Shown here piece by piece: positions 1-64,000 of a stretch of 64,000 nucleotides of DNA. Source of the DNA: Hydrurus foetidus. Its lineage: Eukaryota. The stretch is taken from positions 2,480,001 through 2,544,000 of the forward strand of contig UYFQ01000001.1 in NCBI GenBank assembly GCA_900617105.1, given 5' to 3'. The notes under the pieces were generated by a model. That model had not been told where the DNA came from, made no database searches, and saw only the letters and a list, made by a program, of their open reading frames with translations. The position numbers were made by a program, and so were the translations under genes. Each line of letters opens with the position of its first letter. Position 1 is the first letter of the stretch.

Positions 1-52
1 CAATGGGCGTGCGCGTGGCGGCGACGATGTAGGCTTCCTGGATTTGTTTCAT
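1..52 (-). CDS. Acetyl-CoA C-acyltransferase (thiolase), 5' end only; runs off the window
   Basis: ATG at 52 reads MKQIQEAYIVAATRTPI, a typical thiolase N-terminus; follows beta-oxidation genes. Confidence 0.8.
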   Translation of the reverse strand, partial: MKQIQEAYIVAATRTPI

Positions 53-92
53 GGGGTTCCTTTTTCTTAATGTGGATTGGGAGCGGGGATTG

Positions 93-229
93 CCCTCACC
101 CTAGCCTTCTTCCGGGTACGGAAGAGGGGACTGACACGGATTTGGGTTCATCTTGTTCCCTCTCCCGCTTGCGGGAGAGGTTGACATCTTGTTCCCTCTC
201 CCGCTTGCGGGAGAGGGCTAGGGTGAGGG
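93..229. repeat. Cluster of CCCTCACCC/CCCTCTCCC..GGGAGAGGG palindromic repeats
   Basis: Units at 93-129 and 194-229; exact 32-bp direct repeat CATCTTGTTCCCTCTCCCGCTTGCGGGAGAGG at 149-180 and 185-216. Confidence 0.9.
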
Positions 230-602
230 TCTCAGCGGTTTGAAAACTCTTCTCAAGTACGCCATCGATCTGAGTAAAAACATCGTTGTTCCAAAACCGC
301 AAGGTCTGAAAGCCCGAGGAAGCCATATCGCTTTCGCGCTTGATGTCATAGGCGTTGTCAACATGCTGACCACCGTCCAGCTCAATAACCAGGCCGATTT
401 CAAGGCATGCGAAATCCGCAAAGTATGAGCCAATCGGGCGCTGGCGACGAAACTTGAGATTCAATATTTGACGGGCTCGGAGTTTTGACCAGAGCAATGT
501 CTCTGCATCTGTCTGGCCTTGTCTTAGCGCGCGTGCCCTCACCCTAGCCCTCTCCCGCGAGCGGGAGAGGGGATTTACGTCGGGAACGGTGCTTGCTGAC
601 AC
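96..602 (-). CDS. DUF559 / Vsr-like endonuclease-domain protein
   Basis: Motifs TDAETLLWSKLR, KFRRQxPIG, ADF, IELDGGQH, LRFWN; both termini are encoded by palindromic repeats; start uncertain. Confidence 0.8.
   Translation of the reverse strand: MSASTVPDVNPLSRSRERARVRARALRQGQTDAETLLWSKLRARQILNLKFRRQRPIGSYFADFACLEIGLVIELDGGQHVDNAYDIKRESDMASSGFQTLRFWNNDVFTQIDGVLEKSFQTAETLTLALSRKREREQDVNLSRKREREQDEPKSVSVPSSVPGRRLG
536..571. repeat. Palindromic repeat unit, inverted copy of 194-229
   Basis: CCCTCACCCTAGCCCTCTCCCGCGAGCGGGAGAGGG differs by one base from the reverse complement of 194-229. Confidence 0.9.
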
Positions 603-1109
603 TTACTTCCTCGGCCCAGTCGGTATCCACGCCCACACAAATTCACACTCAATCGGCTGGTTGCCCGATTCGTCAGTCACCGTCACAGCCACGGTAACTT
701 CGCCTTTGGTGGTGCTGCGGATCAGCTCGCGCTGCTCGCCTGTCAAAGTGGCCACAGCGCGCATCGCACCCTGGCCGCGCTTTTTAAACTGCACGCGCAT
801 GTCTTTGACGACCGGAATGCAGTCATCACGCACATTCATGCCCATCACCATGCCAGTGGCGGTTTCAGCGGCCAATGTGCTGGCTACGGCATGCACGCCG
901 CCGATGTGGTTACGCACTTTGTGTTGGTTCGCCACAAAGATTTGCACGCTGCTGGTCGACATTTCTTCATAACGTAGCTTGGCCGTACCCGTAAAGGGGA
1001 CGGCACGGCCCAGCACCACACTGCGAAACCACGGGCGCGCAAATGCAGGCACTTCTTGCAGCCGCTCTAGCTGACGCTCCAGGCGATTGGGTGTGTGCTT
1101 AGCCGCCAT
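603..1109 (-). CDS. Hotdog-fold thioesterase-like protein (DUF4442/PaaI-like)
   Basis: NHIGGVHA motif; size and position in a beta-oxidation operon. Confidence 0.75.
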   Translation of the reverse strand: MAAKHTPNRLERQLERLQEVPAFARPWFRSVVLGRAVPFTGTAKLRYEEMSTSSVQIFVANQHKVRNHIGGVHAVASTLAAETATGMVMGMNVRDDCIPVVKDMRVQFKKRGQGAMRAVATLTGEQRELIRSTTKGEVTVAVTVTDESGNQPIECEFVWAWIPTGPRK

Positions 1110-3601
1110 TAGTTTCTGACAGGCTTGCCAGTACTCATCATCCCCATGATCCGCTCCTGCGTTTTCGGGTGCTCAAGCAGCGAGCAAAACGCCTTGCGCT
1201 CCAGCGTCATCAAATACTCTTCGGTCACCAGCGTGCCGTTGTCGACATCACCGCCGCAGACCACGTTGGCGATCAAGCTGGCGATGTGAAAGTCGTGCGC
1301 GCTGATAAAGCCGCCGTCGCGCATGTTGACGAGCTGGCCCTTGATGGTGGCCAGGCCGCTGCGACCCACAACCGGGAAACTGCGCTTAAGTGGCGCTCGG
1401 TAGCCGGAGTCGTACATCGCACGCGCTTCGTTGATGGCGACAAACAGCAGCTCATTGACGTTGGGAACAATCACATCGCTTTCCAGGAGATAGCCCACCT
1501 TGCGGCTGTCAATCGCGCCGGTACCCACGGTGGCCATGGCCGCTGCGGTAAAGCCCTCGATCAAAAACGGCAGCATGTCTTTGTTAGTAGATTTGGCAGC
1601 GTTTTCGGCCGCGCGGCGGGCAATATAGGCCAGGCCGCCCGCGCCGGGCACCAAGCCCACGCCGACTTCAACCAGGCCAATGTAGCTTTCCATTGCAGCA
1701 ACGCGCTTGGCTGAATAAACCGCCATCTCGCAACCACCGCCCAGTGCCAAGCCGCGAATGGCCGACACAACCGGCACAGCGGCGTAACGCATTTTCAGCA
1801 TCACTTTTTGCAGCTCGCCCTCTACCTCATCAATGGCGGCTACGCCGCTCATCATGAAGGCAGGCAGCATGGCTTGCAGGTCAGCACCGGCCGAGAACAT
1901 CTCGTCGTTTGACCAGATGACCATGCCTTTGTAGCTTTTTTCGGCCATGTCAACAGCCAGTGCCAAGCCTTCGGCCACGTCTGGGCTGATGGCGTGCATT
2001 TTGGTTTTGATGCTGGCAATCAGCACGTCATCGTCTAGCGTCCACAGGCGCACGGCGTCGTCTTCATGCAGCGTGGTGCCTGCGGTCGTGAACGAAGGCG
2101 CTTTGGCACCCAACACGTCTTCAGGGAAATGCTGGCGCTCGTACACAGGCAACTTGCGCTTGGGGATGAACTTCTTGGCAGAGGCAGACCACGAGCCTTG
2201 CGGCGTGTGCACACCGCCAGCCTCAGCCACCGGGCCTTTAAAAACCCAATCAGGCAGCGGCGCATTAGATATCGCTTTGCCTGCATCAATGTCTTCCTTG
2301 ATCATGGTCGCCACTTGCAACCAGCCCGCTTCTTGCCACAACTCAAACGGGCCTTGTTTGGCACCAAAACCCCAGCGCATGGCAAAGTCAATGTCGCGGG
2401 CGGTTTCAGCAATGGTTTCCAGATGCACGGCCGCGTAATGAAACTGGTCACGCAAGATGGCCCACAAAAAGCGTGCTTCAGCGCCCTCTGCATTGCGCAA
2501 TAACTTCAAGCGCTCGCCAGCGGGCTTTTTCAGCATGCGGCCGACAACGTCGTTTGACTTGCCACCGCTAGAGACGTATTCCATGCTTTCAGGGTCCAGC
2601 CGCATGATGTCGCGGCCGACCTTTTTGTAAAAGCCAGCGCCAGTCTTTTGGCCCAGGCTTTTTGATTCGAGCAGGCTGGCCAATACGGCTGGTGTGCCGT
2701 ACATGCCTGCAAATGGGTCTGGCGTTTTGTCCTCGCCTTCGCCGAGGTTGTCTTGCAGCGTTTTGATGACGTGCGCCATTGTGTCCAGCCCCACCACGTC
2801 TGCAGTACGGTACGTGCCCGAACTGGCGCGGCCGAGCTTTTTACCCGTCAAATCATCCACCACGTCGTACGTCAAACCGAACGCTTCGGTCTGCTTCATG
2901 ATGGACAGCATGCCGGCAATGCCGACGCGGTTGGCGACAAAGTTAGGCGTGTCGTGCGCGCGGACGACGTTTTTACCCAAGCCGCTGGTGACAAACGCTT
3001 CCAGATCATCCAACACAGCCGCGCCGGTGGTTGGCGTGTTGATCAACTCGACCAGCGTCATGTAGCGCGGCGGGTTGAAAAAGTGAATGCCGCAAAAGCG
3101 CGGCTTGATCGACTCGGGCAGCGCTTCACTGAGCTTCGTAATCGACAGGCCCGAGGTGTTGCTGGCCACAATCGCGCCTTCAGCAATGAACGGCGCTATC
3201 TTGTGATACAGGTCGGTCTTCCAGTCCATGCGCTCGGCAATCGCTTCGATGATCAGGTCGCACTCTTTGAGAACATCCATGTGTTCTTCGTAGTTCGCTC
3301 GCTGAATGAGTGCTGCGTCTTCGGGCACGCCGAGGGGCGCGGGCTTGAGTTTTTTGAGCCCTTCAATGGCGCGCGTAACGATACCGTTTTTCGAGCCCGG
3401 TTCGCCGCCGGGCCGCCCCAAGGCGGAACCAGCCCCCTCGGGGGGCAGCGACGCACGCGCAGCGGCGAGCGTGGGGGCCTTGTTATCGGCCAAATCAAAC
3501 AACACCACCGGGATTTTGCAATTGACCAAGTGCGCAGCAATTTGCGCACCCATCACCCCTGCGCCTAAAACAGCGACTTTTTTAACCAAAAAACGTGACA
3601 T
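1109..3601 (-). CDS. 3-hydroxyacyl-CoA dehydrogenase / enoyl-CoA hydratase multifunctional protein
   Basis: GAGVMG Rossmann motif, EAIAE, SNTSGL, HFFNPP; C-terminal crotonase domain FSAGADL, ALGGGCE. Confidence 0.93.
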   Translation of the reverse strand: MSRFLVKKVAVLGAGVMGAQIAAHLVNCKIPVVLFDLADNKAPTLAAARASLPPEGAGSALGRPGGEPGSKNGIVTRAIEGLKKLKPAPLGVPEDAALIQRANYEEHMDVLKECDLIIEAIAERMDWKTDLYHKIAPFIAEGAIVASNTSGLSITKLSEALPESIKPRFCGIHFFNPPRYMTLVELINTPTTGAAVLDDLEAFVTSGLGKNVVRAHDTPNFVANRVGIAGMLSIMKQTEAFGLTYDVVDDLTGKKLGRASSGTYRTADVVGLDTMAHVIKTLQDNLGEGEDKTPDPFAGMYGTPAVLASLLESKSLGQKTGAGFYKKVGRDIMRLDPESMEYVSSGGKSNDVVGRMLKKPAGERLKLLRNAEGAEARFLWAILRDQFHYAAVHLETIAETARDIDFAMRWGFGAKQGPFELWQEAGWLQVATMIKEDIDAGKAISNAPLPDWVFKGPVAEAGGVHTPQGSWSASAKKFIPKRKLPVYERQHFPEDVLGAKAPSFTTAGTTLHEDDAVRLWTLDDDVLIASIKTKMHAISPDVAEGLALAVDMAEKSYKGMVIWSNDEMFSAGADLQAMLPAFMMSGVAAIDEVEGELQKVMLKMRYAAVPVVSAIRGLALGGGCEMAVYSAKRVAAMESYIGLVEVGVGLVPGAGGLAYIARRAAENAAKSTNKDMLPFLIEGFTAAAMATVGTGAIDSRKVGYLLESDVIVPNVNELLFVAINEARAMYDSGYRAPLKRSFPVVGRSGLATIKGQLVNMRDGGFISAHDFHIASLIANVVCGGDVDNGTLVTEEYLMTLERKAFCSLLEHPKTQERIMGMMSTGKPVRN
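3402..3479 (-). repeat. GC-rich miniature element inserted in-frame in the hydroxyacyl-CoA dehydrogenase gene
   Basis: Extra peptide APTLAAARASLPPEGAGSALGRPGGE right after Rossmann beta-2; internal hairpin GCCCCCTCGGGGGGC; boundaries approximate. Confidence 0.65.
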
Positions 3602-3638
3602 GATTTTCTTTCTTGTGAAGTCAATTCAGCCGACTTGA

Positions 3639-4157
3639 CTATTGAATACGAATCCAGGTTTGTGTGCGCCAAAACGGCCCCATCGAGCCGCGCACTTCAA
3701 GCTTGCTGCCGCCTTCAATCAGCGTCAGGCGCAGCGTGTAGGTTTTGCCGTTGTCGGGGTCCAAAATTTTGCCGCCCGTCCAGACTTCTTTGTCGTCTGC
3801 CTTGTCTGCTCTTTCAACCTTTGCCGCGCCGCGAATGATTTCCATGCCCAGCTTGGGCTTGTCTTTGCGGTCGTCAGTACACAGCGTGCAATTTAGCTCG
3901 CGTGGCACGACCAAAGGCCGTTGAACAAAGCCGGTCAGCACGCCAGCGGGGCTGGCAGTGATGCGAATCTCGGCCATGGATTGGCCAGTTTTGTCGTCGA
4001 CGGTGCGCCACAACCCCACTGGAGACACCACACTGGCGTGCGCCGCTACGACCGATACAGCGGTCGCTGCCAACAAGACATTAGCTGCTATGCATACAGG
4101 AGCTGCTCGCGCCCGTATTAATTGGGCAAAAACACTAAAACGCTTCAATCTAAGCAT
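3639..4157 (-). CDS. DUF2147 family exported protein
   Basis: SPVGLWRTVDD, CTLC, GGKILDPDNGKTY, LEVRG, RTQTW motifs; signal-like N-terminus. Confidence 0.85.
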   Translation of the reverse strand: MLRLKRFSVFAQLIRARAAPVCIAANVLLAATAVSVVAAHASVVSPVGLWRTVDDKTGQSMAEIRITASPAGVLTGFVQRPLVVPRELNCTLCTDDRKDKPKLGMEIIRGAAKVERADKADDKEVWTGGKILDPDNGKTYTLRLTLIEGGSKLEVRGSMGPFWRTQTWIRIQ

Positions 4158-5953
4158 CAAGCCAGCGCTTCGTCAGTTTCCATCAGTGACTTGGCGCCGC
4201 TGCGCGCGGTGCGCATCAGCGTTGCTGTTTCAGGCAGTAGTTTGGCAAAGTAAAAGCGTGCGGTTTGCAGCTTGGCGATGTAGAACTTGTCGGGATTCCC
4301 AGCTGCAATCTCACGCAGCGCGACTTGCGCCATGCGCGCCCAGAAGTAGCCAAACACCAAATGCCCTGCTACGCGCAAATAATCAACTGCCGCAGCGCCT
4401 ACCTCGTCGGGGTTTTGAAAGCCTTTAAATCCGATTTCAGTCGTGAACTTGGTCATCTGCTCGGCCAGCACGGCCAGCGGGTTAATGAACTCGGCCATCT
4501 TTTCGTTGACGCCTTCCTCGGCCACCAGCGCGCCGATGAGTTTGCCGAATTTCTTCAGCGTTGCGCCGTTGTTGCTCAAGATTTTGCGACCCAGCAAGTC
4601 GAGTGACTGAATGGTGTTGGTGCCTTCGTAAATCATGTTGATGCGGTTATCACGCACAAACTGCTCCATGCCCCATTCCTTGACATAACCGTGGCCGCCA
4701 AACACCTGCAGGCAGGCGCTGGTGGCTATGTGGCCATTGTCGGTGATAAAGGCTTTTACAATCGGTGTCAGCAGCGAGAGGATTTCGCCGCTTTCTTTGC
4801 GCACGGCTTCATCTGGGTGCTCCATCTCTTTGTCTAGCAGCACCGCGCAGTAGGTAGCCAGTGCGCGGCCACCTTCGGCGTAGGCCTTGGCGGTCAGCAG
4901 CATTTTGCGCACATCAGGGTGCACGATGATCGGGTCGGCGGCTTTGTCTTTAGCTTTAACGCCCGACAGCGAGCGCATTTGAATGCGGTCTTTGGCATAG
5001 GCCAATGCGTTTTGGTACGCCACTTCGGTCAAGCCCAAAGACTGGTTGCCCACGCCAAGGCGGGCGGCGTTCATCATCACAAACATGCCCTGCATGCCTT
5101 TGTTGGGCGCGCCGACCATAGTGCCAATAGCGCCATCTAAAACGATTTGCGCCGTGGCGTTGCCGTGGATGCCCATTTTGTGCTCAAGGCCGCCGCAATA
5201 AATGCCATTGCGCTCGCCCAAAGTTCCATCTGCCTTGACGTGGAACTTGGGCACGATGAACAGGCTGACGCCCTTGATGCCGGGGGGCGCATCGCTCAAC
5301 CGGGCCAGCACCAAATGAATGATGTTGCCGGCCAGGTCGTGCTCACCTGCGCTGATGAAAATTTTGTTGCCGGTGATTTTGTAAGTGCCGTCAGGCAGGG
5401 CCTCGGCCTTGGTGCGCATCAGGCCCAGGTCGGTGCCGCAATGCGGCTCGGTCAGGCACATGGTGCCGGTCCATTCGCCGCTGGTCATTTTGTGAAGGTA
5501 GGTTTGCTTTTGCTCTTCGGTGCCGTGGCTGTGCAGTGCGGCGTGTGCGCCGTGCGTAAGGCCGGGGTACATGGTCCAGGCCTGGTTGGTGCTGTTCAGC
5601 ATTTCATAAAAGCACTGGTTGATGACAAGCGGCAAGCCCTGGCCGCCGTAAGCCGGGTCACCACTGAGTGCGGGCCAGCCGCCTTCAACGTACTTGGCAT
5701 ACGCTTCTTTAAAGCCCTTGGGTGTGGTGACGGCGTGGGTTTTGATGTCTAGCGTGCAGCCTTCTGAGTCGCCGCTGATGTTGAGCGGCAAGATCACTTC
5801 AGTCGCAAACTTGGCGCCTTCTTCGAGCACCGCGTTGATGGTGTCGATGTCCGCGTCAGCGTACTTGGCCATCGGTTTGAGTTCTTCGGTGACCCTGAGC
5901 ACTTCGTGCATCACAAATTGCATGTCGCGAATGGGGGCGTTGTAGATGGGCAT
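4157..5953 (-). CDS. Acyl-CoA dehydrogenase
   Basis: GTMCLTEPHCGTDL, GNKIFIS, KMGIHG, GGHGY, IYEGTN motifs. Confidence 0.95.
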   Translation of the reverse strand: MPIYNAPIRDMQFVMHEVLRVTEELKPMAKYADADIDTINAVLEEGAKFATEVILPLNISGDSEGCTLDIKTHAVTTPKGFKEAYAKYVEGGWPALSGDPAYGGQGLPLVINQCFYEMLNSTNQAWTMYPGLTHGAHAALHSHGTEEQKQTYLHKMTSGEWTGTMCLTEPHCGTDLGLMRTKAEALPDGTYKITGNKIFISAGEHDLAGNIIHLVLARLSDAPPGIKGVSLFIVPKFHVKADGTLGERNGIYCGGLEHKMGIHGNATAQIVLDGAIGTMVGAPNKGMQGMFVMMNAARLGVGNQSLGLTEVAYQNALAYAKDRIQMRSLSGVKAKDKAADPIIVHPDVRKMLLTAKAYAEGGRALATYCAVLLDKEMEHPDEAVRKESGEILSLLTPIVKAFITDNGHIATSACLQVFGGHGYVKEWGMEQFVRDNRINMIYEGTNTIQSLDLLGRKILSNNGATLKKFGKLIGALVAEEGVNEKMAEFINPLAVLAEQMTKFTTEIGFKGFQNPDEVGAAAVDYLRVAGHLVFGYFWARMAQVALREIAAGNPDKFYIAKLQTARFYFAKLLPETATLMRTARSGAKSLMETDEALA

Positions 5954-5995
5954 AAATCAGCTCCTGAAAAGATAAAAAGTAAAAGATAAAACAAG

Positions 5996-6667
5996 TTACT
6001 GCGCGCTTCCGTAGCGCGCAAGAATGTTGGCAAAACCGGTGTTGGCCCGGGCAACTGAGCCAGGCGTTTTTAAAAAACGTGCTTCGTAGTGCAGCGCCAA
6101 AATCAAGCCGTGGATTTCAAACGCCATCTGGTGCGGGTCAGCATTGGCGCGCAAATGGCCGGCTTCTTGCGCCTGCACCAGCGACCTGAAAATTGCCGCC
6201 AGCCAGGTTTTGACTGAGCCTGCCAGCGCGTCGCGCACCGGGCCGGGCCGGTCGTCAAACTCAACCGCGCCGCTGATGAACAGGCAGCCTGAATCAATTT
6301 CAACCGAGGTGCGGCGCATCCAGTTTTGAAACAACAACTGAAGGCGCGGCAGGCCGCGCACTTCGTCAAGTGCGGGGTAAAAAACTTCTTCTTCAAAACG
6401 CGCAAAGTATTCGCGAATGACTGATATTTGCAGCTCTTCACGCGAGCCAAAGTGGGCAAACACGCCCGACTTGCTCATGCGCATCACTTCAGCTAGGGCC
6501 CCAATGCTCAGGCCTTCAAGGCCAATTTGCGTGGCCAGGCCAAGTGCGGCATCGACAATCGCTGCCTTGGTTTGCTGGCCTTTATGCTGAATTTTTTGCA
6601 GGGCAACGCCGTTGGCAGGTACGCCAGCGCTGCGGTCGGCTTTGGTAGAGAGTTCCAGAACAGTCAT
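5996..6667 (-). CDS. TetR-family regulator of the fatty-acid degradation operon (FadP-like)
   Basis: TetR HTH GLEGLSIGALA..MSKSGVFAHFGSRE; heads the fad operon; ATG at 6667 preferred. Confidence 0.85.
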   Translation of the reverse strand: MTVLELSTKADRSAGVPANGVALQKIQHKGQQTKAAIVDAALGLATQIGLEGLSIGALAEVMRMSKSGVFAHFGSREELQISVIREYFARFEEEVFYPALDEVRGLPRLQLLFQNWMRRTSVEIDSGCLFISGAVEFDDRPGPVRDALAGSVKTWLAAIFRSLVQAQEAGHLRANADPHQMAFEIHGLILALHYEARFLKTPGSVARANTGFANILARYGSAQ

Positions 6668-6708
6668 GTTGAGGTTGTCGGCTGTCGAGTCAAAAAGCAA
6701 TTTTAAAA

Positions 6709-6732
6709 TAAAACGAACGGTCGTGCTATTTT
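6709..6732. promoter_or_regulatory. Probable TetR (FadP-type) operator
   Basis: Imperfect palindrome TAAAACGAACGGTCGTGCTATTTT just upstream of the TetR gene; resembles from memory the Burkholderiales FadP motif. Confidence 0.55.
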
Positions 6733-6836
6733 GCAGCAATTTGACATTCGGCACTGCTTTGATGTTCGCAATTGCGCTGTCTAGACTCGGCTATCAGGAT
6801 TGTCTGCGGGAAAACCCTTGCCTCACTAACGGGTCG

Positions 6837-7979
6837 TCAGGCGTCCAGCTCATTGAGCCACGTTGCGGCCGCCCTGATTTGCACCCGCCCGTGGTCCTGC
6901 TCGTGGCGCAGATTTCGCACTGCTTGTACGGCTTGCGCATGCGTCCACTGCTCGGCAAAGCGCTTTAGGGCGGTGTGCGGTTTGCTGTCGCTCAGTTTGC
7001 ATTCGATCAGGTGCGTCAGCGTGTCGCCTTCGGGCGCTTTGTGACTCAGGCAAAAGTCAACTTCGGCGCCGTCTTTGGTACGCACGTAATGCAAATCTAC
7101 CTCTTTGCCTTTGGCGTCTTGCTGCCAGTGCACGTGCTTGAGCAAATGGCAGGCCACCAGATTCTCAAACCGGATGCCCTCGTCACCCTGCACAAGGCCG
7201 GTGTCAAAAAAGTAAACCTTGGGCGCCTGCAAAGTAGCGCGTGCAATGTTGTGGTGCCAGGGGCGCACGACGAAAACAATGTACAGCGCCTCCAGAATGT
7301 CAAGATAGCGCTTCAAGGTGATGGGCGATACATGCAGGTCGCGTGCCATTGACGCAAGTGACAGTGGCGAGCCCACGCGCTGGCGCAGCATATCGGCAAA
7401 CAGGCGCATCGCCGTCAACTCATGCAGACGCGAAAACTCCAGTACATCATTGCGAATCAGCCCATCGAAATACTGACGGCGCCAGCGTTGCGCATCCTCG
7501 TCCGTCTCGGCCAGGCACGGCTCTGGGAAACCACCGCGCTCAAGCAAATGGGTCAACGCATCGGCTGGCTGTAAGCCCGTCTGCTCGCACCATTCCCGCG
7601 TTGAGACCGGGTGCAGCCGCCACGCCAGGAAGCGCCCGGCCAGCGACTCGCCCGCCTGGCGAAAGGTGTCAAGTCGTGCGCTGCCCGTCACCAGCAACTG
7701 CTGCCCGTCGGGCTTGCCGTCAACGACCCCTTTTAGCCAGGGCTTCCAGCCGGGCATTTTGTGGATTTCATCGAGCACCAACAGCTTGGTTTGGGCGCGC
7801 CAGCCTTGACGCAAAATCACGGCCCGGTCACCGGCCACGTCGTAGTTGAGGTACTGACCCGGCGCGTCTGCCAGCAACAGTTGGCTCAGCGTGGTTTTAC
7901 CCACTTGGCGAGCCCCCGTGACAAACACCATTTTTTTGGTGAGATCACGCTTGATAAGATCATCTAGATAACGTTTCAT
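6837..7979 (-). CDS. AAA_14 ATPase + wHTH + DUF4143 / PD-(D/E)xK-like protein
   Basis: Walker A GARQVGKT, Walker B LVLDEIH, VTGS, GESLAGR, GGFPE, KVYFFDTG, FENLV, EVDF..IECK. Confidence 0.88.
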   Translation of the reverse strand: MKRYLDDLIKRDLTKKMVFVTGARQVGKTTLSQLLLADAPGQYLNYDVAGDRAVILRQGWRAQTKLLVLDEIHKMPGWKPWLKGVVDGKPDGQQLLVTGSARLDTFRQAGESLAGRFLAWRLHPVSTREWCEQTGLQPADALTHLLERGGFPEPCLAETDEDAQRWRRQYFDGLIRNDVLEFSRLHELTAMRLFADMLRQRVGSPLSLASMARDLHVSPITLKRYLDILEALYIVFVVRPWHHNIARATLQAPKVYFFDTGLVQGDEGIRFENLVACHLLKHVHWQQDAKGKEVDLHYVRTKDGAEVDFCLSHKAPEGDTLTHLIECKLSDSKPHTALKRFAEQWTHAQAVQAVRNLRHEQDHGRVQIRAAATWLNELDA

Positions 7980-7993
7980 GCGATTATTTTATA

Positions 7994-8031
7994 GCTTAAT
8001 ATCAAAAAGTCGCGACTTTTTGATATTAAGC
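7994..8031. promoter_or_regulatory. Perfect 38-bp palindrome upstream of the ATPase gene
   Basis: GCTTAATATCAAAAAGTCG|CGACTTTTTGATATTAAGC, no loop, 15 bp from the ATG; function inferred. Confidence 0.7.
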
Positions 8032-8047
8032 ATTCGGAAAGGCGCAA

Positions 8048-8914
8048 TCAACCCTTTTTACACGCCACCACAACCTGCCGCTGCTCACCCAGCCCGTCGA
8101 TCCCCAGGGTCATCACATCACCCTTTTTCACGTACAGCGGCGCTGGCTTACCGTCCTGTTTGAAGCCCATGCCCACGCCCGGTGGCGTGCCGGTGGTGAT
8201 GATGTCGCCCGGCTCCAGCGTCATGAACTGACTGACGTAGCTGATGATTTTGGCCACGCTGAAAATCATGGTTTTGGTGTTGCCGGTTTGCATGCGCTGG
8301 CCGTTCAGGTCGAGCCACATGCCGAGCTTTTGCGGGTTCGGCACTTCATCGCGTGTGACCAGGTACGGGCCAATTGGCCCGAACGTGTCGCAGCCCTTGC
8401 CCTTGTCCCAGGTGCCGCCGCGCTCGATTTGAAATTCACGCTCGCTCACGTCGTTGATCGTGCAATAACCCGCCACGTAGCCAAGCGCGTCTTTTTGCGA
8501 AACGTAGCTGGCGCGTTTGCCAATAACGACGCCTAGCTCGACTTCCCAGTCGGTTTTAACCGAGCCTCTGGGCAGCATCACCGCATCATTCGGGCCCTGA
8601 ATGCAACTGGTTGCCTTCATGAACACGATGGGCTCTTTGGGGATGGGCAAGCCAGCTTCGGCCGCGTGGTCGGCGTAGTTCAAGCCAATGGCGATGAACT
8701 TGGGCGTGCCGGTTACGGGGCAACCCATGCGCGGCTTGCCTTTGACGAGCGGTAGCTGGTCGGTTTTGATTTTGCGCAGCTTGGCTAACGCCGCATCACC
8801 GAGCTGGGCCGGGCCGATGTCGGGGAGGTGCGCGCTCAAATCGCGCAGCCTGCCCTCCGCGTCGATCAGGCCGGGCTTTTCTTTACCGGGGTTGCCGTAG
8901 CGGACGAGTTTCAT
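8048..8914 (-). CDS. Fumarylacetoacetate hydrolase family protein
   Basis: IGLNYADHA, DWEVELG, NDVSER, KGKGCDTFGP, TGTPPGVG. Confidence 0.92.
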   Translation of the reverse strand: MKLVRYGNPGKEKPGLIDAEGRLRDLSAHLPDIGPAQLGDAALAKLRKIKTDQLPLVKGKPRMGCPVTGTPKFIAIGLNYADHAAEAGLPIPKEPIVFMKATSCIQGPNDAVMLPRGSVKTDWEVELGVVIGKRASYVSQKDALGYVAGYCTINDVSEREFQIERGGTWDKGKGCDTFGPIGPYLVTRDEVPNPQKLGMWLDLNGQRMQTGNTKTMIFSVAKIISYVSQFMTLEPGDIITTGTPPGVGMGFKQDGKPAPLYVKKGDVMTLGIDGLGEQRQVVVACKKG

Positions 8915-9012
8915 CGAAATTCCTTTGTGGGCGGTTTGCTAAACGCGCCATTGCGTTGCGTCAGGTGGCGTACGATGGGCGGCTTGATTCCACCGCTGAT
9001 TGTAATGAAGTA

Positions 9013-10092
9013 ATGATAAATACACTTACACCCCAATATTTACGGGCGCAAGCAGCTACTATTTTAGTAGCGTCTGGCTCGTCTGCACAAGAAGCCGAAA
9101 CCGTTGCCGCCAACCTGGTCATGGCCAACCTCAGCGGCCACGACTCGCACGGCGTGGGCATGCTGCCGCGCTATGTTGATGCGGTGCAAGAAGGCGGCTT
9201 GATTCCCAACGCCCCCGCGGCAATCGTGCTGGACATTGGCACCATGCTGACCCTGAACGGCCAGCGCGGCTACGGCCAGGTGGTGGGCCTCCAAGCCATG
9301 CGTCTGGCCATTGCCCGAGCCAAAACGCACGGCAGCTGCATCATGACGCTGGCTGAAGCCCACCACTTGGGGCGCATTGGCGAGTTTGCTGAAATGGCGG
9401 TGGCGCAGGGCTTGGTGGCGCTGCATTTTGTCAACGTCATTTCACGCCCCGTGGTGGCGCCGTGGGGCGGCACTGACGGGCGCTTTGGCACTAATCCGCT
9501 GTGCATTGGCATACCCGTTGCGGGGCAAGAAGCGTTTGTTTTAGACGTGGCCACCAGCGCCGTGGCACAAGGAAAAATGCGCGTGGCTTTCAACCAGGGC
9601 AAGCAAGTCAAGCCCGGCCTGCTGATAGACGAACACGGCCAACCCACCACCGAGCCCGGCGTGGTGGTGGTCCCGCAATCAAACGGGCTGATGGGCGCGC
9701 TCATGACGTTTGGCGAACACAAAGGCTACGGCCTGGCGGTGGCGTGCGAGCTGCTGGGCGGCGCGTTGAGCGGCGGCGGCACCTGGCACCAGCAACCCAC
9801 AGCGGCAAACACCAGCCAGCGCGCGGTGAGCAACAGCATGCTGACGGTACTGATTGACCCGGCCAAACTGGGCACGCAGGCGTCGTTTAACCAGCAGGCG
9901 GCCCAGTTTATTGACTGGCTGAAGGAAAGCCCGCCTGCTGACGGCGTTGACGCGGTGCAAATCGCTGGCGATTTTGAGCGTAAAAACCGAAAGCAACGCG
10001 AGCGCGACGGCATTGCCATTGACGCCAGCACCTGGGCTGAAATTGAGCAGGCCGCCGCCAAAGTCGGTGCCAAGCTGGCCAGCCCAACCTAG
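9013..10092 (+). CDS. Ldh2-family (malate/lactate/ureidoglycolate) dehydrogenase
   Basis: GHDSHGV, HHLGRIG, GTNP, LDVATS, GEHKGYGL motifs. Confidence 0.9.
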   Translation: MINTLTPQYLRAQAATILVASGSSAQEAETVAANLVMANLSGHDSHGVGMLPRYVDAVQEGGLIPNAPAAIVLDIGTMLTLNGQRGYGQVVGLQAMRLAIARAKTHGSCIMTLAEAHHLGRIGEFAEMAVAQGLVALHFVNVISRPVVAPWGGTDGRFGTNPLCIGIPVAGQEAFVLDVATSAVAQGKMRVAFNQGKQVKPGLLIDEHGQPTTEPGVVVVPQSNGLMGALMTFGEHKGYGLAVACELLGGALSGGGTWHQQPTAANTSQRAVSNSMLTVLIDPAKLGTQASFNQQAAQFIDWLKESPPADGVDAVQIAGDFERKNRKQRERDGIAIDASTWAEIEQAAAKVGAKLASPT

Positions 10093-10114
10093 ACCAGTAA
10101 CCTAAACCAGCAAC

Positions 10115-10804
10115 TCAGGCGGGCACCTGCTGCACGCTAGCCCCCGCAATGGCAAACACCTGGTCACGCGGCTGACGCTCAATCGGGTGCATGCCGGTAA
10201 AGCTGCCAAAGGCGGGCAGCACGCCAACCGCGTTAATCGCCGCGTCGCCCAGCCAAAAACAAGGCAGCCGCAGCCGGTCGCGGCCCGCCCCGGTCAGCAC
10301 CACGCACGGGTGCAAGTGCCCGGCCAGCACGTAAGCGCCCGCTACGCGCTGCGAGTGGTGACACAGCGCCAGCGGCATCGCCAGAGGGTCGGATGAAGTT
10401 TTTTCAAGCAGCAAGGGCTCGTCAACTACCTGTACACCCAGCGCAGCCGGTGGGTCGCCAGCCCTGTCGTCGTGGTTACCGCGCACCAAAGTTAGCGCCA
10501 GCTCTGGGTGCAGGCGCCGCCAGCTGGCAATGGCTTGCTGGGTGGGCGCTGCATGGGCTTTGGCCGAATGTAAAAAGTCACCCAAAAAAATAACGCGGGT
10601 GGCAGTGGTTTCGGCCAGCGCGTCAGTTAGCCGCTGCAGCGTTTCTGTCGTGGTGCCTTGGGGTACGGGCACGCCTGCCAAGCGAAAGCTGACGGCTTTG
10701 CCAAAGTGCGCATCGGCCACCAGCAGCGTGGCGACTTCGGGCAAGTAAATTGCTCCGCCGGGCAGCAACTGCATGGCCCAGCCCGCGCAGTCAATAGGGA
10801 GCAT
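10115..10804 (-). CDS. pdeM: Ligase-associated DNA damage response metallophosphoesterase
   Basis: ADAHFGK, VPQGTT, LGDFLH, RGNHD, GHLHP, LPAFGSFTG. Confidence 0.85.
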   Translation of the reverse strand: MLPIDCAGWAMQLLPGGAIYLPEVATLLVADAHFGKAVSFRLAGVPVPQGTTTETLQRLTDALAETTATRVIFLGDFLHSAKAHAAPTQQAIASWRRLHPELALTLVRGNHDDRAGDPPAALGVQVVDEPLLLEKTSSDPLAMPLALCHHSQRVAGAYVLAGHLHPCVVLTGAGRDRLRLPCFWLGDAAINAVGVLPAFGSFTGMHPIERQPRDQVFAIAGASVQQVPA

Positions 10805-10934
10805 TTTCAAGCCGAAAAAGGTCTAAAACAGCGCGAAATAGGGAAAAATAGGGCATAAATAAGGCTATAGCCCAGTAAATACAGGCGCTAGAAGCTATTA
10901 AATAAATAGCGCTTTGCACACCGCAAAACTGCAC

Positions 10935-11585
10935 TCAACCCAGCAATATCGCCAGGCTGGCGTCCAAATGCTCAGACGGCAAACGCTTAAAGCCCGAGCG
11001 CGCAAAGCGCTGCAAGCGCCCCACCATAAACGCCACAATCACCGACGCCCGCACTTGCGCGTCGACCGTGGGCGTGGCCGCGCCGCTGGCGGTGGCGGCG
11101 TCACGCAGGTTTTGTTTAAAGCCCGATTCGAGCTTGTCAAAAAACTGGTTCATGCGGTCTTGCAGGCGGTCGTTTTCAAACACCAGCGCGTCGCCCACCA
11201 TCACGCGGGTCATGCCGGGGTTTTTCTCGCCGAACTGCAGCACCATGGCAATCAGGCGGCGGGTGCGCAGCGCGGGGTCGGGTTCGCGCTCGGCGATCTG
11301 GTTGACCAGCGTAAAAACGCTTTGCTCGATGAAGTCAATCAAGCCTTCAAACATTTGCGCCTTGCTGGCAAAGTGGCGGTACAACGCGGCTTCACTTACG
11401 TCGAGCCGGGCAGCCAGGGCCGCGGTGGTGATGCGTTCAGCGCCGGGCTGCTCGAGCATGGCGGCCAGCGCCTGCAAAATTTGCACACGGCGCTCGCCTG
11501 GCTTGGGCCGTTTGCGGGTGCTTTCTTCTACAGCCGCAGCGCCGCCGATGGGAAGGGTGTTGGCATCAAGCGCTGAATCAGACAT
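10935..11585 (-). CDS. slmA: Nucleoid occlusion factor (TetR family)
   Basis: RITTAALAARLDVSEAALYRHFASK, GLIDFIEQS; near argB. Confidence 0.88.
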   Translation of the reverse strand: MSDSALDANTLPIGGAAAVEESTRKRPKPGERRVQILQALAAMLEQPGAERITTAALAARLDVSEAALYRHFASKAQMFEGLIDFIEQSVFTLVNQIAEREPDPALRTRRLIAMVLQFGEKNPGMTRVMVGDALVFENDRLQDRMNQFFDKLESGFKQNLRDAATASGAATPTVDAQVRASVIVAFMVGRLQRFARSGFKRLPSEHLDASLAILLG

Positions 11586-11777
11586 GGGCAGTGGCGCGCA
11601 AGGCGTTGAAAGTAGTGGGAGATAAAAAAGTTGGCGAAATGAAAAAAGCGGTACGGTGTTAAGGTACTTTTTTGCTTTTCAAAACGTCTCAAAATGATTC
11701 TCGCACAGCGCTGGTAGCACCTTAGCCAAAAACAGGGCCGATAAATGCGGGTTTTCCTGCTGCCGCTTTCAGCTGGG

Positions 11778-13268
11778 TTACAGGCTTAGCCGCACCCGCA
11801 GCCCGCGGCGACTGCCAATGCCATCGCCTGCGATACTGGCGTAGTCGAGCTCAAGCTGGGTATGGTGGGCCCGGGCCAGCTCGTCGGCAATGGCCAAGCC
11901 CAGGCCGTTGCCCTCGCCCGCTGTGCCCGGCACGCGGTAAAAGCGTTCAAGCGCCTTGCTGCGCTCTTGCGGCGCTATGCCGGGGCCGTCGTCTATGACT
12001 TCCAAAAACACGCCTTGAGCTTGACCGGCAGAACTCTCCGCAACGCCCTCAGTTCGCCCACAGCGAATGGTCACAGTTCCGCCGCGCGGCGTGTACTTCA
12101 CGGCGTTGTCGACCAGGTTGCCGAGCAGCTCGCGCAGCAACCACTCATGACCCGTGGCGTGCACGGGCTCGGCGTCCAGCCCCAGGTCAATTTCTTTTTC
12201 AAAGGCGGCGTCCAAGTGCGCGGGCAGTATTGATTCGCATAGCTCTTTTAAATCTACCCGCTGCATGGGCTGGGTGGCCAGCGCAGTGGCGTCGGCACGC
12301 GACAGCGCCAGCAACTGGTTGGCCAGCTGAGAGGTGCGGCGCGTGGCGCTGCGCAGCTTGAAGATTTTGTCGTTGGACAACAGCAAGCTGCCGGACTTGC
12401 TTGCCAAGTCCCCGGTGGGATGTGCTGAATGTGCCGATGTGGTTTCAGCGGCTTCAGCGGCTTCAGCGGCTTGGGCCCAGGCTTCTACCTGCGCCTGCAA
12501 GCCCGCCAGCGGGGTGCGCAACTGGTGCGCAGCGTCGGCTACAAAGCGGCGCTGGCCCTCTGCCTGGTCATTGACCAAGCCCAACAAGCGGTTAAGCGCG
12601 GCCACCAGCGGCTGCACTTCAGCGGGCGCAGCGGCGGCGTCCATCGGACTTAAATCGCGTGGGCTGCGCCGCTGCACTGCGCCAGTCAATTCAACCAGCG
12701 GCTTAAGCGCCCGCTTCACCGCCCAATTGACTGCAAAGCCAGCAGCCAGCACCAGCGCCAAGTTGGGCAACAGCACTTTGACCCATATCGAGCGCACCCA
12801 TTGCTGGCGCGGGTCAGAGCCGTCGGCCAGCAGCACAATCAGCTCGCCTGCAGCGGTATTGACCCGCTGGGCCGCAATTCGGTAAGTGGTGCCGTCGGTC
12901 TCGACACTGTGCAGCTCGGGCTCGCGTGAGCTGGGCAGCACGCCGGTAATCCACGCTTGCCCGGCCAGAAAGTTGCCAGCCGCGTCAGACAGGCGAAACC
13001 CGACAAAGCTTTCGCGGTCTTTAATGAAGTCTTCAATGCTAGGTGCCAACAGCAACACCGGCGTGGCGGTTTTATTGTCTGTAGGCCCCAAAACCGAATC
13101 AGCCATCAAAGGAATCAGTCGCAGCAACTGTTGGTCTTTTTGAAACGCCACGCTGCCGGCGGTTCGGTAGTCCAAATAAATACTGACCAGCGCAAAAAAC
13201 CCGAGCGGCAGCAACAAGAGCAGCAGCAAGCGCCGCTGCAGCCCCGATGTAATGGCTAGCGGGTGCAT
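11778..13268 (-). CDS. Membrane sensor histidine kinase (TctE/QseC-like)
   Basis: Two TM segments, HAMP, ADAAHQLRTPL H-box, NLVDNAVKY, DDGPGI, GNGLGL. Confidence 0.9.
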   Translation of the reverse strand: MHPLAITSGLQRRLLLLLLLPLGFFALVSIYLDYRTAGSVAFQKDQQLLRLIPLMADSVLGPTDNKTATPVLLLAPSIEDFIKDRESFVGFRLSDAAGNFLAGQAWITGVLPSSREPELHSVETDGTTYRIAAQRVNTAAGELIVLLADGSDPRQQWVRSIWVKVLLPNLALVLAAGFAVNWAVKRALKPLVELTGAVQRRSPRDLSPMDAAAAPAEVQPLVAALNRLLGLVNDQAEGQRRFVADAAHQLRTPLAGLQAQVEAWAQAAEAAEAAETTSAHSAHPTGDLASKSGSLLLSNDKIFKLRSATRRTSQLANQLLALSRADATALATQPMQRVDLKELCESILPAHLDAAFEKEIDLGLDAEPVHATGHEWLLRELLGNLVDNAVKYTPRGGTVTIRCGRTEGVAESSAGQAQGVFLEVIDDGPGIAPQERSKALERFYRVPGTAGEGNGLGLAIADELARAHHTQLELDYASIAGDGIGSRRGLRVRLSL

Positions 13269-13284
13269 GCAGGTTTTTTGGGTT

Positions 13285-13986
13285 TCATGCCGGGCCTTGC
13301 AGGCTGGGCAAACCTGGGCTGGGGGTAAGTTCTAGCCGGTAGCCAAAGCCGCGAATCGAACGCAGCGCAATGCCGTGCGGCTCCAGCTTGGCGCGCAGGC
13401 GAGAAATGTAGACCTCAATCGCGTTGGTGGTGATCTCTTTGTCCCAGCCGGTCAGCGCTTGCAGCAGCTTGTCTTTGCCGGTGGGCTTGGGCGCGTGGGT
13501 CATCAGGTATTGCATGACCGTCCATTCGCGTGGGCCTAGCTCAAGGACTTGGCCGTTGGCAGTGGCTTGCCGATTGGCGGCATCAAGCTCAAGCGGGCCA
13601 AACGACAAAACAGCGCTGGTGGCCGCCTGTGATCGACGCAGCAGCGCACGCAACCTGGCCAATAGCTCAGGCAGCTCGCAGGGTTTGACCATGTAGTCGT
13701 CGGCCCCGGCGTCCAGGCCTTGCACGCGGTCTTGTAGCGCGTCGCGCGCGGTCAACAGCATGACGGGAATGGTCACGCCGCTGCGGCGCAGGGTACGCAG
13801 CAGCCCCACACCGTCCATGGCGGGCAGCCCAATGTCGATGATGGCGGCGTCAAAGGTTTCGCGGCCCAGCGCTTCTTCAGCCCGCTCGGCACTGCCCACC
13901 CAGTCGACCGCATAGCCAGCGCCGCAAAGCCCCAGCTTGATGCCGCTGGCTACCATGACGTCGTCTTCAACTAATAAGAGTCTCAT
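13285..13986 (-). CDS. OmpR-family response regulator (TctD/QseB-like)
   Basis: LLVEDD, DIGLP, LLTARD, GADDY, winged helix IRGFGYRL. Confidence 0.93.
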   Translation of the reverse strand: MRLLLVEDDVMVASGIKLGLCGAGYAVDWVGSAERAEEALGRETFDAAIIDIGLPAMDGVGLLRTLRRSGVTIPVMLLTARDALQDRVQGLDAGADDYMVKPCELPELLARLRALLRRSQAATSAVLSFGPLELDAANRQATANGQVLELGPREWTVMQYLMTHAPKPTGKDKLLQALTGWDKEITTNAIEVYISRLRAKLEPHGIALRSIRGFGYRLELTPSPGLPSLQGPA

Positions 13987-14015
13987 ATTTGGTTCTGATA
14001 GATACCAGTGTTACT

Positions 14016-14117
14016 CCCTCTCCCCTCGGGGAGAGGGTTGGGGTGAGGGCAAGCGCAGTGGGAACAGCTTTTCAGCATTCGCCCTCTCCCCCGCTCTCTC
14101 CCGCAGGCGGGAGAGGG
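14016..14117. repeat. Inverted pair of CCCTCTCCC..GGGAGAGGG units with no internal gene
   Basis: Units at 14016-14049 and 14082-14117, same family and orientation as those flanking the DUF559 core. Confidence 0.85.
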
Positions 14118-14128
14118 ATTTATCCCAT

Positions 14129-15034
14129 TCAATGGCTTCGAATCATGGTCCCAAAAGCCTGCTCGGTCAAAATCTCCAGCAGCAGCGCATGCGGAACGCG
14201 GCCGTCAATGATGTGCACCGAATTCACGCCGCTTTTGGCGGCATCAAGCGCGCCGGCGATTTTGGGCAGCATGCCACCTGAAATGGTGCCGTCGGCAAAC
14301 AGCTCGTCAATCTGCCGCGCAGTCAGGTCAGTGAGCAGCTCGCCTTTTTTGTTCAACACGCCGGGTATGTTGGTCAGCAGCAGCAGCTTTTCAGCTTTTA
14401 AAACAGTGGCCAGCTTGCCGGCCACCACGTCGGCGTTGATGTTGTAGCTTTCGTTGTCTTCGCCAAAGCCAATCGGGCTGATGACCGGAATAAACGCGTC
14501 GTCTTGCAGCGCCCGCACCACGCTGGGGTCAATGCTGACGATGTCGCCCACAAAGCCCACATCGTGCGCTTTGGTAGGGTCTTGGTTGTCGGCCATGCTG
14601 AGTTTTTTGGCGCGAATCAAGCCGCCGTCGCGCCCGGTCAAGCCCACGGCCTTGCCGCCTGCCTGGTTGATTAGCCCCACGATGTCTTGCTGCACCTGGC
14701 CTGCAAGTACCCATTCAACGACTTCCATGGTTTCGTCGTCAGTTACGCGCATGCCCTGAATAAATTCGCCCTTTTTGCCCAAGCGGTTTAGCGCGGTTTC
14801 AATCTGCGGGCCGCCGCCGTGCACCACAACCGGGTTCATGCCAACCAGCTTGAGCAGCACCACGTCTTCAGCAAAATCGGCCTGCAGGGCCGGGTCAGTC
14901 ATGGCGTTGCCGCCATATTTAATGACCATGGTTTTGCCATGAAACTTGCGAATGTACGGCAGTGCCTGCGCCAAAATTTCGGCTTTGTCGCGCGGCGAAG
15001 TGTGGGACAGGTCAGGGTCAGTTGGCAAGGTCAT
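14129..15034 (-). CDS. argB: Acetylglutamate kinase
   Basis: [34 protein letters not shown]. Confidence 0.97.
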
Positions 15035-15075
15035 GGTTAGCTGAAAAGAAGTTTAAAAACCAGCGTGCTGACAGG

Positions 15076-15444
15076 TCACTTGACCAGAAACTCGTCTTTG
15101 TTGTGACCTTCCGCTAGCAGCGCTTTCAGCCAACGCGGCGTCAGACCTCGCCCAGTCCAGGTTTGACCGTCGACACTGCGGTATTTTGCAGCCACCTTGC
15201 TGCCCGCCGCGGTGCTGGTCGCCTTGCGCAGCCTCTGCACAGCATTGCCTGGTAGCGTTGACTTTTTCGACGCTCCGCCTGTCTTGTCTGACTTGGCCGG
15301 CTGCAAATCTTTAAACGTGATGCCAAAGGCATTCATTTTTTTCTTGATGTCCTGCACTGTTCTAGCAAACTCTTTGCTCCTAATCTGTTGGGCTTGCTTT
15401 TGCAGTTTTTCTATTTGCAATTGAATATCAACAAGATCATTCAT
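15076..15444 (-). CDS. H-NS family nucleoid protein
   Basis: N-terminal coiled coil; KYR..GQTWTGRGLTPRWL DNA-binding motif. Confidence 0.9.
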   Translation of the reverse strand: MNDLVDIQLQIEKLQKQAQQIRSKEFARTVQDIKKKMNAFGITFKDLQPAKSDKTGGASKKSTLPGNAVQRLRKATSTAAGSKVAAKYRSVDGQTWTGRGLTPRWLKALLAEGHNKDEFLVK

Positions 15445-15507
15445 TTGATGTTCCTTTATTTATAGTTACTCGATTCATAAAGTATGTCCCTACTCGTAGG
15501 CGGGTGT

Positions 15508-16611
15508 TTAACGGCGCAGCCAATGCGGTACTTTAAACCGAATAATGGCCACGTAAGCAGCGACGTAGCTGATTACAAACAAACCGCAAAAACCAATCAG
15601 TAATGAAGTGTTGTTCCAAAACAGCACAGCTGGTGCTACCGTCAAAGCTGTAAACCCCCAAAGGTAAGGAGAGGTTTTGTTGTTACGCATCAACATGCGC
15701 CTTGTATCGTTATCGTGAAAGACGCCGCGCACGACTCGCTTGTAAACCAATTGGTGGAAATGCAAAGAATCAGCCACTCCGGGAGACACGCCGCGCACCC
15801 ATTTACGGTACATTGAAAAAAACGTTTCCCAGACCGGGTAAATTAAAAGCAACATGACAAACCACGGGGATACTGCTGGATGGCGCTGTACAAGCGTAAT
15901 GCAGGCAATCGCAATAGCTCCGCCCCATAAATAGGCACCCCCATCCCCCGCAAAAATCATCCCGCGAGGGTAATTCCAAAATAAAAATCCCAATGTGGCC
16001 CCGATGACGCCAAACAGCATTCCCGCCAGGCTGCGGTCACCTAACTGCAATGCAACATGCGCAATAGCACCACACACCAGCACCGTCACTATGCCCGCCA
16101 AACCGTTGTAGCCATCAATGATGTTGAACGCATGCGGCAAACCAGCGATAGCTAAAAATGCCAACGCCATTCCCAGCCACGGAATTGTTTGCCACCATAC
16201 GTCGATTACAGGCAAGCCTAAGCGCGGCACGCTCAAGCCCATAACCAGGCACCCCAACAGGCCCGAAAGTGCACTCGCACCCAAACGCCAACGCGCCCCA
16301 ATACGTAGGGTGTGGTCTTCGCAAACACCTGCTACGAATGCCGGCAACAGCACCAACACCCACAGTAAAGTCTCACGCCACTGCAGTGGAACGTTGGTGG
16401 GCAGTTTCAATTGGTACGAGACCACACCCAGACACCAAGCCAAAATACAACCCGCCGCTATAGCTATCCCACCCACCCGCGGAACATGTCCCTTATGAAA
16501 CCGTTGTGGCATTGCTTTGGCGTACAACCTTGCTCTTTCTTTGCCAATGAGGATCAGCAATAAGCACAGGGATACAGAAATGACAAAACTAATTGCAGCA
16601 AGAGTCAGCAT
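15508..16611 (-). CDS. MraY/WecA-family undecaprenyl-phosphate glycosyl-1-P transferase
   Basis: PRVGG, NIIDGYNGL, NYP..IFAGDGGAY, HFHQ; multiple TM helices. Confidence 0.9.
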   Translation of the reverse strand: MLTLAAISFVISVSLCLLLILIGKERARLYAKAMPQRFHKGHVPRVGGIAIAAGCILAWCLGVVSYQLKLPTNVPLQWRETLLWVLVLLPAFVAGVCEDHTLRIGARWRLGASALSGLLGCLVMGLSVPRLGLPVIDVWWQTIPWLGMALAFLAIAGLPHAFNIIDGYNGLAGIVTVLVCGAIAHVALQLGDRSLAGMLFGVIGATLGFLFWNYPRGMIFAGDGGAYLWGGAIAIACITLVQRHPAVSPWFVMLLLIYPVWETFFSMYRKWVRGVSPGVADSLHFHQLVYKRVVRGVFHDNDTRRMLMRNNKTSPYLWGFTALTVAPAVLFWNNTSLLIGFCGLFVISYVAAYVAIIRFKVPHWLRR

Positions 16612-16687
16612 GCGTTAGGGGGAGGATGAAGATGTTCATGATGGAGCAGTCTACCGTACTGATTACGGTCTGGTCCTGATCTATGTA

Positions 16688-17482
16688 CTAATGCACATAA
16701 CTGCCACTCGTAGACAGCTTTTTCTTATAGCCCTTGTATACGGACGAATTCCACAATCTGAGTAGGCTGCGAATATGCCAGGCTAGGTGCCTTGGGTTTT
16801 TAAGTGTTTGGCGCTGCGTGTCGTGTGTGACCGTAACATTCGCCCGCGCAAGTTTGTAGCCCAAAAGCTGCATACGCAAGCAAATATCAACGTCTTCGCA
16901 ATACATGAAATAACGGTCGTCAAAACCGCCTAATTCCCTAAACACGGCAGACCTAAACACCATAAATGAACCGCTCACCCAATCAACCGGCTTGTCGCTG
17001 TTGTATCGATACCGTTTCCCAAATAAATGGCGTTGTGCTATTGATAACGGACTAACTAGATGCCGTTCGAAATCTAGACTTGTATTTCTTCCATCAATTT
17101 GTCTGGGGTAGGTTAGCCCAATGTCACCAACCACAAACATTTTCAGCAGTTGGGCAAATGGCTCTGTTGTTAGCTCAATGTCTGGATTGATTATGCAAAA
17201 GAACTCTGTTTCGCATGTTTGAAACGCCTGATTGTGATTGGCACCAAACCCCATAGGGACGTTGTTCCGCAGTAAGACAACATTTGCTAGCGACGCGAGC
17301 TCCAACCGCTTTATGTCCAGCTCACTGTCCAGTTTCGGAGAGTTGATGGTGATTACTAGCGTTATATTTCGATGCAATGGGGTTGACGCGAGTTGCTTGG
17401 CAAGCAACAGTATTAGAGCGCTATGTCCATGACTAACTACCGATATGGTGACTCGGTCGGAGAGTTCTCGTGTAAAGGTCAT
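16688..17482 (-). CDS. GT2 glycosyltransferase (WbbL-like)
   Basis: GFGANHN, INPD, DWVSGSFM, GGFDDRYFMYCEDVD. Confidence 0.85.
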   Translation of the reverse strand: MTFTRELSDRVTISVVSHGHSALILLLAKQLASTPLHRNITLVITINSPKLDSELDIKRLELASLANVVLLRNNVPMGFGANHNQAFQTCETEFFCIINPDIELTTEPFAQLLKMFVVGDIGLTYPRQIDGRNTSLDFERHLVSPLSIAQRHLFGKRYRYNSDKPVDWVSGSFMVFRSAVFRELGGFDDRYFMYCEDVDICLRMQLLGYKLARANVTVTHDTQRQTLKNPRHLAWHIRSLLRLWNSSVYKGYKKKLSTSGSYVH

Positions 17483-17516
17483 AGGCAATGAACACAAACT
17501 CAGCAGCGCTAAGAGC

Positions 17517-18470
17517 TTACGCGGAAGTGTTTAATTGACCAGACTGACCTGAAAATCCATGCGCCAATCCCTTAGACATAAAAATAGCGCGCTGCTTTCG
17601 TTCTCCAGAAAAAAGCAAAAAGTAAACTGCAAATTGGAAGAGGCGAAATAAAAAGTGCACTTTCCAAGTCAAACTCATTTGAGTTTCGCGCAACATTAGC
17701 AGGGTATTTCGGAACATGTAATAGTCTCGCAGCGGAGTGTGATACGTGACCTGCCTTGACCCGAAAAACCATATTGTCTTTGCAGCATCACCCAACGAAT
17801 GATGCAGCTTTGCATCTGGAACACCCAACAAAGTGTACCCGGCAGCCTTTGCGCGGAAGCACCACTCAGTATCGACATGATCGATAAAATATGATGAACG
17901 CATCATTCCAATGTGCCGAATTACATCCATTGGTATCAAGGTACCTGAGGCAATTAAGAAAGCTACATCAACATGTTTTGGCAAATCATTTGGGCGATTG
18001 GGAAACTTCCACCGTCGTGGCAGGCCTGCTTTTTCAATGACAAAAGAGGCCGTCCTCCCAGTACGCTTATCGATTGTCGCTGGACCAACAGCAGCTATCT
18101 TCTCAGATTTGCTTGAGCAGTCGGAATGCATAACAACCGCGAGTAATTCCCCCACCATTGTTGCGGAAGGCAAGCTATCTTGGTCTGATAAAAGCACGTA
18201 CCTTGCACCGAGAGTCATCGCACGCGCTATACCGGCGTTCTGTGCAGCCGCGATACCCGTGTTAACAGACATCTTCAGAACTTCAATCTCAAGGCTTTGA
18301 ATTTGATTAACGGTTGCCGATATATCTAAATACGAGGCGTTGTCCACCAAAATAGTGAAATTTACTTGGGGCTGGAGAGCCAGCAGCAAATCCCGCAATT
18401 CTTCTACGTCAGGATTGTAGGTTACAACAATCGCAATAACTAGTTTTGGGGAATTGATAACACCACTCAT
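17517..18470 (-). CDS. GT2 rhamnosyltransferase (RfbF-like)
   Basis: VVTYNP, VDNAS, NTGIAAAQN, DQDS, LIASG, FIDHVDTEWC. Confidence 0.88.
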   Translation of the reverse strand: MSGVINSPKLVIAIVVTYNPDVEELRDLLLALQPQVNFTILVDNASYLDISATVNQIQSLEIEVLKMSVNTGIAAAQNAGIARAMTLGARYVLLSDQDSLPSATMVGELLAVVMHSDCSSKSEKIAAVGPATIDKRTGRTASFVIEKAGLPRRWKFPNRPNDLPKHVDVAFLIASGTLIPMDVIRHIGMMRSSYFIDHVDTEWCFRAKAAGYTLLGVPDAKLHHSLGDAAKTIWFFGSRQVTYHTPLRDYYMFRNTLLMLRETQMSLTWKVHFLFRLFQFAVYFLLFSGERKQRAIFMSKGLAHGFSGQSGQLNTSA

Positions 18471-18667
18471 AATTTTTAACTGCAAGAGTATATACTTCCC
18501 ATAATGAATAAGATTTAAGCCGACTATTAAATTTGTGGGCACATGCCAGTCGGTTTACTCCAGCTGCGCTGTTAAAATGTGATTGGGGCAGTTTTAAAAA
18601 GCACCTGTCATCCACTTTCGCGCTAGACTCTGCACTGGATTAGTTTACGCAACTAAATTGAAAAAAC

Positions 18668-20578
18668 CTATCTGCGCTTAATTTTTTTTATTAGCCCTTC
18701 AAGGCCATGATTCTTGATTATTCTCAAGGCGGCCAAGTATGCGTTAGGCGAGTAAATCTTAGTTGCAAGCCAAATCAATGAGTTTTTACTTGTTACTCGC
18801 GATCCATTATCATGCGCGTAAATGAGCTTACTTCTAATAAATGGCTTTTCTCCTATTAATGATTGCGCAAGTTTTCCCCAAGCGAGAGCAGCCATGTTAA
18901 TGCTATAGTTTTCCATAACGTAGGCACTTGCCGACGAGGCCAAGTCGACGCGCTTATTATGATTTAATATAAGGCTTTCTAACGCTGAAAACCATGCCGC
19001 TGTTGTATTCGCGGCTAACAACCCATTCTTGTTGTGGCGAACGTGGTCTGAGTAAGGCGGCACATCAGAGCAGATGGTGGGAATTCCTGCCGCTGAATAA
19101 TCGAAATACTTAATTGGACTTTTACACGAGCTGAATAATGAGCTGTCCAGTGGAATAATCCCGATCCCGTTGTCTAGTGACGCAATAAACGATTTAAAAT
19201 TTAAATAAGGCATATTATTGATTTTTTCAATTTTTAAACCTAACCTTTCTAAGAACTCGCCCGGAGGGCCAATCCCCAAAATTCTCACCGCGTATTTACT
19301 TTGAATCAGTTTTAATGCGGGCGCGATAAAGTCAACTAAGACTGCATCAGACGATGCCACGACGAGTGTTACTTGATTGGAATGAGCGTTACTGTGTTTT
19401 GCTACTCTTGCCGTGCCATCTGAGCAATTAGGAATACAGTGAAGGTTAGCACTGTAGCGGGATATCTCTTTACCCAATCTATTGGTAGTAAAAGTTACGG
19501 CGTTTGCAAGCCGCATTAAATTGACTATGTGAGGCTTCTCAGCATTCGCACTCGCAGCATGATGGGATAGAAACGGCGGCAAATCAGTAAGCAGATCGTC
19601 TATTTCAAAGACTATTTGCTTACCGTTTTTGATCAACTGTTTAACGAGTTCAATTACGTAAGCACTTGCTTGCCGCTGGAATATATAGACATCCCCCCAT
19701 TCGAGATCGGTTTTTGCAAAGTCGTTGATATCCGCAAATTTCACATCCCCCCCCGTTTGAAGCGCCCATCTTTCAAGTGGTAGACGTAATCTAATTTCGG
19801 ATAACGCAGAGCCGGTCCCAGGCAGGCAACAAACCAAGCGAGGTTTTTGCTCTTTAAATTCGACAGAATTTACTCTTGCAGCTGTTTTAGCATCAGCGAC
19901 AGGTTTAGCCGCAAGTACATACTGAAAATCATTTGAGCAATCATCCTGAACTAATGAAGCGGCCATATTCACCATATTGCTATCGAGGCCAAGACCACAA
20001 AGCTCGTCCACCTGCGACACAGAAAGCTTGACGGGATACATCCTTAGTACTTGGTAAGCTGAATTTGAAAAAAGCCGAGTCAACGATGCCCGAGTAAAAA
20101 ACCGTAAATGAGTCCGGTCTAATATTCCTAACTCCGCATAATCCCAGCGCCCTTCGAGCAGCATTGTTCGTACGGCGAGATGTGCCACATTGGGAACAGA
20201 CGCTACAATTGTGCCGCTCGTATTCAAGTGAGTTCTGCACAGTAATAGGACTTCCTCCGGGTACGAAATGTGTTCGAGTACGTCGCCAAACACAATGACA
20301 TCGAATTTTCTATCAGTATTAGCTTTAAAGTAATCTTGAATAAATCCTGCGAATACGCCATCGAGAAGACTGCGCGCTGCTTCGGCTGCAACGTGATTGG
20401 GTTCAACCCCCCAAACTCTGTGGCCCACGTCTTTGAGCGCCGCGCCAAAATATCCTGCGGAGCAACCTACCTCCAGTATTTCTAGACACTTACCTTCTGA
20501 AACTTGTTGAATTAGGTCAAATGCAAGGGTATGAGAGTTATTCTTATTTGCGAGATCGATTTTTGCAAAATATTTCAT
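18668..20578 (-). CDS. SAM methyltransferase - GT-B glycosyltransferase fusion
   Basis: N-terminal LEVGCSAG, DVLEH, SVPN, GILDRTHLRFFT; C-terminal FQRQ, FEIDDLL, CKSPIKYFDY, SDVPPY. Confidence 0.85.
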   Translation of the reverse strand: MKYFAKIDLANKNNSHTLAFDLIQQVSEGKCLEILEVGCSAGYFGAALKDVGHRVWGVEPNHVAAEAARSLLDGVFAGFIQDYFKANTDRKFDVIVFGDVLEHISYPEEVLLLCRTHLNTSGTIVASVPNVAHLAVRTMLLEGRWDYAELGILDRTHLRFFTRASLTRLFSNSAYQVLRMYPVKLSVSQVDELCGLGLDSNMVNMAASLVQDDCSNDFQYVLAAKPVADAKTAARVNSVEFKEQKPRLVCCLPGTGSALSEIRLRLPLERWALQTGGDVKFADINDFAKTDLEWGDVYIFQRQASAYVIELVKQLIKNGKQIVFEIDDLLTDLPPFLSHHAASANAEKPHIVNLMRLANAVTFTTNRLGKEISRYSANLHCIPNCSDGTARVAKHSNAHSNQVTLVVASSDAVLVDFIAPALKLIQSKYAVRILGIGPPGEFLERLGLKIEKINNMPYLNFKSFIASLDNGIGIIPLDSSLFSSCKSPIKYFDYSAAGIPTICSDVPPYSDHVRHNKNGLLAANTTAAWFSALESLILNHNKRVDLASSASAYVMENYSINMAALAWGKLAQSLIGEKPFIRSKLIYAHDNGSRVTSKNSLIWLATKIYSPNAYLAALRIIKNHGLEGLIKKIKRR

Positions 20579-20733
20579 TGCATGAATTCCTAACTTGACT
20601 CAATTAATTTGTGGCCTAAGATTACAGTTTTTTCTTGGGGAACCGCCGAGTAATTTCCTTCGCAGTATCTTCGATAAATCTGACCATCGTGCTCAGCAAC
20701 GATTTGGTTGAGGTTGGAAACTTGACGCTTTAA

Positions 20734-21378
20734 TTAATTTAACTCATAATATTCTAATCGCTGCGAACCTAGTGCGGCATAATAATTTATCAATCTTTGC
20801 TTTTCGGGTGAATTGGCTTGCTGCCAATCCAGCAACTTACCATCTGGTGCATTGTTTGGTTGCAACACTTCAAGGCTATGCGAATGCACAAACTCTAGGT
20901 TATTCGGGTAACGCGCTTTCAGTTCTTCCCAAAATTTATACACCCCATAGCCGCGCTCACGAACATTGGCATCGCGAAGCTTGACGACTGCACCGGGAGC
21001 CAATTTTGGCAACCACGTTTCGAAAACATAACGAACTACTTCATAGGTGTGAAGCCCGTCAATGTGCAATAGCTCAATTGATTTATCCGAAAAATTGACC
21101 ACGGCATCATTAAAAATATCGCCGTTATGTTGACCGGTATGTTCATCGCCACACCACGTATCAACGGCATAACATTTAGTTGAAAGATCCGCTTCAACAA
21201 CTAACTGACAGAATGAGAAATATGAATACCCGTAATGACTGCCAAAATCGACAAATATTTTTGGTAAAGCGTCTTGGGCAATCCATGCGGCAAAGGGCAA
21301 ATGCCCCATCCATTCGCGCGGGGATTGCAGTAAATCAGGTGTAAACGCCGCAATATTTAATAATATATTTTGATTCAT
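20734..21378 (-). pseudogene. Methyltransf_24-like SAM methyltransferase, apparently degenerate
   Basis: Keeps AVDTW, LLHIDGLHTYE, WLPKL, but shows VDFGSH (usually VELGT), KLRDAN (usually LFHD) and a short segment between GDEH and LLHIDG; comparison from memory. Confidence 0.55.
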
Positions 21379-22733
21379 CTGGTGCTCAATCGAATGTTGT
21401 TCATTGGCACCCCTACTAACCCAGTGCTCACACTGCTGCTATGTGATTTCAGCAAGAGCGCATCGTGCATCCAATGGTGCTGAATATGCTCTTGCTGGTT
21501 ACCCTCCGCTAATGCAGCAGTGATGGAATAATCACCCATTGGCAAAATAGGCATCCTGAATTCAAATTCAGCATCAAATTTAGCGCCCGAAGAAATAATA
21601 AGTGGCGCTTGCTTAGAAAAATTGCAAGTATTTTCACCAAAGATTGGCTGTCCCAGTCGGTCATTGACAAGAAAACCTATAATCGGGCTAGGGATGTTGG
21701 CCGTGGCAAAGCAGGTGATTACAAGTCGCACCTTTTCACCACCCACTACCCATGCCAATGGCTTGCCCGTTTCATCAAGCAATTCAACTGAAGTAATGTT
21801 ACCGCCACCTTTTCCAAAACTCGCTGCGTCGGGTATAAAACTAAAAAGTTCAATATCGTTCCGATGGTCTGTTGTATTTATGAAGTCCTGCCGCATGTCT
21901 CGTGGCTGCTCTTCAGGCAACTTATCATCAATATTCTTTTCGCTGATGTTTGCTGCACTTTCGCCTTGTTGAGATTCGTACAATTCGGCAAGGTACATTT
22001 GTGTCACATCTTTGGGTTCACCTCGGTATTTTGAAATACCTTTATTTAACCAGATTGCGCTCTGACAAAGATTAATTACTGCACCCGTATCATGACTCAC
22101 AAAGAGTACTGTCCCCTTTTCCATGAACTTGCGCAAAAAACGCATGCACTTTTGGGTGAAAAATGCATCGCCTACGGACAATGCCTCGTCAACAACCAAA
22201 ATATCTGCATCCACATGCGCAAGAACGGCAAAGGCCAGTCGCACCATCATCCCACTTGAATAGGATTTAACTGGCTGCTCAATGAACTCGCCAATATCAG
22301 CAAAAGTTGCGATGGCATCAAAACGCGAATCAATCTCATTAGTGCTTAAACCCAGCACCGAAGCATTCATGTAAACATTTTCGCGCCCGGTAAACTCAGG
22401 GTTGAATCCTGAACCTAGTTCCAGCAGAGCGGCAACGCGGCCGTTGGTTTGTATGCTGCCGCTGGTGGGGGTAAGCGTACCGCAGATCATTTGCAGCAGG
22501 GTGGATTTGCCCGATCCATTGCGCCCGATGATGCCGACGGTTTCGCCTTTTTTGATCTCAAACGAAACGTCTTTGAGTGCCAAGAATTCACGGAAATATT
22601 GTTTTGGCGATTGCCCTGCCAGCCGCTGCAGGCGTGGGGCGATAAACTGCTTGAGCCGGTCAAGCGGGGTGTCATAAAGCTCGTAGCGCTTGCTAAGGTT
22701 CGTGACGCGGATGGCGAAATCGTTAGACGACAT
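21375..22733 (-). CDS. wzt: O-antigen ABC transporter ATPase with C-terminal carbohydrate-binding domain
   Basis: GRNGSGKST, YSSGMMVRLAFA, VVDEALSVGD, plus a C-terminal beta-rich extension. Confidence 0.93.
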   Translation of the reverse strand: MSSNDFAIRVTNLSKRYELYDTPLDRLKQFIAPRLQRLAGQSPKQYFREFLALKDVSFEIKKGETVGIIGRNGSGKSTLLQMICGTLTPTSGSIQTNGRVAALLELGSGFNPEFTGRENVYMNASVLGLSTNEIDSRFDAIATFADIGEFIEQPVKSYSSGMMVRLAFAVLAHVDADILVVDEALSVGDAFFTQKCMRFLRKFMEKGTVLFVSHDTGAVINLCQSAIWLNKGISKYRGEPKDVTQMYLAELYESQQGESAANISEKNIDDKLPEEQPRDMRQDFINTTDHRNDIELFSFIPDAASFGKGGGNITSVELLDETGKPLAWVVGGEKVRLVITCFATANIPSPIIGFLVNDRLGQPIFGENTCNFSKQAPLIISSGAKFDAEFEFRMPILPMGDYSITAALAEGNQQEHIQHHWMHDALLLKSHSSSVSTGLVGVPMNNIRLSTR

Positions 22734-23577
22734 CAGCAAACCCTTTGCGCGTTTTTTGGAACCAGGCGTAGCCTGCCCATGCAATGACAGTTGCCGCCAG
22801 GGTGTAAGTGCTCAAACCCAGCACGTTCGGCAAATGCCCCCAGATCAGCACTTCACGCGCTTGTTCGATGATGAAAGTAAGCGGGTTGGCCATGATGAAC
22901 GGGCGGAATCTTTCCGGCACGGCGGTGACTGGGTAAAACACCGGGGACAGAAACATCAACACGGTAGTAATAATGCCAATGGTTTGCCCGACATCGCGCA
23001 GGAATACGCCTAGGGATGCCAGCATCCACGCGAGACCCATGGTGAGGATGACCAGCGGCAGCAGTACCAAGGGGAAGAAAATCGCCGTCCAGTGCAGGTA
23101 GCCATTAAAGAGCGCAAAGGCGGCCAGCAGTACGCCAAGACTGATGAGGGTGTGAAAAAGCGCTGCACCCATGGCGATCACCGGCAGTATCTCAATCGGG
23201 AATACTACTTTTTTGACGTAATTGACGTTGGCAAGAATCAAGCCGGGCGCGCGGTTGAGTACCTCGCTGAACAGGCTGAGAACAATCATGCCGACGAACA
23301 GAACTACGGCGAATTGCGTTTTGCTATCGTCACCACCCATGCCACCCCAGCGCGATTTAAATATCTCGGAGAAGACGAAGGTGTACACCACCAGCATGAA
23401 CACGGGGGAGAAGAACGACCAAGCCAGTCCGAAGGCAGAGCCTTTGTAGCGACCCAGCACTTCGCGCTTGGTCATTTGCACGATGAGCTGGCGGTTGCGC
23501 CAAAGGCTTTTGCCCAGTGCCGCGAGGGATGTGGGTTGGGTGGCGTGGGGGTTGATCGCCGTTGACGCGTTAATCAT
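22723..23577 (-). CDS. wzm: O-antigen ABC transporter permease
   Basis: RYKGSAFGLAW, NYVKKVVFP, RDVGQ, SPVFYP, NPL. Confidence 0.93.
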   Translation of the reverse strand: MINASTAINPHATQPTSLAALGKSLWRNRQLIVQMTKREVLGRYKGSAFGLAWSFFSPVFMLVVYTFVFSEIFKSRWGGMGGDDSKTQFAVVLFVGMIVLSLFSEVLNRAPGLILANVNYVKKVVFPIEILPVIAMGAALFHTLISLGVLLAAFALFNGYLHWTAIFFPLVLLPLVILTMGLAWMLASLGVFLRDVGQTIGIITTVLMFLSPVFYPVTAVPERFRPFIMANPLTFIIEQAREVLIWGHLPNVLGLSTYTLAATVIAWAGYAWFQKTRKGFADVV

Positions 23578-24119
23578 GTGAAGTGTTCTGCTTTTGCCAA
23601 TGCATTGGCTTGTTGGTCTTTTGCGGACAAGGTAGGCTTGCCCTGAATGGGCCAATTGACGCCGATTGTGGGGTCGTCCCAGGCCAGGCTTCGCTCGTAC
23701 TGCGGGGCGTAGTAGTCGGTGGTTTTGTAGAGAAATTCGGCAGTGTCAGAAAGCACCACGAAGCCATGGGCAAAACCTTCGGGCACCCAGAGCTGGCGTT
23801 TGTTGTCTGCCGACAGAACTTCACCCACCCACTGGCCAAAAGTAGATGACGACTTGCGAATATCAACCGCTACGTCAAACACCTGTCCCTGCACCACCCG
23901 CACCAGCTTGCCCTGCGGCTGCTTAATTTGGTAGTGCAGGCCGCGCAGCACGTTTTTGACCGAGCGGGAATGGTTGTCCTGAACAAAATTTACTGACCGG
24001 CCAATTGCCGCTTCAAATTTGGACTGGTTAAAGCTCTCGAAGAAAAAGCCGCGTTCGTCACCAAACACCTGCGGCTCAAGCAAAACGACATCAGCAATGG
24101 CAAGTCGGGTGGCTTTCAT
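23574..24119 (-). CDS. rfbC: dTDP-4-dehydrorhamnose 3,5-epimerase
   Basis: DERGFFFESF, QDNHSRS, LRGLHYQ, GFAHGF. Confidence 0.97.
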   Translation of the reverse strand: MKATRLAIADVVLLEPQVFGDERGFFFESFNQSKFEAAIGRSVNFVQDNHSRSVKNVLRGLHYQIKQPQGKLVRVVQGQVFDVAVDIRKSSSTFGQWVGEVLSADNKRQLWVPEGFAHGFVVLSDTAEFLYKTTDYYAPQYERSLAWDDPTIGVNWPIQGKPTLSAKDQQANALAKAEHFT

Positions 24120-25003
24120 CAGAATACTTGCTCCTTCAACACTCGAAGCAAGTATTGCCCATAGCCATTTTTCGTCAGCGGTTGCGCCAGCTTTTCAAGC
24201 TGGCCGGCGTCGATCCACTTTTGCCGGTAGGCGATCTCTTCTGGGCATGAAACTTTCAGACCTTGACGGTTTTCAAGGGTGGCGATGAACTGGCTGGCAT
24301 CGAGCAGCGACTCGTGGGTGCCCGTGTCTAGCCAGGCGTAGCCCCTGCCCATGATTTCAACGCTGAGCTGACCGCGCTCAAGATACAGACGGTTCAGGTC
24401 GGTGATTTCGAGCTCGCCGCGGGGCGATGGCTTGAGGTTTTTAGCCAGGCCCACCACTTGGTCGTCATAAAAGTAAAGGCCAGTCACCGCGTAGTTTGAC
24501 TTTGGATGTGTTGGCTTTTCTTCAAGTGACAGCACTTTGCCGCTGCCGTCAAACTCGGCCACGCCGTAGCGTTCAGGGTCATGCACATGGTAGGCAAAAA
24601 CACTTGCGCCAACCGGCTGGCTCATGGCGCTGCCGAGCAAATTATGAAAATCATGGCCATAAAAAATATTGTCGCCCAGCACCAGCGCGCTGGGCGAATT
24701 GCCCAAAAACTGCTCGCCAATGATGAACGCTTGAGCCAGGCCGTCGGGGCTGGGCTGCACTGCGTACTGGATGCTTAAGCCCCACTGCGCGCCGTCACCC
24801 AGCAGTTGGGTAAAGCGCGGGGTGTCTTGCGGTGTGCTGATGATCAGGATGTCTTTGATTCCGGCCAGCATCAGCGTGCTGAGCGGGTAGTAAATCATGG
24901 GCTTGTCATACACAGGCAGCAGCTGCTTGCTGATGGCGAGGGTGGCCGGGTGCAACCGGCTGCCGGAGCCGCCTGCCAGGATGATGCCTTTGCGTTGGGT
25001 CAT
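24119..25003 (-). CDS. rfbA: Glucose-1-phosphate thymidylyltransferase
   Basis: [41 protein letters not shown]. Confidence 0.97.
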
Positions 25004-25040
25004 GGTTTTGAGAACAAGTTGGGTCGAAGTCGGGGGACCG

Positions 25041-25934
25041 TTAAAGCGTTTCAGCCAGCATTCGGTCAACGCCTGCTGCCCAGTGCGGCAAGATTAGGTT
25101 AAACCCTAAGTTTATCTTGTCGCAATTTAGCAAAGAGTTAAGCGGGCGCTGGGCGGCGGTTTTGTAGTCGCGCGTTGAAATTGCTTTGAGTTGTGCATCG
25201 TCCAGCTTGAGCGTTACGCGATGCGCGCGCGCGGCAGCAAAAATATGCTGCGCGTAACCGAACCAGGTAGTGCTGCCTGCTGCTGCCAGGTGGTAAACGC
25301 CGCTGGGGGCGGGGCTGCGCAGCGCATGCGCGGTAACGTCGGCGAGCAGGTCTGCACCGGTGGGCGCGCCGATTTGGTCGTTGATGACCGACAGCGTTTC
25401 GCGCTCTTGGGCCAGGCGCAGCATGGTTTTGGCAAAGTTGTTACCCCGTGCGGCGTACACCCAACTGGTGCGAAAGATGAAATGCTTGCAGCCGCTTGCT
25501 GTAATGCCTTGTTCGCCTGCGAGCTTGCTAGTGCCGTAAACACTGAGCGGCCTGGGTGTGTCGGTTTCTATCCAAGGTTTGCCGGGCTGGCCGTCAAACA
25601 CGTAGTCAGTAGAGTAGTGAACCAGCATCGCTCCTATTTTAGTAGCTGCTTGCGCAATAGCTGTAGGCGCTAGAGCATTAATTGTGTATGCATTTGTGCT
25701 GTCAGACTCGGCTTGGTCGACCGCAGTGTAAGCAGCCGCATTGACGATAACGTCAGGCTGCATCGCCAGTACAGTGCTGGCCAGAGCGTCGGGGTTTAAA
25801 AAATCGCCGCTGACTGGTACGCCGTTGTATTCAGTACTGTGCCGGTTCAGCGCAATCAACTCGCCCAGCGGTGCCAGGCTCCTTTGAAGTTCCCAGCCGA
25901 CCTGACCGCCTTTACCGAAAAGGAGAATTTTCAT
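25041..25934 (-). CDS. rfbD: dTDP-4-dehydrorhamnose reductase
   Basis: [30 protein letters not shown]. Confidence 0.95.
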
Positions 25935-25947
25935 AGGCGGCAGATTT

Positions 25948-26373
25948 TCAGTTCGGCTTGATGGTGGTGCGTTTACCGTCAAGCGGCTCTATCCACACTT
26001 CTTTTGCGCCAGCTTTCAGGTACAGGCCGGCCTTCATGTGCATTTCAGCCCAAGTGTTGCTCGGGGACATAATTTCTACGCACACCTCGGGGGCCTGCGG
26101 GTACGGGGTTTGCGTGCCGAATTGGGCGTAAAGCGCGTCAGATATCCAAGCCACATCTGCCACGCGCACGCCGTCATCGGTTTGAATACTGCATTCGGCA
26201 ATAACTACGCCGCCACGTTTTTTACTTAGTTCGCTAGATATTTCAACCTGCCGCCGTCCGTGCAGGTTAGACGCCGGACTCATTTCAACTTTGCCCCATT
26301 TGCTTAATTCGATTTTGAATGGCAAATTTTGTAAGTAGGGGTTGTCAATTACTTCCTGCCAGGTCATACCCAT
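25948..26373 (-). CDS. Uma2 (DUF820) family putative endonuclease
   Basis: MSPA..H, VADVAW, APEVCVEIMSPSN, YLKAGAKEVW. Confidence 0.85.
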   Translation of the reverse strand: MGMTWQEVIDNPYLQNLPFKIELSKWGKVEMSPASNLHGRRQVEISSELSKKRGGVVIAECSIQTDDGVRVADVAWISDALYAQFGTQTPYPQAPEVCVEIMSPSNTWAEMHMKAGLYLKAGAKEVWIEPLDGKRTTIKPN

Positions 26374-26406
26374 GTCAGTCTCCCGGTTGGTACTTAATGA
26401 AAATTA

Positions 26407-27468
26407 TCATACCTTGGCGTACTGTTTGCTGACCCACTCGCGGTAGCTGCCGCTTTGCACGTTGGCCACCCAATCGGAGTTAGCCAAGTACCAAGCCACT
26501 GTTTTGCGAATGCCGGTGGCGAAGGTTTCGCTGGGGCGCCAGCCTAGTTCACGCTCGATTTTGCTGGCGTCAATTGCGTAGCGCCTGTCGTGGCCGGGCC
26601 GGTCGGTGACATACGCAATCTGGCTGCTGTAGGGCTTGCCGTCTGCTCTGGGGCGCAGCTCGTCTAGCAACTTGCACACCGTGTGCACGATGTCGATGTT
26701 GGGCATTTCGTTCCAGCCGCCGACGTTGTAGACCTCCCCAACCTTGCCGCGCGCCAGCACTTCGCGTATGGCGCTGCAATGGTCTTTAACGTACAGCCAG
26801 TCGCGAATTTGCTGGCCATCGCCGTACACCGGTAGCGGCTTGCCTGCGAGCGCGTTGACGATCATCAGCGGAATCAACTTTTCAGGAAAGTGGTGCGGGC
26901 CATAGTTGTTGCTGCAGTTGGTGGTTAACACCGGCAAGCCGTAGGTGTGGTGGTACGAGCGCACCAAGTGGTCGCTGGCCGCTTTGCTGGCTGAATACGG
27001 GCTGTTGGGTGCGTAGGGGTGGGTTTCGGTAAAGGCGGCATCATGCGGGCCCAGCGAGCCATACACCTCGTCGGTAGAAACATGCAAAAACCGAAAGGCC
27101 GATTGGGTGGCAGGGTTTAAGCCGCCCCAATAGGCACGCGCCGCCTCTAGCAAATGAAAGGTGCCGACGATGTTAGTTTGAATAAAATCTTCAGGCCCAT
27201 GAATCGAGCGGTCAACATGCGATTCAGCTGCAAAATTAACCACAGCGCGCGGCTGGTAAGTAGCCAGCAGCTGCTTGACCAACGCTGCATCGCCGATGTC
27301 GCCGTTGACGAAAACATGGCGGCTGTCAGCTTGCAGCGTTACCAAATTTTCAAGATTGCCGGCGTAGGTCAGTTTGTCGAGGTTGACAACTGCTTCGCCT
27401 GACTGGGCAAGCCAGTCAAGCACAAAGTTTGCACCTATAAAACCAGCACCACCTGTAACTAAAAGCAT
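26407..27468 (-). CDS. rfbB: dTDP-glucose 4,6-dehydratase
   Basis: [40 protein letters not shown]. Confidence 0.97.
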
Positions 27469-27536
27469 TAAAACCCTTGGTATGCAGCGCCTGTTGGCTG
27501 CAACCAAATTATCCCATAGGCCCCATGCGGGGCAGA

Positions 27537-29558
27537 TCAGAAATGAATGCCGCGCATCATTTCGGCCATGGCTGCTGCTTCTGCTGACAAGCCGGGCTTG
27601 GCCGCTTTATCGCCTTTTTCGCCTTTAACGCCTTTGGCGGCAGAGCTGTCGGGGAACATCCTGAAGGTGGTATTCATCAAAATTTGCGTCACGCGCGGGG
27701 CCACGGCATGAAGCAGCTCTACCGTTGTGCCCAAACGTGTTGCCACGCGCACCGGCTTGTCAATGCAAGCCCGCACCACCATGTCGGCGGCTTCTTGCGG
27801 GTCTAGCAGCGGCATGTTGTCGTAAATTTTGGTTGGCGCCGTCATGGGGGTGCGCACCAGTGGCATGTTGACTGTGGTGAACGTAATGCCCTGGTCTTGA
27901 AACTCGCTGGCGGCGCAAGCTGTCCACGCGTCCAGCGCGGCTTTAGACGCCACATACGCAGAAAAGCGCGGTGCATTCACCAGCACGCTGATGGAGCTCA
28001 AGTTCACCACATGGCCCTTGCGCTTGGCAACCATGCCCGGCAACAAGCCCATCGTGACGCGCAGCGAGCCAAAGTAGTTCAGCTGCATGGTGCGCTCGTA
28101 GTCGTGAAAGCGGTCGTAGCTGGCTTCAATGGCGCGGCGAATTGACCGGCCCGCGTTGTTGATCAAAAAGTCAACGCCGCCATGCACTTCTTCAAGTGTT
28201 TTGGTGAACGCTGCGCAGCCATCAGCGTCTGAAATATCAACGGAGTAGGTAAACACTTTGGCGTCTAAGCCCGCCAATTTGGCATACGCCATGATCTCTT
28301 TTTTAGCCTCGGCCAGCTTGTCTTCGCCGCGCCCGCAAATAATCGTGATGGCGCCCGCCTCGGCAAACTTGCAAGACGCAGACAAACCAATACCCGACGA
28401 GCCGCCAGTAACCAGCACCACTTTGCCGCCGACTGTGCCTTTGAGTGAACGGTCAACGTGCAGCGCCGGGTCCAGGTGACGCTCCCAGTAGTCCCACAGC
28501 CGCCAGGCGTAGTCGCGCAGGTTGGGGCATTCAATGTTCGAGCCCTTCAGCGCCGCTGTCATGTCGCGGCTGTCAAAACGCGTGGGGTAGTTGATGAAGG
28601 CCATCATGTCTTCGGGCACGCCCAAATCTTTCATGACAGCTGCGCGCACGCGGCGCACGGGGGCCAAAGCCATCAAGCCTTTTTTAACGCTTTTCGGAAT
28701 GAACCCCAGCAGCGCGGCATTGATGAAAATATTCATCTTGGGTGCATGGGCTGCCTTGCTGAAAATGTCCAGCACATCACCCACGCGGTAGCCCACCGGG
28801 TCAACCAAATGAAAGCACTTTTTGGCAATAGCCGGTTTGTGGCTGATGTGGTCGAGCGCGTCGACCACGAAGTCAACGGGCACGATATTGACCCGCCCAC
28901 CTTCGAGGCCCACCGACGGCATCCACGGCGGCAACAGTTGGCGCATGCGCTGAATCAGCTTGAAGAAATAGTACGGGCCGTCGATTTTGTCCATCTCACC
29001 AGTGGTACTGTCGCCCACCACCATCGCAGGGCGGAAAACTGTCCATGGCACTTTGCATTCTTTGCGAACGATTTTTTCGCTTTCGTGTTTGGTTCTGAAG
29101 TACGGGTGCTCGTAGTTTTCAGCCTCTTCAAACATGTCTTCACGAAACACGCCTTCGTACAGCCCTGCAGCAGCAATCGACGACACATGGTGAAAGTGGC
29201 CCGCGTCAATCGCTTTGGCAAACTCAACCGTGTTGCGCGTGCCGTCGATGTTGACAGCGATCTGGCTTTCTTCGTCGGCACCCAAGTCGTACACCGCCGC
29301 CAAGTGGTAGAAATGGCCGACCACGCCTTTTAGTTTTTTAATATCGTCCGCACTCACGCCCAATTTTTTAGCGGTCAAGTCGCCATGCACGGCCACGGCT
29401 CTAGCGGCGCTCACGCCCCAGTATTCGCGCAGCGCCGTGGCTTTGCTGGCGCTTTCTTTGCGCAGTAAAAAATGAACCGTTGTGCCTTTGCGCTCAAGCA
29501 ATTTTTTAACCAGGCGTTTGCCGATGAAGCCCGTGGCTCCGGTGACGAAATAATGCAT
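27537..29558 (-). CDS. Two-domain SDR, probable fatty acyl-CoA reductase
   Basis: N-terminal extended SDR ([13 protein letters not shown]) plus C-terminal classical SDR ([22 protein letters not shown]), the architecture of alcohol-forming acyl-CoA reductases. Confidence 0.8.
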
Positions 29559-29785
29559 GAACGTTTTCCTCAAGTGATGGGGTTGATTTGACGGACTCAA
29601 ATCAAGCTGTGATTCTTGCTTAAACAAGAGCCTTTACTATTAAGCAAATACCCGCGCCTGCCCCGTCAGGCCGCCGATTGGCGCCGTGCCACCGCGCCGT
29701 TTTGCTAATGTTTCTAGATTCCTGCACCTAAACGCCAGCCCGCCCAGCGCTTACAGTTGAGTTTTACATTTACATCAAGGCTCCC

Positions 29786-30322
29786 ATGGTCAAAAAATTA
29801 CAAAAGATGAGTGCTGACAAGGCAGGCGCACCACACCTGGCAGGTGCAGTGAAAGAATCAGCACAACAAATCTGGCTGGCTGGCTTGGGCGCGTTTTCAA
29901 AAGCGCAAGAAGGCGGCGGTAAAGTGTTTGAAGCCTTGATGAAAGAAGGCCTGTCTATTCAACGTAAAACGCAAGCAGTTGCTGAAGAAAAACTGTCTGA
30001 AGCCACCAGCAAAATGGCCAACATGGCGGGCGACATTCAGTCCAAAGCAGGCCACCAGTGGGACAAACTTGAAAACATTTTTGAAGACCGCGTAGCCAAA
30101 GCACTGAACAAGCTGGGCGTGCCTTCAGCCAAAGATGTGGATGCCTTGATTGCCCGCATTGACGAGCTCAACAAAAGCGTTCAAAAAATGAGCAAGGCGC
30201 CTGCTGCCAAAGCCCCGGCAAAACCAGCCATAAAAGCCGCAGCAACGGCACCTGCAAAAACCGCCGCCAAGCCAGTCGCCAAAAAAGCGGCCAAGCGCCC
30301 TGCCGCCAGCAAGCCGGCTTGA
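29786..30322 (+). CDS. PhaF-like granule-associated protein (phasin) with Ala/Lys/Pro tail
   Basis: QQIWLAGLGAF, WDKLENIFEDRV..ALNKLGVPS, AKP repeats. Confidence 0.88.
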   Translation: MVKKLQKMSADKAGAPHLAGAVKESAQQIWLAGLGAFSKAQEGGGKVFEALMKEGLSIQRKTQAVAEEKLSEATSKMANMAGDIQSKAGHQWDKLENIFEDRVAKALNKLGVPSAKDVDALIARIDELNKSVQKMSKAPAAKAPAKPAIKAAATAPAKTAAKPVAKKAAKRPAASKPA

Positions 30323-30359
30323 TGAGCTTTGCAATTTTTGCGAATTTAATTTTCAGTTC

Positions 30360-30381
30360 AGGGGGCAAGCGCCCCCTTTTT
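30360..30381 (+). terminator. Intrinsic terminator after the phasin gene
   Basis: AGGGGGC-AAGC-GCCCCCT followed by a T run. Confidence 0.65.
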
Positions 30382-30393
30382 CACGCCTAGACC

Positions 30394-31695
30394 ATGCCAA
30401 GTAACAAGAGTTTGAAAAGTAGCCTCCCATCAAAAAAACCGCGTATTGGCCTGGCACTGGCAGGCGGCGGACCGTTGGGCGCTATTTACGAAATCGGTGC
30501 GTTGTGTGCGCTTGAAGAGTCTTTAGACGGCGTGACGTTCACTGATCTGCATCACTATGTCGGCGTGTCGGCAGGCGGGTTTATTGCAGCAGGCCTGGCC
30601 AACGGCATGACGCCGCGCGAACTGTGCACGGCCTTTATTGAAACCGACGGCGCGCCATCGGAAGTGTTTGACCCGGCCTGGCTGATGGTGCCGGCCTATG
30701 GCGAATTTTTGCGGCGGGCCATCATGCTGCCCAGCCTGGCAGCGTCGGCACTGTGGCGCGCCACCTTTGGCGGCAAAACGCTGCTTAACGCGCTCGAAGC
30801 GCTCGGCCCTGCGCTGCCGACCGGCATTTTTTCAAACGATGAAATTGACGTGCGGCTAACCAAGTTCTTCAGCAAACCTGGCCGTACCAATGACTTTCGC
30901 AAACTCAAAGCCAAGCTGACGCTGGTGGCGACCCAGCTTGACAGTGGTGACGCCGCGCCGTTTGGCCAGCCTGGCTGGGATCACGTGCCGATTTCTAAAG
31001 CCGTGCAGGCCAGCTCCGCGCTGCCGGGCTTGTTTCCGCCGGTAGAAATCGACAACCAGTATTTTGTAGATGGCGCGCTGAAAAAAACCATGCACGCGGG
31101 CGTTGCGCTCGACGAAGGCATTGACCTCATGTTTTGCCTGAACCCGCTGGTGCCCTTTGACGCAACCCGCGTGCCACCGCTAAGCATGAACCAGCGGGTT
31201 ATGCGGCGCGGCTTGCCGCTTGATCGCCAGTTGATTCCGCGCATTGTGGATGGCGGCTTGCCCGCCGTAATGAGCCAGACCTTTCGCGCCATGATTCATT
31301 CACGCCTTGAGCTGGGCATGAAGCATTACGAAAACGCTTATCCGCAAACCGACATCGTGCTGTTTGAACCCGACCACCGCGATGCCGAGCTGTTTTTGGC
31401 CAACACCTTCAGCTACCGCCAGCGCCACCACATGGCCGAACACGCTTACCAAAGCACGCGGCAAATGCTGCGCTCGCGCAAAACGTCGCTGTCGGCCAAA
31501 TTGGCGCGCCACGGGGTGTCGCTTAACTTTGCTGTTCTGGACGACCCCAAGCGGCAGCTGGTCAAGCCCTTGCCGCACGCCACGCAAGTCGGCCGTGCAA
31601 TAGCTGCGCTGGAAGAGTCTATGGAAGACTTGAGCCGCACTATCAATCACTCTATTGGCTACCCGCTCAAGACGCCGCGGCTGCGCTTGGGCTAG
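30394..31695 (+). CDS. Patatin-like phospholipase/lipase
   Basis: GGGPLG oxyanion loop, GVSAG nucleophile, SSALPG, DGA. Confidence 0.9.
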   Translation: MPSNKSLKSSLPSKKPRIGLALAGGGPLGAIYEIGALCALEESLDGVTFTDLHHYVGVSAGGFIAAGLANGMTPRELCTAFIETDGAPSEVFDPAWLMVPAYGEFLRRAIMLPSLAASALWRATFGGKTLLNALEALGPALPTGIFSNDEIDVRLTKFFSKPGRTNDFRKLKAKLTLVATQLDSGDAAPFGQPGWDHVPISKAVQASSALPGLFPPVEIDNQYFVDGALKKTMHAGVALDEGIDLMFCLNPLVPFDATRVPPLSMNQRVMRRGLPLDRQLIPRIVDGGLPAVMSQTFRAMIHSRLELGMKHYENAYPQTDIVLFEPDHRDAELFLANTFSYRQRHHMAEHAYQSTRQMLRSRKTSLSAKLARHGVSLNFAVLDDPKRQLVKPLPHATQVGRAIAALEESMEDLSRTINHSIGYPLKTPRLRLG

Positions 31696-31787
31696 CCGCA
31701 GGGGTGGCGGACATCCCTAGTTACCGGCGCTGCCGCGCTCGGTTAGAGTGTGAACTTCAAGAGGGAGATGACTATGGTGAAAAGACT

Positions 31788-32447
31788 ATGGTGAAAAAAG
31801 CGCCACGCCGCACCGCTGAACGCATACTGGAAGTCACGCTAGAGCTGTTTAATCGCTTTGGCGAACCCAATGTATCGACCACGCTGATCTCTGCTGAGCT
31901 GTCTATCAGCCCCGGCAACCTCTACTACCACTACCCGGCCAAAGACGAGCTGATTAACTCGCTGTTTGACCGCTATGAAAAATCCCTCAGCGAGCTTTTA
32001 AACGCCAGCGACGGCGTGCGCAACGTGGAAGACGCCTGGTTTTTTATGCACACGCTGTTTGAGCTGATCTGGCAATACCGCTTTTTGTACCGCGATTTGA
32101 ACGACTTGCTGAGCAAAAACCGCCGGTTAGAAACGCATTTTCAGTGGGTACTGAAAAACAAAACCCGGTCGGTTAAAGCGCTGCTAGACGGCATGAGCCG
32201 CGCCGGAGCAGTCAAAATCGATTCGCGAGAGGTCGAGGCCACCGCGACCAGCATGGTGGTGGTGCTCACCTACTGGCTAAGCTATGAGTACGTGCGTGAC
32301 CCACGCAACGCGCTGGAGCCCGAAAACGCGCAAAAAGCCCTGCTGCGCGGCGCGCACCATGTGCTGAATTTGCTGGTGCCCTACCTTGAGCAAAGCCAGC
32401 GTGCGCACTTGCAAACGCTGGTCGGTGCATACAGTCACAATGATTAA
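31788..32447 (+). CDS. TetR-family regulator (PhaD-like)
   Basis: LFNRFGEPNVST..ISPGNLYYH, WQYRFLYRDL. Confidence 0.88.
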   Translation: MVKKAPRRTAERILEVTLELFNRFGEPNVSTTLISAELSISPGNLYYHYPAKDELINSLFDRYEKSLSELLNASDGVRNVEDAWFFMHTLFELIWQYRFLYRDLNDLLSKNRRLETHFQWVLKNKTRSVKALLDGMSRAGAVKIDSREVEATATSMVVVLTYWLSYEYVRDPRNALEPENAQKALLRGAHHVLNLLVPYLEQSQRAHLQTLVGAYSHND

Positions 32448-32540
32448 GTAGTATCGAGCTTAGAACTATTAATTAATATTCGCGAACTTTGTTGATTAAC
32501 ATTGCAATTTCAAAAACCAAAATAACGACCTGGAGACATC

Positions 32541-33314
32541 ATGGCTAAATGGACCGCTTTCCCCCACGCAGGCGACTACGCCTTCGACGCTGCCAGCCTT
32601 AAAAAGAGCTGGGCGCGCTTGCACCAAGGCGACTGCGAGCCGCTGCCCAAAGATGCGGCTGTGCTTAATGCCTGGGTGCTGTTTCACAACGGCGAATTTC
32701 AAAAAGCGCATGACGCAGGCGTCAAAGCCGGCGGCGACGGCATCACGGTGGCCAACAAATCAGCTGGCATTTACGCCAACTACCTAGAGACCAAAGAAAA
32801 AACCAAGCTCGACATGTTCATGGAAGTCGCCGCACGGGCTGAGGCGCAGCAAAAAGCCGACCCCAAAAACGCCAACGCGTTTTACTGGCAGGCGTACGCG
32901 CTGGGCCGTTACGGCCAGGGCATCAGCGTGGCCAAAGCGCTGGCGCAGGGCTTGGGCACCAAGGTCAAGCAGGCGCTGGAACAAGCCATTAAATTGCAGC
33001 CCAAACACGCTGACGCACACATTGCGCTGGCAGCTTTCCATGCTGAAGTGATCGACAAAGTCGGCTCGCTGATTGGCGGCATGACCTACGGCGCTAAAAA
33101 AGACGTCGGTTTGTCGCTGTTCAAAAAAGCGCTTGAGCTCAACCCCACTTCAGCCATTGCCATGATTGAGCACGCCAACGGCATGGTCATGTTGGAGGGC
33201 GACAAAAAAATGAAAGACGCCACCAAGCTGTACGAGCAAGCCGCCGTCAGCAAGCCGCTAGACGCCATGGAGCGGCTTGATGTGGAAATGGCCAAGGCTG
33301 AGCTGGAAGACTAA
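32541..33314 (+). CDS. Hypothetical TPR-like helical protein
   Basis: Good SD (GGAG), helical repeats (AYALGRYGQ, ALELNP), W..LH.GD.EP N-terminus. Confidence 0.75.
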   Translation: MAKWTAFPHAGDYAFDAASLKKSWARLHQGDCEPLPKDAAVLNAWVLFHNGEFQKAHDAGVKAGGDGITVANKSAGIYANYLETKEKTKLDMFMEVAARAEAQQKADPKNANAFYWQAYALGRYGQGISVAKALAQGLGTKVKQALEQAIKLQPKHADAHIALAAFHAEVIDKVGSLIGGMTYGAKKDVGLSLFKKALELNPTSAIAMIEHANGMVMLEGDKKMKDATKLYEQAAVSKPLDAMERLDVEMAKAELED

Positions 33315-33506
33315 ACCCGCCGGGTCAATGGGTTCGACCGAAAGCATTCAGCCGTTTTCGTTGCGCTACTATTTGTATAGCTGTTCGCGCCCATATTTGT
33401 TGGCCTAAACCCCAAAAAGATATTGATTTTGGGGCTAAAACAGGCTTAATTCGCCTTTATGGCGCCTGGCGTACGTTGAGCAGCCCGGGCCGATAAGATA
33501 AGCGCA

Positions 33507-35570
33507 ATGACAACGGCCAACCTTGCTCTGCCCCAAACCATTCGCGGCGCGTGCCCGCACGACTGCCCGGACACCTGCGCGCTGCTCACCACCGTAGAGG
33601 GCGGCGTTGCGATCAAAGTCAGCGGCAACCCAGATCACCCGCAAACAGCCGGCGTGCTGTGCAACAAGGTGTCGCGCTACACCGAGCGTACTTATCACCC
33701 GGAGCGTTTGCTAACCCCGCTCAAACGCAGCGGACCGAAAGGCTCTGGGCAATACGAGCCGGTCAGCTGGCAAGATGCGCTGGCTGACATTGCAGCTCGG
33801 CTCAAAACTATCGCTGCCATTGACCCGCAAGCTGTTCTGCCCTACAGCTACGCGGGCACGATGGGGCTGGTGCAGGGCGAAAGTATTTCCGCGCGGTTTT
33901 TTCACCAGTTGGGCGCGTCGCTGTTAGACCGCACCATTTGCTCAAGCGCAGGCGGTGAGGGTTTGGCACAAACGCTGGGCGGCAAAGTCGGCATGCGGGT
34001 CGAGTTTTTTGCGGAGTCCAAGCTGATCATTATTTGGGGCAGCAACTCGATTGGCAGCAACCTGCATTTTTGGCGCTACGCCATGCAGGCCAAGCGCGAC
34101 GGCGCCAAGCTGATTTGCATTGACCCGCGCAAAAGCGAAACCGCCGACAAATGCCACGAGCACATCGCCCTGCTGCCCGGCACAGATGCAGCTTTGGCAC
34201 TCAGCATGATGCATGAGCTGATCACGAACGATTGGCTTGACCACGACTATTTGGCCCAGAACACGCTCGGCTGGCCCGAGCTGAGGGCCAGGGCGCTTGA
34301 ATGGCCACCCGAGCGCGCCGCCGCCGTGTGCGGCATTGACGCGGCGCAAATCAAGAACCTGGCGCGCAGCTATGGGCAATGCATAGCCAACAAACAACCC
34401 GCCGCCATTCGGCTGAACTACGGCATGCAGCGCGTGCGCGGCGGCGGCAATGCCACGCGTGCCGTAGCTTGCTTGCCCGCGCTCATCGGCGCGTGGCGGC
34501 ACCGCGCCGGTGGGCTGTTAATGAGCAGTTCTGGCCAGTTCCCCATCAACAAAGCCGCGCTGCAGCGGCCGGATTTGCTCGGCCAAAACCTGCCGCGCAC
34601 GATCAATATGTCCACGATTGGCGATGCGCTGCTGGCTGAAACATCCAGCGGCTTTGGCCCAAAAATCGAGGCGCTGATTGTCTACAACAGCAACCCCGTG
34701 GCCGTGGCGCCCGATTCGAGCAAAGTAGTGGCGGGCTTTGCGCGCGACGATTTATTTACCGTGGTGCTGGAGCATTTTCAAACCGACACCGCCGACTACG
34801 CCGACTATATTTTGCCGGCCACCACGCAGTTAGAGCACTGGGACATTCACACCTCTTACGGCCACACCGACGTGCTGCTCAACCGCCCGGCAATTGCGCC
34901 ACTGGGCCAGGCAAAACCTAATTCGCAAATATTTCGGGAACTGGCGGCGCACATGGGGCTTAGCGACCCGTGTTTTACGGACACTGACGAGCAACTTTGC
35001 CAAACCGCGTTTGAAGGCAAAGTCGATTTTGCAAAACTGCTGGCCAAAGGTTTTGCTACCTTGAGCCTGCCAGATGCACCTTTTGCGCAAGGCAACTTTC
35101 CCACCGCTTCAGGCAAGTGCGAATTTTTCAGCCAGCGCTTGGCAAGCTGCGGGCAAGATGGCCTGCCGCAGCATGTGCCCAACTATGAAACGCCCGGCAG
35201 CTCAGCGCTGTACCCGCTGGCCATGATCTCGCCGCCAGCGCGCAATTTTCTAAATTCCACTTTCGTCAACGTCAAAAGCCTGCGCGACATTGAGACTGAA
35301 CCGGTGCTTGAAATACATGCAACAGACGCTGCTGTGCGCGGCATATCGAACGGCACGGTGGTCAACGTATTCAACCAGCGCGGCAGTTACCGCGTCAAAG
35401 CGAGCGTCTCAGACCGCGCGCGGCCGGGCGTGGTCAACGGCATGGGCATTTGGTGGCGCAAGTTGGGCCTTGGTGGCACCAACGTCAATGAAGTCACCAG
35501 CCAGCAGCTGACCGACATGGGGCGCGGCCCGGTGTTTTACGACTGTTTGGTTGAGGTAAGCCTGGCATGA
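33507..35570 (+). CDS. Molybdopterin oxidoreductase family protein
   Basis: CPHDCPDTC Fe-S motif, LCNK, DTADYADYILPA, C-terminal molydopterin-binding domain. Confidence 0.9.
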   Translation: MTTANLALPQTIRGACPHDCPDTCALLTTVEGGVAIKVSGNPDHPQTAGVLCNKVSRYTERTYHPERLLTPLKRSGPKGSGQYEPVSWQDALADIAARLKTIAAIDPQAVLPYSYAGTMGLVQGESISARFFHQLGASLLDRTICSSAGGEGLAQTLGGKVGMRVEFFAESKLIIIWGSNSIGSNLHFWRYAMQAKRDGAKLICIDPRKSETADKCHEHIALLPGTDAALALSMMHELITNDWLDHDYLAQNTLGWPELRARALEWPPERAAAVCGIDAAQIKNLARSYGQCIANKQPAAIRLNYGMQRVRGGGNATRAVACLPALIGAWRHRAGGLLMSSSGQFPINKAALQRPDLLGQNLPRTINMSTIGDALLAETSSGFGPKIEALIVYNSNPVAVAPDSSKVVAGFARDDLFTVVLEHFQTDTADYADYILPATTQLEHWDIHTSYGHTDVLLNRPAIAPLGQAKPNSQIFRELAAHMGLSDPCFTDTDEQLCQTAFEGKVDFAKLLAKGFATLSLPDAPFAQGNFPTASGKCEFFSQRLASCGQDGLPQHVPNYETPGSSALYPLAMISPPARNFLNSTFVNVKSLRDIETEPVLEIHATDAAVRGISNGTVVNVFNQRGSYRVKASVSDRARPGVVNGMGIWWRKLGLGGTNVNEVTSQQLTDMGRGPVFYDCLVEVSLA

Positions 35571-36649
35571 GAATGCTGATCAGGCTGCTGGCACTTGTTG
35601 CGTTTTTCCTGCTCTCGGGCTGCGGCACCGTCGGCTATTACTGGCAGTCGGTCAACGGCCATATGCAAATGCTGAGTGCAGCGCGGCCCGTGGCCGACGT
35701 GCTGCAAGATGCGCAAACGCCCGCCGCGCTTAAAACGCGGCTTGAGCTCAGCCAGCGCCTTCGCAGCTTTGCAGCGCTTGAACTCAAGCTGCCCGACAAC
35801 CCCAGCTACAAGCGCTACGCTGATTTAAAGCGGCCATCGGTGGTGTGGAATGTGGTGGCCGCGCCCGAGTTTTCGCTAACCCTTAAAACCTGGTGCTTTG
35901 CGGCGGTCGGCTGCGTGGGCTACCGGGGTTATTTTGACGAGCAGCAGGCGCGGGCAGAGGCAGACAAGTTAGCCAAAGAAGGCTTTGAAGTCAGCGTGTA
36001 CGGCGTGCCTGCGTACTCAACGCTGGGCAAGCTAAGTTGGCTGGGCGCGTTTGGAAGCGACCCGCTGCTCAGCACTTTCATCAACTACCCTGAAGGCGAA
36101 TTGGCCAAACTCATCTTTCATGAGCTGGCCCACCAAGTGGCTTACGCCCAAGACGACACCACGTTTAATGAATCTTTTGCCACAGCGGTTGAGCGCATCG
36201 GCAGCCGAAGCTGGTTGGCGCAGCAGGCCAATCCGCAGACGCAAGCCAGCCAAGCCGCTTTTGACAAACGCCGCCAGCAGTTCAGGGGGCTGATACAAGA
36301 CACGCGCCGCGAATTAGGCCAAATTTATGCATTAAACAGCCCTGTAGACCAAGAAGTACGGGCGCAAGCAGCTACTAAAATAATAGCTATGACGAAGTTT
36401 AAAAACAGCTACCAAGACCTTAAAAACAGCTGGGGAAGCGGCGTGAATGCCACCGGCTTTGACGCCTGGGTAGCCAATGCCAACAACGCCAGCTTTGGCG
36501 CGCAGGCGGCGTACGACGAGCTGGTGCCGGGTTTTGAAGCGCTGTTTGAGCGCGAGCAACGCGACTGGCAACGGTTTTATGATGCAGTCAAACAACTGGC
36601 TACGCAGACCAAAGAGCAGCGCCGCCTGGCGTTAAAAATCGAGCAATAA
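35567..36649 (+). CDS. Putative zinc aminopeptidase lipoprotein (DUF2265-like)
   Basis: Lipobox LSGC, AYSTLG, HELAH, FNESFA. Confidence 0.85.
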   Translation: MRMLIRLLALVAFFLLSGCGTVGYYWQSVNGHMQMLSAARPVADVLQDAQTPAALKTRLELSQRLRSFAALELKLPDNPSYKRYADLKRPSVVWNVVAAPEFSLTLKTWCFAAVGCVGYRGYFDEQQARAEADKLAKEGFEVSVYGVPAYSTLGKLSWLGAFGSDPLLSTFINYPEGELAKLIFHELAHQVAYAQDDTTFNESFATAVERIGSRSWLAQQANPQTQASQAAFDKRRQQFRGLIQDTRRELGQIYALNSPVDQEVRAQAATKIIAMTKFKNSYQDLKNSWGSGVNATGFDAWVANANNASFGAQAAYDELVPGFEALFEREQRDWQRFYDAVKQLATQTKEQRRLALKIEQ

Positions 36650-36664
36650 GGAGGCACCCCGAGC

Positions 36665-37006
36665 ATGGCAGACATCAACATCACGCGCGCCCACGGCATG
36701 AGCTTTGGCGACGCCCGCAAAGCCGCTTTCAAGTGGGCCGAGCAGGCCGAGGCTAAATTTGACATGGAATGCACCTACGAAGAAGGCCAAACCAGTGATG
36801 AATGCGGCTTCACGCGCTCGGGGGTTTCGGGCACTTTGACGGTGGATAAAGACACGTTTGAGCTGCATGCCAAGCTGGGCTTTTTGCTCGGCGCTTTCAA
36901 AGACAAAATTGAAGGCGAGATCGTGAAAAATCTGGATGCGTTGATTGCTAAAAAAGAACCCGCAGCTAAAAAAGCCGTGGTGAAAAAAGCCGTTAAAAAG
37001 GCTTGA
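36665..37006 (+). CDS. Polyhydroxyalkanoic-acid-system family protein (PHA_gran_rgn)
   Basis: I.R.H N-terminus, FTRSGVSG, KLGFLL..FK..IE.EI..NLD. Confidence 0.8.
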   Translation: MADINITRAHGMSFGDARKAAFKWAEQAEAKFDMECTYEEGQTSDECGFTRSGVSGTLTVDKDTFELHAKLGFLLGAFKDKIEGEIVKNLDALIAKKEPAAKKAVVKKAVKKA

Positions 37007-37010
37007 CCAA

Positions 37011-38261
37011 GTGCTGTCAACTTCCGCTGGCGGCCCGCTTGCCGGCCTAAAAGTCATTGAGCTAGGCCAATTAATTGCCGGGCCGTTTGCCGCCAAAACG
37101 CTGGCCGATTTTGGTGCGGATGTCATCAAAATCGAAACCTTAGAGACCGGCGACCCGCTGCGCAAATGGCGGCTGCTCAAAGACGGCACGTCGGTGTGGT
37201 GGCAAGTGCAGTCGCGCAACAAGCGCTCGGTGGCACTGGATTTAAAGCAGCCCGATGCACAAGACATTGTGCGCAAACTGGCCTTGGATGCAGATGTGCT
37301 GATTGAAAACTTTCGCCCCGGCGCCATGGAGCAATGGGGCTTGGGGCCCGATGAGTTGATCAAACTCAACCCGCGGCTGATTGTGCTGCGCATCAGCGGC
37401 TATGGGCAAACTGGCCCGTACCGCGACCGCCCCGGCTTTGGCGTGGTGGCCGAAGCCATGGGCGGCCTGCGCCACTTGACGGCTGAGCCCGGCCGTGTGC
37501 CCGTGCGCGTAGGCGTGAGTATTGGCGACACGCTGGCCGCGCTGCATGGCGTGATTGGCATTTTGCTGGCGCTGCACCACCGCAATGCCCACGTTAGCCC
37601 GGACGCACCCCACGGCCGCGGCCAAATCATTGACGTGGCGCTGTACGAAGCGGTGTTTAACTGCATGGAAAGCCTGCTGCCTGAATACGATGCCTTCGGT
37701 GCAGTGCGCCAGGCTGGCGGCAGCGCCCTGCCCGGCATTGCGCCGAGCAATGCCTATTTGTGCAGCGATGGTGGCTATGCGCTGGTTGCTGGAAATGGCG
37801 ACAGTATCTACAAGCGCCTGATGAAAACCATTGGTCGAGAAGATTTAGGCAACGACCCGCAATTGAAAGACAACGCCGGACGTGCGGCAAGGGTCGATGA
37901 AATTGACACCGCCATTGGCCAGTGGACGGCACAGCGCACGGTAGCCGATGTGTTGGCCGCGCTTGATGCGGCGTCTGTTCCGGCTGGCCGCATTTACACC
38001 ATTGCCGACATTGCCAGCGACCCGCACTACGCGGCGCGCGGCATGATTGAGCGCATGACCGTGCTTGACGGCAGCACGTTGGCGGTGCCCGGCATTGTGC
38101 CCAAGCTGTCGCTTACGCCCGGCAGCCACTACCGCAGCGCACCCGAGTTAGGGCAAGACACCGACGCAGTACTGCTCGGCATGGGCTTGAGTGATGCGCA
38201 AATTGCCGACCTGAAAAGCCGGGGCATTGTGCAAGGTGCAAACGGTGCGCATACTAGCTGA
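37011..38261 (+). CDS. CaiB/BaiF family CoA transferase
   Basis: LADFGADVIKIE, RNKRS, ENFRPG, SGYGQTGP. Confidence 0.93.
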   Translation: MLSTSAGGPLAGLKVIELGQLIAGPFAAKTLADFGADVIKIETLETGDPLRKWRLLKDGTSVWWQVQSRNKRSVALDLKQPDAQDIVRKLALDADVLIENFRPGAMEQWGLGPDELIKLNPRLIVLRISGYGQTGPYRDRPGFGVVAEAMGGLRHLTAEPGRVPVRVGVSIGDTLAALHGVIGILLALHHRNAHVSPDAPHGRGQIIDVALYEAVFNCMESLLPEYDAFGAVRQAGGSALPGIAPSNAYLCSDGGYALVAGNGDSIYKRLMKTIGREDLGNDPQLKDNAGRAARVDEIDTAIGQWTAQRTVADVLAALDAASVPAGRIYTIADIASDPHYAARGMIERMTVLDGSTLAVPGIVPKLSLTPGSHYRSAPELGQDTDAVLLGMGLSDAQIADLKSRGIVQGANGAHTS

Positions 38262-38404
38262 CAGGGCAGCCAGGCCGGCGCAGCGCTTTTGTTCACGATT
38301 AAAATTCACCACCAAAATGTGCTACTAAATTAATAGCTGCTCGCGCCCGTATTTATTTGGCTACAGGCCGATTAGTATCGTAAAAATGGCCTCTTTTAGA
38401 CGAT

Positions 38405-38659
38405 TTAGCTCAGCTCAGTGATCAAATCAATGTACTGTTGCTTGGCGTCGTCTTGCGCGGTACCCTTCAGCTTGGCCCAAGCGTCCCACTTGGCGCGCGC
38501 CACCATGTCGCCAAAGCCTGGTTTTTTCTCTTCGTTGTCGCCGGTGCTGCCCTGTTTGTACAGCGCGTAAATTTTAAGCAGCGTCGCGTTGTCAGGGCGC
38601 TCGGTGAGGTTTTTTGAATCAAGCATGGCTTTGTCAAAAGCGGCGGTGAGATCGGACAT
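38405..38659 (-). CDS. Acyl-CoA-binding protein (ACBP)
   Basis: LLKIYALYKQG..GD, AKWDAW, A..QYI. Confidence 0.92.
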   Translation of the reverse strand: MSDLTAAFDKAMLDSKNLTERPDNATLLKIYALYKQGSTGDNEEKKPGFGDMVARAKWDAWAKLKGTAQDDAKQQYIDLITELS

Positions 38660-38812
38660 AACAGGTGCTCCTTTTTTAAAAATGACGCCCCGGCGACGCG
38701 CCCGGGCTAGAACCCAGCTGAACTGGGGTTGTGCCCAGTATCTTAGCCACCTCATTGCCTGCAAAATACCGCAATAACCCGGCACCAAGCCGAACACTGG
38801 AGCGCATCCCCC

Positions 38813-40423
38813 ATGGTTACTCGCACGCAAGCTGCCGCAGGGCGCATTAAAACTGGCAAAACAGTCGCCCAAGATATGGCGCTAGATGCCGCCGCCAGTG
38901 TTCAAAAAAACGTCAAACGGGCAGTGGCGGGCACGCTCGGTTTGATGGGCGAGCGCATGACCAAGGTCGACACCGCCTGGCTGCGCATGGACTGCGACGC
39001 CAATTTAATGATGATCATTGGCGTGTGGCAACTGGCCCCCGGCATCAAGCACGCGGCGGTGTGCGAGCGCTTGGAAGGCACGCTGCTTAAGTACAACCGA
39101 TTTAAGCAGCGCGTGATAGAAGACGCGGCCGGTGCTACCTGGGTGACTGACCGCAAGTTCGACATTGCCAACCACGTGCTGGTTGAAAAGCTGCCTAAAC
39201 CCGCTAACGGCCACGACCAACAAGCCGCGCTACAAGACCGCGTGGCCGCGCTGGCCACGCAAAAGCTCGACCCCAAGCGCCCACTTTGGCAAATGCATTT
39301 AATCGAGGACTATGTGGGCCCCGACGGCGTGAAAGGCAGCGCGCTGATTGTGCGCATTCACCACTGCATTGCTGACGGCATTGCGCTGATATCGGTCACC
39401 ATGTCGCTGGTAGATGGCGGCACTGCACCGCCCGAGCGACGCAAAAAAGACGAAGCCGCACAGGGCGCTGAAGACTGGCTAACTGACATGTTTAGGGACA
39501 CGCTGCTAAAACCATTCACCGACATTACCGTGAAAGCACTGCGCGCAGTCGGTGAAGGCGCGGCGCGCTCGCTGGGCATGCTCGAACACTTGGGCGAACC
39601 CAAAAAGGGCGCGCAAAAAGGCGTGGGCGCGTCTATGGATATGGCCAAAGTCATGCTGCAGGTCATCAAAGATTCTGCCGCGCTGGCGCTGATGCCAAAC
39701 GACTCGCCCACCCGGCTCAAAGGCAAACCCGGCGGCAGCAAAAAAGTGGCCTGGTGCCAGCCGATTCCACTTGAAGAAGTCAAAGCCGTGGGCAAGGCGC
39801 TGAACTGCTCGATCAACGACGTGTTGCTGAGCTGCGTGGCTGGGGCGCTGGGCGAGTATTTAAAGTCGTTTGGCGACGACGTGAGCGGCCAGGAAATTCG
39901 TGCGATGGTGCCGGTTAATTTACGCCCACCTGCCCACGAGGGCGGCAAGGCCCACCAGCTAGGCAATCGGTTTGGGCTGGTGCCGCTGGTGCTGCCGATT
40001 GGCGTTGAAAACCCAATCGAGCGGGTGTACGAAGTCAGAAGGCGCATGGCCGCACTCAAGGGCAGCTACCAGCCGCTGCTGGCCTTCAGTTTGCTGGCAG
40101 TGGCCGGGCTGCTCATTAAACCTGCGCAAGACATGATGCTGAACGTGTTCGCCAAAAAAACCACGGCCGTGATGACCAACGTGCCCGGCCCGCGAGACAA
40201 GCTCAAGTTTTGCGGCAGTACGCTGGAGCAAAGCATGTTTTGGGTGCCGCAGTCTGGCGACGTGGGCTTGGGCGTGTCGATTTTGAGCTACGGCGGCGGC
40301 GTGCAGTTTGGCGTGATTACCGACAGCTTGCTGTGCCCCGAGCCGCAAAAAATAATTGACGAATTTGTACCTGAATTCGCCAAGCTGTCGCTGGTGACGC
40401 TGATGTTGCCCTGGGGTGAGTAA
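38813..40423 (+). CDS. Wax ester synthase / diacylglycerol acyltransferase
   Basis: HHCIADG catalytic motif, RPLW, INDV, PVNLR, TNVPGP. Confidence 0.93.
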   Translation: MVTRTQAAAGRIKTGKTVAQDMALDAAASVQKNVKRAVAGTLGLMGERMTKVDTAWLRMDCDANLMMIIGVWQLAPGIKHAAVCERLEGTLLKYNRFKQRVIEDAAGATWVTDRKFDIANHVLVEKLPKPANGHDQQAALQDRVAALATQKLDPKRPLWQMHLIEDYVGPDGVKGSALIVRIHHCIADGIALISVTMSLVDGGTAPPERRKKDEAAQGAEDWLTDMFRDTLLKPFTDITVKALRAVGEGAARSLGMLEHLGEPKKGAQKGVGASMDMAKVMLQVIKDSAALALMPNDSPTRLKGKPGGSKKVAWCQPIPLEEVKAVGKALNCSINDVLLSCVAGALGEYLKSFGDDVSGQEIRAMVPVNLRPPAHEGGKAHQLGNRFGLVPLVLPIGVENPIERVYEVRRRMAALKGSYQPLLAFSLLAVAGLLIKPAQDMMLNVFAKKTTAVMTNVPGPRDKLKFCGSTLEQSMFWVPQSGDVGLGVSILSYGGGVQFGVITDSLLCPEPQKIIDEFVPEFAKLSLVTLMLPWGE

Positions 40424-40499
40424 AAGCACTAGTAATTCGGCTGGCGTTTATGCCGGCAAAAAATCTGACGGAATTTTTTAACGCTCGCAACAAAATCTT

Positions 40500-40516
40500 T
40501 GCAAAACTGCTTTGCC
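40500..40516. promoter_or_regulatory. Putative LysR-type operator (copy before the PYP-like gene)
   Basis: TGCAAAACTGCTTTGCC, similar to 42548-42564 and 44504-44520. Confidence 0.4.
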
Positions 40517-40705
40517 TGAACAATGACGTGAATTCGTTCACTGTTTCAGTTTGAGCATTTAAGCTAGGCAAGACGTTTAGTTTTTTATCCTTCAACAGGC
40601 TGGGCGGTGGGCTGCAGTGCATCGCTTGTCGTTTGACGATAGCGTTCAAAACCAAAGTTCCTCCGCGTTTGCCTGCAAGATTCGCTAACCCAAGTTGGTC
40701 ACCTC

Positions 40706-41245
40706 ATGCAGTACGCTACTCCGCCGCCTCAGCCCCACCAAGCTTTTGACCAGCGCACGCTGACTTCACTCGATAGTCAGCCGTACGGTTGCATCAAACT
40801 CGACAAAACCGGGCGAGTGCTGGAATTTAATATTGCCGCGTCAGCCGTGCTGGGTGTTCGCGCCAAGGACGCAATTGGCAAGCACTTTTTTACCGAAGTT
40901 GCCCGGTGTGCCGACAACCCCGAGTTTTACGGCCGATTTAAAACCGCCATGGCGGGCACTGGCGTGTTGAACAAGGTTATTGACCACCGGTTTGTTATGT
41001 CTGAAGCGGCGCAAGCGATGGGGGGTGTTTTATCGATTGACGTGCGGGTGCATATGTTTTCCAGCACTGACACGGCTGGCCTGCCGGTGGTGTGGGTGGT
41101 GACCCGCAAAAAAGCAGACGCTCTGACAACTGCTTTCAGCAACAGCCGGCCGCCAGACGCCAAACCGCCTGCGGCACCCGTTGCACAGCCAGCCCAGCGC
41201 CGACCGATTCAGAGCATTTCCTCTTCGTTTGACGTGCTGATGTGA
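40706..41245 (+). CDS. Photoactive yellow protein (PYP)-like PAS protein, divergent
   Basis: LD..PYG.I.LD..G, IGKHFFTEVARC, PEFYGRFK, VRVHM, WV match PYP signature segments; Pro-rich C-terminal tail. Confidence 0.85.
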   Translation: MQYATPPPQPHQAFDQRTLTSLDSQPYGCIKLDKTGRVLEFNIAASAVLGVRAKDAIGKHFFTEVARCADNPEFYGRFKTAMAGTGVLNKVIDHRFVMSEAAQAMGGVLSIDVRVHMFSSTDTAGLPVVWVVTRKKADALTTAFSNSRPPDAKPPAAPVAQPAQRRPIQSISSSFDVLM

Positions 41246-41358
41246 TTGGGTCGCGCTTCGGCTTTTTTTGTCATTTTTAGGCACTAAATCAGCACCTGGC
41301 GCGCTGAATACGGGCGTAAGCAGCTATTAATTCTATAGTACTGACTTGGGCAAACTAT

Positions 41359-42324
41359 TCACACCACTCGACTTTCAGCTAACTTCAAGCGACTTCCCAA
41401 TTGGTCTTTTAGGTAATCAACGAACAATTGCACCTTGAGTGGCTTGCCCTTGCGCAAAGCCACCACGGTGTACACCGCCTTGGTTTCCTCCAGCTCTTGC
41501 ATAACTCTAACCAATTGACCGCTCGCTAAGTGGTCAGCGCAGTACTGGTACTTCAACTTGCCGATGTGTTCGCCACTCAGCACGGCCAGCAGCGCTACCT
41601 CTGGCTCGTTGGTGGGCAGCTTGGCTAAGGCGTAAACCATTTCGCCTACGGGGTTGGTCAGTAGAATTTGCTCATTTAGCTCGTAGTCATAACTGACAGC
41701 AGTAATAGGCAGTTGGGCCAGGGCTTGTATGGACGCGGGTGTGCCGTGCTTTTCTAAAAAGCCCGGCGTCGCCACAAACCCCATGCGACATTCACCCAAC
41801 TTGGACACCACCGCTCGCTCTTCCAGCGGCATTCCAATGCACACGCCCACATCAAAATCATTGTTAGCCATTGAAAAAGGTTTCGAGTCCAGTTTCAGCG
41901 ATATCTTTAAATGGGGGTGTAGCACGCCGAAAGAAATCACGAGGTCACCCACAAAACGGCGGCCAATGGCAGGCGGGCACAACACTCGCAACTGGCCTCG
42001 CACTTCCACACTGTAGCGGCTCATGGTTTGGCGCCCGGCTTCAAGCGCGGTCATGGCCTTGAGCACGAAGTGCAGGTAAGACTGCCCAGCTTCGGTCAAA
42101 CGCAAGCTGCGCGTGTCACGCTCAATCAGCCGCACACCGAGGCCTTCTTCAAGGTCATCCAACTTGCGGCTGACGGTGCTGGTGTTGACACCCAATGACC
42201 TCGCAGCCAGGGAGATGCTGCTTTTTTCAACAACAACCGAAAAGTACAGCGCGTGAATGGCGTCAAGTGGCGAGAAGACTTGTACGTCGCTGCCAGCGGG
42301 CTTGGTTTTGCGGGAAGACTGCAT
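41359..42324 (-). CDS. LysR-family regulator, copy 1 (CrgA/DmlR-like)
   Basis: AARSLGVNTSTVSR..LE..LGVRLIERDTRSLRLTEAG. Confidence 0.92.
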   Translation of the reverse strand: MQSSRKTKPAGSDVQVFSPLDAIHALYFSVVVEKSSISLAARSLGVNTSTVSRKLDDLEEGLGVRLIERDTRSLRLTEAGQSYLHFVLKAMTALEAGRQTMSRYSVEVRGQLRVLCPPAIGRRFVGDLVISFGVLHPHLKISLKLDSKPFSMANNDFDVGVCIGMPLEERAVVSKLGECRMGFVATPGFLEKHGTPASIQALAQLPITAVSYDYELNEQILLTNPVGEMVYALAKLPTNEPEVALLAVLSGEHIGKLKYQYCADHLASGQLVRVMQELEETKAVYTVVALRKGKPLKVQLFVDYLKDQLGSRLKLAESRVV

Positions 42325-42547
42325 GGGCGATTAGGTCAGCACAGCGTGCGGTTAAGAGCAGATTTATTCAAGATGAATGTGGCTATATCGTAGTAGGCTG
42401 ATATAAAAAGTTAGTTTCTAAGTAAGCTTTAAATTGAGGAGCGGACAAGGGTTTGAAGTTTATTGAATTGCTTACCGTGCCGTTACCGACAGCAAATTGC
42501 CCGCTGGTTGTCCGTGACGATTACATACACAAAATTTGAGGTGTTTT

Positions 42548-42564
42548 TGCAAAACAGTCGTGCA
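42548..42564. promoter_or_regulatory. Putative LysR operator
   Basis: TGCA-N9-TGCA (TGCAAAACAGTCGTGCA), conserved between the duplicated intergenic regions. Confidence 0.55.
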
Positions 42565-42697
42565 GAATGCTTATTTGAAGACAAAAGTGACAATTAGTAA
42601 CTTCAATCAATGGCTACATTTGACACTCGATCACTTTTGCGCCGTGGCTGGTATTTTTGCCATGCGCTGTGCAGGTCAAATCCGAGGCATTCTGTTA

Positions 42698-43195
42698 ATG
42701 ATTTTTGCAAAAACTAACCTGGGTCGCATTGCGGCCTTTGACCCCCAATCTGCCCTGCCTGCGCCGCAAAAAGCGCAGACTGACGCTCTAGCTGTTTCAG
42801 CCAATGACGACGTCGAACAACCTGCTCGCTTTCTCCAAATGTCATTGGTGTCAAATAATCGCGAAGGCACGATGACTGCATCGCTGGCGACATTGCTGCA
42901 GCCCGACAGCGCGCCAGAATTTGCTGCGTCTGGCTCTTCACACTCAGCCGAGTACCAAGACCGCCTGCAATCTGCCAAAGACAGCTTGATCGGTTTTGTA
43001 CTCGCGAACTTGCGGCAAGAGGCCAACGTGGTGCTGCAAGCGGTCAGTCAAATTACGCACAACGACCAGCTAAAAGCCACCATCATTGCGGTGCTGAGCA
43101 TGGCCAATCACGCCAGCCAGACCGACCCGAGTCAAACCCGCGCGTTAAATCAAGCCTTGCTGCAGTTGGCTGACGAAGAGTGGGAGCAAAAATAA
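42698..43195 (+). CDS. Hypothetical protein, internally deleted paralogue of 44664-45269
   Basis: MIFAKTNLGR..AFDPQS, TM.ASLA.LL.P, YQDR...AKDSL, QLKATI shared with the paralogue. Confidence 0.7.
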   Translation: MIFAKTNLGRIAAFDPQSALPAPQKAQTDALAVSANDDVEQPARFLQMSLVSNNREGTMTASLATLLQPDSAPEFAASGSSHSAEYQDRLQSAKDSLIGFVLANLRQEANVVLQAVSQITHNDQLKATIIAVLSMANHASQTDPSQTRALNQALLQLADEEWEQK

Positions 43196-43297
43196 GGGCT
43201 TAGGGCTTTTTTCAGGCAACGTTATTGCTGGATTAGCCCTTTAGCCTAGCAAATTCAGGTGCAAGCAGCTATTAATAGCATAGCTAATTGAAGGTCG

Positions 43298-44272
43298 TTA
43301 ACCCGCCCCAACCGCCAGATCTTCAAGCGCCTTCAAGTCGCTGCCCAAGTAGTTTTTTAAAAAATCAACAAACAGCTGCACCTTCAGCGGTTTGCCTTTT
43401 CGCAGCGCCACCACGGTGTAGATGGCTTTGGTGATTTCCAGCTCAGGCATGACCTTGACTAGCTGCCCGCTGGCCAGCTGGCTGGCGCAGTACCAGTACT
43501 TCATGCGGCCAATGTACTCACCGCTTAGCACGGCGCGCAGCGCTACCTCTGTGTCGTTGGTGGGCAGCTTGGTAACCGCATAGGCGATTTCACCTTTAGC
43601 ATTGGCCAGCACCACTTGTTCATGCAGATGGTAGTCGTAGCCGACTTCGGTGATCGGCAGTTTGGCCAGCGCGTAAATACTGTCGGGGGTGCCGTACTTT
43701 TTCAAAAAATCGGGGGTGGCCACAAAGCCCAGGCGTAACTCACCCAGCTTGGACACCACTGCGCGGTCTTCTACCGGCATACCCAGGCAGATGGCTACGT
43801 CAAAGTCGGTGTCGGCCAGCGCAAAGGGTTTGGAGTCCAGCTTTAACGACACCTGCAAATGCGGGTGCAGCACGCCAAAAGCAACCACCAGGTCGGCCAC
43901 AAACTGCCGTCCAATGGCGGGCGGGCACAACACCCGCAACTGGCCGCGCACTTCCACGCTGTAGCGGCTCATGGTTTGGCGCCCAGACTCTAAAGCGCCG
44001 ATTGCCTTGAGCACGTAGTGCAAATACGACTCGCCGGCCTCAGTCAGGCGCAGATTGCGGGTGTTGCGCTCAAGCAAGCGCACGCCGAGGTTGGTTTCCA
44101 GCTCATCAAGGTGACGACTAACGGTGCTGGCGTTCACGCCCAGTGATTGCGCCGCCCGGGTAATGCTGTTTTTCTCGGCAACCACTGAAAAATGCAAAGC
44201 GCGCGTTGCATCCAGCGGCGAAAAAGATTGCAGTTCGCTACCGCTGGGCTTGGGTTTACGTAGGGGGAGCAT
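43298..44272 (-). CDS. LysR-family regulator, copy 2
   Basis: Collinear paralogue of copy 1 (identical MSRYSVEVRGQLRVLCPPAIGR and YTVVALRKGKPLKVQLFVD). Confidence 0.92.
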   Translation of the reverse strand: MLPLRKPKPSGSELQSFSPLDATRALHFSVVAEKNSITRAAQSLGVNASTVSRHLDELETNLGVRLLERNTRNLRLTEAGESYLHYVLKAIGALESGRQTMSRYSVEVRGQLRVLCPPAIGRQFVADLVVAFGVLHPHLQVSLKLDSKPFALADTDFDVAICLGMPVEDRAVVSKLGELRLGFVATPDFLKKYGTPDSIYALAKLPITEVGYDYHLHEQVVLANAKGEIAYAVTKLPTNDTEVALRAVLSGEYIGRMKYWYCASQLASGQLVKVMPELEITKAIYTVVALRKGKPLKVQLFVDFLKNYLGSDLKALEDLAVGAG

Positions 44273-44503
44273 GAGGCAATAAAAATAACAAAACACAAAA
44301 CTGGCGACCGTTCCAGAAGCACTGCACTGCCGCTTGAACGTCGTTCTTCTAAACGCAAAACTCTGACCGTCCGACTCTGTTCGCGCTGCACAAAATAACT
44401 GCACACCAAAAGAGGAAAATCGCATAAAACCAGTGATCTTGGAGACACACTAAATAGCAAAGTTCAATTAGACCAACAAGACACTGGCATACGCGGCATC
44501 ATC

Positions 44504-44520
44504 TGCAAAACAGTGTTGCA
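44504..44520. promoter_or_regulatory. Putative LysR operator
   Basis: TGCAAAACAGTGTTGCA. Confidence 0.55.
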
Positions 44521-44663
44521 AGCTTTCAGATTGCCAGCTGAAGTAAGCACCAGTAACATCAAATGAATGATGCAAATGCAGCACTGGTAACGATGGCAAG
44601 CTGACTGTGATTCATACTTTTTAGCCCATGCTTACAGGCGCGCAGTACCAAAGAACTTACTCA

Positions 44664-45269
44664 ATGATTTTTGCTAAGACCAACCTCGGCCGCATGCTGG
44701 CCTTTGACCCACAATCCAACTTGTCACGCCCCGAAAAAGCCCTGTTGCGGCTGATTGACGGTAAAACCCGCTTGAGCACATTAACCAGCACGATGGACCC
44801 TGCGGATTGCTCCATTCAGCTGATCGAAGCGCTGCTTGATAAAGAGCTGATTCAGCTGGCCAAAGCAGAGCCTGAATTGGTTGGCGCGTCGGTAAAAGAA
44901 GCTAGCTCAGAGCCCAGCAGGCCGCGCCATCTGGCGCTGGTGTTGCCGCACTATGACCAAACCATGCCGGCATCATTGGCCGCGCTGCTCGAGCCCGAGT
45001 CAATGGCTGATTTCAGTGCGACTGCACCGCATTCGTTTGATTACCAAGACCGCATGGATACCGCCAAAGACAGCCTGGCTACGTTCGTGCTAACTTACTT
45101 GCCAGACGACGCCGCGCTGATGCTGCAGGAAGTCAATCAAATTTCCAACATTGAGCAGCTCAAAGCCACCATTGTTACGGTGCTGAACATGGCCAAGCAG
45201 GCCAGCGAAGTTGATGCGGACCAAACCCAGGCATTGAGTCAAACGTTGTATCAACTGTGTGAAGAGTAG
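44664..45269 (+). CDS. Hypothetical protein with KT..G..L....LL.LIDG N-terminal domain (possible winged helix)
   Basis: Clean ORF; paralogue upstream; fold assignment is inference. Confidence 0.75.
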   Translation: MIFAKTNLGRMLAFDPQSNLSRPEKALLRLIDGKTRLSTLTSTMDPADCSIQLIEALLDKELIQLAKAEPELVGASVKEASSEPSRPRHLALVLPHYDQTMPASLAALLEPESMADFSATAPHSFDYQDRMDTAKDSLATFVLTYLPDDAALMLQEVNQISNIEQLKATIVTVLNMAKQASEVDADQTQALSQTLYQLCEE

Positions 45270-45419
45270 CGGTCAGAAATGTTGAGCTGATTTTTACGAT
45301 TTTTACGATTTTTTAATCGTTTTTAAGGCTCTTTAAGCCGTGCAGCTCAATTGTTATGGTCGCAAGCAGCTCTTTATTTTGTAGCGCCTGCTTACGCGCT
45401 GCAGGTGTCCATAGGCCGC

Positions 45420-46187
45420 TCAGTGCGCCCAGCGCTGCTGCGCAATCTCCAGCAGCCCGTCAAAAATCAGGCTTTCTACCAGCTCCACCTCGATCGACAT
45501 GCTGGGCGCCATCTTCCAGCCTGCGCCGCCGGTCATGATGCAAATCGGCGCCTGGCCGCAGCGCTGAGCCAGGTTGTCTGCCATGCGCTGCACGGCCCCG
45601 GCAATGGCGAAGGTACCGCCGCTGGTCAACGCGTCGCTAGTATTGGTGGGGAAGTCTTGCACCTCGCCAGTGGGCACGTGCAGGCCTGCGGTGCCAGACT
45701 CCAGTGCGCGCAGCATGATGCCGTGGCCCGGCAAAATAATGCCGCCTAAAAACCGGCCGGTCTCGTCAATGGCTTCCACCGTAACGGCTGTGCCCACCAT
45801 GACCACAATGCAAGGCTTGGCCGCACCACTTGCAAGTACGCGGTGGCGTGCACCAATCATGGCTACCCAGCGGTCAGCACCCAGGCGCGCCGGAAAGTCG
45901 TAGCCATTGACCACGCCCGCCTCAGCGGCGCCAGGCACTACCCAGCGGGGCACGGCTTCCCACAAATCAAGCTGCTCGACCACGCGGCGCCGAATGGCGT
46001 CACCGGCCACGATGCAGCCCAAAATATGCTGCGGCGCGGCCAGCTCGCGCCACTCGCCCTCGGCCAGCTTGTCGATGTTTTCTAAAAACACCGCGCCTTG
46101 CGCCAGCAGCACCGCGCCGCGGCTGGGCGATGCGTACTGCGCCCATTTCAGGCGGGTGTTGCCAACATCAAGCGCTAGGAAAGTCAT
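45420..46187 (-). CDS. coaX: Type III pantothenate kinase
   Basis: [32 protein letters not shown]. Confidence 0.93.
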
Positions 46188-46241
46188 GGTGGTGAATTAT
46201 GAACAGGTTTAAGCCGAATCAAGCTGCACAGACGGAACTGG

Positions 46242-46910
46242 TCAGATGAGTCCGAACCAGCATGCGCGCTGTATGGCGGCTAATTTGTTGTCAACCTTGA
46301 GCCGACTCATAGCGTTCGCCAGGTGAAAGTTGACCGTTCGCTCGCTGCAAAAAAGATGCTCGCCACTTTCCCGGGCGGTCAGGCCTTTAAACGCCAGTTG
46401 CAAGCACTCCAGCTCACGCGGGCTCAATGGGTTACGCGCCTCAGCCAGTGCACGCTTGAGCAGCGGCCAAATGTTAAGCGCCGACCAGGCCAGTAGCGCA
46501 GCTTCACTGCGGTCAACCCACTGGCGCAGACTGAACAAATAGCATTCAAACGCCCGGCCCACGGCCAAAGGAAACGCAATGCGCACCACACTTTGGTAGC
46601 CATGCGCAAGCCACAACCTGCGCCAACGGCTCATGTTTTCAAATGCGGTTTTTGAAATGTCTTGCCACGCCACCAAGGGTGCGTCTGAGTCGCGCCAGGG
46701 TGCGCCAAAGTCGCGGCTCTCAGCCAGGGCCTCCGCCGCATCCAGCAAGCGTGGCGGGTGCAGCGCCAGCACCAGCCGGTCCTCTTGCCCGCCAAAGGGG
46801 TCAGGGCCGAGAACCATCAGGGCCTCTACCGAAAATTCACGCAAACCGCAAAGCCAGTCGTTGACCACAGCGTCAGCATTCACACTGTCAAAGTTAGCAG
46901 GTAGTTGCAT
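46242..46910 (-). CDS. LuxR-family regulator with a divergent autoinducer-binding-like domain (LuxR solo)
   Basis: QS-type HTH LSPRELECL...G.T..E...SERTVNFHLANAM.RL; N-terminus keeps P..W and HG but lacks the W/Y/DP AHL-binding residues. Confidence 0.85.
   Translation of the reverse strand: MQLPANFDSVNADAVVNDWLCGLREFSVEALMVLGPDPFGGQEDRLVLALHPPRLLDAAEALAESRDFGAPWRDSDAPLVAWQDISKTAFENMSRWRRLWLAHGYQSVVRIAFPLAVGRAFECYLFSLRQWVDRSEAALLAWSALNIWPLLKRALAEARNPLSPRELECLQLAFKGLTARESGEHLFCSERTVNFHLANAMSRLKVDNKLAAIQRACWFGLI
46883..46902 (+). promoter_or_regulatory. lux-box-like site upstream of the sensor kinase, inside the luxR 5' end
   Basis: CACTGTCAAAGTTAGCAGGT = NN-CTG-N10-CAG-GT. Confidence 0.55.
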
Positions 46911-46945
46911 CGGTTTTGATTAAAAAGAACAAGGACAATGGGCAA

Positions 46946-48316
46946 ATGGGAAATCAAAAAACAACGAGCCGCTTACTTTGGATCCGCAGGATCGAGGCAT
47001 CTAAATTGCTTACAGCAACTTCAAAATTTCGGTTTGGCGTGAAACCCAAGCTCCAATGGTTGCGGGAAGAAGTTGTCAATGCGCCGTTTGAACCTATTTT
47101 GCATCCTTCGTCACGGAGACTGTGGTGGCTGGGCTTGTCCATTTTTGCGGGCAATGCCGTGTTCGCATGGATTTGGTCGGTCTGGCTGCCGCAGCCTTAT
47201 GAAAATTTGGCATTACGGTTCATCGCGAGCGCTTTGGGCTTGGCTTTGATGGTGCCCAAAATCAATCATGATCCCGACAGCCTTTTGGCCCAGCGCGTTT
47301 TCAGCATCGTGTTCTGGCTGGAGCTGCCGGTATTTTTCACCTGGATGTATCTTTGCAATAGCGCCAGTCCGGTGTGGCTGGCTTCGACAGCCTCGATGCT
47401 GTTGATTTACTACCTGGTAACCGACTGGCGGTTGGCCTCGCTTGGCACGATCACTGGATTCCTTGTGTCGTTGATCGCGTTCGCGCTAGCGGGACCCACG
47501 GCAGCGCCTTTTCAAGACGGGCAAATCGCTGTCCACGCAGTCGTGTTCGCGTTTGTCTGGTTCAGCGCACTGGTTCTTAATCTTTCTTCAGCAAATTTGC
47601 GACGCACCCATCTGTCGCACACGCTTGCAACCATTGGCATCATGGCCCATGAATTACGCACACCCTTGTCGACCGCAGCGCTTCTTGGGGATGCCATGCA
47701 GATGGAAGTTGCGCGCTGGCCAAGTAGTCCGCTCGCGCCGCAAATAGAAAAACTTGCCGTTCGACTGCACCGATTGGTGCGTAACATGAACCATCAGATT
47801 GACACGCAAATTACCAACGCAAAACTTCGGGAACTGCCGCGCCCCACGGAACTGGTTTCAGCTACTCGTTTGGTTGCAGATGCAGTCGCCAATTATCCAT
47901 ACGCTTGCAGCCGTCAAGAGCGCTGCGTGCGGGTTGTTAACCACGATGAGTTCAATTTCAGGTCGTGCTCGGTGCAATTCTCGCAGGTGCTGGACAACTT
48001 GATTAAAAACGCGTTGCACTCGCTGATGGCTGCTGATTCCAGTTACGCCCCCGGGGCATTGCGTATAGAAATACGCGCACATAAAAACGACAAAAACTAC
48101 GGGACGATAATTGTTGAAGATGATGGTATGGGCATCAAGCCTGAAGTACTGCTGCAAATTTTCAAACCCTTCTTTTCAAGTAATAAAGACACCGGGCATG
48201 GGCTGGGTTTGGCGTTTTGCCAACAGGTGGTGCGCAGTGCGGGTGGCAGCATTAGTGTGAAATCCAAGTTTGCGGTCGGGGCAACCTTCGTGATTGTGCT
48301 GCCAATCGCAAAATAA
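46946..48316 (+). CDS. cqsS: CqsS/LqsS-type alpha-hydroxyketone sensor histidine kinase (no receiver domain)
   Basis: About six TM helices with QPYENLALR, LPVFFTWM, WLAS; GIMAHELRTPL, DNLIKNA, DDGMGI, GHGLGLAFC; start uncertain. Confidence 0.85.
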   Translation: MGNQKTTSRLLWIRRIEASKLLTATSKFRFGVKPKLQWLREEVVNAPFEPILHPSSRRLWWLGLSIFAGNAVFAWIWSVWLPQPYENLALRFIASALGLALMVPKINHDPDSLLAQRVFSIVFWLELPVFFTWMYLCNSASPVWLASTASMLLIYYLVTDWRLASLGTITGFLVSLIAFALAGPTAAPFQDGQIAVHAVVFAFVWFSALVLNLSSANLRRTHLSHTLATIGIMAHELRTPLSTAALLGDAMQMEVARWPSSPLAPQIEKLAVRLHRLVRNMNHQIDTQITNAKLRELPRPTELVSATRLVADAVANYPYACSRQERCVRVVNHDEFNFRSCSVQFSQVLDNLIKNALHSLMAADSSYAPGALRIEIRAHKNDKNYGTIIVEDDGMGIKPEVLLQIFKPFFSSNKDTGHGLGLAFCQQVVRSAGGSISVKSKFAVGATFVIVLPIAK

Positions 48317-48359
48317 CCTTCGAGCACAACGCGAACAACCAACATCAACAGCAAAGCCC

Positions 48360-49346
48360 ATGACTTTCCCGCTCTACCGCCGTCCCGCCGCTGTCGTTTT
48401 TCTGGATGACGATCTTGACTATCTTGAGATGTTGGCCAACGTCATGCCGATGGAGTGGTTTGTCCGCCTGATGATTCGGCCAATTGCCTGCATTGAAATG
48501 CTCGTAGCTGAAATTGCATCGGCGGAGCTAGACATGTGGAAACAGCAAGAAATCATCAACCACTGGCGAGACGGCAGCGCGTTGATTCCGCAGATCCTTG
48601 CTTACTGGCGAGACGACGGGACATTGCGGTTCTCGTTGGCTCGGGTGTTAGTGGTGGACTACTCGATGCCGGCCATGAGTGGCCTGAGGGTTCTCAGTGA
48701 GCTGACGCAGTGGCCAGGATTACGTATCTTGTTAACAGGCCGGGCCGACGAGCAGCTTGCTGTGTCTGCATTTAACAGAGGCTCCATCCAGCAGTTCATA
48801 CCCAAGCAATCACCGGAAATCCGGCTGCGCCTGACTGCTGCCATCCAGCACCTGCTGCACAAACCAGACGCACGACATGAGCAAACCTGGCGCTCCACCT
48901 TGTCACGCGAGCAAAGCGCGCTGCTGAGTGACCCGACCATCGCGGGGTCGCTTGCGAAACTCGCCGCCGAGCAAAATTGGGTAGAGCATGTCGTTATCGG
49001 CGCCCCCTTTGGCGTGCTTGCCCTTGACACAGCCGCCAAGGTGGCTTGGCTTCAGCTGGAGCCTACTGACCGGCTAATTGAACTGGCGGAAATTGCAGAG
49101 TCTCAAGGCTGGAGTGCTGAGAACGTGCAGGATGTTCGCGCCGGTAAAAAACTCATTGATGCTGAGCTCCAGCTCGCCATTGGCAGCGCACAAAAACCAA
49201 GGCTGAAGGAAGCCTTCGTGATGGGCTCGGAAACAGCGCAGATATACGCAGCGCTGTTTGAGGTCAATCAAACGTTTTGCCCAAAACCCTCTGACAGCCA
49301 CCAAGACTTCATCACCAGCCAAAGTCACCGGCACATACAAGGTTAA
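48360..49346 (+). CDS. LqsR/JqsR-like response regulator with no recognisable DNA-binding domain
   Basis: Split receiver: VVFLDDD, long insert, VVDYSMPAMSG, LLTG, FIPK; between sensor and synthase. Confidence 0.82.
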   Translation: MTFPLYRRPAAVVFLDDDLDYLEMLANVMPMEWFVRLMIRPIACIEMLVAEIASAELDMWKQQEIINHWRDGSALIPQILAYWRDDGTLRFSLARVLVVDYSMPAMSGLRVLSELTQWPGLRILLTGRADEQLAVSAFNRGSIQQFIPKQSPEIRLRLTAAIQHLLHKPDARHEQTWRSTLSREQSALLSDPTIAGSLAKLAAEQNWVEHVVIGAPFGVLALDTAAKVAWLQLEPTDRLIELAEIAESQGWSAENVQDVRAGKKLIDAELQLAIGSAQKPRLKEAFVMGSETAQIYAALFEVNQTFCPKPSDSHQDFITSQSHRHIQG

Positions 49347-50596
49347 TTCAAACCTTGCCCCGCCCGGGCTCGTCGCGCGATGGGCCAGTCCCACGGTTTG
49401 ACGATTTGCGCAACTTCGCGGGCTGCTGCTTCTACGTGGTCTAGTTCCGAGTCCATCAAACCTGCATTCAGTGTCATGCGCATCATGGCCCGCTTGCTGC
49501 TGGTGGCCGGTGCGCAAAACATAGCCGAGAATACGTTACGCTCCTCAAGCCTGTCGCGCAGCACCATCGTGTCTGGTTCCGTACCAGATTCCAGCGCAAT
49601 AATTTGCTGGCTGCCCTGGTGAATTGGGTAGCCCAAATCTTCAAGGCTTTGGCGCAGTCTCAGGGTGTGAGAGTGCAGTCGCGTGCGTGCCATATCGCTA
49701 TTTTTAATGACTTCAAGAGTTGCCGTCAGCCCAGCAATTTCATGAGGCAACAAACTGGAGCTAAAGATATTAGGAAAACTCGTACAAAAAATGTAATGCC
49801 GAAGATGGGCTGGCGCACTAAAAAATCCGGCTCGCCCTGCGAATGCCTTTGCCAAACTAGCGGTGATGAAATGCACCCGATCGGAAACACCAAGCTCAGC
49901 ACACAGGCCTGACCCTTGAGGCCCGTGCGTTCCCAAAGAGTGTGACTCATCCACCAGAATCATGCACTCGCCTTGCTCAGCTACGTTCACCATTTCAACC
50001 AGCGGACACAACGCGCCTGTGGTGCTGTAGACCGAATCAACCACTACCAAACCTGGCCCGTGCTTGGCAATCATGCGAGCCAAATGGGTCGGATCGTTAT
50101 GTCGAAATGGGATAGAGGGCGCACGCGCTGCGTGCGCACCCTCCCAGAGTGAGGCATGCGCAAGGGTGTCAAGATAAACAGGGGTGCTCGCATCGGCGAT
50201 AGCTTGCAGTAAGCCGACGTTTGCCGTGTATCCGGATTGGCAGATAAATCCGTCGTCTTTGCTGATCCACGCTGCTAAAGCCATCTCTAGCGCGCGCGTG
50301 GGATGTTGATTGAGATGAAACACGCCGGACTGCACAACAAATTCATTTGCTTTGAGCAACGCATCCACTTGCGCCTGCACGATGCTCGGATGGCCCGTGA
50401 TGCCGAGATAGTCATTGCCATCCAGTCGAATTGCGTTGGGCCCCGGCACAACACCGTGCAGGACGAATTTACCGCCCCATTGCTTGTCCCAGCGTGGTGT
50501 GAAATCCCGCGCGATTCTGCTGGAAAGGCGTTTACCCAGTGGCGGATTCGCAAACGGCTTGGTGTCGAGAGATGATTTTTGGTCCAGTGCTTGCAT
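49343..50596 (-). CDS. cqsA: CAI-1/LAI-1-type autoinducer synthase (PLP-dependent AOS family)
   Basis: NDYL, QSGVF, QSGYTANVGLLQ, AHASLWEG, VDSVYSTTG, DESHSLG, SLAKAFAGRAG, FCAPAT; next to cqsS-like kinase. Confidence 0.92.
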   Translation of the reverse strand: MQALDQKSSLDTKPFANPPLGKRLSSRIARDFTPRWDKQWGGKFVLHGVVPGPNAIRLDGNDYLGITGHPSIVQAQVDALLKANEFVVQSGVFHLNQHPTRALEMALAAWISKDDGFICQSGYTANVGLLQAIADASTPVYLDTLAHASLWEGAHAARAPSIPFRHNDPTHLARMIAKHGPGLVVVDSVYSTTGALCPLVEMVNVAEQGECMILVDESHSLGTHGPQGSGLCAELGVSDRVHFITASLAKAFAGRAGFFSAPAHLRHYIFCTSFPNIFSSSLLPHEIAGLTATLEVIKNSDMARTRLHSHTLRLRQSLEDLGYPIHQGSQQIIALESGTEPDTMVLRDRLEERNVFSAMFCAPATSSKRAMMRMTLNAGLMDSELDHVEAAAREVAQIVKPWDWPIARRARAGQGLN

Positions 50597-50664
50597 GATG
50601 AGATTTCTCAGTTGGTTGATCGAATCCCCATTCAATGCGCACACACACCTCGACACGTGCCACC

Positions 50665-50684
50665 CCCTGTCAGAACTGACAGTG
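50665..50684 (-). promoter_or_regulatory. lux-box-like palindrome upstream of cqsA
   Basis: CCCTGTCAGAACTGACAGTG: CTGTCAG-AA-CTGACAG inverted repeat, CTG-N10-CAG, centre about 78 bp before the ATG. Confidence 0.7.
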
Positions 50685-51012
50685 ATTCTGTTAAAAAGCG
50701 TTTCTTTCTTTTTAAATTAGCCTTTTATAGTTAGTTTTTAGAAGCAAAAAATGCGACATTCATGCAAATTTGTTTTTAAATGTTTCTTGAATACCCGGTC
50801 CATTTGGTGCATTTAAAAGTCGTTTGAACGGGCGAACGGGTGCTCGAAAGTCTTCGCATGTGGGTTAGCGGCAGCCCCATTGACAGGTCAGCGATTCCTG
50901 CAGCGTTGCTCGATGAGCTGTATTCGTGCCGTTGCGCAAAAGATGCAAGCGCGGGCTTTCACGACCTATAGTTGGGCGATATTTGCACACCGAACACTTA
51001 TTGGAAACCAAG

Positions 51013-51849
51013 ATGTCCAAGCTATCAGCCGCATGGCAGCCACCCATTTCAAATACCCGAGCCACCAACGAAAAGGGATGTCGAATCAAAAACTTTGACC
51101 CGGCAGCCAAGCCTTATTCCAGCGGCGACAAGGCCAAAGACGTGGCCGACACCCAGGCACTGGCAGACGAACTCGACGCGCTGCAAAACCTGTTTTACGC
51201 CGACAAGCGCTTTAAATTGCTGGTGGTGCTGCAGGGCACCGACACATCCGGCAAGGACGGCACCGTGCGCGGCGTGTTTAACCGCACTACCCCGCTGGGC
51301 GTGCACACGGTGGGCTGGAAAGCGCCTAGCGAGGAAGAGCGCGCGCACGACTATTTGTGGCGCATTCACCAAAAAATGCCGGGCGCGGGCGAAATGATGA
51401 TTTTTAACCGCAGCCACTACGAAGACGTGCTGGTACCACCCGTCAACGGCTGGATCACGCCCGAGCAAACCGCGCAGCGCTTTGCGCAAATCAACGACTT
51501 TGAGCGTTTGCTAACTGAAAACGGCACCGTTATTTTGAAGTTCATGCTGCACATCAGCTCAGACGAGCAAAAGCTGCGCCTGCAAGAACGCATTGACGAC
51601 CCGACCAAGCACTGGAAGTTTTCGCTCGGCGACCTGGACGCCCGCAAGCAGTGGAAGGACTATCAAAAAGCCTACGAGGCACTGCTCAACGCAACCAGCA
51701 CCACATGGGCGCCCTGGACGGTGGTGCCCAGCAATTCGAAAACGCATCGCAACCTGATGATTGCCACGCTGGTGTGTGAGGCGCTTAGAAAGCTCAAGCT
51801 GCGTTTTCCGCAGAGCGATGCGAAACTGGCGGGTTTGAAGATTACTTGA
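51013..51849 (+). CDS. ppk2: Polyphosphate kinase 2 family protein
   Basis: QGTDTSGKDG, HDYLWR, FNRSHYEDVL, FE..L, APW. Confidence 0.92.
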   Translation: MSKLSAAWQPPISNTRATNEKGCRIKNFDPAAKPYSSGDKAKDVADTQALADELDALQNLFYADKRFKLLVVLQGTDTSGKDGTVRGVFNRTTPLGVHTVGWKAPSEEERAHDYLWRIHQKMPGAGEMMIFNRSHYEDVLVPPVNGWITPEQTAQRFAQINDFERLLTENGTVILKFMLHISSDEQKLRLQERIDDPTKHWKFSLGDLDARKQWKDYQKAYEALLNATSTTWAPWTVVPSNSKTHRNLMIATLVCEALRKLKLRFPQSDAKLAGLKIT

Positions 51850-52170
51850 ACTTGCCCGTGTGGTGTAGTTCGGTTTTGCGTTTGCTGGATTGCTGATCTC
51901 GGTACCGCCGCATTTGCGCCACCCATGCTGCGACTTTGTGGCCAGAACGATCCGTTGTGCAACATCAGCCACAGCATCATCGCGTTGACCTTGCTGTGCC
52001 GCGAAACGGCGAACGATTAATTGACGCATTTTCTGCTCTGATAGGCTCGCCCAGCCCGCTGCAAATTGCTATATAAAAAGGAGCTGATTACGCCCGTATT
52101 TCTTGGGCTAACGCCATTTTTATACGCAGATCAGGGCAAAACAAACGTAAGTGCTGATGATTCACCCGAC

Positions 52171-52199
52171 AAAAAAGCGACCACTCAGGTCGCTTTTTT
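52171..52199. terminator. Bidirectional intrinsic terminator
   Basis: AAAAAAGCGACC-ACTCA-GGTCGCTTTTTT between convergent genes. Confidence 0.85.
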
Positions 52200-52226
52200 A
52201 ATGCGCAAGGCGCGAGTTGGCAGCAA

Positions 52227-52955
52227 TCAGTGCCCGCCACCGCCACCCAAATACGCGGCTTTTACCGCCGGATCGTCGCGCAGTTTAGCGGCATCACCAT
52301 GCACTGAAATACGGCCGTTTTCCAGCACGTAGCCGTAGTCGGCCACCTTGAGGGCCGCGGCGGCAAACTGCTCGACCAGCAGCATGGTGACGCCGCGTGA
52401 CTTCAAGTCAGAAATGATGCGAAAAACTTCTTCGACCAAAATTGGCGCCAAGCCCATCGACGGCTCGTCGAGCAAGACGATTTCGGGGTTCAACATCACG
52501 GCGCGCGCCATGGCCAACATTTGCTGCTCGCCACCCGACAGCGTACCGGCCAGCTGGTTGCGCCGCTCTTTGAGGCGGGGGAACAAGTCCATTGCGCGTT
52601 CGAGGTCGCCCGGCACATCGCCTTTGGGGCGGCTGCCGGTCAGGCGCGGGAAAGCGCCCAGCAACAAGTTGTCGGTCACAGACATGGTGGCAAACACGCG
52701 GCGGCCTTCAGGTGAATGCGCCAGGCCTTGCTTGGCAATGGCGTAAGACTCCAGCCCATCAACCCGCTTGCCGTGCAGCGAGATTTCGCCAGAAGTCGGT
52801 TTAATCATGCCCGACACGGCGCGCATGGTGGTGGTTTTGCCTGCGCCGTTCGAGCCAATCAGCGTCACGACTTTGCCTTTGGGCACTTCCATCGAAATGC
52901 CGTGCAGCACTTGCACTTTGCCGTAACCAGCTTCTAGATTTTTAATACTGAGCAT
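52227..52955 (-). CDS. LivF-like ABC ATPase
   Basis: GSNGAGKTT, PEGRRVF, LSGGEQQM, LLDEPS. Confidence 0.93.
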   Translation of the reverse strand: MLSIKNLEAGYGKVQVLHGISMEVPKGKVVTLIGSNGAGKTTTMRAVSGMIKPTSGEISLHGKRVDGLESYAIAKQGLAHSPEGRRVFATMSVTDNLLLGAFPRLTGSRPKGDVPGDLERAMDLFPRLKERRNQLAGTLSGGEQQMLAMARAVMLNPEIVLLDEPSMGLAPILVEEVFRIISDLKSRGVTMLLVEQFAAAALKVADYGYVLENGRISVHGDAAKLRDDPAVKAAYLGGGGGH

Positions 52956-52974
52956 ATTTGTCTTTCCAAAGTGC

Positions 52975-54903
52975 CTAGGCGACCGTACCGCCGAGATAAG
53001 CCTCGATAACTTTTTCATTGGCCTGCACTTCGGCAGGCTTGCCTTCAGCAATTTTTTGGCCGAAGTCCAGCACGGAAACGGTGTCGCACAGCTGCATCAC
53101 CACGTCCATGTGGTGTTCAATCAAAATCAGCGTGATGCCGTGGTCGCGGATTTTGCGAATAATGGTCACCAGCTCTTTGATGTCGGGTGCAGTCAAGCCA
53201 GCAGCGGGCTCGTCAAGCAGCAGCAATTGCGGGTCAAGCGCCAATGCGCGGGCAATCTCTAACAGGCGCTGCTTGCCGTACGGCAAGTTGCGCGCTTCCT
53301 CGAAAGCCAAATCGCCCAAGCCCACAAAGTCAAGCAAGCCCAAGCCGCGTTCGGTGGCAGCTGATTCTTCCCGGTTGTAGCGCGGCGTGTGCAGCGACAC
53401 GTCGAGCACGTTACTGGCAAAGGTGTGGTGCAAACCCACCTGAATGTTTTGCAGCGCAGTCATTTCGCCAAACAGTTGCACGTTTTGAAAGGTGCGCGCA
53501 ATGCCCGACAAAGCAATGTCTGATGACGTACGCCCAACCAGCGAACGGCCAGCAAATTCAAGGCTACCTGCAGTCGGCACATAAATGCCGGTCAGCACGT
53601 TCATCATGGTGCTTTTGCCTGAGCCGTTCGGGCCAATCAGGCCGTGAATCGTGCCGCGCTTGATGCGCAAGTCAACTTGGTTGATGGCTTTCAGGCCGCC
53701 GAATTGCATCAGCACGCCAGTAGCTACAAGCAAGTCTGTGCCTTTTTCGCTGGCGCCAGCGTGCGCCGCTACCATCACCGCGTCTTTGCCAGTTGCCACG
53801 GCAACCCGCGTGCCAGCCGCTGTTTTGCGTGCAAACAGGCCGCGTGCAAAACCAACAATACCGTCTTGCAGGTAGTACACAACGAACAAAATCATCAGGC
53901 CAAAAATACTCAGGCGCCAGTCGGTAATTGACTGCAGCCAAAATGCAAAGCCAGCCAGCGCCATCGTGCCGACCACTGGAATCGCCATGGCCTTGGGGGT
54001 CGTCATCTTTTTGGCAATGCCTACGATAGCTCCGATGAACATCAGTACTGCCAAGGCTGACGCGACCACGCGGAACATCTCGAGGTCATCAAGCAGCTTG
54101 GGCAAAATCACAATGATGGCTGCGCCCAGCAAAGCACCTGATCGCGTCTTGCGGCCACCCATGATGACGGCCAGCAAGAACAACACCGTCAATTCAAAGT
54201 TGTAGGTATTCGGGGAGATGTATTGCTCTGAATAAGCATACAGGCAGCCCGCCAAACCAGCAAAACCGGCGCTGATGACGAACGCGTACACCTTGTAGCG
54301 GTAAACCGATACGCCCATGCAGTCTGATGCGACAGGGCTGCCGCGCAGCGCCTCAAACGCGCGGCCCAGTTGCGACTTCAAAATGCGGTGCACCACCACC
54401 AGCGACAGCACCATGAGTGCAAAGGTCAGCCAGTAAAACTCGTGCTCGCTGAGCTTGTGGCCTGCAATTGATGGCTTGGGGATTTTGATACCCAGTGGGC
54501 CTTCGGTCAAAAAGGTCATCTCGTTGATCAAAATCTGAATGATGGTGCCGAAAGCCAGTGTCACCATGGCCAGATAAGGCCCGGTCACGCGCAGTGCCGG
54601 CAGCGCCAACAATGCACCGAAACCAGCGGTGACCACAATGCTGGCCGGGATGATGACCCACAGCGGCGCGCCCAGTTTTAAAAACAAGACGCCTGCGGTG
54701 TAAGAGCCCACACCAAACAAACCTGAGTGGCCGAGCGACACCTGTCCGGTGTAGCCCACCACGATGTCCAGGCCGTAAAGCAAAATCGCGTAAATCATGA
54801 TCGTGCCGATCATGTGAACGTAGTACGAGTTGCTGGTCAGCAGCGGTGCGGCGGCCAGCAGGCCCAAGCCTAATACCGCTGCAATCAAAGTCTTGCGATT
54901 CAT
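52975..54903 (-). CDS. LivM-LivG fusion (permease + ATPase)
   Basis: GYTGQVSLGH, YLAMVTLAFG; C-terminal GPNGSGKST, ARTFQ, LPYG, LLDEPAAG. Confidence 0.92.
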   Translation of the reverse strand: MNRKTLIAAVLGLGLLAAAPLLTSNSYYVHMIGTIMIYAILLYGLDIVVGYTGQVSLGHSGLFGVGSYTAGVLFLKLGAPLWVIIPASIVVTAGFGALLALPALRVTGPYLAMVTLAFGTIIQILINEMTFLTEGPLGIKIPKPSIAGHKLSEHEFYWLTFALMVLSLVVVHRILKSQLGRAFEALRGSPVASDCMGVSVYRYKVYAFVISAGFAGLAGCLYAYSEQYISPNTYNFELTVLFLLAVIMGGRKTRSGALLGAAIIVILPKLLDDLEMFRVVASALAVLMFIGAIVGIAKKMTTPKAMAIPVVGTMALAGFAFWLQSITDWRLSIFGLMILFVVYYLQDGIVGFARGLFARKTAAGTRVAVATGKDAVMVAAHAGASEKGTDLLVATGVLMQFGGLKAINQVDLRIKRGTIHGLIGPNGSGKSTMMNVLTGIYVPTAGSLEFAGRSLVGRTSSDIALSGIARTFQNVQLFGEMTALQNIQVGLHHTFASNVLDVSLHTPRYNREESAATERGLGLLDFVGLGDLAFEEARNLPYGKQRLLEIARALALDPQLLLLDEPAAGLTAPDIKELVTIIRKIRDHGITLILIEHHMDVVMQLCDTVSVLDFGQKIAEGKPAEVQANEKVIEAYLGGTVA

Positions 54904-54905
54904 CT

Positions 54906-55781
54906 TCAAACTTTCTTGATAGCGGTTTTACCAAACAAGCCAGCCGGCTTGAAGGCCAACACCAACAGCAGCAGCACCAGGCCCGGCACGTCTTTGTAGC
55001 CGGTTGAAATGTAAAAGCCGGTGGTGGTTTCGGCCACACCCAAAATAATGCCGCCCACAATAATGCCCATACCACTGGTCAGCCCGCCAATGATGGCCAC
55101 AGCAAACGCTTTAAGCCCCAGCACAGCGCCCATGGTGGCACCTGTCAGCGTTAGCGGTGCAATCAGCGCGCCCGCAAAGCCAGCCGTGGCTGACGACAAG
55201 GCATACGAAAAGGTAATGACCAAGCCGGTGTTGATACCCATCAGTTTGGCTGCGTCGCGGTCGTTAAACGTGGCGACCACGGCTTTGCCGTAGATGGTTT
55301 TGCGGTTGAAAAACTCCACGGCGAGCATCATCACTACAGCGCCGACCACCACCAAAATTTCCATCGGCAAAATATTGGCGCCGAACAGTTTGATAGGCGA
55401 CTCTGGCAGCGGTGACGGAAACTTCAAGTCGTCACGGCCCCAAATGTTTTCCGCCACATTTTTAAAAATAATGCCGAGCGCAATGGTCGACATGATCCAG
55501 CCGAACTCGCTTTTAATCTTGATGGCGGGCCGCACGCCAATGCGCTCAACAAAACCGCCCTGCAGCAACCCGAACACAATCACCAGCGGCAGCATGAGCC
55601 AGTAGTTCACACCCATGTTGACCAATGTGAGACCCACCATGGCGCCCAGCATCAGTGCGTCGCCCTGGCCAAAATTCAGCGTGTCTGATGTCTGAAACGT
55701 GAGCTGATAACCAAACGCGATCACGGCGTAGATCATGCCCAGCGCGATACCGCTGTAGACGAGTTGAAGCAGGATTTCCAT
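54906..55781 (-). CDS. LivH-like permease
   Basis: LNFGQG, AAKLMGIN, KAFAVAIIGG. Confidence 0.92.
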   Translation of the reverse strand: MEILLQLVYSGIALGMIYAVIAFGYQLTFQTSDTLNFGQGDALMLGAMVGLTLVNMGVNYWLMLPLVIVFGLLQGGFVERIGVRPAIKIKSEFGWIMSTIALGIIFKNVAENIWGRDDLKFPSPLPESPIKLFGANILPMEILVVVGAVVMMLAVEFFNRKTIYGKAVVATFNDRDAAKLMGINTGLVITFSYALSSATAGFAGALIAPLTLTGATMGAVLGLKAFAVAIIGGLTSGMGIIVGGIILGVAETTTGFYISTGYKDVPGLVLLLLVLAFKPAGLFGKTAIKKV

Positions 55782-55848
55782 ACAAGCACTTTCACTAAAA
55801 ATTCAAGATTTGCCCAGCGGCACGCGCCAGAAATGAACAAGCTTAGGC

Positions 55849-55887
55849 AAAAAAACACCGCACAGGTTCTTTAAAACCTGCGCGGTG
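55849..55887 (-). terminator. Hairpin/terminator after the binding-protein gene
   Basis: CACCGCACAGGTT..AACCTGCGCGGTG stem with an adjacent A run (U run on the minus strand). Confidence 0.6.
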
Positions 55888-55914
55888 CGCTGCGCTTTTT
55901 ATAGCACCTGGAGA

Positions 55915-57117
55915 TTACTTCTTGACGCGAACTTCAGATGCTTTTTGCTGGTCAGCTGGGTAGGCATACACCACGCGCTGGCCCTTGACTTCACCAAACA
56001 CCGGAATGTTGGCGGTAATGGCTTCGTGGTCTTTGGCAGAAAACGGCTTGGTGTAGGTAGTGACCACGCCGACCACGGGGGTCTTCAAGTCTTCCAGTGC
56101 CAAGCGGATTTTGGAGCCATCGGTTGAGTTGGCTTGCTTGATGGCGGCTGCCAGCAGGTAAACCGAGTCGTAGCCTTGCGCTGCCGACACTGGCGAGTCA
56201 ATACGCGCGTTTTTCGGGTTAAAGGTTTTCAGATAGTTGATGATGAACGACTGGCGCTGTGGGGTGGTGGGTTCTTGAATGAAGGTTTGCGGCATGCGCG
56301 CGCCTTCACCGCCTGGGCCAGCGTTGTCAATGTAGTTGGCCATCGACAATGTCCAGCTGCCAATCATCGGGACTTTCCAGCCCAGCTTGGTCATGCCGTT
56401 GGCGATTTGAGCCAGCTCAGGGCCAATGCCGTAGGTCAGCACGACTTCAGCGCCGGCTTCTTTGGCTTTGAGCAACTGGGCGGTCATGTCGACGTCTTTG
56501 ATGTTGAACTTTTCAACGGCAACCGGCTTGATGCCCTTCGCAGTCAAGGCGGCTTCCAGGTCTGCGCGTCCTAATTGGCCGTAGTTGGTGGAGTCAGCCA
56601 AAATGGCGACCTTTTTGTAGCCCTTGCGAGTAATCGCTTCTTCAACAATCATCGGCGCTTGAATGCTGTCGTGCGCAGCGTTGCGGAAAATGTAGTTTTC
56701 AGCTTGCTCAGGGAACTGCTTGGTAACGATGGAGCCGGTGGCTACGTTATTCATGACCGGAATCTTGGCTTCCTGGAAAAAGCGCTGCGAAGCCAGCGCC
56801 ACGCCAGTGTTGATGTAGCCCACTGCCGCGGTTACTTTTTCTTTGCTGATCAGCTCTTGGGCGATTTGCACACCGCGCTCGTTTTTGGCTTCGTCGTCGC
56901 GCTCAACCAGCAAAATCTGACGGCCCAGTACGCCGCCTGCTTTGTTAATTTCAGCAGTTGCGAGGCGAACGCCGTCGCGCATGCTTACGCCCATCGATGA
57001 AGAGCCGCCCGTGAACGGACCGGCCACGCCGATTTTGATCGGGTCATTTGCGGCGGCCAAACCAGCAAAACTCAAAACCGCTGACGCAATGGCCAGCTTT
57101 GCAAAATGTGTTGTCAT
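55915..57117 (-). CDS. LivK-like periplasmic substrate-binding protein
   Basis: Signal peptide, IKIG..GPFTG, EIN..GGVLG, QGYDSV. Confidence 0.92.
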   Translation of the reverse strand: MTTHFAKLAIASAVLSFAGLAAANDPIKIGVAGPFTGGSSSMGVSMRDGVRLATAEINKAGGVLGRQILLVERDDEAKNERGVQIAQELISKEKVTAAVGYINTGVALASQRFFQEAKIPVMNNVATGSIVTKQFPEQAENYIFRNAAHDSIQAPMIVEEAITRKGYKKVAILADSTNYGQLGRADLEAALTAKGIKPVAVEKFNIKDVDMTAQLLKAKEAGAEVVLTYGIGPELAQIANGMTKLGWKVPMIGSWTLSMANYIDNAGPGGEGARMPQTFIQEPTTPQRQSFIINYLKTFNPKNARIDSPVSAAQGYDSVYLLAAAIKQANSTDGSKIRLALEDLKTPVVGVVTTYTKPFSAKDHEAITANIPVFGEVKGQRVVYAYPADQQKASEVRVKK

Positions 57118-57440
57118 GTTGTCTCCAAAAAAGAGTGGGTAAAAAGGCAGCGCAAAACAGGAACGTTCGCGATTTTGATACGGGCTGAAAAGTTAAGTTC
57201 TACGTTCGCAGCACAGTCCAGCCACTGAATTTAACGCATCAGCGCGCATCTTGTCTAACTGCTCTCAGCAATCTGACAGCAATGATCAGTAGCAACCCGT
57301 ACAACCAACCACCGGTTTTGCAAAACAGGTGGTTTTAAGAAGGGTTAACCCGCGCTTTGCAGGCGCTTGCGTTCAAGGCTTGAAGCCGATCAGCGCTGAA
57401 CGCTTAACGACGACCTTGCATTTAAATCACTTCAAAAAAC

Positions 57441-57465
57441 AAAAAAGCGGCCATTTAGGCCGCTT
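57441..57465 (-). terminator. Intrinsic terminator after the small ORF
   Basis: AAAAAAGCGGCC-ATTTA-GGCCGCTT. Confidence 0.7.
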
Positions 57466-57504
57466 GGGGTGCGCGTGGGCTGCGGGTGCGACACACCGCA
57501 AAAA

Positions 57505-57669
57505 TCACCCGCCTTTTTTAGGCCGCTTGCCGGGGTTCTTTTTGCTGCGAGTCGCGGTACCGCGCTCAAGGCTGACTTTTTGGCCGCGGCCGGTGGTGGT
57601 GGTAAAGCCGTTAGGCGGCACAGGCTTGGGGGCGCAGATGTCAGCTTCGACTCTGATTTTTTTAGGCAT
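57505..57669 (-). CDS. Small basic protein, 54 aa
   Basis: ATG preceded by GGAG on the minus strand, own terminator; MPKKIRVEAD...RSKKNPGKRPKKGG. Confidence 0.6.
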   Translation of the reverse strand: MPKKIRVEADICAPKPVPPNGFTTTTGRGQKVSLERGTATRSKKNPGKRPKKGG

Positions 57670-58047
57670 GAAGAACTCCGGGTTAAAAAACGAATGCCAT
57701 ATTTTAAGCCACACCGGCGCGGCTCGATCAGCTACGCAACTTTCCAGAAAATACACTCGGTTCAATACATAACAGTAGCTTCAGAGGTCACAACGGCGTT
57801 GCCATCGATCAGCTGCGACGGCAATCTGGCGGGGTTGCTGCAACACTACCGAAAGTTGGAGGCCGCGAATCAAGCGTTACCGACGCAAAACAGACTTGCA
57901 GACTTGGCACGTGCTCAAAACAGTGGCTTACCGGATGGCCGCCTAGTGGTATTACCCGGTAGTGCGATAGGGTGACGTTCGATACCATGTGGTTAAGTGT
58001 AGGCAAGATTCGGCTGCCTTCACTCTATATTTTTGCTGGAGAATTTT

Positions 58048-58827
58048 GTGTCAGCTAAGTTCATTCTTGAAACGCGCGGCCTGACTAAAGAATTCAAAGG
58101 GTTCATTGCAGTCAACCATGTTGATTTAAGAGTTCGACGGGGACACATACACGCACTGATTGGGCCGAATGGCGCTGGAAAAACCACGTTTTTTAACCTG
58201 CTGACCAAGTTTTTACCCCCCACCAGCGGCAGCATCACCTTCAACAGCGTGGACATCACCCACGAAAAGCCTGCCCAGACCGCGCGGCGCGGCGTTGTTC
58301 GGTCGTTCCAGATTTCAGCGGTGTTCCCCCACCTGACTGTTTTGGAAAATGTGCGCGCGGCGTTGCAACGCGACTTGGGCACGTCATTTCATTTTTGGAA
58401 ACCAGAGAAGTCTTTATTTCATCTGCATAAGCGCGCACTTGAGATTCTCGATCTGGTAGACCTCGCAAGCTTTGCTCATGAAGTAACTATCAACTTACCG
58501 TACGGCCGCAAGCGCGCCCTTGAGCTGGCCACCACGCTGGCGCTGGAGCCTGAGTTGATGCTGCTGGACGAGCCCACGCAAGGCATGGGTCACGAAGACG
58601 TGGGCCGCGTCACTCAGCTGATTAAAAAAGTATCTGCTGGCCGCACGATATTGATGGTGGAGCACAACATGGGTGTGGTGTCGTCAATTGCAGACCGAAT
58701 CACGGTGCTGCAACGCGGCTCAATCATTGCGGATGGCCCCTACGATGAAGTCTCTAACAATCCGCTGGTTGTTGAAGCCTACATGGGTTCGTCCAACACA
58801 GACCTTACGGGCGCACACCAGGCATGA
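58048..58827 (+). CDS. LivG-like ABC ATPase
   Basis: GPNGAGKTT, RSFQ, LPYGRKR, LLDEPT; GTG start after GGAGA. Confidence 0.92.
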   Translation: MSAKFILETRGLTKEFKGFIAVNHVDLRVRRGHIHALIGPNGAGKTTFFNLLTKFLPPTSGSITFNSVDITHEKPAQTARRGVVRSFQISAVFPHLTVLENVRAALQRDLGTSFHFWKPEKSLFHLHKRALEILDLVDLASFAHEVTINLPYGRKRALELATTLALEPELMLLDEPTQGMGHEDVGRVTQLIKKVSAGRTILMVEHNMGVVSSIADRITVLQRGSIIADGPYDEVSNNPLVVEAYMGSSNTDLTGAHQA

Positions 58828-59534
58828 CTAAAGATCTCCTGACCATAGAAAAATTGCACGCGTGGTACGGCGAGTCGCACATCCTGCACGGCGTAAACAT
58901 GACCGTCAACGAAGGTGAAGTGGTCACACTGCTCGGGCGCAATGGTGCTGGCCGAACCACCACCATGCGAGCCATCATGGGCCTGACTGGGTCGCGCAAA
59001 GGCTCTATCAAAATTGCGGGCGAAGAGTCCATCAAATTGGCACCGCACAAAATTGCTCGCCTCGGCATTGGCGTGGGCTACTGCCCAGAAGAGCGCGGCA
59101 TTTTTGCGTCTTTGAGTGCGGAAGAAAACCTGCTGCTGCCGCCTACCATTGCACCAGGCGGCATGGGCATTGATGAGATTTACGCGATGTTCCCGAACCT
59201 ACAAGAGCGCGCCAGCAGCCCCGGCACTCGGCTGTCGGGTGGAGAGCAGCAAATGCTGGCAGTAGCGCGCATCTTGCGCACAGGTGCACGACTGCTGTTG
59301 CTCGATGAAATTTCTGAAGGTCTGGCGCCGGTCATTGTGCAAAAACTTGCAGAGATGATCCTCACCCTCAAAGCCAAGGGCTACACCATTGTTCTGGTTG
59401 AGCAAAACTTTCGCTTCGCCGCGCCCTTGGCAGATCGTTTTTATGTCATGGAACACGGAACCATCGTCAAACAGTTTGCTCAACCCGAGCTGGCCCAGAA
59501 CATGGGCATGCTGCAGGAATATTTGGGAGTCTGA
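58824..59534 (+). CDS. LivF-like ABC ATPase
   Basis: GRNGAGRTT, LSGGEQQM, LLDE. Confidence 0.92.
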   Translation: MTKDLLTIEKLHAWYGESHILHGVNMTVNEGEVVTLLGRNGAGRTTTMRAIMGLTGSRKGSIKIAGEESIKLAPHKIARLGIGVGYCPEERGIFASLSAEENLLLPPTIAPGGMGIDEIYAMFPNLQERASSPGTRLSGGEQQMLAVARILRTGARLLLLDEISEGLAPVIVQKLAEMILTLKAKGYTIVLVEQNFRFAAPLADRFYVMEHGTIVKQFAQPELAQNMGMLQEYLGV

Positions 59535-59595
59535 CCAGTTCACCTTGGCAGCGTGTATTTCTCTTCACAGTCAACTTATTCAACAGGAGTCATTC

Positions 59596-60810
59596 ATGAA
59601 ATTTGCACACCTCAAACCAGTTATCGCTGCCATCGCCTTTGGCTTGGGTGCGGCTTCGTCTGTGCAAGTGTTAGCCCAAAACACCGGCCCAGTCAAAATC
59701 GGTTTCATCACTGACATGTCTGGCTTGTACGCCGACATTGACGGCCCCGCTGGCGCTGAAATGATCAGGTGGGCGGTGCAAGACTTTGGCGGAAAAGTAC
59801 TGGGCCGCCCGGTTGAAGTGTTGGTGGCCGACCACCAGAACAAGGCCGACGTTGCATCGTCCAAAGCGCGCGAGTGGGTGGACAAAGACGGCTTGGCCAT
59901 GCTGATTGGCGGCACCAGCTCGGGCACAGCGATTGCCATGTCCAAAGTCATGGCGGAGAAAAAGCGGCCCTTCATCGCCATTGGTGCCGGCTCCGCGCGG
60001 CTTACCAACGAGGATTGCACACCTTACACCGTCCACTACGCTTACGACACCGTTGCGCTGGCCAAAGTGGCGGGTACAGCGTTGGTCAAGGCGGGCAATA
60101 AAAGCTGGTACTTTTTGACGGCCGACTATGCGTTTGGCTATTCGCTTGAGGGCGATGCGTCCACATTGGTCAAGGCCAACGGCGGAACGGTTGCCGGTGC
60201 TGTACGTCACCCACTGAATGCGTCTGATTTTTCATCTTTCCTGCTGCAGGCACAGGCGTCAAAAGCGCAAATTCTGGGCCTGGCCAATGCGGGTGGCGAC
60301 ACCATCAACGCGATGAAGGCCGCCAAAGAATTTGGCATCACCAAAACCATGAAGGTGGCTGGCCTGCTGGTGTTTATCAATGACGTGCACAGCCTGGGGC
60401 TGGCCACCACCGAAGGCCTGCAACTGGCTGACAGCTGGTACTGGAACCAGGACGACGCATCACGCAAGTTTGCCTCCCGCTTTTTTGCCAAATACAAACG
60501 CATGCCGTCTAGCATTCAGGCTGCGGATTACTCAGCAGCAGGCAATTACCTGAAAGCGGTACAAACCGCGGGCACGACCGATGCTGACAAAGTCATGAGC
60601 ACGATGAAATCCATGAAGTTCGATGACTTTTACGGCAAGGGCCAAGTGCGTGCAGACGGCCGCATGATTCACGACATGTATTTGTTTGAAGTCAAAAACT
60701 CCAAAGAATCCATCACCCCATGGGACTACTACAAGACGATTGCCAAGGTGCCAGGTGAGCAAGCCTTCACCACAGTGGCTGAGTCCAAGTGTGCACTGCT
60801 TAAAAAGTAA
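59596..60810 (+). CDS. LIV-type periplasmic binding protein
   Basis: Signal peptide, TDMSGLY, ADHQNKAD, TADYAFG, ANAGGD, RADGR. Confidence 0.92.
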   Translation: MKFAHLKPVIAAIAFGLGAASSVQVLAQNTGPVKIGFITDMSGLYADIDGPAGAEMIRWAVQDFGGKVLGRPVEVLVADHQNKADVASSKAREWVDKDGLAMLIGGTSSGTAIAMSKVMAEKKRPFIAIGAGSARLTNEDCTPYTVHYAYDTVALAKVAGTALVKAGNKSWYFLTADYAFGYSLEGDASTLVKANGGTVAGAVRHPLNASDFSSFLLQAQASKAQILGLANAGGDTINAMKAAKEFGITKTMKVAGLLVFINDVHSLGLATTEGLQLADSWYWNQDDASRKFASRFFAKYKRMPSSIQAADYSAAGNYLKAVQTAGTTDADKVMSTMKSMKFDDFYGKGQVRADGRMIHDMYLFEVKNSKESITPWDYYKTIAKVPGEQAFTTVAESKCALLKK

Positions 60811-60846
60811 TCTGAAAATTGAGCCAAGGAAGCAGGCGCACACGTC

Positions 60847-61731
60847 ATGGAAATTTTCGGCATCCCACTGCAAGCCTTTTTAGGTCAACTCTTATTAGGC
60901 TTGGTCAATGGCGCTTTTTACGCGATGTTGAGCCTGGGCCTGGCGGTCATTTTCGGCCTGCTTGGGATTGTTAATTTTGCGCATGGGGCGCTGTACATGC
61001 TGGGCGCTTTCGCAGCGTGGATCATGCTGGACTTGCTGGGCATTAACTACTGGGCGGCGCTGCTGCTAGCGCCCCTTACGGTGGGAATTTTGGGGGTAGT
61101 TATCGAGCGCCTTTTTTTAAAGCATCTGTACAAGCTCGACCCCTTGTACGGATTGCTGCTCACTTTTGGCCTGTCGCTCATTGCTGAAGGCATTTTTCGC
61201 GAACTGTATGGCGTGTCTGGCCAGAGTTACCCGGTACCCGAGCTGTTGTCTGGCGCAACCAACCTGGGTTTTATGGTGCTGCCCAACTACCGCGCGTGGG
61301 TGGTGCTGGCATCACTGGTTGTGTGCTTGGGAACCTGGTTTCTTATTGAGCGCACCCGACTGGGCGCCTACTTGCGCGCAGGCACCGAAAACGCGGCGCT
61401 GGTGCAGGCGTTCGGCATAAATGTGCCGATGATCGTAATGTTGACTTACGGGGCGGGCGCTGCCCTGGCGGCACTTGCCGGTGTCCTGGCCGCACCCATC
61501 ATTCAGGTCAATCCGCTGATGGGGTCGAACCTCATTATTGTGGTGTTTGCCGTGGTGGTGATTGGCGGTATGGGCTCGATTCTGGGGTCGGTCATTACCG
61601 GGCTGGGCTTGGGCATCATTGAAGGGCTGACACGGGTGTTTTACCCGGAAGCATCGAACATTGTGGTGTTTGTCATCATGGTGCTGGTGCTGATGGTCAA
61701 GCCAGCTGGTTTATTCGGCAAGGAGGCTTGA
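60847..61731 (+). CDS. LivH-like permease
   Basis: VNFAHGALY, LLTFG, VVIGGMGS. Confidence 0.92.
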   Translation: MEIFGIPLQAFLGQLLLGLVNGAFYAMLSLGLAVIFGLLGIVNFAHGALYMLGAFAAWIMLDLLGINYWAALLLAPLTVGILGVVIERLFLKHLYKLDPLYGLLLTFGLSLIAEGIFRELYGVSGQSYPVPELLSGATNLGFMVLPNYRAWVVLASLVVCLGTWFLIERTRLGAYLRAGTENAALVQAFGINVPMIVMLTYGAGAALAALAGVLAAPIIQVNPLMGSNLIIVVFAVVVIGGMGSILGSVITGLGLGIIEGLTRVFYPEASNIVVFVIMVLVLMVKPAGLFGKEA

Positions 61732-61733
61732 GC

Positions 61734-62741
61734 ATGAACACAACGTCAAACAGTCTGCTCGGCAAAGCCGCCAAAGTTACCCGTATCACTTATGTCTTGC
61801 TGATGGCATTTGCCATCGCCGCGCCCTTTCTGGGGCTGTATCCGGTGTTTGTGATGAAGCTGCTGTGCTTCGCGCTGTTTGCCTGCGCCTTCAATTTGTT
61901 GCTGGGCTTTACCGGTCTTCTGTCTTTCGGTCATGCGGCCTTTTTTGGTTCTGCTGCGTATGTGACCGGATGGTTCATCAAAACGCAAAACTGGACACCT
62001 GAGCTGGCATTGATAGCGGGCGCTGTTGCCGCTGGATTGATTGGCCTGCTGGTCGGCTTGGTGGCCATTCGCCGCCAGGGCATTTACTTTGCCATGATCA
62101 CGCTGGCGATCGCCCAGATGGTTTACTTTGTGTGTTTGCAAGCGCCTTTTACCGGCGGTGAAGACGGCCTGCAAGGCGTGCCGCGCGGCAAGCTGCTGGG
62201 GGCTTTTTCACTGGAGTCCGACCTGGCTCTGTACTACGTGGTGTTGGCGATTTTTGCAGCCTGCTTTTTGTTCATCACCCGCATTGTGAACTCGCCTTTT
62301 GGGCATGTACTCAAAATGATTCGGGAAAACGAGCCTCGGGCGATTTCGCTGGGCTACCAGGTTGACCGCTACAAACTACTGGCCTTTGTACTGTCTGCTG
62401 CGCTGGCCGGCTTGGCAGGCTCGATGAAGACTTTGGTCATGGGTTTTGCAACGCTGTCTGATGTGCATTGGTCCATGTCGGGCGAAGTGATTTTAATGAC
62501 ACTGCTGGGCGGCGTTGGCACGTTTTTCGGACCAGTCGTCGGCGCGGGCGCGGTGATTTCGCTGCAAAACCTGCTGGCAGACAAGGTGGGTTCGTGGGTG
62601 ACCGTCATCATCGGCGTGGTCTTCGTGTTGTGCGTACTGGCGTTTCGCAAAGGCTTGGTGGGCGAGTTGCAAGCCTTCAGAGAACGGCGGCGCAATGCTG
62701 CTCTGCAAAATAGTCAAACGCAACCGGCAAGCCCCGCCTGA
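61734..62741 (+). CDS. LivM-like permease
   Basis: GFTGLLSFGHA, YFAMITLA, TGGEDG, IRENE. Confidence 0.92.
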   Translation: MNTTSNSLLGKAAKVTRITYVLLMAFAIAAPFLGLYPVFVMKLLCFALFACAFNLLLGFTGLLSFGHAAFFGSAAYVTGWFIKTQNWTPELALIAGAVAAGLIGLLVGLVAIRRQGIYFAMITLAIAQMVYFVCLQAPFTGGEDGLQGVPRGKLLGAFSLESDLALYYVVLAIFAACFLFITRIVNSPFGHVLKMIRENEPRAISLGYQVDRYKLLAFVLSAALAGLAGSMKTLVMGFATLSDVHWSMSGEVILMTLLGGVGTFFGPVVGAGAVISLQNLLADKVGSWVTVIIGVVFVLCVLAFRKGLVGELQAFRERRRNAALQNSQTQPASPA

Positions 62742-62922
62742 ATCACAGGCTGACATCAGGCGAATCAAGCAAAGCTAACCAGCAACCCCTCGGGTTGGCT
62801 TCAAACTAGAGGCCGCTCGACGGTTGCACTGAAGCGCTGATGCTAAAAAAGCTCGAGCAAAGAACGGTATTTGCAAGCGTCTTGCTTTCTTCCGCCTCTT
62901 GCCTTCTTCTGCCTTGGTACCG

Positions 62923-63329
62923 TCAGGCGGCTTTCCGGAAAATATAGTCGGCTTGGTACCTCACGGTTTGCCTGGCGCCCTTGTTGGCTGGGCTGCAAAC
63001 TGAGGCCGGCGCGATGCCACCCGCCAAGGCCACGCGTTGAATGTAGGTCACGCCCTGCATAGCGCCTGCCCCCCATCGCTGGGTTGGCTTTAACCAGTTG
63101 CAGCGGCAAACTGGCGGGGTTGCTGGGCGCTACCGCCAACTGGGTGGCCGTGAGCCTGGAGCCGCCCATCGCCTCCCACGTGGCGGGCGGGCCGAAGTTC
63201 ATGGGTGACATGGCGCCGCAAGCACCAAGCACCAAGGACCAAGCAGCACGGCAGCACGGCAGCACCGCCGGCAGCCACCGCGAAAGTTACACGTTGGGAG
63301 AAAATAAAAGCAGACACAAAAACAGACAC
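62923..63329 (-). pseudogene. DUF3455 family lipoprotein pseudogene
   Basis: LGAC lipobox, GPPATWEAMGGS..LQLVKA; removing one base in the run at 63069-63074 restores GVTYIQRV..GGIAP..C..YQADYIF; 5' end disrupted. Confidence 0.75.
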
Positions 63330-63465
63330 GGCGACGGTCTTGGTGAGTTGGAATAGGCGCGGTGCACGATTAAATCAATGCATAGCTACAGTCCATACCT
63401 AGGCGGCGACTGACTAGATTCACTTACGCAGTTAGCGCCAGTGGGTTCGCCGGGAGGCTAGCCAT

Positions 63466-64000
63466 TTAGTCGTGGCGAAACTGATCTGCGTTTTTGCCTT
63501 TAACGCCGCTGTAAAAGGCCTTGATGGCGGCCATGTCGGCATCAATGTCGCCGGTGGTTTGAAACACGGGCCCCAAGCCACCTACTTTTTTGTCGTAGTC
63601 CAGATACGCCAGAACGATGGGCACGCCTGCGCCTTGGGCAATATAGTAAAAACCGGTTTTCCAAAAGCGGGTGCCGCTGCGTGTGCCCTCGGGCGGCACG
63701 ATGAGCTGCAGCGGGCCAGTGGCCTGCACGATGGCGGCACTGGACGCAGCAACCAGATTGTTGCTTTGCGCGCGGTCAACGGGTATGCCGCCCAGCCACT
63801 TCATGACGCCGCCAAAAGGCGGTTTGAAAATGGACGATTTACCAATCCAGTACACGTTCAGCCGCAGCGAAAAAGCCACCATCAATGTGTAGGGCAAGTC
63901 CCAGTTGCTGGTGTGCGGCGCGGCAATCAACACGCTTTTTGCGGCGTGCGGCGGCAGCTTGCCCACCACCTTCCAGCCTGTCAGGCGAAGAAAGCCAATA
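63466..64000 (-). CDS. Lysophospholipid acyltransferase (PlsC family), 5'-partial
   Basis: APHTSNWD, GGIPVDR, PEGTR, WKTGFY. Confidence 0.9.
   Translation of the reverse strand, partial: IGFLRLTGWKVVGKLPPHAAKSVLIAAPHTSNWDLPYTLMVAFSLRLNVYWIGKSSIFKPPFGGVMKWLGGIPVDRAQSNNLVAASSAAIVQATGPLQLIVPPEGTRSGTRFWKTGFYYIAQGAGVPIVLAYLDYDKKVGGLGPVFQTTGDIDADMAAIKAFYSGVKGKNADQFRHD

Follow-up and report, generated by a model that had tools for sequence, protein, structure and literature searches.

A degenerate paralogue of photoactive yellow protein with apolar residues at the phenolate site, a conserved C-terminal motif and a signature of purifying selection

Introduction

PAS domains have their structural prototype in photoactive yellow protein (PYP), whose downstream partners are still missing. 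Two surveys of the family took Cys69 as the sign of a functional photoreceptor (Xing 2022, PMC9664959; Dohmen 2025, PMC12826048). According to the accessible text of the latter, 97.1% of 984 PYPs have Glu46 and another 2.6% have Gln46 (Glu or Gln in 99.7%), position 42 is Tyr or Phe in 99.7%, Leu52 is the family consensus, and tyrosine ammonia-lyase (TAL) is rare in pyp operons (PMC12826048). The accessible text of the former reports that, among 789 sequences, Tyr42 and Glu46 were never found to be both changed with Cys69 kept, that a Y42F/E46Q mutant of the S. ruber protein holds pCA protonated, and that the sole Polaromonas entry is a Y/E/C protein of clade C (PMC9664959). Apo-PYP takes several thioesters, as far as the accessible text of PMC6273459 goes.

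Derivatives that have departed from this scheme are also known. In the methylobacterial Ppr-PYP, Cys69 was lost, Y42C and S50C were acquired, and the domain is fused to a bacteriophytochrome kinase. The engineered proteins FAST and nanoFAST (PDB 7av6, 8ao0), in which Y42 and E46 are kept for a phenolic fluorogen, hold a ligand in the PYP pocket without a thioester. The PYP_like group of Xing 2022, for example the Y/E/W single-domain proteins of Magnetospirillum, has lost Cys69 and kept Y42 and E46. In the accessible parts of the literature, Ppr-PYP and the PYP_like proteins are natural PYP derivatives without chromophore binding that are proposed to be neofunctionalised, a likeness to the proteins described here.

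We analysed a 64,000-nucleotide stretch of contig UYFQ01000001.1 (assembly GCA_900617105.1; hereafter, the window) that encodes a member of a PYP clade at odds with the published rule by which PYPs with Cys69 retain Tyr42 or Glu46. A search of the openly accessible literature returned no account of this clade, which is apparently undescribed so far. Among 30 of the 31 PYP_like rows of Xing 2022, there is no stand-alone protein with an apolar residue at 42, Ala46 and Cys69, and none from Comamonadaceae.

A PYP fold without the phenolate-binding residues

An earlier note on this DNA had described a PYP homologue that retains the thioester cysteine, carries the changes Y42F, E46A, T50L, R52V and P68R, and has an extra Pro-rich tail that closes with SISSSFDVLM; sequence and structure comparisons bear out this description. 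The features of the gene are as follows.

40706..41245, plus strand: degenerate PYP paralogue gene, 179 aa (ORF, phmmer, TIGR02373, AF2, Foldseek, VIA-align)
40763..41113, plus strand: PYP-type PAS domain, residues 20-136, equivalent to H. halophila PYP 21-125 (phmmer, VIA-align, profile alignment)
40907..40909, plus strand: codon of Cys68 (PYP Cys69); the syntenic orthologues L001 and L002 have the Ser codon AGC here
41207..41242, plus strand: C-terminal motif IQSISSSFDVLM, pattern [IV]Q[SDN]ISSxFDxS[IV], kept across the clade
41248..41274, plus strand: terminator-like hairpin with T run, a weak candidate (1 found versus 1.9 expected by chance)

The protein is composed of a Pro-rich N-terminus that occupies the place of the PYP cap helices, the PAS domain, a Pro/Ala-rich linker, and the conserved C-terminal motif. 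All 33 phmmer matches to PDB sequences were PYP, FAST or Ppr, with residues 21-97 aligned to H. halophila PYP 22-97 (E 5e-16 to 6e-14) and no gaps up to residue 84. This alignment establishes the equivalences F41=Y42, A45=E46, L49=T50, V51=R52, R67=P68 and C68=C69. The TIGR02373 profile scored 68.5 bits (E 5.5e-19), below its cut-off of 143. An AF2 model built from 14 sequences had a mean pLDDT of 65, with most of the PAS core at 60-90 and residues 1-19 and 139-179 mostly below 50. PYP was the top Foldseek match of this model (E 4e-10), and VIA-align superimposed model residues 20-136 on chain residues 21-125 of apo-PYP 9o8v with a Z-score of 14.8 and an rmsd of 1.8 Å over 105 residues. Thus, phmmer, the TIGR02373 profile and the model-based comparisons (AF2, Foldseek, VIA-align) all give a PYP-type PAS fold. 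In the ESM Atlas, the protein matched generic PAS clusters only.

Compared to the PYP family (H. halophila PYP, PDB 1kou, 2phy and 9o8v), the window protein shares the PAS fold, Cys69 and residues G29, N43, F62, F63, A67, F75, F79, G86, F96 and W119, whereas it lacks Y42, E46, T50 and Y94, has its cap helices replaced and bears an extra tail. His94 corresponds to PYP Y94 by profile alignment, and T133 to PYP V122 by VIA-align; we take V122 and Y94 to be pocket-lining positions in the PYP structure. Unlike Ppr-PYP, it is a stand-alone protein of 179 aa with F41 and L49 and a retained cysteine. A scan for sigma-70 promoters returned no site, and two oligo-dT RNA runs, which are no test of its expression, contained 0 reads for the gene.

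Residue conservation in the degenerate PYP clade

Word-indexed searches, which covered lengths of about 96-422 aa, returned 13, then 15 clusters of related proteins, and these were met in MAGs and metagenomes only. A scan of metagenome contigs found three loci, none of them from this clade. The comparison covered 16 representatives, namely the window protein together with P0002-P0013, P0128, P0129 and the protein of L002. P0001 differs from the window protein at a single residue and was left out. The 16 form one clade with support of 100/99. Position 42 is always apolar (eight Leu, four Phe, two Met, two Ile), position 46 is Ala in 16/16 in place of Glu or Gln, and position 50 is Leu in 15 and Val in one. 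The window protein, with F41 and A45, therefore keeps neither Tyr42 nor Glu46. Position 68 is Pro in 12, Arg in three and Leu in one, R68 being local and not clade-wide, and the VAPC loop is retained in most of the clade.

The earlier note had asked whether the F/A/L/V combination co-occurs in homologues. The changes at 42, 46 and 50 do so clade-wide, whereas Val52 is also common to 109 of 114 intact tailed PYPs (PypB, see below); by this sequence comparison, R52V is not a loss.

Cys69 itself is less constant than these positions. The window protein has it (C68), and it is found in 10 of the 16 representatives, with Ser in the other six; when cluster members are included (55 rows), the counts are 41 Cys, 13 Ser and one gap. 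The Ser/Cys pattern is explained by only two changes on the tree, two of the Ser members, P0128 and L002, are almost identical, and the starred subclade that contains the window protein has Cys69 in 9/9. Of 117 domain columns, 37 do not vary, and the Cys69 column is surpassed in conservation by 82. All 16 representatives have His at PYP Y94 and Thr at PYP V122, and a cysteine was newly gained at position 29 in 15/16; position 60 is Cys in 12 and His in four. The pocket-lining residues F62, V66, A67, F96 and I31 are retained across the clade, and K31, R114, H116, W130 and R134 on the outer face are invariant. The tail motif occurs in 16/16 representatives after a variable linker and is terminal in 15, with the P0011 cluster including forms with a changed tail end. 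This conservation suggests that the motif is likely a protein-binding peptide.

Purifying selection

We estimated dN/dS over the PAS domain by the Nei-Gojobori method. Values were 0.12 and 0.10 for the window gene versus L001 and L002, respectively, 0.07 for L001 versus L002, and 0.06 versus G001 (35 codons only). In the window/L001/L002 pairs dS was near saturation (1.8-2.2; pN/pS 0.18-0.26), compared to 0.6-0.8 in neighbouring genes. Among metagenome variants from four runs, 30 of 35 changed codons were synonymous and five non-synonymous, and 34 of the 40 best-supported differences (out of 77, with four runs and several contigs pooled) fell at the third position. Between like genome pairs, the gene has a pN of 0.13-0.19 versus 0.02-0.04 for PypB. 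No stop was present within the domain in any of the 16 representatives. The degenerate PYP is under purifying selection and is not decaying. Strain-specific decay, which the earlier note had named as a refutation, does not account for a gene with dN/dS of 0.06-0.12 whose Ala46, Leu/Val50 and apolar position 42 extend through all 16 representatives. The Ser orthologues L001 and L002 occupy the same locus as the window gene.

A late insert into a genus-wide gene frame

The gene is present in about 3/204 genomes of the genus (3/201 in one count) and in 1/401 genomes of the family, namely G001. It lies at the same position in the window, in L001 and L002, two MAGs labelled Polaromonas, and in the nearest genome G001, whose contig begins inside the gene. 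The downstream order in these four is LysR, hypothetical protein, coaX-like gene (a tentative name), luxR, kinase and response regulator, and a CqsA-type synthase ends the row in the window and L002. The upstream WS/DGAT gene is found in 101/201 genus genomes and the synthase in 96/201 (including the unpublished G432). Among the best 30 WS/DGAT loci, 24 continue directly into the coaX-like gene without a PYP-like gene, two have the LysR cassette without it, two are carriers and two gave no match. The WS/DGAT-coaX-like-CqsA frame is a genus-wide backbone, and the PYP-like gene is a late insert. The acyl-CoA neighbours are uninformative about a ligand because of this late insertion, and the acyl-CoA/wax-ester/autoinducer context invoked in the earlier note is backbone synteny (101 and 96 of 201 genomes versus 3); we rejected the link on these grounds. 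Membership in an alpha-hydroxyketone (CqsA/CqsS-type) cluster was likewise rejected, as the synthase (96/201 genomes versus 3) shows no co-occurrence beyond the backbone. In G489 and G001 the synthase was not matched at E 1e-100, and both contigs stop before its place.

A palindrome shared with the LysR-hypothetical cassette

The region around the gene contains a LysR-hypothetical cassette and a short palindrome.

40501..40515, no strand: palindrome GCAAAACTGCTTTGC, candidate operator, exactly 190 bp before the ATG, likewise in L001 and L002
41359..42324, minus strand: LysR regulator copy 1, a candidate regulator of the PYP-like gene, towards which it is transcribed (convergent)
42549..42563, no strand: palindrome copy 2, two mismatches, between LysR 1 and hypothetical 1
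42698..43195, plus strand: hypothetical protein copy 1, no Pfam match, internal deletion relative to copy 2
43298..44269, minus strand: LysR regulator copy 2, 74% identical to copy 1
44505..44519, no strand: palindrome copy 3, one mismatch, between LysR 2 and hypothetical 2
44664..45269, plus strand: hypothetical protein copy 2, unnamed family

The palindrome was defined on the three PYP-like loci (3/3 at -190), and the seven LysR-hypothetical intergenic regions were not used for its definition. Six of these seven regions contain it with 1-2 mismatches, a quality matched in 0-5 of 300 shuffles; it was not found in G405. No copy was detected in 28 regions behind WS/DGAT of non-carrier loci (best 4-6 mismatches). 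The canonical LysR box is T-N11-A, from which the palindrome departs; the simplest reading is nonetheless a candidate operator of the adjacent LysR. The intergenic DNA of the pypAB-pCL genes (see below) yielded no copy, and one site with 1-2 mismatches marks the beginning of the GTPase gene in both G001 and G580. A global palindrome regulon was considered (9-13 one-mismatch matches per genome versus 0-3 in the reversed control) and dropped, as most of 35 fetched sites lay, by eye, inside unrelated ORFs.

The interval 41359-45269 is a recent tandem duplication of the cassette, with a palindrome accompanying each copy; the cassette is single in L001, L002 and G001. The hypothetical family (44664-45269 and paralogues L092-L108) has two domains, no Pfam match and unnamed ESM Atlas clusters, and the deletion in copy 1 falls in the N-terminal domain. 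It is present in 12/201 genus genomes, seven of which also have PypB, with up to three paralogues per genome, and a paralogue of copy 2 is encoded in the pypAB-pCL/LOV/GTPase cluster of G001 (29% identity, E 7e-12).

The intact PypA-PypB-pCL operon and the origin of the clade

Separate from the PYP-like locus, all three carrier genomes have an operon encoding two intact PYPs and a coumarate-CoA ligase (pCL)-like protein. The tailed PYP, here named PypB (G001:C447, G489:C30 and G558:C119), lies between the second one, PypA, and the pCL-like gene, which reached 207-242 bits with TIGR02372 in 3/3 carriers, under the cut-off of 335. PypB is found in 9/204 genus genomes, and the three carriers are all among those nine; because the carriers are kin, this co-occurrence counts as about one event, not three. 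By inference from these relatives, the genome of the window would also contain a pypAB operon. The statement in the earlier note that the window holds no TAL or pCL gene stands (window ORFs of at least 150 aa, judged on their first 70 residues, with 12 proteins Pfam-scanned), and it carries no weight as an argument, given the pCL-like gene elsewhere in 3/3 carrier genomes. The only aromatic ammonia-lyase found in G001 and G489 is histidase, with no TAL, while a search of G558 (84% complete) yielded no such enzyme.

In the best 114 of 372 PypB matches, a sample biased towards good ones, Y42, E46, T50 and C69 are present in 114/114. PypB proteins (at least 114 clusters) have a Pro/Ala tail with an internal amphipathic stretch and end in RHEDILKF; no description of a tailed PypB was found in the accessible parts of Xing 2022 and Dohmen 2025. 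The degenerate clade resembles PypB in its arrangement of PAS domain, Pro/Ala linker and fixed C-terminal motif, and in K32, A57, V52 and a longer Gly-bearing beta-H/beta-I hairpin. They differ in that PypB keeps Y42/E46/T50/C69, adjoins pCL and has another C-terminal motif. In our trees the degenerate clade is sister to PypB (93/84 and 94/93, branches unstarred), with a stem of about 1.7-2.0 changes per site that calls for a long-branch warning, and an AU test did not reject PypA as the sister (p 0.18). Six conserved columns link the clade to PypB alone, three to PypA and four to other PYPs. Tailed PypB is thus the likely parent of the degenerate clade, although the matter is not settled.

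The surroundings of the operon offer candidate partners. In G001 and G580, it adjoins two PAS-LOV proteins (whose NCRFLQG we take to be the LOV motif), a small GTPase and two roadblock-like genes; this set recurs in G489, where one LOV protein was detected. The cluster (G001:C447, L021 1428-10661; G580:C122, L122; G489:C30, L121; G558:C119/C409) also includes two unnamed proteins, and its GTPase is MglA/Roc-like. In L033 (G420:C143), pypA and pypB appear split or frameshifted, with the pCL-like gene following. We regard the pypAB-pCL/LOV/GTPase cluster as a candidate for blue-light signalling that may include output partners of PYP. Reaction-centre genes are present in G489, G558, G580 and G427, and a search of G001 (81% complete) yielded none. 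A gene of G001, L151 (G001:C405 779-1711), is presumably BchC-like, which suggests that G001 is also a bacteriochlorophyll phototroph.

Possible function of the degenerate PYP

By established PYP chemistry, a protein without Tyr42, Glu46 and Thr50 does not stabilise the phenolate and has no proton donor. The function of the p-coumaroyl chromophore was likely lost with these residues, and blue light is likely no longer sensed. A changed ligand is plausible because the apolar positions 42, 46 and 50 are clade-wide and under purifying selection. The earlier note had proposed a different acyl group on the cysteine; the change of ligand is the part that can be upheld, whereas a conserved covalent acyl-cysteine is at odds with Ser in 6/16. 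Since the Ser69 orthologues are equally constrained and have the same new residues, the conserved job of the clade most likely needs no thioester, although Cys69 could still be important in the subclade of the window protein, where it occurs in 9/9. The retained pocket walls, together with invariant A46, H94 and T122, suggest that the cavity was kept for a non-covalent, mostly apolar ligand.

Our preferred reading, held at about even odds, is that the protein is a PYP paralogue no longer active as a photoreceptor, with a re-lined pocket for non-covalent binding, output through its tail peptide and, likely, control by the neighbouring LysR. Under this interpretation, a copy of tailed PypB would have been inserted beside an older LysR-hypothetical cassette and then have come under the control of its LysR; a small ligand would bind in the pocket, the signal would probably be passed on via the C-terminal peptide, and a non-light cue might be fed to partners of the PYP pathway of the cell. 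A bolder and distinctly less probable version is a natural PYP-derived chemoreceptor with a non-covalent, non-phenolic ligand, its own LysR and a tail peptide feeding into an undescribed PypA/PypB-LOV-small-GTPase light-signalling system of phototrophic Polaromonas-like bacteria. If true, it would mark the first switch from light to chemical sensing among PYPs and give access to their missing output partners, for which the operon beside the LOV and GTPase/roadblock module provides concrete candidates.

Several alternatives were weighed against the non-photoactive receptor. The protein might bind no ligand at all and imitate PypB constitutively or act as its decoy, using the exposed sheet and tail to compete for PypA, PypB or their output partner, or to pair with one of them. 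Its constant company with pypAB-pCL in the three carriers, the low-confidence Pro-rich stretch in place of the cap helices, the invariant outer face and the L/F/M/I variation at position 42, as is typical of packing residues, fit this proposal, which we nonetheless regard as unlikely: invariant polar H94 and T122 and a small A46 would be unexpected for simple core filling, the tail motif is not that of PypB, and the gene sits at another place in the genome, under a promoter of its own. Rather less credible is that the Cys members are still loaded by pCL with a protonated p-coumaroyl group and serve as sensors of near-UV light or as chromophore sinks, an ability that the Ser members would have lost. 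A pCL-like gene in every carrier, Cys in 9/9 of the window subclade, the mostly retained VAPC loop, the S. ruber Y42F/E46Q mutant that still binds protonated pCA (accessible text of PMC9664959) and the several thioesters taken by apo-PYP (accessible text of PMC6273459) speak for such loading. It conflicts with Ser orthologues at the same locus, on which purifying selection is at least as strong and whose invariant pocket residues do not differ, with the absence of the photocycle proton donor, and with Leu50, which would be expected to crowd the phenol site.

Two further proposals seem improbable. That Cys68 bears another acyl thioester (cinnamoyl or fatty acyl) tied to the acyl-CoA and autoinducer neighbours, as first suggested, draws on the apolar positions 42, 46 and 50, Cys in 10/16, and an invariant His94 near the Cys loop that could aid acyl transfer; it has to contend with Ser in the remaining six, with neighbours that belong to the genus-wide backbone, and with the lack of a visible cinnamate source (histidase only in G001 and G489, no such enzyme in G558). 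A thiol, redox or metal sensor using the gained Cys and His residues, by analogy with what was proposed for methylobacterial Ppr-PYP, holds no more promise. Cys29 (15/16), position 60 (12 Cys, four His) and H94 would be its residues, whereas position 60 is His in the window protein, Trp replaces Cys29 in one cluster, and we assume that positions 29, 60 and 94 do not meet in the PYP fold. A functionless decaying duplicate, finally, is largely refuted: the rarity of the gene (3/204), its higher pN than PypB and the tail-end changes in the P0011 cluster would agree with decay, but the low dN/dS, the 37 invariant columns, the intact domains, the conserved tail and an upstream element at fixed spacing would not.

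Compared to the PYP family at large, then, the degenerate clade is partly Ser at 69, and it may exemplify a state in which Cys69 lingers after becoming dispensable. Intact PypB and the Cys-bearing and Ser-bearing degenerate proteins offer a graded series for studying photoreceptor repurposing.

Other features of the window

The interval 38813-45420 between WS/DGAT and the coaX-like gene is an insertion hot spot, and in some genomes WS/DGAT and the synthase are about 15 kb apart. Upstream, the genes at 29786-33314, which we take to be phasin-like, patatin-like, TetR and TPR-like, precede an acyl-CoA-binding protein and WS/DGAT, and this segment resembles an ordinary storage-lipid cluster. Downstream, 46242-50656 encodes luxR, a histidine kinase, a response regulator and an alpha-hydroxyketone synthase (NF005526, 553 bits). 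Such CqsA/LqsA-type clusters are present in about half of the genus, and their LuxR protein hardly varies (dN/dS 0.01 for the window gene versus L001).

Follow-up and report, generated by a model that had tools for sequence, protein, structure and literature searches.

Two papers on these systems (PMC3376566, PMC10653808) treat as open the question of how LqsR-type regulators act on gene expression. We examined a locus that raises this question, in a stretch of 64,000 nucleotides (the window). There, genes for an alpha-hydroxyketone synthase, a sensor kinase and an LqsR-like regulator lie beside a gene for a LuxR-type protein, and palindromes of the lux type precede the synthase and sensor genes. 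A literature search found no hydroxyketone cluster wired in this way to a LuxR through lux boxes. What, then, does the LuxR-type protein control, and what controls it?

The locus is a hydroxyketone cluster with its own LuxR-type protein

The synthase gene (ORF 49343-50656, minus strand, likely start 50596) encodes a protein of the CqsA/LqsA type that passes the NCBIfam model NF005526 (553 bits, cut-off 428) and matches the V. cholerae CqsA structure 3HQT (E 1e-93). Converging on it from the plus strand is the gene for a 328-aa LqsR-family response regulator without a DNA-binding domain (ORF 48294-49346, likely start 48360). This protein resembles L. pneumophila LqsR (6SY9) in sequence (E 8e-16) and in fold (TM 0.69, E 1e-19), and its receiver residues Asp100, Thr126 and Lys149 are invariant, with Asp100 present in all 84 aligned regulators. 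On the same strand, a gene at 46916-48316 (first in-frame ATG 46946) encodes a membrane sensor histidine kinase with HisKA and HATPase_c domains, a hydrophobic N-terminal half and an HELRTP motif; we tentatively place it in the CqsS/LqsS class from its kinase domains and its conserved position in the cluster. Finally, luxR (46242-46910, minus strand) encodes 222 residues, with a divergent N-terminal autoinducer-binding fold and a C-terminal GerE helix-turn-helix (58 bits in a Pfam scan). Gene order and strands are as given in a preliminary description of this DNA. By its gene content, the locus belongs to the alpha-hydroxyketone quorum-sensing clusters and has a LuxR-type protein of its own, the ligand chemistry being predicted. 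The usual neighbor downstream of luxR is coaX, a type III pantothenate kinase gene (45420-46187, minus strand, Pfam Pan_kinase), which adjoins luxR in most loci, is missing beside it in several, and is probably a landmark rather than a circuit member.

The preliminary description had also reported that the window holds no luxI. A profile scan of window ORFs matched no autoinducer-synthase family, either in 10 ORFs within 38.8-57.2 kb or in 50 of the 65 ORFs of at least 140 aa outside that interval; the autoinducer-synthase scan did recover a LuxI in another locus (L287). No cognate luxI was found in five related genomes, in a search that had no positive control.

The LuxR-type protein is divergent in the domain that would bind an autoinducer. 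It has no match to the autoinducer-binding family PF03472 at E 0.1, nor do 22 distant relatives at E 0.01. In an AlphaFold model (pLDDT 86.9), its N-terminal domain has the LuxR ligand-binding fold seen in the CepR2, LasR and QscR domains, with matches to QscR (Z 13.0, rmsd 8.3, 205 aligned) and to the CepR2 ligand domain (Z 10.7, rmsd 3.6, 146 aligned), and its atlas features lie nearest PF03472 clusters (0.94). This domain is well conserved among relatives. The three helix-turn-helix invariants defined for AHL-responsive LuxR receptors (PMC4338825), here E166, L170 and G176 (TraR E178, L182 and G188), are kept in 56 of 56 sequences. Sequence and profile comparison with AHL receptors did not align the N-terminal domain: only the helix-turn-helix aligned locally, and global alignments were out of register. 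A visual comparison guided by predicted secondary structure suggests D67, W82 and G104 as possible equivalents of the TraR pocket residues D70, W85 and G113, with no counterpart for TraR W57, Y61 and P71.

Two lux-type boxes are conserved ahead of the synthase and sensor genes

Box 1 (50665-50684, minus strand) is non-coding and lies upstream of cqsA; box 2 (46883-46902, plus strand) lies upstream of cqsS. Both are palindromes of about 20 bp with a CTG-N10-CAG core, ahead of putative promoters, as in lux and cep boxes, and their consensus is CCTGTCA-N4-TGACAGG. The two 20-mers first noticed at these sites were recovered exactly. The joint pattern proposed for them is weak by itself, having 2 matches in the window, a number reached by 6 of 100 shuffles at one mismatch. 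A scoring matrix built solely from the cqsA boxes of relatives nevertheless ranks the two sites first and second in the 64 kb, at 29.5 and 14.4 bits, with the next at 5.1. Box 2 does precede cqsS, but it is not intergenic as had been thought: it occupies nucleotides 9-28 of the luxR reading frame, inside codons 3-10.

Carrying out the synteny and motif comparison that had been suggested, we found luxR linked to the cluster and both boxes conserved in orthologous loci. Box 1 is present in 64/64 genome and 46/46 metagenome loci, as a conserved 20-nt block amid unconserved flanks. Box 2, at a score of at least 10 bits, is present in 80/80 genome and 80/80 metagenome loci, and its synonymous sites are frozen: Pro4 is CCT in 78/79, Phe7 is TTT in 78/78, Asp8 is GAC in 80/80, and Ser9 is only ever AGY. 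Each box is followed at a nearly fixed distance by a putative -10 hexamer. For cqsA (50630-50635, minus strand), TT(C/G)AAT lies 28-30 nt past box 1 in 64/64 loci and at exactly 29 nt in 58; for cqsS-lqsR (46934-46939, plus strand), nACAAT lies 29-32 nt past box 2 in 66/81 loci and at exactly 31 nt in 54. The start codons of cqsS were scattered in a survey of 19 loci. The boxes stand 29-31 nt ahead of the putative -10 hexamers, farther than a box abutting a -35 would.

Two other candidates were dropped. The third-best site in the window, at 55140 (16.5 bits), falls within a transporter ORF and was set aside, and a looser 16-bp pattern did not exceed its reversed control in 3/5 genomes, so that 17- and 18-bp patterns were adopted instead.

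The boxes come and go with the LuxR-type protein

The cluster is of the Polaromonas type and is conserved across one Burkholderiales family. It is common to many freshwater and soil bacteria. Among 301 genomes of the family, 41 carry the LuxR, 35 carry cqsA and 31 carry both. The 18-bp palindrome occurs in 30 of the 41 LuxR genomes and in 22 of the 260 others, and at least two sites occur in 20/41 versus 1/260, counts in which kin are not independent. The sole genome with at least two sites and lacking this LuxR carries a canonical luxR-luxI pair. Two same-clade cqsA loci without an intact luxR (G837, and G1047, where luxR is in pieces) have no box. There are three exceptions: one genome has luxR and cqsA with no box before cqsA (G826, best 0.3 bits), one has weak boxes only (G910, 8.7 and 8.9), and one has no box near luxR (G947). 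By these genome comparisons, the boxes come and go with this LuxR.

Might the boxes belong to another factor, and might box 2 merely reflect the peptide encoded at the start of luxR? Box 2 does fall in coding sequence, close to a 5' end and so in a region of atypical codon usage, and canonical AHL LuxR proteins use the same motif. Yet the palindrome-matching synonymous sites do not change even where divergent loci encode a different peptide, the boxes vanish with luxR, and no PF03472 LuxR was found in any of five box-bearing genomes searched, so we consider this very improbable. The recognition helix of the LuxR-type protein is nearly identical to that of a canonical LuxR whose luxI bears the same box. 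It is likely that the LuxR binds CCTGTCA-N4-TGACAGG, with boxes 1 and 2 as candidate sites. Linkage, box conservation and the tracking of boxes with LuxR together support, as comparative evidence, the initial proposal that this protein belongs to the cluster and is likely its transcriptional output.

The regulator is retained beside luxR when synthase and sensor are lost

Among loci whose sequence extends 4.2 kb or more upstream of luxR, the regulator gene is present in all 68 from genomes (accompanied by both synthase and sensor in 64, by the sensor only in 2 and by neither in 2) and in all 46 from metagenomes. Ten genomes have the LuxR without a cqsA match, one owing to a contig break and one to a frameshifted cqsA. 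In the remaining eight, the regulator is next to luxR in 8/8 and the sensor is missing at the locus in 7/8. Two such loci (L188, L191) keep the regulator beside luxR in tandem orientation. In Ramlibacter sp. WS9, the regulator-luxR pair adjoins another kinase and an iron-redox enzyme gene with a 29-bit box.

It is possible that LuxR binds the boxes and answers a separate cue, as an activator upstream of the cluster rather than the output of the phosphorelay. The box evidence goes no further than a likely control of the cluster by LuxR, and box 2, in driving the gene opposite luxR, could by itself keep the regulator there. However, the regulator is kept in all eight synthase losses, seven of them also without a sensor at the locus and the tandem L188 and L191 among them, and direct contact between regulator and LuxR is predicted (below). 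We regard a separate cue as improbable, if much less so than a foreign box-binding factor.

The regulator is predicted to cover the LuxR recognition helix

Complex prediction for the regulator and LuxR, folded without alignments, scored 0.61, against 0.24 for the best of three controls; this mark was reached by 51/78 solved complexes and 2/108 mismatched pairs, and 7/44 blindly drawn neighbor pairs also passed the test. Runs agreed in at least 93% of contacts, with partner pLDDT of at least 82. The predicted interface is small (30 contacts) and joins regulator residues 71-74 and 238-275 to LuxR residues 163, 165 and 188-208. All confident contacts fall on the LuxR helix-turn-helix, mostly on the recognition helix (helix 190-203, within residues 188-208, encoded at 46287-46349, minus strand). 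On the regulator side, residues 238-275 (49071-49184, plus strand) form two acidic helices, 236-248 and 268-274, and the contact stretch has a mean net charge of -3.4 over 56 rows, with Glu269 in 59/61 clade members. Contact residues are slightly more conserved than the rest of the C-terminal domain (0.67 vs 0.61). Among 56 paired rows, 2/25 predicted pairs covary above the 95th percentile, most LuxR contact columns being invariant. Two clade members without an intact luxR retain the regulator's acidic residues. An acidic patch on a basic helix is also a generic attraction. The acidic output helices of the regulator are predicted to sit on the recognition helix of LuxR and, since the contacts are mostly there, DNA binding would be blocked.

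The preliminary description had left open whether LuxR is a direct receptor or a partner of the LqsR-like protein. Co-retention and the complex prediction favor the partner. As a cytoplasmic receptor, LuxR would bind the hydroxyketone or its amino precursor in parallel to the kinase; its conserved autoinducer-binding fold would suit this role, and in other Burkholderiales families a different LuxR is encoded near cqsA at 5/21 loci, 4 of these LuxR proteins matching PF03472. Against this, LuxR is kept without cqsA and, in loci with enough flank, never without the regulator; it has no PF03472 match, and its predicted partner is the regulator. A receptor role therefore seems doubtful to us, if marginally less so than the separate cue.

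A proposed anti-activator circuit

We favor a chain running from the kinase through the LqsR-like protein, as an anti-activator, to LuxR and the lux boxes, in which binding, sign and ligand are predicted; we give it a probability of about one half. In Legionella, LAI-1 inhibits sensor autophosphorylation, and LqsR dimerizes upon phosphorylation. By analogy, at low density the kinase would phosphorylate the regulator, which would cover the DNA-recognition helix and hold LuxR off DNA; as signal accumulates, the regulator would lose its phosphate and release LuxR. That LuxR is bound by the phosphorylated form is an assumption. No small ligand would be needed by LuxR. Once free, it would activate cqsA, giving positive feedback, and would also activate cqsS-lqsR, supplying more of the brake and damping the response. 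Positive feedback on both synthase and sensor, as first proposed, is not supported in that form: box 2 lies inside luxR and so LuxR bound there could also obstruct transcription of luxR, and inducing an anti-activating regulator together with the sensor would damp rather than amplify the loop. From the regulon read in relatives' genomes, free LuxR would further induce a small group of distal genes that differs between species, many of them serving secretion or transport or encoding exported enzymes. The conserved N-terminal domain of LuxR is unexplained by the anti-activator model and fits a ligand or a second partner.

The same partners could work with the other sign, the regulator being a co-activator or chaperone, as PqsE is for RhlR, or its unphosphorylated form being the inhibitor, in which case the boxes would be active at low density. 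Co-retention of luxR and the regulator says nothing about sign, activating partners are known for some LuxR proteins (PMC13043044), and docking could really take place at the conserved N-terminal domain. The confident contacts, all on the helix-turn-helix and mostly where DNA binding would be blocked, argue for the anti-activator instead, and a strong box ahead of the synthase gene is in keeping with a positive loop of the usual kind. We think the other sign unlikely, and the least unlikely of the alternatives considered here. A broader form of the anti-activator reading, which we hold tentatively and at slightly less than even odds, is that in this clade the LqsR-family regulators mimic DNA under the control of phosphorylation, capping the recognition helix of a ligand-free LuxR, and that regulator, LuxR and box together make up a transferable output unit by which different kinases and signal synthases are connected to a lux-box regulon.

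Comparison with known systems

The Legionella pneumophila Lqs system (LqsA, LqsS/LqsT, LqsR) likewise groups a synthase, a simple sensor kinase and an LqsR-family regulator in one cluster, but the available excerpts of its descriptions (PMC3376566, PMC5289986) mention no linked transcription factor or operator. LqsR output is called unknown in PMC10653808, which reports a degenerate diguanylate-cyclase-like fold with no activity detected. The output helices of the present regulator (WLQLE, DxEL) are peculiar to its clade and absent from other LqsR clades. The betaproteobacterial jqsA-jqsS-jqsR cluster of Janthinobacterium and Duganella has a palindrome before its synthase and targets (PMC5080296); its JAI-1 motif, TTGA-N6/7-TCAA, is however a different sequence, the binding protein is unnamed, and a LuxR is not among the genes reported for that cluster.

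AHL systems of Betaproteobacteria, such as CepR, share the two-domain fold, the recognition helix and a CTG-N10-CAG box before the synthase gene (cep consensus, PMC1766932), and the identical box class occurs at a luxR-luxI locus among the family genomes. Here, by contrast, the synthase is CqsA rather than LuxI, the N-terminal domain fails PF03472, and a kinase and a response regulator are in the loop. Burial of the DNA-binding helix of a LuxR/NarL-type activator by a quorum-sensing-controlled protein, predicted here, is known from RapF-ComA of Bacillus subtilis (PMC3246441) and from TraM-TraR; the likeness is one of working, since RapF has an unrelated fold and is switched by a peptide, whereas the anti-activator predicted here belongs to the two-component response regulators. 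In Ralstonia Phc, a separate transcription factor, PhcA, is controlled by a kinase and by response regulators for which no DNA-binding role is described (PMC11298618). PhcA is of the LysR type, and a hydroxy fatty acid ester serves as the signal. According to PMC10653808, PhcX is orthologous to LqsR and has been rewired to a different system; a LuxR partner of PhcX is not mentioned ("luxR" at a word start occurs 0 times in the paper text).

If our reading is true, a LuxR-fold protein is governed by a two-component relay rather than by a bound autoinducer, the two main Gram-negative quorum-sensing architectures are joined, and how LqsR-type regulators reach genes is answered for one clade. The cluster supplies a candidate transcription factor, its likely operator, putative target genes, natural losses and a residue-level contact hypothesis in culturable environmental bacteria, and the question of LqsR-type output thereby becomes directly testable. 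For Polaromonas, Hydrogenophaga and Ramlibacter, the locus points to density-dependent control.

A four-gene cluster and its setting

The four-gene layout proposed in the preliminary description was borne out in both order and strands: luxR (46242–46910, minus strand) diverges from genes for a CqsS/LqsS-like histidine kinase (the sensor) and an LqsR-family response regulator (both plus strand), which converge on the synthase gene cqsA (minus strand). The synthase passes the curated alpha-hydroxyketone synthase family (553 bits; cut-off 428) and also matches CqsA, the regulator resembles LqsR in both sequence and fold, and kinase domains were found in the sensor. For LuxR, a family search identified a GerE helix-turn-helix, a PF03472 search gave no match, and structure comparison found an autoinducer-binding fold for the N-terminal domain, which is too diverged for sequence alignment and whose pocket could not be mapped reliably. 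The luxR start codon is confirmed by orthologues that begin at the same codon, and among named relatives the closest are genomes of Polaromonas (LuxR identity 99–100%). Distant LuxR relatives of 317–354 aa (P0151, P0158, P0163, P0167, P0171, P0190, P0203, P0206, P0208 and P0211) have an extra N-terminal domain of ~120–140 aa without a Pfam match.

Elsewhere in the window, the stretch 41359–45269 holds a tandem duplicate pair of LysR genes (41359–42324 and 43298–44425), with two related hypothetical genes that lack a Pfam match (42536–43195 and 44628–45269), each divergent from one LysR gene. There is also a PAS-domain gene (40706–41245) and a surface polysaccharide cluster (15511–27507; rml genes, ABC exporter, methyltransferases) into which a Uma2-family gene (25951–26373) is inserted.

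Two conserved boxes, one of them coding

The two 20-mers singled out earlier occur exactly in the window, box 1 before cqsA (50665–50684, minus strand) and box 2 before cqsS (46883–46902, plus strand). It had gone unnoticed that box 2 lies inside luxR, where it spans nucleotides 9–28 of the reading frame. The joint pattern drawn from the two 20-mers was not decisive alone, with 6 of 100 shuffles reaching two matches, whereas comparison of relatives was. Conservation in orthologous loci, a check the preliminary description had named, held for box 1 in 64/64 genome loci having a cqsA upstream region, as a 20-nt palindrome in unconserved flanks, followed 28–30 nt later by TT(C/G)AAT. When a matrix built from cqsA boxes alone was run over the entire window, box 2 scored second, and it took one of the top two places in 74 of 81 loci.

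Since box 2 is coding, we compared synonymous codon choice across 80 luxR genes. For Pro4, 78/79 genes use CCT, versus 11% elsewhere in the gene; Phe7 is TTT in 78/78, Asp8 is GAC in 80/80, and Ser9 uses AGY codons only. Just 8 of 128 conserved degenerate luxR codons are fixed to this degree, and three of the 8 lie in box 2. Metagenome loci, which were kept out of matrix building and may include the same species, carry box 1 in 46/46 cases and box 2 in 80/80. In four loci (L035, L072, L193, L332) cqsA has been lost, yet the box remains intact where the gene once stood.

LuxR and boxes occur together across genomes

Among 301 genomes of one Burkholderiales family, LuxR was found in 41, cqsA in 35 and both in 31, on one contig and at most about 4 kb apart in 30 of the 31. 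The exact 18-bp palindrome occurs in 30/41 LuxR genomes versus 22/260 others, and at least two sites in 20/41 versus 1/260 (counts read from a table; kinship among genomes inflates any test). The one exception among the 260 has a canonical luxR–luxI pair whose box is of the same class; its recognition helix is nearly identical as well, tying the helix to the box. Four cqsA genomes are without intact LuxR, two of another synthase clade and two of the window's clade (G837 has lost luxR; in G1047 it is in pieces). None of the four has the box at the locus, and a genome-wide palindrome search of three found no site. As exceptions, G826 has an intact luxR without a cqsA box, G910 has weak boxes and G947 none. 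An AHL-type LuxR was not found in the five box-bearing genomes searched. What is observed is the set of parts, their linkage and the conservation of the boxes, and we put the probability that LuxR and its boxes are the cluster's transcriptional arm at roughly 85%.

Boxes also occur away from the cluster: searching with a 17-bp pattern gave sites in 15/15 LuxR genomes searched and zero with reversed controls. At 34 distal loci inspected, genes beside boxes include phosphonate-binding-protein-like, secretion, transport, hydrolase, resolvase and sigma factor genes, and no family was assigned to 11 of 32 ORFs scanned near distal boxes; some of those 11 are shadow ORFs. The PF12974 phosphonate-binding-protein-like gene is a putative conserved distal target in three Polaromonas genomes, where a box precedes its homologues (L144:2564, L149:2506, L219:1500). 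Also beside distal boxes are genes for a two-partner secretion transporter (two genomes), ABC exporter, GH5 hydrolase, TonB receptor, ketoacyl synthase and ECF-type sigma factor (L207, L262, L214, L222, L237, L276, L218); in several of these loci a TTG hexamer abuts the box. The regulon looks small and variable. Resolvase genes directly follow boxes in two genomes (L145:2531, L280:1500), with a phage-like gene adjacent in one case, a hint that mobile DNA may be under density control.

The regulator as a probable partner of LuxR

Among loci with enough flank, 68/68 from genomes and 46/46 from metagenomes contain the regulator, while some of them have lost the synthase and sensor. In the family survey, eight genomes have luxR without a true cqsA; all eight keep the regulator, and in seven the sensor is missing at the locus. 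Given this retention, the stable unit of the cluster is regulator, LuxR and box. In Ramlibacter sp. WS9 (L077:812–4740), a regulator–luxR pair without cqsA or cqsS at the locus is next to an iron-containing redox enzyme gene (PF14518) preceded by a 29-bit box, and to a hybrid kinase gene whose product bears a weak likeness to the sensor; a different signal synthase may here be feeding the same output module.

A predicted regulator–LuxR complex scored 0.61 (best of 3 controls, 0.24); in calibration, the mark was reached by 51/78 solved complexes and 2/108 mismatched pairs, and blind testing of neighbour pairs gave 7 passes in 44. Between runs, at least 93% of contacts were shared, with partner pLDDT of at least 82. 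Helices 238–248 and 268–275 of the regulator output domain are predicted to contact LuxR 188–208, the recognition helix, with an acidic patch on the regulator and a basic one on LuxR. Glu269 occurs in 59/61 clade regulators, and the patch is different in other LqsR clades; conservation of the contact patch is only just higher than the average for the domain, and clade members lacking luxR still have the regulator's acidic residues. Structure searches returned no solved complex of this pair. The model, which has 30 contacts only and was predicted without alignments, supports regulator–LuxR binding in a geometry that would block LuxR–DNA binding, resembling RapF on ComA (available text of PMC3246441).

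LuxR had been proposed to be either a direct receptor or a partner of the LqsR-like protein. Regulator retention and the complex prediction favor the partner role. As for a receptor role, the N-terminal domain has an autoinducer-binding fold and, with a pocket that could not be mapped reliably, may still bind a small ligand. We consider direct contact with LuxR the likely mode of action of the regulator.

Relation to known systems and a proposed circuit

The lqs/cqs cluster is on record in Polaromonas and other Betaproteobacteria, with LqsR output described as unresolved in the text available (PMC3376566, PMC10653808). The Janthinobacterium system differs in its motif, and the accessible text leaves the binder unnamed (PMC5080296, PMC3566124). 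Our sources for the cep box consensus, the Phc relay, partner proteins of LuxR and invariant LuxR residues were PMC1766932, PMC11298618, PMC13043044 and PMC4338825, respectively, each as far as available. The available portions of PMC8023197 and PMC9021309 contain nothing on LuxR wiring of such a cluster, and searches of the open-access literature yielded no description of LuxR in an alpha-hydroxyketone cluster. This wiring of known parts is real and conserved, and apparently undescribed.

In other Burkholderiales families, an unrelated LuxR lies near cqsA in 5 of 21 loci (L116, L118, L120, L123, L124). Three of these five look like canonical solos that diverge from cqsA, and lux-box-like sites (11–14 bits) precede cqsA there; L124 has two lux-box-like sites (21.9 and 16.0 bits). 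The connection between LuxR and cqsA may have arisen more than once.

In Legionella, signal inhibits sensor autophosphorylation and phosphorylated LqsR dimerises (PMC5289986, accessible text). Carried over, these facts give the simplest circuit for the cluster, whose binding, sign and feedback we infer; for the full anti-activator circuit we see even odds. At low density, phosphorylated regulator would hold LuxR. At high density, LuxR would be released and would activate cqsA, cqsS–lqsR and the distal genes, while box 2 would limit luxR itself.

What the first reader, a model, noticed from the sequence alone, without database searches (positions are those of the whole stretch)
46242..46910. 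LuxR solo with a remodelled ligand pocket
Seen: the HTH keeps the QS-LuxR residues (RE..CL...G, SERTVNFH). The N-domain keeps the equivalents of TraR W85 (PLVAW) and G113 (AHG), but the segment that normally reads YPxxWxxxY..DP is HPPRLLDAAEALAESRDF, so W57, Y61 and the D70-P71 pair appear altered (alignment by eye). Inference: the ligand is not an AHL; the neighbouring CqsA product (hydroxy- or amino-ketone) is the obvious candidate.
Basis: partly seen in the sequence, partly recalled or inferred. Interest (0 to 1): 0.7.

Follow-up and report, generated by a model that had tools for sequence, protein, structure and literature searches.

The report
DNA-binding output of hydroxyketone quorum sensing
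This LuxR-family regulator sits inside a hydroxyketone cell-to-cell signalling cluster and has lost most residues that grip acyl-homoserine lactones; it likely binds a conserved palindrome in front of the signal-synthase and sensor genes, and likely acts as the DNA-binding output of the sensor-kinase relay rather than as the signal's receptor.

Summary
The gene is real: a 222-aa LuxR with a remote autoinducer-binding fold (AlphaFold pLDDT 94.7; top Foldseek hits TraR, QscR, RhlR, SdiA). It keeps 3/3 HTH residues but clearly only 1/6 AHL residues (W85). It lies divergent from a CqsS-type kinase, an LqsR-type regulator and cqsA. A lux-type palindrome (CTGTCA-N4-TGACAG) is conserved upstream of cqsA and inside luxR codons 4-9, each about 41-43 bp before a CAAT element. 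Direct sensing of the CqsA product is not supported. cqsA falls into allele classes that match the kinase's sensor domain (2 changes on its tree), not the LuxR N-domain (10 changes). All 48 of 351 family genomes with this LuxR have the LqsR-type regulator; 10 lack cqsA. Best reading: the kinase senses the ketone and the LuxR is the transcriptional output, likely set by the regulator (about 50%); the contact is untested. The scan noted this cluster and box before on other DNA. New here: the allele-class test, the intragenic box and the residue map.

The parts
46242..46910 (-). luxR-like gene, 222 aa: remote autoinducer-binding (GAF-like) N-domain plus LuxR HTH
46437..46883 (-). N-domain, residues about 10-158; only W85 of the six AHL residues clearly kept; R110 and E122 near-invariant
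46245..46430 (-). LuxR-type HTH, residues 161-222, with E178/L182/G188 equivalents
   Evidence: Pfam GerE E 5.9e-16
46885..46900 (.). lux-type palindrome inside luxR codons 4-9 (one mismatch to the pattern); putative autoregulatory site and activation site for the kinase-regulator operon
   Evidence: synonymous codons fixed: Pro4 CCT 77/78, Phe7 TTT 77/77, Asp8 GAC 79/79, Ser9 AGY 75/75
46934..46939 (+). conserved GACAAT element, putative -10 for the kinase operon, 6 nt before the likely ATG
   Evidence: promoter role inferred
46946..48316 (+). CqsS/LqsS-type membrane histidine kinase (PQPYENL motif, His245 of the listed ORF; frame open from 46916)
48360..49346 (+). LqsR-type response regulator, phospho-Asp100 kept, no HTH found (frame open from 48294)
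   Evidence: (6sy9 E 4e-19, TM 0.68)
49343..50596 (-). cqsA/lqsA-type alpha-hydroxyketone synthase (likely start 50596; listed ORF runs to 50656)
   Evidence: NF005526 553 bits over cut-off 428; PDB 3hqt E 1.2e-93
50597..50629 (-). cqsA leader; in relatives a hairpin over the ribosome-binding site, weak in this copy
50630..50635 (-). TTGAAT (TTCAAT in most relatives), putative -10 of cqsA
   Evidence: promoter role inferred
50667..50682 (.). lux-type palindrome upstream of cqsA, exact match to the pattern, fits CTG-N10-CAG
45420..46187 (-). type III pantothenate kinase, constant downstream neighbour; used as a vertical-descent control, probably not part of the circuit

Best explanation
This is a quorum-sensing-LuxR-derived transcription factor with a degenerate AHL pocket that likely binds the two lux-type palindromes of the cluster and likely serves as the DNA-binding output of a CqsA-CqsS-LqsR hydroxyketone relay, not as the receptor that reads the signal. 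Shown: fold, residue losses, synteny, conserved boxes, co-occurrence and allele-class pattern. Inferred: CqsA makes a hydroxy- or amino-ketone whose chain differs by allele class; the kinase's membrane domain reads it and sets phosphorylation of the LqsR-type regulator, which has no HTH; the regulator then likely controls the LuxR, most simply by contacting its N-domain. The LuxR dimer would activate cqsA and the kinase-regulator operon from boxes about 52 bp upstream of the starts (positive feedback) and would damp its own gene through the box in its first codons.
For: (1) Fold and HTH of QS LuxRs. (2) A box with <=2 mismatches upstream of cqsA in 64 of 69 loci (54 with <=1), against 0 of 1000 control windows at <=1 and 44 at 2; at the luxR 5' end in 85 of 90; fixed spacing to CAAT. 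It fits the CTG-N10-CAG lux box quoted in bioRxiv 2023.03.31.535187 (passage). (3) The box follows the LuxR: strict pattern in 39 of 48 LuxR genomes against 51 of 303 others; three or more strand-matches in 30 of 48 against 6 of 303. It is absent in 9 of the 10 genomes with the regulator but no LuxR hit; the tenth, G509, has a distant LuxR. (4) 48 of 48 LuxR genomes have the regulator; 10 have no cqsA hit, one of them only 81% complete. Seven have luxR directly divergent from the regulator; 5 of 5 of those checked gave no CqsS-type sensor or cqsA hit. (5) In 64 sequences, cqsA distances correlate with the kinase sensor (r 0.86, partial 0.82) more than with the LuxR N-domain (0.58, partial 0.23). 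cqsA classes need 2 changes on the sensor tree and 10 on the LuxR-N tree (shuffled about 25); the AU test rejects one class as a LuxR clade. Class-diagnostic sites: sensor 5/171, LuxR-N 0/146. (6) The regulator folds like LqsR and has no Pfam HTH.
Against: No binding, contact or expression was measured. The direction of control is open: co-retention with the regulator is also expected if the LuxR merely transcribes it. Nine genomes keep the regulator with no hit to this LuxR (5 of 5 confirmed by profile), so the regulator does not need it. Genomes lacking the cognate kinase keep both genes, so their input is unexplained. The pocket-facing positions are more conserved than the rest of the domain, which fits a real ligand site as well as a packed core. 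The box consensus was derived from these loci, the genomes are related, and 9 of 48 LuxR genomes lack an exact strict match. The window count alone is modest (2 matches; 3 of 100 shuffles reach 2). Extra boxes elsewhere in genomes precede unrelated genes, so no conserved regulon emerged.
Confidence: 0.5

Rival explanations
1. The LuxR is an upstream activator: it binds the boxes and turns on cqsA and the kinase-regulator operon, either without a ligand or in response to another metabolite, and takes no signal from the regulator.
For: All box evidence fits equally. The box and GACAAT stay in front of the regulator when the kinase is gone. The regulator persists without the LuxR in nine genomes. 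Near-invariant R110/E122 could anchor a charged ligand (inference). Distant homologues occur with no regulator nearby (L112, L113).
Against: It leaves an HTH-less regulator without a transcriptional output. A stand-alone activator with further boxes could survive loss of the regulator, yet 48 of 48 keep it.
Confidence: 0.28
2. One reading: the remodelled pocket binds the CqsA ketone directly, perhaps loosely as to chain length, giving a second, cytoplasmic receptor; cqsA-less carriers are eavesdroppers.
For: A LuxR fold with hydrophobic, conserved pocket positions; the box at cqsA gives the classic autoinduction layout; cqsA lies next to it in 71 of 76 loci with at least 2.5 kb upstream.
Against: N-domains 98% identical sit beside different synthase classes that differ by 26-29% and at two acyl-pocket positions. 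A CqsS-type sensor that co-varies with the synthase is present. There is no relaxation without cqsA (residual -0.008, p 0.94; 14 versus 23 loci). Small pocket residues are replaced by bulky ones (G113 to V; further positions rest on recalled TraR pocket residues).
Confidence: 0.17
3. It is an AHL-sensing solo, or the boxes belong to another regulator and the gene is a passenger.
For: The box is of the general lux type; the HTH is close to RhlR/SdiA; 51 LuxR-negative genomes have at least one strict match.
Against: At most 2 of 6 AHL residues; no Autoind_bind hit in the window protein or in the family members among 55 representatives scanned (one hit, an outsider aligned only from residue 98). 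The box lies in the gene's own codons and disappears where the gene is missing.
Confidence: 0.05

Closest known systems
AHL-type LuxR receptors and LuxR solos (TraR, QscR, RhlR, SdiA, CepR2; PF03472 + PF00196)
   Same: Two-domain fold, HTH residues E178/L182/G188, C-terminal helix, lux-type palindrome.
   Different: No PF03472 hit; W57, Y61, P71 and G113 replaced, D70 uncertain; tied to a hydroxyketone two-component cluster. Surveys built on PF03472/IPR005143 (passages) would be expected to miss it.
Legionella Lqs system (LqsA, LqsS/LqsT, LqsR)
   Same: Synthase, CqsS-type kinase and LqsR-fold regulator with the phospho-Asp (review passages).
   Different: The described cluster is lqsA-lqsR-hdeD-lqsS with no LuxR (passage). 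Here a LuxR and two lux-type boxes are part of the cluster.
Vibrio CqsA/CqsS
   Same: Synthase and sensor motifs; specificity residues near the last transmembrane helix.
   Different: Vibrio signals through LuxU/LuxO/Qrr to TetR-type HapR/LuxR (passage); here there is an LqsR-type regulator and a true LuxR-family protein.
Janthinobacterium/Duganella JqsA-JqsS-JqsR
   Same: Three-gene betaproteobacterial cluster with a promoter motif at jqsA (passages).
   Different: Its motif is TTGA-N6/7-TCAA, and no cluster LuxR is mentioned in the passages seen; the N-domain query found this family in only one of the families sampled in 401 order-level genomes.
Sinorhizobium VisN/VisR (degenerate LuxR-type activators)
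   Same: Weak NCBIfam VisR match over residues 101-222 (E 6e-9, far below cut-off); activators with no known ligand (recalled).
   Different: Flagellar regulators of alphaproteobacteria (recalled); an analogy only.

Membership tests
QS LuxR family (structural) | C-terminal LuxR HTH with E178, L182, G188 | tested here: met
QS LuxR family (structural) | N-terminal autoinducer-binding alpha/beta/alpha fold | tested here: met
   Top 20 listed Foldseek rows are all QS LuxRs; QscR Z 12.9 (rmsd 7.0, 207 aligned); CepR2 ligand domain Z 11.5 (rmsd 3.4, 147 aligned), tied with a generic GAF at Z 11.2; Atlas 25 of 30 hits
AHL-binding LuxR / LuxR solo as surveyed | Pfam PF03472 hit | tested here: not met
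   (E<=1)
AHL-binding LuxR / LuxR solo as surveyed | W57, Y61, D70, P71, W85, G113 (list from PMC4338825, passage) | tested here: not met
   W85 kept; D70 uncertain; four replaced
AHL-binding LuxR / LuxR solo as surveyed | No cognate luxI | tested here: inconclusive
   None among the neighbours scanned; own genome not held; 0 of 5 related genomes over the PF00765 cut-off, and no control genome rang
AHL-binding LuxR / LuxR solo as surveyed | Binds a small-molecule signal | not testable with these tools
   needs ligand assays
QS LuxR family (function) | Binds a lux-box palindrome at target promoters | tested here: inconclusive
   Conserved boxes present and tied to the gene; binding not measured
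alpha-hydroxyketone (Cqs/Lqs) system | CqsA/LqsA synthase | tested here: met
   NF005526 over cut-off
alpha-hydroxyketone (Cqs/Lqs) system | CqsS/LqsS-type sensor kinase | tested here: met
   96% coverage, 26% identity to an unannotated Vibrio campbellii kinase next to cqsA, shared PQPYENL
alpha-hydroxyketone (Cqs/Lqs) system | LqsR-type response regulator with phospho-Asp | tested here: met
   Asp kept in 61 of 61
alpha-hydroxyketone (Cqs/Lqs) system | Production and sensing of the ketone | not testable with these tools
   needs chemistry

The most novel reading that the evidence does not exclude
A quorum-sensing LuxR has stopped sensing small molecules and been rewired as the protein partner of a phosphorylated LqsR-type regulator, joining a hydroxyketone two-component relay to lux-box transcription. 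Around this shared output, Polaromonas species swap matched synthase and sensor alleles (signal dialects) while the kinase core, regulator and LuxR descend vertically.
Probability: 0.35. Interest if true: 0.8.

Novelty: new variant of a known kind. Interest (0 to 1): 0.6.

Why it matters
How LqsR-type regulators, which show no HTH, reach DNA is not explained in the papers seen here. This cluster offers a named transcription factor, a defined binding site and harmless culturable hosts in which to test it. It would also add a LuxR subfamily that PF03472-based surveys miss, and predicts hydroxyketone signal dialects in abundant freshwater and glacier bacteria.

Tried and rejected
Complex prediction of LuxR with the regulator was not available: no verdict. 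N-domain-only profile alignment to seven AHL-type LuxRs gave nothing, so pocket numbering rests on the full-length alignment. No model coordinates were available, so pocket volume was not measured. No RNA holder listed; no reads were laid. The sigma-70 scan found no promoter at the boxes (2 sites, chance level) and called the cqsA box terminator-like; rejected because no gene ends there on that strand and the sequence and spacing, not just pairing, are conserved. RNAalifold found no consensus for the cqsA leader on a poor alignment. Extra boxes in 8 of 10 genomes gave no shared regulon apart from a ketoacyl synthase near the box in two genomes of one genus. NCBIfam had no model for the kinase sensor domain. 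The Comamonas LuxR solo of bioRxiv 2023.03.31.535187 was modelled on SdiA with Tyr63/Tyr71/Asp80 contacts (passages) and appears to be another protein; sequences were not compared. Literature searches listed no paper describing this LuxR; most subscription journals are not covered, no supplements were read, and a recalled 2020 Cupriavidus taiwanensis cqs paper was not found.

Full report
The gene and its fold. Window 46242-46910 (-) encodes 222 aa. Pfam finds only the LuxR HTH. A 73-sequence family profile ranks quorum-sensing LuxRs first in the PDB, with matches extending into the ligand domains of CviR and TraR. The AlphaFold model is confident (pLDDT 94.7). Foldseek's best rows are TraR, QscR, RhlR, SdiA, LasR and CviR. 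VIA-align gives QscR Z 12.9 and, for the N-domain, CepR2 Z 11.5, tied with a generic GAF domain at 11.2. The Atlas returns Autoind_bind clusters in 25 of 30 hits, with a shared-feature count typical of distant relatives. The protein is best read as a remote LuxR relative. The closest genome hits are Polaromonas at 99-100%, and the N-domain was found in only one family among 401 order-level genomes.

Residues. With TraR numbering anchored, the three HTH residues and W85 are kept, and W57 and Y61 become L55 and A59. The D70-P71 register is uncertain: D67 is present in 80 of 80 close orthologues. By beta-hairpin reasoning and recalled TraR pocket positions, V108, R110, E122, Y124 and F126 share the pocket face, which suggests a filled or reshaped cavity. 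This was not measured.

Neighbourhood. The gene is divergent from a histidine kinase and a response regulator, which converge on cqsA. The kinase matches over 96% of its length a Vibrio campbellii kinase beside cqsA and shares PQPYENL. The regulator's model matches Legionella LqsR (E 4e-19, TM 0.68) and has no Pfam HTH. Such lqsA/lqsS/lqsR clusters in Polaromonas are in print, without a LuxR in the passages seen (PMC3376566). Of 80 loci, 76 have at least 2.5 kb upstream; all 76 carry the regulator and 71 carry cqsA. In 351 genomes of the family, 48 have the LuxR N-domain (one weakly), 58 the regulator and 42 cqsA; all 48 have the regulator and 10 lack a cqsA hit. In seven of these, luxR faces the regulator directly. 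Five checked genome-wide gave no sensor or synthase hit. Nine genomes keep the regulator without this LuxR.

Binding site. Footprinting upstream of cqsA revealed CTGTCA-N4-TGACAG, which fits the CTG-N10-CAG lux box (bioRxiv 2023.03.31.535187, passage). The window has two copies, 50667-50682 and 46885-46900. The second lies in luxR codons 4-9, where synonymous positions are almost fixed (Pro4 CCT 77 of 78, against a median top-codon share of 0.65 and a maximum of 0.84 at 43 other conserved four-fold codons). Boxes with at most 2 mismatches occur in 64 of 69 cqsA upstream regions and 85 of 90 luxR 5' ends, mostly 41 and 42-43 bases before CAAT. Across genomes the strict pattern follows the LuxR rather than the regulator. 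The consensus was derived from these loci and the genomes are kin, so the counts overstate independence. If CAAT ends the -10 hexamer, the boxes centre near -52; no start site was measured.

Who reads the signal. Among 64 sequences with all five genes (the window and 63 of 80 loci), cqsA distances track the kinase sensor domain (r 0.86) and not the LuxR N-domain (0.58), which tracks panK, the kinase core and the regulator (0.83-0.87). Three main cqsA classes (28, 23 and 9 members; 4 others left out of the count) need 2 changes on the sensor tree, against 9-13 on the LuxR-N, regulator, kinase-core and panK trees. An AU test rejects one class as a clade of LuxR sequences. Class-specific residues fall at two of nine acyl-pocket positions of CqsA and beside the CqsS chain-length gatekeeper (positions from PMC3285556, passages). 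Pairs with 98% identical LuxR N-domains carry different classes. The pocket shows no extra divergence in 14 cqsA-less loci compared with 23 cqsA-positive ones; six of the 14 are cqsA-less only at locus level. That the classes make different molecules is inferred. The data point to the kinase as the specific receptor and leave loose binding by the LuxR possible.

Mechanism and verdict. The most likely wiring runs from ketone to kinase to phospho-regulator to LuxR to the boxes, with positive feedback on cqsA and the kinase operon and autorepression at the intragenic box (0.5). The main rival has the LuxR upstream, responding to something else or to nothing (0.28). Direct ketone sensing is third (0.17). 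Phosphorylation and dimerisation of LqsR are established in Legionella (PMC5289986, passages). Protein partners of LuxRs are known (PMC13043044, passages), though a response-regulator partner did not appear in the passages seen. Other papers seen as passages only: PMC4338825, PMC10134790, PMC5080296. No supplements were read; the tables of the LuxR-solo surveys might list members. Two earlier notes of this scan reached a similar reading on other genomes (consulted after my reading was formed; they are not independent support). A word search found no note on allele classes. Verdict: real, a new variant of a known kind, interest 0.6.

Noticed in passing
window 46946-47620 and 49343-50596; loci L002-L080: cqsA and the kinase sensor domain form matching allele classes that cut across the species tree, although the kinase core and regulator between them descend vertically; likely signal dialects.
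   Followed up: yes
window 50597-50629 (-); e.g. L017:3126-3160, L019:1619-1647: The cqsA leader folds into a hairpin over the ribosome-binding site in 60 of 62 distinct relatives with varied sequence; z -3 to -5.6 in 6 of 7 hand-picked examples, but only -0.23 in the window.
   Followed up: partly
L110 (CP087967.1), L141 (NC_007949.1), L111 (NC_008757.1): Plasmid copies of the luxR-kinase-regulator module without cqsA lie beside BREX genes (pglZ, brxC) or a ThiF-family gene; in L110 the kinase is split, in L141 the HTH gene is short, in L111 no kinase sensor was found. Possibly density sensing linked to phage defence.
   Followed up: no
window 40706-45269: An insertion between panK and the wax-ester synthase gene, seen only in the three closest loci: a photoactive-yellow-protein-like PAS gene (below cut-off) and two paralogous LysR plus unknown-gene pairs.
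   Followed up: no
proteins P0150, P0160, P0176, P0177, P0181, P0188, P0199, P0208, P0212, P0218, P0255: Longer homologues (317-354 aa) carry an extra N-terminal domain of about 120 aa with no Pfam match.
   Followed up: no
window 46934-46948: The GACAAT element lies 6 nt before the likely kinase ATG, and about 8 nt in many relatives, suggesting a leaderless transcript.
   Followed up: no
L089 (G546), L093 (G702), L129 (G643): Rearranged clusters: three regulators around one kinase beside luxR; two kinases flanking cqsA with a luxR fragment; a box left at the end of the regulator where cqsA is missing.
   Followed up: no
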